Source: an uncultured virus (IMG/VR IMGVR_UViG_3300046327_000028) (Duplodnaviria; Heunggongvirae; Uroviricota; Caudoviricetes). From it: a stretch of 20,000 bases of DNA. Below, one piece after another: positions 1-20,000 of this stretch. Below the pieces are notes generated by a model. The model saw nothing but the letters and a program-made list of their open reading frames with translations. It made no database searches and was not told the DNA's origin. The number at the start of each line of letters is the position of its first letter. The stretch's first letter is position 1. The stretch lies in IMG/VR virus record IMGVR_UViG_3300046327_000028. The stretch is one strand, 5' to 3'. Position numbers and translations under genes: made by a program.

Positions 1-69
1 ATTTGTAACACCATTAATCTCTGCTTCTAAAGCAAGGATTTCTCCAAGTTGTAATTTAATTTTGCTCAT
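1..69 (-). CDS. 5' part of a small hypothetical phage protein (MSKIKLQLGEILALEAEINGVTN...), truncated by the left window edge
   Basis: ATG at 69-67, 23 open codons to the edge, A-rich leader (AAACTAACAAACAT) and a TATATTTG element 17 nt upstream of the ATG. Not in the ORF track because it is truncated. Confidence 0.75.
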   Translation of the reverse strand, partial: MSKIKLQLGEILALEAEINGVTN

Positions 70-86
70 ATGTTTGTTAGTTTATA

Positions 87-94
87 CAAATATA
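87..94 (-). promoter_or_regulatory. Putative Bacteroidota primary-sigma -7 promoter element (TATATTTG = TAnnTTTG)
   Basis: Exact match to the TAnnTTTG consensus in the 25-bp gap directly after the TAG stop of the 139-aa gene. No clear -33 TTTG element at the expected spacing. Confidence 0.55.
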
Positions 95-514
95 CTAAAC
101 TATTTCGATATTCTCTGCACCATATAATGCAGTTAATTTCTCTCCTAGTTTTTCATATCCTACTTCAAAAATTGTTTTAGTTTCAAAAGGAGTTAAGTTA
201 GATACATTTTTATAGAATGTTTCTTCCATCTCTGTATCTACACCATCTACTTGTTTAGTAATAGTTTTTGTATACGCAACACGATCAGTCATCTTTAAAT
301 CAATTGATATACCAATCTCTTTGGACTGTAACTTATTAGGATGAATAGTAGAGACATAAGCTGTGTCATACTCAGTAGCAGCTTTATCTTTAAAAACTTC
401 AATGATGAAAACTACATTTCCGTTTTTATTAATATCATATCCTCCGATACGAACGTAAGCACCTATTACGATTCCTTCGTTTGTGCCAATAGCAGTGTTA
501 ATTTTAAAAGCCAT
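95..514 (-). CDS. Hypothetical phage protein, 139 aa (possible tail-fibre-associated or assembly protein by position)
   Basis: Starts 3 nt after the tail fibre stop (TAA ATT ATG) and has protein-like composition. Function inferred from context only. Confidence 0.8.
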   Translation of the reverse strand: MAFKINTAIGTNEGIVIGAYVRIGGYDINKNGNVVFIIEVFKDKAATEYDTAYVSTIHPNKLQSKEIGISIDLKMTDRVAYTKTITKQVDGVDTEMEETFYKNVSNLTPFETKTIFEVGYEKLGEKLTALYGAENIEIV

Positions 515-517
515 AAT

Positions 518-814
518 TTATTTTGTTAATAATTGATTTACTAATAATTTAAGTTCATTAATTTCATTCTGTTGTTCTTTTATAGCTTCTGCAAGAACAG
601 AAACTATTGGACCATAGTTAATATTGTATTCATCAATTTCCTCAGCATATCTAACAGACTGTGGTAATACATCCATTAATTCTTGTGCAATAAAACCAAC
701 GTGTTGTGACTTAGCTTCATCTTTGATGTAATTATAATAAACTCCTCGCATGGCAAGAACTTTATCTAATGCGTTTGTAATAGATGAAATGTTTTCTTTA
801 GCACGTCTATCAGA
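518..814 (-). other. Peptidase S74 / intramolecular chaperone auto-cleavage domain of the tail fibre
   Basis: S1540-D-R-R-A-K1545 (814-797) fits the Ser-Lys dyad pattern SDxRxK. It is followed by GFIAQEL and a terminal heptad region (LAEAIKEQQNEINELKLLVNQL). Confidence 0.9.
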
Positions 815-3800
815 CCAAGTTGTCCAACCGTATTCAGCAGAACCATATTTAACACAACGGAAACCATCTCCTGAATATGTATTATCAGTTCCAATACCCC
901 AACAATTGTTTCCTCTATTATAAAATAATCTCCAAGCCCAATCATCATTGCTAAAGAAACCAAAGTTTCCACTTGTATCTTGCATTAGGTTTGTTACATA
1001 GTTGTTTACAATTACATAACCACCATGTCCACCCCTAGCAGTACCGTATGTTGCTACCTGACCAAAACTAGCCTGATAAGCAGCTCTTAATCCTGCTGAA
1101 TAACTTTCAAAATAAACACCGCTTTCATACCTAATTCTAGCCCAGTCATTAATATATATTGTTTGGAACGTAGGACCATCTGATGTACGAACATATTGAT
1201 TCATATTATATGCATATGAAGAGTTGCTGCTATCTAAAACAACACCTTCTGTTCCTCCACCATTTGCATTTTTACTACAATACAATGTTCCATTATACCA
1301 TCTAAACTGCCAACCATAACCACCTTTATAATGACCAGATTCATTTTCATTCATCATAAGATGCATGCCTGAATCATTAAAATGAATACCAGCCCAACTG
1401 TTTTTTCTACCATTAACCTGCATTGACCCATATGAACCATCCATATTTGGATAAATATGCAATCCATAATATGAAGGCCAGTACATACCAGTTGCCGCAT
1501 TTACTTGAATCCAAGTATTTGCTTGATAGTAACTATTACCAAACTTTCCAAGGTATGTACTTGAATCATAACCTCCTAATGAGGTTGAATTAGATGCGGA
1601 TTCAGCATATCGAGCTGTATCAACACGAACGCCATATGTACCTGCTCCATTCCATCCCATCAATGTAGGATAACTAGGAGACCAGTTTGCAGCATTAGGA
1701 TTAGTATTACTAATAGATGTTCCATCAGGAGATGTGCCAGCAGAGGCATCAAATATAGTATGGTTATTACCATAATTCTTCCATGATAATTGTCCTACTA
1801 CTATATCTCCAGCACTTCTAGATTGCCAGTTAGTTCTAGTAGGTAAATTATATCCTCCCCATTGAGTTGAATTACTTGCAGTAGTAGCAGTTGCTGCATT
1901 GCCGCTAATACTAATTCCCCAAGTGCCTGAAGCTCCACCACCTGTTAAAGAAGGTGAATACGAAGTATAGTTACTACTATCCAACACTGTTCTCCAAGCC
2001 TGCCAAGTACCTGAGTTTTTACCTCTGATAGCTATCTGACCTGTTCTAAAATCACCGTATATTTGATGGATCCAACTAGAGCTATAAGCAGAAGAGTAAA
2101 GACCACCGTCAGTTTGACCAAATAAACTTACAGAAGTATTATACCCTATCTGATTCTGAGTAACATTATCAGGGTTAATGCCGTTAGCACTACTAGTTAA
2201 TGTTAAGCCTATAACTGATCCTGAAGAACCACTAATAGACCCAGATGATGTAATATAACCACTTGGATTAGTTGAGTTATATGGCGTATAACCTAAAGCA
2301 CCAGTAACATCACCTGAAGTTAATGTAATAGCTCCAGTTCTAGTGTTAAAAGATGTAACACCTGATGCAATGGTCCAGCTTCTATTAGCAGATAGATCAT
2401 AAGTAGTTCCGTTGATGGTTAATGTTCTTGATGTAGGAACATAAGAAGAAAGCTGAGACGTAAGTGCCAATGTACCATCAGCAGCTGGCATAGTATAATT
2501 ATAATTCCCAGCATACAATAAACGAATTGCATTAGCTCCAGTATAAAATCCAATAGCTCCAGTCTCTGCCCAAACACCAGTGTATCCAGTATTAATACTT
2601 ACTTGACCTATGTTCTTTATTTGTAAAGTGTCATCAAGTTTAAATATATTAGACATCGTCTTAATGCCTGCTACTGTTTGATCTCCAGTTAATTTAACTA
2701 CATTAGCATCATTAGCAGGAGTGTATCCTAATACATCAGCAATAGATCTGTTTCTCCACAACTGTGTACCAGCAAGTGTTTGTAAGAATAATCCTTGACC
2801 ATCTGTAGGAGGAGCAGTAATTAATACATCATGTAATTCATTTACTTCAAAACCATTCTGAATGTTTACAAAGATCTCGCCATTATTGGATTGCTTTCTT
2901 GTAACAACACCAATGTAAACCATGTGAGCAGGAGCTACAGGTTTGTTAGCTAGGCCATATAATAATGTACCATTAGGTCCTAACCATACAGGATCACCAG
3001 CAGCACCAGCTGCAGATGTATCTAGTCCTGTAATTAAACCATATGTTACACACTCAACTTGAGCATTTAATGCACCACCTGTTTCTAATAGACCGAAAGT
3101 CTTTGATGATCCTGCTTCTGTAGTATTAGAAGAAGCAGAAACAATCATGTTTGTTCCATCAGCAGATGAAACATATACAGGAGTACCTTTAGTTAATGCT
3201 GCTCCTAGTTTAACTACATTCTTTACTTGTGAAGAGAAGTTGTCAATCCATTGTGTGTTGTAATCTGTAGCGTCAATCTTAGATAAGATTTGACCAGCAG
3301 TACCACCAGCAGGCATAGTTCCTGAAACAGTCCAAGATCTATTAGCTGATAAGTCATACGCTGTACCATTAATAGTTAATGTACGAGTTGTAGGAACATA
3401 TCCACTTAAGTCAGGAGTGTAGATAGGAACATTTAAAACACCTGTAGTAGAGTTATATGTAGCTGCACCAGATGTCCCAGTTGTTGTAAGAGAGATAGCT
3501 GTGCGAGCACGAGCAGGAGTGTAATATAAGTTAGTTAAACCTTCAGGCACGTCAGAAGATACTAATGATACAGCACCTGTGTATCCATTAACAGATACAA
3601 CAGCATCTGTATTGTCCACTTGTTGCCATGCTGTACCATCAAAGATAATCCAGTCACCTAGATTCCAGTCTGTAATACCATCAATGTTCGTAGTTCCAGG
3701 AACACTAACAATGTAATACCAACCAGTTGTACCTACACCAGATGTAAGAGTTGGTGTATTTGTAGAAGCATTCCAAGTTCCCTTATAGATAGAACCACCA

Positions 3801-5431
3801 ACTAAACCATTGATTTGATTCTGTACTTTACCAAATGCTTCTAGAATAGTATCTGTAGCAACTACAGAACCGCCAGTAATGTTAACACCTGTTAATAACT
3901 TACCAGTAACAGCAGGAGTAGATAATGTAATTGCTACAGAACCAGGTCCTGTTGCAGTAGCTTCTCCTGTTAGTGCAGTGATGTAATTACCAGCACCTTG
4001 TTTGTTGTTGAAGGTAGTCCAATCTGTAGAAGAAAGATACCCGTCTGTAGATGCACCAGCTTGAATGATTGATAATGTTCTATCAGCACTTAGATCACCA
4101 CCACCTTGTAAAGGTCCAGTTGTATTAATAGTTCTACTAGTAGTAACATAGCTACCAGCAGGTTGTTTGTTATTAAATATATTCCAGTCTGTAGCACTCA
4201 AATAACCATCTGCTGCTGTCGTTGCTTGAGCAATAGAGATGACGTGGTTTAAGATACTTAAAGGAGAAGATGAAGAAGATATTCTTTCTGTATAAGCTGT
4301 GTTCCAGTTTGTAGAGTTATCTACAAGTGATGTACCCCAACCAGTTCCTGTAGATACAGCAATACCAGCTCCAGGATAAATCATAGAGTCAATACTCCAT
4401 GATCTATTGGCACTTAAATCATAAGTGACACCATTGATTGTAAGTGTACGAGATGTAGGAACTTTGTTATTAAATGTAACCCAATCTACGTTATCTAAAT
4501 AACCATCAGTGCTTGCATCTGCTTTAGGAATAGAGATGTTAGGAGTAGCTCCACCACTAGAAACCAATGGAGCAGAAGCAGTTACGTTCGATACACCAGT
4601 AGCAATGTCCCAATAGATGTCAGATTGTAAATCATGTTGAACACCATTGATACTAAGCTTTCTTGTTTCAGGTGTAGGAACATATCCTAATACAGCTTCA
4701 AGATCTACGTGTGTAATAGGAGCTGCACCAGTTACTTGTCCTTTAGCATTAACTTTAAACTTTAAGAAGCTATTAACTGTATAAACGTTTGTGTTAACAT
4801 CTGATAGAGTTAATGTAGTTTGAGAACCTGTAACTCCCGATCCATAGACATCTCCTACAAAACTAAGAATACCTGACGGTACAACAATAGCTGTTGTTGT
4901 TAATGCTGTAACTCTACCTTTTGTATCTACAGTTACTACAGGAATACGTGTACCAGATCCGTAAGTGCCTGGGTTTGAGTTAACTACAGCTAGAGAAGCA
5001 TTCACTGATCCAGGACCAGCAGCAATAACATCACCTGTCAATGCTGTAATATAATTACCTGCAGCCTGATATGCTGTGCCATCTAATGTACCATCACCCT
5101 TTACAAACTGTGAAGCATTTCCACCAGTTGTGATATGTTTAGCAGCTCTTACATTACCTGTGAATGTTAATGTATAATTACCACCAATAGATATGTCAGT
5201 TGTAAGGTTTCCACCCAATCCTACAGGAGCACCTACTACAGATTGGTATACACCATTAGTAAACGTGTATCCCACCATTGCATCCCCAAACTTAGCATCT
5301 ATCTTTTGTAGAGCAGTTTGTACAGAGTCATTGGTAGTAATACCAGTGTACATTAGTGTACCACCTTCGTAGAATACGCAGGTAGCATTCAATATTACTG
5401 GGCACAAGTCAGCCGTGCATAATACATCCAT
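518..5431 (-). CDS. Long tail fibre / receptor-binding protein with C-terminal intramolecular chaperone (peptidase S74), 1637 aa
   Basis: T/G/S-rich shaft with several internal repeat families, W/Y/G-rich distal region, and a C-terminal SDRRAKENI...GFIAQE...INY...coiled-coil signature. Confidence 0.92.
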   Translation of the reverse strand: MDVLCTADLCPVILNATCVFYEGGTLMYTGITTNDSVQTALQKIDAKFGDAMVGYTFTNGVYQSVVGAPVGLGGNLTTDISIGGNYTLTFTGNVRAAKHITTGGNASQFVKGDGTLDGTAYQAAGNYITALTGDVIAAGPGSVNASLAVVNSNPGTYGSGTRIPVVTVDTKGRVTALTTTAIVVPSGILSFVGDVYGSGVTGSQTTLTLSDVNTNVYTVNSFLKFKVNAKGQVTGAAPITHVDLEAVLGYVPTPETRKLSINGVQHDLQSDIYWDIATGVSNVTASAPLVSSGGATPNISIPKADASTDGYLDNVDWVTFNNKVPTSRTLTINGVTYDLSANRSWSIDSMIYPGAGIAVSTGTGWGTSLVDNSTNWNTAYTERISSSSSPLSILNHVISIAQATTAADGYLSATDWNIFNNKQPAGSYVTTSRTINTTGPLQGGGDLSADRTLSIIQAGASTDGYLSSTDWTTFNNKQGAGNYITALTGEATATGPGSVAITLSTPAVTGKLLTGVNITGGSVVATDTILEAFGKVQNQINGLVGGSIYKGTWNASTNTPTLTSGVGTTGWYYIVSVPGTTNIDGITDWNLGDWIIFDGTAWQQVDNTDAVVSVNGYTGAVSLVSSDVPEGLTNLYYTPARARTAISLTTTGTSGAATYNSTTGVLNVPIYTPDLSGYVPTTRTLTINGTAYDLSANRSWTVSGTMPAGGTAGQILSKIDATDYNTQWIDNFSSQVKNVVKLGAALTKGTPVYVSSADGTNMIVSASSNTTEAGSSKTFGLLETGGALNAQVECVTYGLITGLDTSAAGAAGDPVWLGPNGTLLYGLANKPVAPAHMVYIGVVTRKQSNNGEIFVNIQNGFEVNELHDVLITAPPTDGQGLFLQTLAGTQLWRNRSIADVLGYTPANDANVVKLTGDQTVAGIKTMSNIFKLDDTLQIKNIGQVSINTGYTGVWAETGAIGFYTGANAIRLLYAGNYNYTMPAADGTLALTSQLSSYVPTSRTLTINGTTYDLSANRSWTIASGVTSFNTRTGAITLTSGDVTGALGYTPYNSTNPSGYITSSGSISGSSGSVIGLTLTSSANGINPDNVTQNQIGYNTSVSLFGQTDGGLYSSAYSSSWIHQIYGDFRTGQIAIRGKNSGTWQAWRTVLDSSNYTSYSPSLTGGGASGTWGISISGNAATATTASNSTQWGGYNLPTRTNWQSRSAGDIVVGQLSWKNYGNNHTIFDASAGTSPDGTSISNTNPNAANWSPSYPTLMGWNGAGTYGVRVDTARYAESASNSTSLGGYDSSTYLGKFGNSYYQANTWIQVNAATGMYWPSYYGLHIYPNMDGSYGSMQVNGRKNSWAGIHFNDSGMHLMMNENESGHYKGGYGWQFRWYNGTLYCSKNANGGGTEGVVLDSSNSSYAYNMNQYVRTSDGPTFQTIYINDWARIRYESGVYFESYSAGLRAAYQASFGQVATYGTARGGHGGYVIVNNYVTNLMQDTSGNFGFFSNDDWAWRLFYNRGNNCWGIGTDNTYSGDGFRCVKYGSAEYGWTTWSDRRAKENISSITNALDKVLAMRGVYYNYIKDEAKSQHVGFIAQELMDVLPQSVRYAEEIDEYNINYGPIVSVLAEAIKEQQNEINELKLLVNQLLTK
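2375..4684 (-). repeat. Dispersed tail-fibre repeat family A: VPT(S/T)RTLTINGxxYDLSANRSW
   Basis: Close copies at 2375-2443, 3332-3400 and 4397-4462. Divergent copy at about 4610-4684 (ETRKLSINGVQHDLQSDIYW). Related GGGDLSADRTLSI variant at about 4067-4150. Confidence 0.9.
3935..5059 (-). repeat. Tail-fibre repeat family C: GNYITALTG(D/E)xxAxGPGSV, 2 copies
   Basis: Copies at 3935-3991 and 5003-5059. Confidence 0.85.
4001..4537 (-). repeat. Tail-fibre repeat family B: (I/L)SIxxAxxxxDGYLxxxDWxxFNNK, 3 copies
   Basis: Copies at 4001-4075, 4166-4240 and 4463-4537, each 25 aa. Confidence 0.9.
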
Positions 5432-5480
5432 GTGTAGGCAAATTAAATTTTAAATATAAAAATACAGAATTGTATTGAAT

Positions 5481-5510
5481 TGTAGGATAGCTATAGAAAA
5501 CTATCCTACA
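5481..5510. promoter_or_regulatory. Perfect 10-bp inverted repeat (TGTAGGATAG-N10-CTATCCTACA) between the cargo genes and the tail fibre gene; function unknown
   Basis: Seen directly. No U-tract immediately follows the stem on either strand, so it is not a textbook intrinsic terminator. Confidence 0.6.
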
Positions 5511-5521
5511 TAATATAGCTA

Positions 5522-8500
5522 TTAGCGTCTTTGTACTTCGCTGCTAACTTTCATACCCCATTCTTTAGCACCTGCTGGCCAAACATAAGGAAGAATTTCC
5601 TTTTGGAATTGTGATGGACCAGGAATAATATCAAATACGGCTTTACCAAAGTATGTATCTTCTTTCAATTCTTCATCACTTGTTACAGTGCCATACATCT
5701 CTTTTGTTCCTGTAGTAATAATCTTCATTGCTTTACTAGCAATGGTCATACCTGGAATCAAGTTACCGTTCGTAAAACCTTCAACTGATAGAGGGTTGTA
5801 ATAGAAGTTAACCTCTTCCGCAGTCTTATACATAATCTTAGCTAACCACTTCCATCTATTTTTAGTTAAGTCATCTTCCTCATCATCATCATCTCCAAAG
5901 TGTTTAGTTCCAAAGTATAACGCTAATGTAAGAAGTACCACCTGTGCTTCTTTAAATTGGTCACTAACAGCTTTACGCATCATGTCATAAAACTCTTCAT
6001 TAGTAATTTGTAACTCTTCTCCAGTCTTCTCAAAGTAATCATCACGCTTAGCATCTAGCAACTCTTGCATGATTTTTAAACCCTCATCAGTACCATTCAT
6101 TATATCGATAGCTCTGTTAATTGTAGATTTACCATACTTGAATAATAGTTTACCAAACAAACGCGTTCTACCATATTCCCAACGTTGTTGCTTAACGTTA
6201 TATTTAATATCCTTAGCACGAAGTGAGATTTGTTTAGGAATCCAGCCTTTGAACATCATGAACGCATTAGCCATTGTATCACGAGTGTAACCAGCTTTGT
6301 CTTCTTGACTCATCTGACCACTCATGTCTCTATAGTTATCTCTAACTGTAATACGATATTTAGCAATCTCTTCATCACTAACACCAGGAATAGTTACATA
6401 GTCATCTTTGATTTCAGCAATCTTTAATAAAGACTTTGTATCCTTCAGTTCTTGTACACGATCTTCAAATGTTTTTTCTAATGCAGCACGTTCTGATTCA
6501 TTCATTTGATATTTAGCAGCTCTATCTTGCTGTATTAAATACTGACGAATGTTTACAAGCTTGCCATCTAAAACCATTGTGTTTTCATTAAACGTCATAG
6601 CATTTGCTATTTGTAAACGTTTTTCAGGTAATGAACTTGTAACCATCATTGCATCTTGGAATGTCCAAGTCTTTAACCATTTTACAGGAGATTGTTTCCA
6701 CGCAATTTTTCTTCTTTCTTCTGTAGCAACATCTTCGTTAAGAGGCATGATTAAATCTAATAATCCTTTTTCCATATCAGACATTAATCCTGGAATTATT
6801 GCACGGGCATTATTCTTTTCAAATTCTCTGAATCTATAGAAGTTACCAGCATTAATGTATGCTTGGAACTGTACACCAAACCAGTTAGGAATACCTACAG
6901 AAAGTTTAAGTGCTGTTCCTAACATCTGTGTCCAAGTACTTAGTGATCCTAATATTTTTTTAGCACCAAGCTTTCTACGTTCTTTGTCTTCTTCAAGTCC
7001 ACCTGTTTTATCAAACGCTACTTTAATGTGTTTGTTTGAAATAGAGTTTTCACTCTGATTGATGCCAAGTATGTAAGTGTTGTAGATATCTTGTAGATAC
7101 TCGATGTTTCTATTCTCAGCAGTAACCATAGGTTCACCCATATCATTAAGTAACTCATTGTCTTTATTAGTCATTAAGTTACCCTTGTTTTTGTCTACTG
7201 CAATAATACTTAGAAGTACATCATCCATTTGATTTCTAAGCTCATATTCATTGATTGCTTTAATCCACAATGGAACTACCTTAGTTAAGTCTGTAGATAG
7301 CTGATGTGCTTTTCTATCTGTGAATGTAAAGTATCTAGGAATATCTCTTACTTCTTTACCAGTTTCACGATTCACTTTACCAAGAGCTCTTTCTTCAGCC
7401 ACTCTAACTGTGTACGTATCTTTGAAGAAGTCTCCAAGATTACCACCTACATTATTTAAGTCTGAGAACTTATCTACAAGTAATGCATCCATCAAAGCAA
7501 AGAATGAACTATCTGCTTTACCAATATACCCCATGTCTTGAGCCTTTGCATTCAATCCTTCTACAATAAACTTCCAAAGATCTAATGCTGCTGGAGACAT
7601 AGCTTTGTATTCTTTAGATGCATTCTTATCTGTATCAATAGAATCATAAAAGATCTTATAGAATAGACCATCGTAAAATCCATTGAATGATTCACGATCT
7701 ATTAAAATTCTATCTTTTAAACGATCTATACGTCTTGCTTTTTCCTCATCATCTAAATTAGGATCAGAATCAATAGCAAGAATACCATTGTCTAAAACTT
7801 CTTTAGCAGTTGCGTCATATTTAGCTTTATCTATAACGTTTAAGAAAAATTCTTTGTCTCTGTTTTCTTTAGCCTTGTTAATTTTTTCTTGGAAATCCGT
7901 GCCCAATTTCTCAATGTATCTAGGCAATCCTTTACCATCTCTTGTACCAACAAGATCAAATACATCAACTCCTTTAGCTTGAGCTTCTTTTTGAGCAGCC
8001 AGTAACACTTTCTCAAATGCTCTAATCTGTAAACCAACTTGTCTATCTGTATTGTTCTTACCAATATCCCAGATACGTTGCATTAAGTTAGCAGCACGAG
8101 AAGCAATATTTGCTCCTTCAGTCATCAACTTATCAAATCCACTAAGCTCTCTTTCAGGATTAAGAATACTACCTTCCTGAATCATCTCTCCTGCCATTGC
8201 ACGCTTGACACTTTCTACAGGATCTTCTCTTGTAATACCGTAGTTAACAGAAAGTTGAACAACATATAATTGTCTGATAGTCAATGCATCAGCTAATAGT
8301 GCTTCTGTTCTAGTTGCTAAACGTTCTAAGTCAGATAACACTTGTTTCTCTTCTTCAGACAGTTGTTTGTCTTTATTTGCATAAATAAATACATCAGCAA
8401 TCTCTTGATACTTACTAGCACCTTCTGTAACATAGTTTAGTTCCTTTAGAACTTCTTGCATCTCTGAAAGAGACATTGTTGAGAAGTCTTTATGTTTAAT

Positions 8501-10438
8501 TTTATCAATTACTGCTCTACCGTTATTTAAAAATGTATTACCGATAGAAGAGATAGGAGCAAAGTCCATCTGTAAGTGAAGCTTACGAATAGCTTTGGCT
8601 AACTCTTGACGTTGTGTATCTTTTAAGTATTGTTGTTTAGGATCTACAATACGTCTAACAAACTTATCATATTGATCTCTCAATGCTTGAATCAATTTAT
8701 CTAAACGCTTGTTTCCAGTAGATTCAAAATCCACAGGCACAGGAAGTAAATATAGCTGTGTCTCTTTAGGATTGTCTAAATCACCAATCTCAACAGATTC
8801 TAAAAACAATGGACTATTGTAATCTTCTGGAATGAAGTTTTCATAGTTAGCTTTCATTGGAATCATTCGAGCTTTACGAATCTGAGAAGGTTTCAATCCA
8901 TAGCGTTGAAGTATTTTTACATACTCATTCATCTGCTTCTTGTACTCACCTTGTTTAAACCAAGGTACGTCTTCTGTTTTCTCTAAGTCAATAGTTGTAG
9001 TTTTCCAGTCTAACACCTCAACATAGAAAGATTTACCATCTTCAGTAGGAACAACAGCCATAAAGTCAAGTGTAGAAGCTACATCATCTTTCTCATTAAT
9101 TACATATTCTTCACTAATGAATCTAGTTCCTTCTGGATAAGAGTTAATTACTTTCTCCAAGAAACCATCTAATATTTCTGTAACTTCTGGACTTAGATTA
9201 GTTGTTGCTTTATAAGGAGTTGGTACAGGTTTTTTATAACCATCTTTGTCCAAGAAAGAATTCTTAGCCATCTGCTCAAGATAACTATGTACATCAGATC
9301 CCCAATATTGTTTTTGATTATCTATAAGCTTCTGAGCATCTGTACGAACAAACTTCTGTGACTCTAAACGTTTGATCCATTTAGTTACACTATGTTTAAT
9401 ACGTCTACCATCAATTGTATAGTGACGATCTTCTGGATCAGAATCAACCAAACGCATACGTTTAGCTATACCACTGAACTTATCAAAGAATCCATTTAAC
9501 TTTTCTTGTCCTGTTAGTTCTGTCTTTTGATATAAAACATCTTCACTACGAACATCATCTGCTGTACCAATCTCTTCTCCAGAGATAATCTTCATAGAGG
9601 CTTCATCAAATCCTGATGTAGAGAATAGATCACGTAATGACGCAATGATTGATTCCCACCAAGTTAATGCTTTCTCTAACAACTCAGGCTTTTGTGTAAT
9701 GCCTTCGTTCTGTTTGATCACAGTTTCAGATAACACTTTACCTATGGCTTCTGTTTTAAGTTTTACAATATCAGGTTTACCATCTTTACCTTGGTAATCA
9801 GGATCAGTTCCGTATTGATCTAATACTTGTTTGTAGATAGCGTAGTCATTGATCTCTTTCAACATCTTAGCAAATAGCTTAGGATATTTCTGTTTGATGA
9901 TCTCTACAGCCCAGTGCATGGTTTCTTCACCTAATGCAACATCTTCTTTACCATTAACAATCTGCACTAACTGTTGTGTAAACACAGCAGCACCGTTGGC
10001 ATTTTGTTTAACACCATCACTTACAATCTCATTTACATTAGAAATGCTAACACCAATACGATTTAAGAAATCCTTTAATAGTTTAATAGTTGCAGGAGAA
10101 GCAACAGATCCTTCTGTTCCTTCTTTTTGAAACATATAATTATCTGTGTATTCTATACCAGCTCTTTTTGCATCTTGTTTCTGAACATTAGCTGCTTCTC
10201 TTTCCTCAACACGTAACTCATGTGCATAGTATTTATCTACTAGCTCATCAGGTATATTGATGTCTCTAATAATTTCTCTATCAGCATTTTGAGAAAATGT
10301 AACAACTTGAAATCCAAAGTCTTTATTAACTTGCTCTGCTATACCTTTAGCAGCAGGCAAAGATCTATTGAAGCCAGGATCAGTCCTAGCTTCAATTGTA
10401 CCATTGATATTTTTTCTTATTTGTATTTTACAAGGCAT
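5522..10438 (-). CDS. Large putative virion cargo/ejection protein, 1638 aa: degenerate zincin-like domain + PD-(D/E)xK nuclease + helical C-terminal region
   Basis: EETMH (9928-9914) with downstream EAIG (9751-9740). Nuclease motifs SVT, GSDVH, SEE, TLDF, DWKT and QMNEY in the expected order. Starts 12 nt after the RNAP gene stop. Confidence 0.85.
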   Translation of the reverse strand: MPCKIQIRKNINGTIEARTDPGFNRSLPAAKGIAEQVNKDFGFQVVTFSQNADREIIRDINIPDELVDKYYAHELRVEEREAANVQKQDAKRAGIEYTDNYMFQKEGTEGSVASPATIKLLKDFLNRIGVSISNVNEIVSDGVKQNANGAAVFTQQLVQIVNGKEDVALGEETMHWAVEIIKQKYPKLFAKMLKEINDYAIYKQVLDQYGTDPDYQGKDGKPDIVKLKTEAIGKVLSETVIKQNEGITQKPELLEKALTWWESIIASLRDLFSTSGFDEASMKIISGEEIGTADDVRSEDVLYQKTELTGQEKLNGFFDKFSGIAKRMRLVDSDPEDRHYTIDGRRIKHSVTKWIKRLESQKFVRTDAQKLIDNQKQYWGSDVHSYLEQMAKNSFLDKDGYKKPVPTPYKATTNLSPEVTEILDGFLEKVINSYPEGTRFISEEYVINEKDDVASTLDFMAVVPTEDGKSFYVEVLDWKTTTIDLEKTEDVPWFKQGEYKKQMNEYVKILQRYGLKPSQIRKARMIPMKANYENFIPEDYNSPLFLESVEIGDLDNPKETQLYLLPVPVDFESTGNKRLDKLIQALRDQYDKFVRRIVDPKQQYLKDTQRQELAKAIRKLHLQMDFAPISSIGNTFLNNGRAVIDKIKHKDFSTMSLSEMQEVLKELNYVTEGASKYQEIADVFIYANKDKQLSEEEKQVLSDLERLATRTEALLADALTIRQLYVVQLSVNYGITREDPVESVKRAMAGEMIQEGSILNPERELSGFDKLMTEGANIASRAANLMQRIWDIGKNNTDRQVGLQIRAFEKVLLAAQKEAQAKGVDVFDLVGTRDGKGLPRYIEKLGTDFQEKINKAKENRDKEFFLNVIDKAKYDATAKEVLDNGILAIDSDPNLDDEEKARRIDRLKDRILIDRESFNGFYDGLFYKIFYDSIDTDKNASKEYKAMSPAALDLWKFIVEGLNAKAQDMGYIGKADSSFFALMDALLVDKFSDLNNVGGNLGDFFKDTYTVRVAEERALGKVNRETGKEVRDIPRYFTFTDRKAHQLSTDLTKVVPLWIKAINEYELRNQMDDVLLSIIAVDKNKGNLMTNKDNELLNDMGEPMVTAENRNIEYLQDIYNTYILGINQSENSISNKHIKVAFDKTGGLEEDKERRKLGAKKILGSLSTWTQMLGTALKLSVGIPNWFGVQFQAYINAGNFYRFREFEKNNARAIIPGLMSDMEKGLLDLIMPLNEDVATEERRKIAWKQSPVKWLKTWTFQDAMMVTSSLPEKRLQIANAMTFNENTMVLDGKLVNIRQYLIQQDRAAKYQMNESERAALEKTFEDRVQELKDTKSLLKIAEIKDDYVTIPGVSDEEIAKYRITVRDNYRDMSGQMSQEDKAGYTRDTMANAFMMFKGWIPKQISLRAKDIKYNVKQQRWEYGRTRLFGKLLFKYGKSTINRAIDIMNGTDEGLKIMQELLDAKRDDYFEKTGEELQITNEEFYDMMRKAVSDQFKEAQVVLLTLALYFGTKHFGDDDDEEDDLTKNRWKWLAKIMYKTAEEVNFYYNPLSVEGFTNGNLIPGMTIASKAMKIITTGTKEMYGTVTSDEELKEDTYFGKAVFDIIPGPSQFQKEILPYVWPAGAKEWGMKVSSEVQRR
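8900..9400 (-). other. PD-(D/E)xK (RecB/Cas4/lambda-exonuclease-like fold) nuclease domain
   Basis: SVT (9391-9383), GxxxH384 (9301-9287), E443 (9112-9110), D458 (9067-9065), D477-W-K479 (9010-9002), Q502xxxY506 (8935-8921). Confidence 0.8.
9640..10080 (-). other. Zincin-like metallopeptidase fold with EExxH in place of HExxH (boundaries approximate)
   Basis: NANGA..beta-strand..EETMH (aa 171-175), E230 in EAIGK, then a WWESIIASLRDLF helix like those ending phage zincin modules. Confidence 0.6.
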
Positions 10439-10450
10439 AGTTATAAACCG

Positions 10451-13400
10451 TTAACAAGTTTTAGGAGATCTATTAATAGCAGGTAATCCTTCTGGTTGAT
10501 TCTCATCGAATAAAGATAGTTGTGAAGATACAACTTTTTCTGTAGATTTCTTTGCAGGATTCAGTTGATTTTCTAAATCTTTAATCTCATTCATGATATT
10601 CTCATAAGGAGTCTTCCATGTATCAGGATAGTTAGATAAGAATTCTTCTAGTGCTTCTACTGCAAATGTATCATCAACTTCCATACTAGAAGCTTGGAAA
10701 GCTTGACTAGCTAATGAATCATAAGAGTATGCACCTTTTGTACTAGTGTATGCTCCGTTTGTACTAGCTGATCTTCTGTTTCTATCTACTAACTTATCAA
10801 ATGAACCAGGTTTAATTCTAGCTCCTGATTTGAAATAGTTATAGAAGATACCGTCTGTACTAAACTCAAATGCTTCAAGTTTATTCTTAGCCATTTCTAG
10901 CTTTTCAAGAATCTCAATGTTTGCAGGTTTCTGTTCTACAGGAGATGTTTCAGCAACTGGTTGAGCAGCTACAGGAGCTATAGAAGTTTCTGAATATCCT
11001 ACAAGCTTACCTTGGTTATCTAAAGCTTTAATGATTGCATCATCGCTGTATTCTTTATCTACCTTTACTGTACCATTGTTCAACTCAGACTTCTGTAATG
11101 TATTTTGATATTGAGTTAAGAATCTTCCATCACCATATAAGTTAACAAGCTTGAACACATATTGCTCAGGAGATGTTTTACTCATCTTCATCTTTACAGG
11201 CATTCCATTACGGTACTTAACTTTTTGGTAGCCATACACTTTGTTGTATATGTTCTCATCCTTCTGCAATTGTATAGCAAGATCAGATGGTTGTACTGTG
11301 TATCCTGATTCAAAATCAACAAGCTCTCCTTCTTTAGTATATGTTCCTCTTGTAATAGTTACAAAATCATAACCAGCTCCTTTAGATTTTAATCCTAATC
11401 CGATTAAATCTCTAGAAGATTCTTTGTTAGCTCCATTAAATGTTATAGCAGATGGGAAAGCATATGCTTCAATGATATCTCCAAATGGTAAATATATATC
11501 AGCTTCTGGAACACTTCTCATTGGAGGATTAATTCTAGGAGCAATGTTAGGATCATTGAAGTTAGTTCTTTGGAATCTAACATTCTCATAGAAATCTTTC
11601 AACCTGTTCTCTACACCTGGAGTGTTTATAGCTTTTGTAATCTCTGCGGATACATCCTCTTGAGGCATCACTTCTTTAAACGACACAGCTGTTTTGTATG
11701 TGCCTTGTACAATAGCAAGATTAAGAAGACTCTTATACAAGTCATTTGTTTCAGGATTATCTCTTAACTCTCTGAATGCTTCTGTATATCTATCAACATC
11801 AGCAGAACTATCAGCTGCTACTTTTAGAGCAATTGTAGAAGGAGCATTGATTGTCTTACCTGGAATAACTTCTAGATCTTGTAAGATCTTCATGTTAGGA
11901 TAAGCCTCTACAGCTTTCTGGAATTTATTAATTACAGAATCTTCACCATACACAAGATTAGGAATATCAAAGTTGATATTAGTTTGAATGATATAATCTA
12001 ATAATGATCCAGATAACTTATTTGCAATCTTAGAAAAATCAATTGGAGATATAAAATCATTCATCGCATACGTATCAATCACTTGATTAATAACTGCTCT
12101 GTAATCAGGAGTGTTAAAACGTAAGATTTTTCCAAGTCCTCTATTAGCTTTTGTAAGACCATCAACTAATGAACGCAAGTGTGTCTTATCTAATAGATCT
12201 TTAGCAGAAGAAATTCTAAAGCTATCTTGAGCAAACTTATATTGCGTAAGAGTTTTGATTTGCTTTCTTCTGAAATCATCAGCATTAGATGACTTGAATG
12301 TATCGTAGTTAGTAGCTTCTGTTATAATGAATAATCCATTAGCTGCTTTAGCTACACTAAAGAACTCTTGTAAGATTAATAACTGTTCAGCCTTTTGATC
12401 TTCTGTTAATTTCTCAACACCAATATTCTTATCAAGATTATTAACATCGATCTCTTCAGTTCTTTCTACAGCATCCTTTGATGCTGCATACTTCGATTTA
12501 ATAGAATCAATCAATGTAGACTTCTCTGCAGTCATCTCAGTTAGTATATACTTACCGTCTGCATCTGCTGTAGTTACAAAGTCTTTAACAATTGGTTGAT
12601 TCAAGAAGAACATAGCTTGCTTAATGTTAACTCCTGCTCGTGTTAAGAACATTGCAGGGCTTACAACTGCATTACTATAGATTAACTTAAAGATGAATGG
12701 ATCAGAACCAGCATCAGCAAATGCACTAGTAAACTCTGATAAGATATCAGAAATGTAGTTCTTAGTTCCTGCAAAGAAACGTTGAGAAAGATCTACTTTA
12801 CCATCAGCAGTTTTATTGTGTGGTAATGACATCTTAAATACATGATCTACAAACAATCCAGACTTCTGTGCAAGAGAAAGACCTGTAGTAGCAGTAGCAC
12901 TAATACCAATCCAGCTCTTACCCTTTTGGAAAGCGTAACGCAAGAATGACATATACTGTCTATCTAAAATTCTATTCTTGATCTTGCTCTCATCATAGTT
13001 TGTTAACTCATCCATTTTATTAGCAATACCCATTAGGGTATCTGTAGTGTTAGGAGTAGTTAAACGTTCGAAGTTTTCTGGAAGAGCTAATAAGTCATCG
13101 ATAGCTGAATAGTATTCATTCTCAATAGCTTGTCTGTACATTTTATCTACAGTATTTTGCTTATTGATAATCTTATCATTAAGTTCTTCTTGTCTAGTAG
13201 TTAGTTTTTGTCGGGCATCTACATCTTCAAGATCAACTTCTTCAAACTTTTTAGAAAGAAAGCGTTGTTCTTTGTCACTCAATTCATCAAACACTTGGCT
13301 ATAGAACTGCTTAGTAGCTTCTTCAGAACCTTTGTATTCAATAACTTTAATATTACCTTTAGAATCTTTGTACAATGCTTTCATGTACAGATTCAACTTA

Positions 13401-16400
13401 TCAATATCAAAGTCAGATCCTGCTTTAGTTGTGATCTCTGAAGGAACAACTACAGTGGTACCCATGAACTCAGGAAGAATTCCTTTGATCTTAATACGCT
13501 CCATTGAGTTCAATCCTTGTGTAGGAATACGGAATCCAATAGCAATCAATGCGTCTGGAGATGCTGTGTTTAAGTATTTAACAATAGCATCCTCATCAGA
13601 AAATCTTTTCTTATCACTAAATAAAGCTCTAGCCTGTGGAGTAAGTGTAACAAAAACTTGGCAGTAACGTAAGCCTTCCTCATCCTCATAGAACTTAAGA
13701 GTATCATCTGTAAGAACTTTCTTACCATTGATCTCTACAACTCTTCTACCTTTAGATAAATCTTCCCAACCTGTTACAGGAGTTTGTACAGCTGACATAC
13801 CATTAACCTTTGGAGAAATGATTCTCTTGTGGATAATAGAATATAACAAACGTACAATCTGCATGTAGTTAGGAGATGATTCTAATGGTGTATTAAAATC
13901 ACCAGTTTCAGGATTAATTTGAAGACTCTCAATTAAGTTATTAGATGCACCATCGTCAAGCAATTGCTTACGCAATACACTAGCTACTTTTTCTTTGTTA
14001 GCTAATACAAACTCACCATCCTCAATAGTAATACCTAACTCATTCAATAATGAATCAGCACCTTCTGTGTACAATCTCTTTAGAGCATTATCATGTCTCT
14101 CAACAGCTTCTTTAATAACTTGTTGTCTTTCAGGAGTATCACCAATAGCTTCACCACCAGAGAACAAGTCAATAGTAGCAATCTTAGTAGGTTGAGAACC
14201 TAACGTCTGACCTTTCTTATCTTTGTATCCTGTTTCAACTTGAATACCATAAGCTGTGAATGGAATCTGAATTAAGTTATTCATTGGCTCATCATTGATT
14301 TTGCCATCCTTGTATAACTCATACATTGATTCTATACCAAACTTAGCACCTGATTGCATTACAACGTAATCAAGTTTCTCATTAAACATCTTGATAAATA
14401 CATCCTCAAGAGCAGTACCTTCTATAGCTTCAAAGTATAGAGGCATTTGTGACATCTTGTGTCCGATAAGATCAATATTAGTTGCATTAAGTTTGACACC
14501 AGCTACAATAGGTTTAGTTACATCTATAACAAACTTAGGAGAAGGCTTAGATGTTAACTCCTCATCGTATTTCTTTAATGCAGGTTTATCTTTATATCCT
14601 TTGTATACTGGTTCTCCATTTACTTGTCTAGCAGCTAGTTTTTTTCTAGCATAAGCCATTTGCCAGTTGTGGAAATCATTAGCTTGATCACTCCACTGAC
14701 CGTTCTTAGTTTTAACTTCTCTATAGAATCCTGCATCCATGTAAGAGAAACCATCAGCCTCCTTAGTGTCTACGCCTGGATACAATCCACCTTCTATAAT
14801 AACCTCTTCAATTACTGCTGTATTGATGTATGATTTACTTTCATGATATCCGTAATCTGTATCATCTAAATCAATATAGTTATCATCTTCAAGCTCAATT
14901 GCATTGTTAGATTCATTTAACCAACTATTCAATGCAGGGTAATCAATAGCAAACTTTCTTGGAGACAAGAACATCTTGATACGCTTAGTCTCTTCTAAAA
15001 TTACTTTACCATTCTTCTCCTTAACTCCAAATTGATACGGATCACCAAATATAATTTTGTGAAATTCAATATTGTTTAAGATGTAATTACTTGAAAGGAA
15101 TTCAGAAATAAGATTCAAATCTCCTTCAGTCATCTTATTTGCATTGATTCCACTAATTGCTTTAATGTCATCTTGGAAAAGTGCATCCAATTTCTTGAAT
15201 GAATAGAACACTTCACCCTCTTTAGATTGAGGAGAAGTAGTTACTAACTTAAGATCTTTAAGTTTATTAGTTACATCTTCTGCAGAATCACTTAGATACT
15301 TTGTAATGCTTTCTGTAATCTTAGCATCGTTAGTAGATAATACTTCTTGTAATTCATTTCTGAATTTCTTTTCTTTAAGATCACCTGATACACGTTGCTC
15401 AATCAAAGAAGTGATTTCATTATTCAAACTTTCTGGAAGGATGTCTTTAAAGAAACGTAATTCTGTAGCTTTTTTCTCAACGTTCAATAATTTCTTTCTA
15501 TTCTTAGCATCTAAAGCTAATTCAATATCAGCATCTAAATGCTTTCTCATCATGGCAATAGCTTCCTCAGATCCTCTACCTTCAGCAAATTGCTTATAAG
15601 AAATACGATTACCTAAGTTCATCATCCACTCTGTAGATGAATCTGCAGGAATTAAGATGTAATAACTACCCTTGATGTTTTGATTGATTTGTGTAATGTA
15701 GCTATCAGCTTCACTCATTCCTGAGATACCAGAACCTTCATTCTCATCTGTATCAATCTCACCAGAGATTACTTGAACTCTTAACTCAGTGATGTTACCA
15801 TCTTCATCTACAATTCTTTCGCCATCCTCATTAAAGAATAATCCTCCTTGTTTTAAAATGTCAGAACTTGCAGAGAATACATCTAGCAAATGAGGCATCT
15901 TATCTTTGATCTCAGACAAGTTCATGATTGAATTGAACTGATACTCAAATACTGAAGGATAGTTGCTCTCAGTCAAAGTATTGATGCGCTTACCCTCAGC
16001 GTTGTAGATGCTATTGTTTTGATTTGGCATTTCTACAGCTGTAAATAAATCAGCTAGTCTAGCAATACCATTTCCTAATGTTTTGAATTTACCTTTCTTT
16101 AATGAAACAACACCTTTCTTCTTACCAGAAGTGATGTCAGCTTTCATTTTGATTACAGCTTTCTCAAACTCTTTCTTCTGTACATCACTTAATTTATCAT
16201 AGATAGATGGAGTGAATGTAATACCGATCTTGTTAAGGAAGTCAATAGAGTTTTCTGGGATGTTATCACCATCTACTTCATATTGTTTTTGCTCTCTATT
16301 GTATTTAATAATAGATGATTCAATCTTAGAAGCTATGATCATGTTATTGATCCAACGCTTCTCAACTTGCTTAGCACCTGTAGATAAATCAGCAGCACCG

Positions 16401-19400
16401 CGGAATGTAGAATCTTCTTTCAAATACTGAATGAACATCTCTGGCTTAGCTTTAGTGTACGTCTGCATTGCAGAAATAAACAATCTGTGCTCAGCATCTT
16501 CAAAGTTATCAAAGTCAATCTTACCAGTAACCATGTTACCGCCAAGCTTTACAAACAGCTGTACGTAGTCAGCATTTGACTTAGCGATGTCATACAACTT
16601 ATTTACAAAGTCATCAACGTTCTTGATGTTAACCAATCGATTAACCAATACACTATATACTTCGCTCTCAGGGATTAACTCTACTGTATCATATGCTTCA
16701 TTGATTTTAGGATTTGGAAGCATTGTAGGATCCTCAGATTGTTTACCATCTGTTCTTAACAATGAGCTATTTAAAATCTTAACTGCATATGGTGTAGATT
16801 TCTTTAAGTTAACACTGAATGCTTCAGGAGCATATAACTTATCTGACGCACCTTCATCATTAATTGTTACTATTTCTTCAGCATCAAATGAAATGTATAA
16901 ACCATTAAGCTGACGTTTGGTAGCATCAATGATTTCCATGTATTGTTCATCTGTATACTGAGCTCCTTTATTCTTGTATGTATCTACAATATTCTTGAAG
17001 ATAGCATTAGCAGAAGTCTTATCGAAGTTAAACAATGATGCAGTATCTTTAAATAATGAAAGATAAAATGCTGCTTTAAAGTCTTCAGTTAGATAATACT
17101 TTTGTTCTGCAGATAACTCTGGGAACACAGGATATCCATTTCTTTTCTTGCGTTGCTTAGGGGTAATTTGTTGATTCAAGAATTCTTGAGCAACACCTAC
17201 ACCAGTATTTGGAGCACCTGTAGCTTCTTCTAATTGCTCAGACATGAATGTCAATAAGTCATTGAACTTAGAATTAGAAAGTCCTACAACTTTAGAAATC
17301 AATTCTACTAACTGAGTGAATAGATTTTTCTTAGCATACGCAGGTGTAGTTCCTGGCATAAGCTTTAGGAACTTAATCATATCAGGATCTGTAAGACCCA
17401 TTGTAGCCATCTCTTCTGGAGACTTAGCAATATAGTCTAATGCCTGACGAAGATATGTAATCTGTGGTTTAGAGAAGTTATCAGCTATAAGTTTAGCTGC
17501 TTTTTTATCAACACCTGATACACCTTTGTGGAAATAATCTTCTACACTTTGATAGATATCAGTTAAGCCTTTATATAACTCAGTGCCTTTTACATCACCT
17601 TTCTCATTAAGTCTAATCTTAATTAAGCCGTGTGTAAACTCATGAGCAATAACATATTTCTGTTCAGCTTTTGTTTTCTTATCAAATGCAGCTCTATTGA
17701 TTGTTAATATAACTTCATACTTACCATCAACTAATTCAGAATCAATAGAAGCAACACCAGGAAGTTTACCTCCTCTATGTGCAGCATCGTATGATACTTG
17801 AATGTTATTATCTATTAAGATTGGAGTGATGAATTTAAACTCATCAGTTAATCCGTAGTTATCTAATACTTCATTAAGACTTTCTAATTGTCCAACAGCT
17901 GAAGTAGTTGGTACTTCAGGAACTACAGCAGCTTTTACTTCATTAGCAAGTTGATTAGCAACAGCATTGTTAGCTAACTTCTCAGCTGTTCTAGCTAATG
18001 ATAGACGTAACTCATCAGGATCTGCTTTAGCAAACTCAGGCTTTTGAAGTAATTTAAGAACACCTTCTGCTAATTCACCATTTAAGAACTCTGGAGAAAG
18101 ATCTAATGTAGCTTTTGTACCATCGTGAGTAAATGTAAATACAACTCCTTGTAGTTCAATCTTATTAGGATCTGTACCATTTGTAGCGTACTTAGTAGGA
18201 GCTGTGTTAACTGGATTAGTTGCACCAAGCTCTTTCTTAATTTCCTCAGCTACAGCACGTAGCATGTCAGATAATAATTTTTCTGGATCTTGTTTAGCTA
18301 GTTCAGGATCACCAGCCATAGCTCTTTGTACTCTTTCTTCTACGGCAGTTTGCATATTTGCATCAGCTGTAAACTTAAGTCCTTCTGGTCCGTATGTAAA
18401 TTTAAAATCAATACCAAATACATTCATGGTATTAACTTTCTTACCAGTTAAGTCATACTTAGTAACTTGTGGATTTGCTAACTGTAAGTTAGTAGGGAAT
18501 GCGTACTTCTGCTCATAAACATATGGTACAGATTCTGTAGGAACTGTAATGTTAACTGTAAGAGGAGGAGCTGTAGTTCTCTTAGTTTTATTATCTGGCA
18601 TTACATCAGATAACAAATATGTTTGATAGTTCTTCCACTTACGCTCTTTCAATTCTTTACCATCCCAGAATTGTTCATAGAACGATTCGTTGAAATACTT
18701 AGTTAGTAATTCATTACTAGTGTTTGTATAAACATTAGATAACTTCTCAATGATTTCTTTCTTCTGACCTTCAACATCAGAAAAGTCAAAGTTTGTACCA
18801 GCAATATTAATCTCAGCTGTGGCGTAATTAATATAGAAAGAGTTGTTTGTTACTTTCTTAGAGCTCCAGAATAATACAGCTTTAATGTAGTTTAATAACT
18901 TAGCATTCTCTTTCTTCTTCTGATCTGTGGACATAGAAGTATCAGCAAACACATTGTGTAGCTTCTTCAATACCTCAACAAATGTAACAGCTTGATTAGG
19001 AGTGATCTTATCGTTCTGTAAGTATTCTAACTTATCACCGTATTTCAATACAGGTCTACCGACAGCAAACTTGTAACTCATACCGTTCTTGTGAACAATA
19101 TATCCTAATGTAGATACTTCGATAAGACCTTGTACACCTGAGATTACAGATTGTTTAATCTTACCAAATACTTCAGAGATAGGATTGTGTTGAACATTAC
19201 CTTTTTCTCTTACAGCAAAACCTTTAGATAAATCAAACTCATAAGAATCTATAGATTGTCCTGGTTGATACTCAGCTTTAAATAACTCTGCACGTTTATC
19301 TTTCCATAATTCTCTATAATGCTTAATGACTTCAGGATCATCACTAGATCTACCTTCACCATCTGTTGTAGGAGTTGTAGAGAAGATTGTTTGTTTGATA

Positions 19401-20000
19401 TCAAAGTTGTTATTAGGATTACCTAATACAGCATCACTGCCATCTTGGTTCTTAATACGCTTACCATCTTTATCAATCAAGAATAGTTTACCACCTTCTT
19501 GTTCAACAAAGACAGCCATTACTAATCCTTTCTCAACACCTGTAATACTTTCTAACCAATCAGTTGTAGTTTCAAAACTACCATCTTTCATGTATGATAA
19601 TTCTGCAAGACGAGATAATCCTAATGCATCTTGTTGATTAGGAGTTACATATACAAAACGAATATTCTTACGATTAGGTAAACTATCTAGATTGTTTGTA
19701 AACTCGTTATAGCGAACAATATTAATAGGAAGACCAGCAGTATATCTTGGGTCGCTACTAGATGCAGTTTTTGTACGAAAGAATAACTTCTCTGCAGAAG
19801 GAAGACCTGGTTCTTTATCACCTACATATTCATCAACTTCAAATCCTGTACTGAAATCAGACTTCTCTTCTATCTCATCTTGAATATCTTTAATCTGTTG
19901 TGCGTTACTAATGATAACATCTCTACCATCACGAACTCTTTCTGCACCTGAGAACAGTTCAGGATTAAATTTAACAACTGATCCATCAGATAGTTCTATA
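10451..20000 (-). CDS. Giant virion-packaged DNA-dependent RNA polymerase polyprotein (crAss-like, phi14:2 gp66-type), 5'-truncated by the window, >=3182 aa
   Basis: Catalytic GSDFDIDK (13420-13397), RIPTQ (13531-13517), ADG (14758-14750), KP/HKMS..PL/SGAKFG motifs. Manual translation of 19592-19999 in the same frame gives 136 more codons with no stop and no ATG, so the true start probably lies outside the window. Confidence 0.92.
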   Translation of the reverse strand, partial: IELSDGSVVKFNPELFSGAERVRDGRDVIISNAQQIKDIQDEIEEKSDFSTGFEVDEYVGDKEPGLPSAEKLFFRTKTASSSDPRYTAGLPINIVRYNEFTNNLDSLPNRKNIRFVYVTPNQQDALGLSRLAELSYMKDGSFETTTDWLESITGVEKGLVMAVFVEQEGGKLFLIDKDGKRIKNQDGSDAVLGNPNNNFDIKQTIFSTTPTTDGEGRSSDDPEVIKHYRELWKDKRAELFKAEYQPGQSIDSYEFDLSKGFAVREKGNVQHNPISEVFGKIKQSVISGVQGLIEVSTLGYIVHKNGMSYKFAVGRPVLKYGDKLEYLQNDKITPNQAVTFVEVLKKLHNVFADTSMSTDQKKKENAKLLNYIKAVLFWSSKKVTNNSFYINYATAEINIAGTNFDFSDVEGQKKEIIEKLSNVYTNTSNELLTKYFNESFYEQFWDGKELKERKWKNYQTYLLSDVMPDNKTKRTTAPPLTVNITVPTESVPYVYEQKYAFPTNLQLANPQVTKYDLTGKKVNTMNVFGIDFKFTYGPEGLKFTADANMQTAVEERVQRAMAGDPELAKQDPEKLLSDMLRAVAEEIKKELGATNPVNTAPTKYATNGTDPNKIELQGVVFTFTHDGTKATLDLSPEFLNGELAEGVLKLLQKPEFAKADPDELRLSLARTAEKLANNAVANQLANEVKAAVVPEVPTTSAVGQLESLNEVLDNYGLTDEFKFITPILIDNNIQVSYDAAHRGGKLPGVASIDSELVDGKYEVILTINRAAFDKKTKAEQKYVIAHEFTHGLIKIRLNEKGDVKGTELYKGLTDIYQSVEDYFHKGVSGVDKKAAKLIADNFSKPQITYLRQALDYIAKSPEEMATMGLTDPDMIKFLKLMPGTTPAYAKKNLFTQLVELISKVVGLSNSKFNDLLTFMSEQLEEATGAPNTGVGVAQEFLNQQITPKQRKKRNGYPVFPELSAEQKYYLTEDFKAAFYLSLFKDTASLFNFDKTSANAIFKNIVDTYKNKGAQYTDEQYMEIIDATKRQLNGLYISFDAEEIVTINDEGASDKLYAPEAFSVNLKKSTPYAVKILNSSLLRTDGKQSEDPTMLPNPKINEAYDTVELIPESEVYSVLVNRLVNIKNVDDFVNKLYDIAKSNADYVQLFVKLGGNMVTGKIDFDNFEDAEHRLFISAMQTYTKAKPEMFIQYLKEDSTFRGAADLSTGAKQVEKRWINNMIIASKIESSIIKYNREQKQYEVDGDNIPENSIDFLNKIGITFTPSIYDKLSDVQKKEFEKAVIKMKADITSGKKKGVVSLKKGKFKTLGNGIARLADLFTAVEMPNQNNSIYNAEGKRINTLTESNYPSVFEYQFNSIMNLSEIKDKMPHLLDVFSASSDILKQGGLFFNEDGERIVDEDGNITELRVQVISGEIDTDENEGSGISGMSEADSYITQINQNIKGSYYILIPADSSTEWMMNLGNRISYKQFAEGRGSEEAIAMMRKHLDADIELALDAKNRKKLLNVEKKATELRFFKDILPESLNNEITSLIEQRVSGDLKEKKFRNELQEVLSTNDAKITESITKYLSDSAEDVTNKLKDLKLVTTSPQSKEGEVFYSFKKLDALFQDDIKAISGINANKMTEGDLNLISEFLSSNYILNNIEFHKIIFGDPYQFGVKEKNGKVILEETKRIKMFLSPRKFAIDYPALNSWLNESNNAIELEDDNYIDLDDTDYGYHESKSYINTAVIEEVIIEGGLYPGVDTKEADGFSYMDAGFYREVKTKNGQWSDQANDFHNWQMAYARKKLAARQVNGEPVYKGYKDKPALKKYDEELTSKPSPKFVIDVTKPIVAGVKLNATNIDLIGHKMSQMPLYFEAIEGTALEDVFIKMFNEKLDYVVMQSGAKFGIESMYELYKDGKINDEPMNNLIQIPFTAYGIQVETGYKDKKGQTLGSQPTKIATIDLFSGGEAIGDTPERQQVIKEAVERHDNALKRLYTEGADSLLNELGITIEDGEFVLANKEKVASVLRKQLLDDGASNNLIESLQINPETGDFNTPLESSPNYMQIVRLLYSIIHKRIISPKVNGMSAVQTPVTGWEDLSKGRRVVEINGKKVLTDDTLKFYEDEEGLRYCQVFVTLTPQARALFSDKKRFSDEDAIVKYLNTASPDALIAIGFRIPTQGLNSMERIKIKGILPEFMGTTVVVPSEITTKAGSDFDIDKLNLYMKALYKDSKGNIKVIEYKGSEEATKQFYSQVFDELSDKEQRFLSKKFEEVDLEDVDARQKLTTRQEELNDKIINKQNTVDKMYRQAIENEYYSAIDDLLALPENFERLTTPNTTDTLMGIANKMDELTNYDESKIKNRILDRQYMSFLRYAFQKGKSWIGISATATTGLSLAQKSGLFVDHVFKMSLPHNKTADGKVDLSQRFFAGTKNYISDILSEFTSAFADAGSDPFIFKLIYSNAVVSPAMFLTRAGVNIKQAMFFLNQPIVKDFVTTADADGKYILTEMTAEKSTLIDSIKSKYAASKDAVERTEEIDVNNLDKNIGVEKLTEDQKAEQLLILQEFFSVAKAANGLFIITEATNYDTFKSSNADDFRRKQIKTLTQYKFAQDSFRISSAKDLLDKTHLRSLVDGLTKANRGLGKILRFNTPDYRAVINQVIDTYAMNDFISPIDFSKIANKLSGSLLDYIIQTNINFDIPNLVYGEDSVINKFQKAVEAYPNMKILQDLEVIPGKTINAPSTIALKVAADSSADVDRYTEAFRELRDNPETNDLYKSLLNLAIVQGTYKTAVSFKEVMPQEDVSAEITKAINTPGVENRLKDFYENVRFQRTNFNDPNIAPRINPPMRSVPEADIYLPFGDIIEAYAFPSAITFNGANKESSRDLIGLGLKSKGAGYDFVTITRGTYTKEGELVDFESGYTVQPSDLAIQLQKDENIYNKVYGYQKVKYRNGMPVKMKMSKTSPEQYVFKLVNLYGDGRFLTQYQNTLQKSELNNGTVKVDKEYSDDAIIKALDNQGKLVGYSETSIAPVAAQPVAETSPVEQKPANIEILEKLEMAKNKLEAFEFSTDGIFYNYFKSGARIKPGSFDKLVDRNRRSASTNGAYTSTKGAYSYDSLASQAFQASSMEVDDTFAVEALEEFLSNYPDTWKTPYENIMNEIKDLENQLNPAKKSTEKVVSSQLSLFDENQPEGLPAINRSPKTC
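10727..10767. repeat. Short tandem duplication, 21-nt period (encodes STNGAY-T-STKGAY)
   Basis: GTATGCACCTTTTGTACTAG (10727-10746) vs GTATGCTCCGTTTGTACTAG (10748-10767), 18 of 20 identical. Confidence 0.8.
12698..14760 (-). other. Two-barrel (double-psi beta-barrel) RNAP catalytic core
   Basis: beta-like barrel motifs (DG; Lys-bearing motifs at about 14340-14520) are followed in the same chain by beta'-like motifs RxP and DxDxD (DFDID 13414-13400), then GKSWIGISA and ADAGSDP. Confidence 0.88.
17280..17860 (-). other. Zincin metallopeptidase module inside the RNAP polyprotein (boundaries approximate)
   Basis: HEFTH (17644-17630) preceded by a beta-strand (VILTIN), candidate third ligand in EEMATMGLTDP (17416-17411), and P/T/A/G-rich linkers on both sides. 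Confidence 0.8.
17960..18463 (-). repeat. Tandem duplication of an ~79-aa unknown domain (period 89 aa / 267 nt) in the RNAP polyprotein
   Basis: Copies at 18463-18227 and 18196-17960 align without gaps: TKYxxxGxxxNxxxxxGxxFxFT...PExAKxDPxxLxxxxxR, 17 of 79 identical by hand count. Confidence 0.75.

Follow-up and report, generated by a model that had tools for sequence, protein, structure and literature searches.

In the window analyzed here (a 20,000-nucleotide stretch of DNA from an uncultured virus of the Caudoviricetes, IMG/VR IMGVR_UViG_3300046327_000028), two consecutive genes encode giant proteins that are nearly free of cysteine and that each carry a Cys at the terminus facing the other. 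This pattern is conserved in crAss-like relatives, is tied to the gene boundaries, and is lost where the genes are fused. On the basis of the comparative analysis presented below, we consider it reasonably probable that the two cargo proteins, called A and B in the following, are joined in the virion by a reversible disulfide between the C-terminus of A and the N-terminus of B.

Architecture of the A–B Junction

All genes of the window are located on the (−) strand, in the order A, B, tail fiber. The relevant features are the following.

10451..19999, (−) strand: protein A, giant virion RNA-polymerase protein; 5′ end beyond the window, 3182 aa visible
13661..13663, (−) strand: sole internal Cys of A (visible residue 2113, RYCQV)
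13400..13414, (−) strand: RNA polymerase catalytic motif DFDID, at visible residues 2196-2200 (invariant D2196, F2197, D2198, I2199, D2200)
10454..10456, (−) strand: TGT codon encoding the terminal Cys of A (residue 3182 as visible here, 4074 in P0121)
10451..10453, (−) strand: TAA stop codon of A
10439..10450, (−) strand: A–B spacer, 12 nt
10430..10438, (−) strand: ATG CCT TGT, Met1-Pro2-Cys3 of B, with the sole Cys of B
5522..10438, (−) strand: protein B, 1638 aa
8816..9448, (−) strand: region of B resembling PD-(D/E)XK-type nucleases, residues 331-541 (phrog_298 "exonuclease", E 6e-6)
518..5431, (−) strand: tail-fiber protein C, downstream, 1637 aa, 7 Cys (tail-fiber PHROGs, Peptidase_S74)

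The visible part of A contains two Cys, at visible residues 2113 and 3182, the latter being the final residue of the protein (..RSPKTC, then TAA), while B contains a single Cys at residue 3 (MPCK..). The computed counts reproduce exactly those of the original prediction and confirm its statement that two of the three Cys sit at the facing termini of consecutive genes. The full-length form of A, P0121, has 4074 aa and likewise two Cys. The ATG of B occupies 10436-10438 and its Cys3 codon 10430-10432, and the span 10430-10456 runs exactly from the latter through the ATG, the spacer, and the stop codon of A to the last Cys codon of A. Both residues are invariant columns, the terminal Cys in an alignment of 25 A homologues and C3 across 39 aligned B homologues. 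Protein C lies outside the Cys-poor pair and provides a local contrast to it.

With a background of 1.30% Cys, taken from the non-cargo ORFs of one complete relative genome, ∼63 Cys would be expected in the 4820 aa of A and B, against 3 observed (P(≤3) ∼2e-23). Given the counts, the probability of finding one Cys within the last 7 residues of A and that of B within its first 5 is ∼1.3e-5. Both the depletion and the placement are far beyond chance. The avoidance of Cys, pointed out in the original prediction, is confined to the cargo block; the ejected proteins of phage N4 show the same avoidance.

Identity of the Two Proteins

A search of A against the PDB with phmmer returned 6VR4_A, the RNA polymerase gp66 of phi14:2 (E 3.5e-27, query 1845-2528 on chain 1038-1729). 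The DFDID motif is invariant in the 25 aligned A homologues, and a DFDxD motif is named in the accessible part of the phi14:2 preprint (10.1101/2020.03.07.982082). Together, the match and the motif uphold the earlier labeling of A as an RNA polymerase. In BLASTP comparisons, residues 88-799 of P0121 match gp47 of ΦcrAss001 (E 2e-25) and residues 2640-3437 match gp50 of the same phage (E 2e-17); judged from these matches, A is a fusion of a gp47-like part and a gp50-like RNA polymerase part. The BLASTP match of B to ΦcrAss001 gp49 is weak (E 5e-4), and members of the B family reach 1e-5 to 4e-8. By homology, B is the counterpart of ΦcrAss001 gp49 and of phi14:2 gp65, the protein associated with the RNA polymerase. 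Its nuclease-like region, of the type named for the PD-(D/E)XK motif, has invariant D458, D477-W478-K479, Q502, and Y506.

Family databases contribute little: A has no family in PHROGs or Pfam, and B has none in Pfam at E ≤ 0.01 and one weak "exonuclease" match in PHROGs. A tblastn search with the first 1000 aa of B gave no match among 50,697 phage records, and pattern scans of IMG/VR returned one locus for the tail of A and none for the head of B. Packaging in the virion is known from proteomics both for the module proteins of ΦcrAss001, according to the accessible part of PMC10172136, and for those of phi14:2, according to the notes of the sequence records. By homology to these two phages, A and B of the window are probably packaged in the virion and ejected.

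Conservation of the Terminal Cysteines

A Cys is found 0-6 residues from the C-terminus in all 120 A homologues (29-100% identity, the window protein counted in), within tails that are otherwise unrelated: SPKTC, YKKTC, ILKSIC, NQNNCG, NDCPIPF, PNPCGQ, DPFTC, KCKI, and NECY. The 120 proteins contain 234 Cys in 483,231 residues; 26 of them have a single Cys, and in most of the set a second Cys is located ∼900-1500 residues from the C-end. The start of A, for which the same pattern had been suggested as a check, has no such pair: none of the 120 homologues has a Cys in its first 15 residues, and the upstream neighbor of A, checked in one complete relative, has 0 Cys. The chain therefore appears to start at A.

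The B family was defined by 181 homologues at E ≤ 1e-3 and 587 representatives. Among its full-length homologues, 114 of 116 carry a Cys at one of the first 11 positions, which in 104 is the sole Cys of the protein. Of the 121 representatives at 50% identity, 114 have such a Cys, and two further proteins have over-extended starts with an internal M-x-C. Five B-family proteins, P0032, P0034, P0337, P0379, and P0368, have no N-terminal Cys and no recognizable fusion. P0368 appears to be truncated at its start.

The Cys at the head of B is still found at position 3-5 after the N-terminal module has been swapped for an unrelated one. This bears on the reading in which each terminal Cys serves a separate chemistry, as an acylation or lipidation site through which the protein contacts a membrane, a mark for processing or recognition, a nucleophile at the N-terminus, or a sensor of redox state, a reading that we find very improbable. 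Removal of the initiator Met is the rule when a small residue follows it, and the Cys, 3-5 after Met and mostly behind P, A, S, G, or T, would be near the mature N-terminus, as such a chemistry would have it. However, survival through module swaps places the Cys outside any conserved catalytic fold, B is not covered by any Pfam family at E ≤ 0.01, neither a signal peptide nor a lipobox precedes the Cys, and the matched C-terminal Cys upstream and its joint loss in fusions are left unexplained. A bacterial lipoprotein was considered specifically and rejected. Such proteins begin with a signal peptide of ∼15-25 residues and a lipobox whose last residue is Cys, for which there is no room in front of a Cys at residues 3-5 (67 of 68 loci), or ≤11 in the representatives.

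Pairing of the Cysteines on the Same Contig

The co-occurrence of the two Cys was evaluated in 79 metagenome loci, of which 68 have a readable start of B and 66 also an upstream ORF. The Cys of B lies at position 3-5 in 67 of the 68 readable starts, and the upstream ORF ends with a Cys in its last 9 residues in 64 of the 66 cases; altogether, the metagenome loci hold 54 distinct tail/head pairs. Applying a mechanical rule to the 66 loci with both ends readable, a C-terminal Cys in A and M-x(1-3)-C in B occur together in 63, as the original prediction had anticipated, and tracing explained the other three. The traced misses (L021, L060, L084, and crAss002 gp33) are accounted for by start calls that reach too far upstream and leave the M-x-C inside (two cases), by a stop codon in frame, 57 codons ahead of a tail still ending in ..DEKCK, and by the insertion of a GIY-YIG endonuclease gene. 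One apparent split without a Cys pair, L046 (985 aa/1105 aa), was discarded: the conserved stretch GIQV..GSQLTK runs on in another frame, so that the break is a frameshift inside the RNA polymerase and not a counter-example.

Of the 63 relatives having both Cys, 61 have A and B separated by −8 to +16 nt, and with such tight spacing the junction DNA might carry signals of its own. A pattern arising from base composition, from a nucleotide signal such as translational coupling, or from chance nevertheless has next to no probability and is already contradicted by the present data. Read in its other two frames, the same DNA has many Cys codons, TGT/TGC occurring 2 times in the reading frame of A versus 57 and 215 times in the others, and once in that of B versus 32 and 106 times. 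The distance of the Cys from the terminus varies (0-6 residues from the C-terminus of A, residue 3-5 of B), and the contexts are unrelated. Moreover, the pair persists when the genes are separated, by a homing-endonuclease gene in L084 and by ∼470 nt in L045 and L059, and the Cys are present in ΦcrAss001 although its gp47 lies on the strand opposite to that of gp50 and gp49.

A given tail type is not strictly tied to one head type: with contigs matched by equal length, tails of the YKKTC or YKIKC type occur with MPCKIEIRK as well as MATCPNK heads, so that the co-variation may stem mostly from shared descent.

Gene Splits and Fusions

In 10 named crAss-like phages, each boundary within the three-part module has a Cys pair. 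In phi14:2, the sequence is g067 ..NTIC / g066 MACK....QECK / g065 MSCK, and the 5398 aa of gp67, gp66, and gp65 contain 4 Cys, all at the two junctions (Cys1797 of gp67 with Cys3 of gp66, and Cys2179 of gp66 with Cys3 of gp65), with no internal Cys in gp66. ΦcrAss001 (NC_049977.1) has C2339 of 2341 residues in gp47, C5 and C2404 of 2412 residues in gp50, and C5 in gp49, and DAC15 follows the same pattern. The module is split elsewhere in p-crAssphage, crAss002, and cr271_1, and the pair is present there as well (..SFSCM / MSCGN), while Fpv1, cr50_1, cr56_1, and cr108_1 are split as in the window. L045 is split once more, and this split has a new pair of its own (..NNKC / MSC..226 aa..VPCG / MACY).

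Where genes fuse, both terminal Cys disappear jointly. The join between the gp47-like and gp50-like parts of A has no Cys, and 0 Cys are found in P0265 (5544 aa, a fusion of all three parts), in P0266 (an A–B fusion), and in P0241 and P0378 (fusions of a gp47-like part with B).

These data also bear on a reading in which the thiols form homotypic links (A–A, B–B) or anchor the cargo to the portal, the tail barrel, or the inner capsid wall for packaging. Unbalanced C-terminal Cys on smaller cargo proteins of Intestiviridae speak in its favor: the sole Cys of p-crAssphage gp47 (857 aa) is located one residue from the end, gp48 of the same phage has a terminal Cys, and the sole Cys of crAss002 gp30 lies 7 from the end, each being followed by a protein without N-terminal Cys. 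In ΦcrAss001, tail and hub proteins are linked by disulfides and the cargo protein gp45 touches the portal and the barrel, according to the accessible part of PMC10172136. However, the numbers of C- and N-terminal Cys in the RNA polymerase module are equal (1:1 or 2:2) in all 10 named phages, fusions lose both, and the new split in L045 yields both together, whereas separate anchoring predicts neither equal counts nor joint loss or gain. The link described for cyanophage A4 is, in addition, heterotypic (PMC12002296, accessible part). We thus regard homotypic or anchoring links as unlikely.

Nature of the Proposed Link

In the proposed mechanism, A and B would be packed in the capsid, injected ahead of or together with the DNA, and passed through the portal and tail in a partly unfolded form. 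Both have been purged of Cys save at the C-terminus of A and the N-terminus of B, and the two terminal thiols would probably form an inter-protein disulfide in the virion. Such a bond would make A and B a single end-to-end, nearly unbranched thread of ∼5,700 residues, the disulfide replacing the peptide bond found at the same place in the fused-gene relatives. With no other Cys available, wrong cross-links and loops that might block the passage would be avoided, and the reducing cytoplasm of the host would finally cleave the link, freeing the RNA polymerase and its partner. The formation of the bond in crAss-like virions, its role in ordered packaging or ejection, and the release by reduction are what we infer from the pattern, the sequence alone being unable to tell a head-to-tail bond from A–A/B–B links, a metal bridge, or links to other parts of the virion. 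A complex prediction with the last 220 residues of A and the first 220 of B, run with no alignments, gave a score of 0.02, with the fold of the partners uncertain. As a counterpoint to a disulfide, it can be mentioned that the gut, where many Crassvirales replicate, is anoxic.

The conservation, boundary, and fusion data suit any end-to-end tie, including one in which the terminal thiols tether A and B via a shared metal ion (e.g., Zn, Cu(I), or Fe). A metal tether requires no oxidizing milieu and would hence be suited to gut phages. On the other hand, each partner would offer one Cys, the variable tails and heads show no conserved His, Cys, Asp, or Glu neighbor, two-ligand sites are weak, and in the sole solved case having the signature, A4, the link is a disulfide (PMC12002296, accessible part). 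We consider such a tether quite unlikely. A zinc ribbon, a zinc hook, or a Cys-cluster metal site was also considered and rejected, each terminus having one Cys with none nearby, and no CxxC.

Relation to Known Systems

The closest analogue of the disulfide proposed here is found in the cyanophage A4 (Anabaena phage A-4L), where the cryo-EM structure of the pre-ejectosome contains a disulfide between Cys1715 of gp27 and Cys5 of gp26 (PMC12002296, accessible part). The A-4L protein gp27 (1717 aa) has its sole Cys at 1715, i.e., 2 residues from the C-terminus, and gp26 (1114 aa), whose gene adjoins that of gp27 downstream, has its sole Cys at 5 (MSKHC). As in the window, a sole or near-sole Cys is thus located at the C-end of the upstream and the N-end of the downstream product of adjacent genes, and both are large capsid-internal ejection proteins, as is presumed for A and B. 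BLASTP comparisons of A-4L gp24-gp29, gp31, gp33, and gp35 with A, B, and ΦcrAss001 gp44-gp50 gave no match at E ≤ 1e-2, and the likeness is, by this sequence comparison, one of design and not of descent. A4 differs from the crAss-like phages in belonging to Saffermanviridae, in having no virion RNA polymerase, and in having a single Cys pair. In the accessible part of the A4 paper, the bond is given as a structural detail, with no Cys depletion, conservation, or split/fusion rule (PMC12002296).

ΦcrAss001 has a homologous module with the same terminal-Cys pattern, but divided among three individual proteins, which would have two links, and with gp47 encoded on the opposite strand. According to the accessible part of PMC10172136, the virions contain gp47, gp50, and gp49 (262.5, 276.9, and 154.5 kDa), which presumably cross the tail partly unfolded, and disulfides connect subunits in the tail and at the portal vertex. 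As far as that part goes, disulfides are described solely for the tail, the hubs, and gp57, the Cys of the cargo are unmentioned, and the cargo is not resolved in the map; the accessible supplements make no mention of gp47, gp50, or disulfide (PMC10172136). In phi14:2, A matches gp66, and gp67, gp66, and gp65 are three collinear virion proteins. The accessible text of the phi14:2 preprint proposes that fused forms are cleaved, leaves the activation of the RNA polymerase open, and does not contain the words cysteine, Cys, disulfide, or disulphide (10.1101/2020.03.07.982082).

The coliphage N4 resembles the window in having a giant ejected virion RNA polymerase and Cys-depleted ejected proteins, with 0 Cys in the 3500 + 644 + 150 aa of the vRNAP gp50, gp51, and gp52. 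The N4 RNA polymerase is a T7-like single-subunit enzyme, of another type than that of the crAss-like phages. Terminal Cys are wholly absent in N4, so there can be no such link.

The interpretation given in the original prediction is partly supported: the comparative tests that it suggested all agree with it, the bond itself (disulfide or metal) being putative in crAss-like phages. Its remark that it knew of no description of the arrangement holds in part. For Crassvirales, no prior description of the terminal-Cys rule was found in the literature covered, which lay mostly outside subscription journals, but a like link was seen by cryo-EM in cyanophage A4 (PMC12002296, accessible part).

A more general reading, which we advance tentatively and with more doubt than trust, is that of a modular "protein train", in which injected proteins would be joined post-translationally by disulfides, in gene order, into a thread of 5,000-7,000 residues. 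The arrangement would have arisen independently in crAss-like phages and in A4-like cyanophages. The thread would be packed at a fixed 1:1 stoichiometry and would exit from the tail N-to-C, each protein pulling the next, with reduction in the cytoplasm as the switch that cuts it and releases the RNA polymerase. As the disulfide would substitute for the peptide bond, splitting and fusing of the genes would be nearly neutral, which would explain the many architectures of the module.

Implications

Among the Crassvirales are the viruses that are most abundant in the human gut. A disulfide between A and B, if true, would provide this group with a simple chemical means of keeping the stoichiometry fixed and the ejection ordered, with cytoplasmic reduction as a possible trigger that frees the polymerase, and it would explain why the same module is found as one, two, three, or more genes. 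The cultured phages ΦcrAss001, DAC15, and phi14:2 make the question of the link directly testable. In uncultured phages, a giant protein without Cys bar one at a terminus may serve as a marker of ejected proteins and of their order.

Gene Content of the Window

In the ORF call of the window, every large ORF lies on the minus strand:

10451..19999, minus strand: A, the giant virion RNA-polymerase (RNAP) protein, 3182 aa visible, 5' end beyond the window
5522..10438, minus strand: B, the gp49-like downstream neighbour, 1638 aa
518..5431, minus strand: C, tail fibre, 1637 aa
95..514, minus strand: D, 139 aa

A matches the structure of the gp66 RNA polymerase of phi14:2, a crAss-like phage (6VR4, E 3.5e-27), and carries the invariant DFDID motif; its full-length form, P0121 (4074 aa), was found in a protein collection. 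In BLASTP, residues 88-799 of P0121 match ΦcrAss001 gp47, residues 2640-3437 match gp50, and B gives a weak match to gp49. Because of these matches, A is assigned as a fusion of gp47-like and gp50-like parts, and B as the counterpart of the third cargo protein. The available text of the ΦcrAss001 paper describes gp47, gp50, and gp49 as three "RNA polymerase-associated" cargo proteins (PMC10172136). Named phages come no closer than 24-27% identity to A, and that over only part of its C-terminal third; the source is therefore a distant, uncultured crAss-like phage.

Several A homologues have extra enzyme domains in precomputed Pfam annotations (PF08719, PF13532, PF25176, and a group from PF13538, PF05970, PF13604, and PF13245), the PF08719 carrier being named [quoted passage not shown] by one source. 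The giant A-type protein thus annotated seems to be a carrier for variable injected enzymes. B contains a nuclease-like region (window 8816-9448, residues 331-541; phrog_298 "exonuclease", E 6e-6) with invariant D458, D477-W-K479, Q502, and Y506. We take these residues to resemble a PD-(D/E)XK/RecB-type motif, in which case B may supply a nuclease accompanying the injected RNA polymerase.

C, identified as a tail fibre by family-profile matches, starts MDVLCTADLCPVILNATC (window 5378-5419, minus strand), with Cys at residues 5, 10, and 18. Downstream proteins in L012, L032, L059, and the complete relative genome G001 (76697..) begin with the same spacing, which is shifted to 3, 8, and 16 in L046. 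By analogy with the ΦcrAss001 fibre N-termini, which dock at the tail hub according to the available text of PMC10172136, the motif may be an anchor disulfide-bonded into the hub.

Cysteine Depletion

The original prediction had described A and B as nearly free of Cys, and the computed counts agree with each of its figures: two in the visible part of A, at visible residue 2113 (RYCQV) and at the final residue (..RSPKTC), and one in B, at residue 3 (MPCK). Positions 10430..10456 comprise exactly the Cys3 codon and start codon of B, a 12-nt spacer, and the stop and last Cys codons of A. The background rate was taken from G001 (119 kb), where the cargo block has 5 Cys in 8,931 aa over five proteins and the remaining 79 ORFs have 342 in 26,217 aa (1.30%). 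At this rate about 63 Cys are expected in A and B, and the probability of three or fewer is ~2e-23. In-frame Cys codons number 2 in A versus 57 and 215 in the two unused frames, and 1 in B versus 32 and 106. The terminal placement by itself has P ~1.3e-5.

The lone internal Cys of A (window 13661-13663) sits within the RNAP part, and most homologues share it, with the consensus RYCEI. In 26 of the 120 homologues only one Cys is present, and the internal one is missing from phi14:2 gp66.

Across the 4,294 residues of the ejected phage N4 proteins gp50, gp51, and gp52 (L100; 3500, 644, and 150 aa) there is no Cys, while the neighbouring virion proteins gp53 and gp54 have 4 and 3, respectively. 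Avoidance of Cys by ejected proteins therefore extends beyond the terminal pair, that is, a Cys at the C-terminus of one protein and another at the N-terminus of the next.

Conservation and Co-occurrence of the Terminal Pair

The matches listed for the C-terminal region of A comprise 120 homologues, the window's own protein among them, of 1990-5183 aa and 29-100% identity. Every one has a Cys no more than 6 residues from its C-terminus: the distances 0 to 6 occur 39, 37, 18, 7, 13, 2, and 4 times, and the flanking sequences are unrelated to one another. These proteins contain 234 Cys in 483,231 residues. None of the 120 has a Cys in residues 1-15; at the start of the RNAP gene, where the original prediction asked for the same check, the head-to-tail pattern is thus absent.

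For B, 114 of 116 full-length homologues carry a Cys among residues 1-11, which is the sole Cys of 104 of them. A search with the first 600 residues of B against 1.84 billion cluster representatives gave 587 matches at E<=1e-3; the best 150 of these contributed 147 new sequences, 121 of them full length, and 114 of the 121 have the N-terminal Cys. Of the seven without it, P0339 and P0353 were given starts too far upstream and contain an internal MAC or MKC. In the B family as a whole, five proteins that are not recognisable fusions (P0032, P0034, P0337, P0368, and P0379) are without the N-terminal Cys and count against the rule. The conserved core of B starts near residue 100 and is preceded by unrelated modules of 30 to >1000 residues, despite which the position of the Cys does not move from residues 3-5. 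What selection preserves, therefore, is a terminal Cys and not a domain.

A subclade of B (P0012-P0018 and P0339) has an extra Cys-Cys doublet ~19 residues from the C-terminus (7-8 in P0339), which hints at a further link at the far end of B in those lineages. One B-family ORF (L082, 126-9800; 3224 aa, about twice the usual length, sole Cys at residue 3) may be B fused to a downstream protein.

Among 79 loci from a metagenome contig scan, the B start is readable in 68, and taking the first ATG mechanically puts a Cys at residue 3-5 in 67 of these. Upstream ORFs (minimum length 150 aa) are present in 66, with Cys within the last 9 residues in 64. Both Cys are found in 63 loci, in 54 distinct tail/head combinations and with an A-B gap of mostly -8 to +16 nt. 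With the misses accounted for, the two Cys are conserved and co-occur, as had been anticipated. Since a given tail type does not always go with the same head type, their co-variation may be largely due to shared descent.

Three apparent counter-examples were rejected. The start called for L021 is too far upstream, with a MAC inside, and in L084 the junction of A (..GENC) and B (MSC..) is the exact insertion site of a GIY-YIG-type homing endonuclease gene (6956-7561). In L060 the A homologue is interrupted by an in-frame stop (about 7700-7900), 57 codons short of its end, beyond which the frame runs on to a normal ..DEKCK tail; sequencing error, nonsense mutation, and read-through are all conceivable.

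Splits and Fusions

Judged from the sequences, the strongest argument of all is that the terminal pair follows the protein boundaries. In phi14:2, with three separate proteins (..NTIC / MACK....QECK / MSCK), all 4 Cys in 5398 aa are at the two junctions. ΦcrAss001 (gp47 C2339 of 2341; gp50 C5 and C2404 of 2412; gp49 C5) keeps the terminal Cys although gp47 is encoded on the other strand, and DAC15 has the same three-protein pattern. Where the first two parts are fused, as in the window, Fpv1, cr50_1, cr56_1, and cr108_1, one pair is present. In p-crAssphage, crAss002, and cr271_1 the split is at another site, and the pair sits there (..SFSCM / MSCGN). L045 has one split more: there the N-terminal module of B stands alone, a 226-aa protein with Cys 3 and 225, and MAC opens the B that follows. 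The full three-part fusion P0265 (5544 aa), the 5'-truncated A-B fusion P0266, and the gp47-like plus B fusions P0241 and P0378 each have 0 Cys.

L046, considered as a split without the pair, is a frameshift inside the RNAP. The annotated start of crAss002 gp33 is probably 32 codons too far upstream, since its internal Met33-Ser-Cys (L007, 17088-17190) matches the MSC start of p-crAssphage gp44. The cargo genes of cr56_1 (L004) have 7-38 in-frame stops under table 11 and retain the pair (..NNCKGK / MAKGIC); stop-codon recoding is known for some Crassvirales and fits these stops. L032 has a separate RNAP gene (MSRLKC) whose start is overlapped by a ~89-aa ORF (121-390) with the tail ..FLSCQG, and in this lineage the small protein may hold the partner Cys.

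The head-to-tail rule leaves unexplained the sole or near-terminal C-terminal Cys of some smaller Intestiviridae cargo proteins (p-crAssphage gp47 and gp48, L006; crAss002 gp30, L007), whose tails ..KQSCR, ..YRCGGHRR, and ..LFRCGGKKKIA are followed by proteins without an N-terminal Cys. These unpartnered residues count against a head-to-tail disulfide. On sequence alone, homotypic pairing of the terminal Cys, or a metal bridge between them as the original prediction also proposed, is a less likely but possible alternative.

The Proposed Link

Gut phages live in anoxic surroundings, which also counts against a disulfide. The ΦcrAss001 tail, in the available text, contains disulfides (PMC10172136). 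In the cryo-EM structure of the cyanopodophage A4 pre-ejectosome, as far as the available text goes, gp27 Cys1715 is disulfide-bonded to gp26 Cys5 (PMC12002296). The A-4L genome places gp27 (1717 aa) and gp26 (1114 aa) side by side, each with a single Cys, at these positions; in one solved case, therefore, the signature marks a real bond. BLASTP shows no similarity between the A-4L and crAss proteins. The likeness consists in a sole or near-sole Cys at the facing ends of adjacent ejection or cargo proteins, seen for crAss in the sequences; the crAss case differs in being order-wide, in extending to the virion RNA polymerase, in predicted chains longer than two proteins, and in its split/fusion rule.

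Terminal cargo Cys are mentioned neither in the available text of the ΦcrAss001 paper (PMC10172136) nor in that of the phi14:2 RNAP preprint (10.1101/2020.03.07.982082), and a full-text literature search, with subscription journals mostly beyond its reach, found no Crassvirales description of such a link. The original prediction that the link was undescribed thus stands for Crassvirales and falls for the kind of link, already known from A4 (available text of PMC12002296); the features that distinguish the crAss case from A4 appear to be new.

The most likely reading, held with moderate confidence, is a C-terminus-to-N-terminus disulfide in the virion. It would join the C-terminal Cys of A to the N-terminal Cys of B and turn the two into a single nearly linear thread; internal Cys would have been purged, leaving no cross-links to hinder passage through the tail, and the host cytoplasm would reduce the bond. 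From the sequences and the A4 analogy, we infer that such bonds may form in crAss virions, that packaging or ejection may be ordered, and that the polymerase may be released by reduction.
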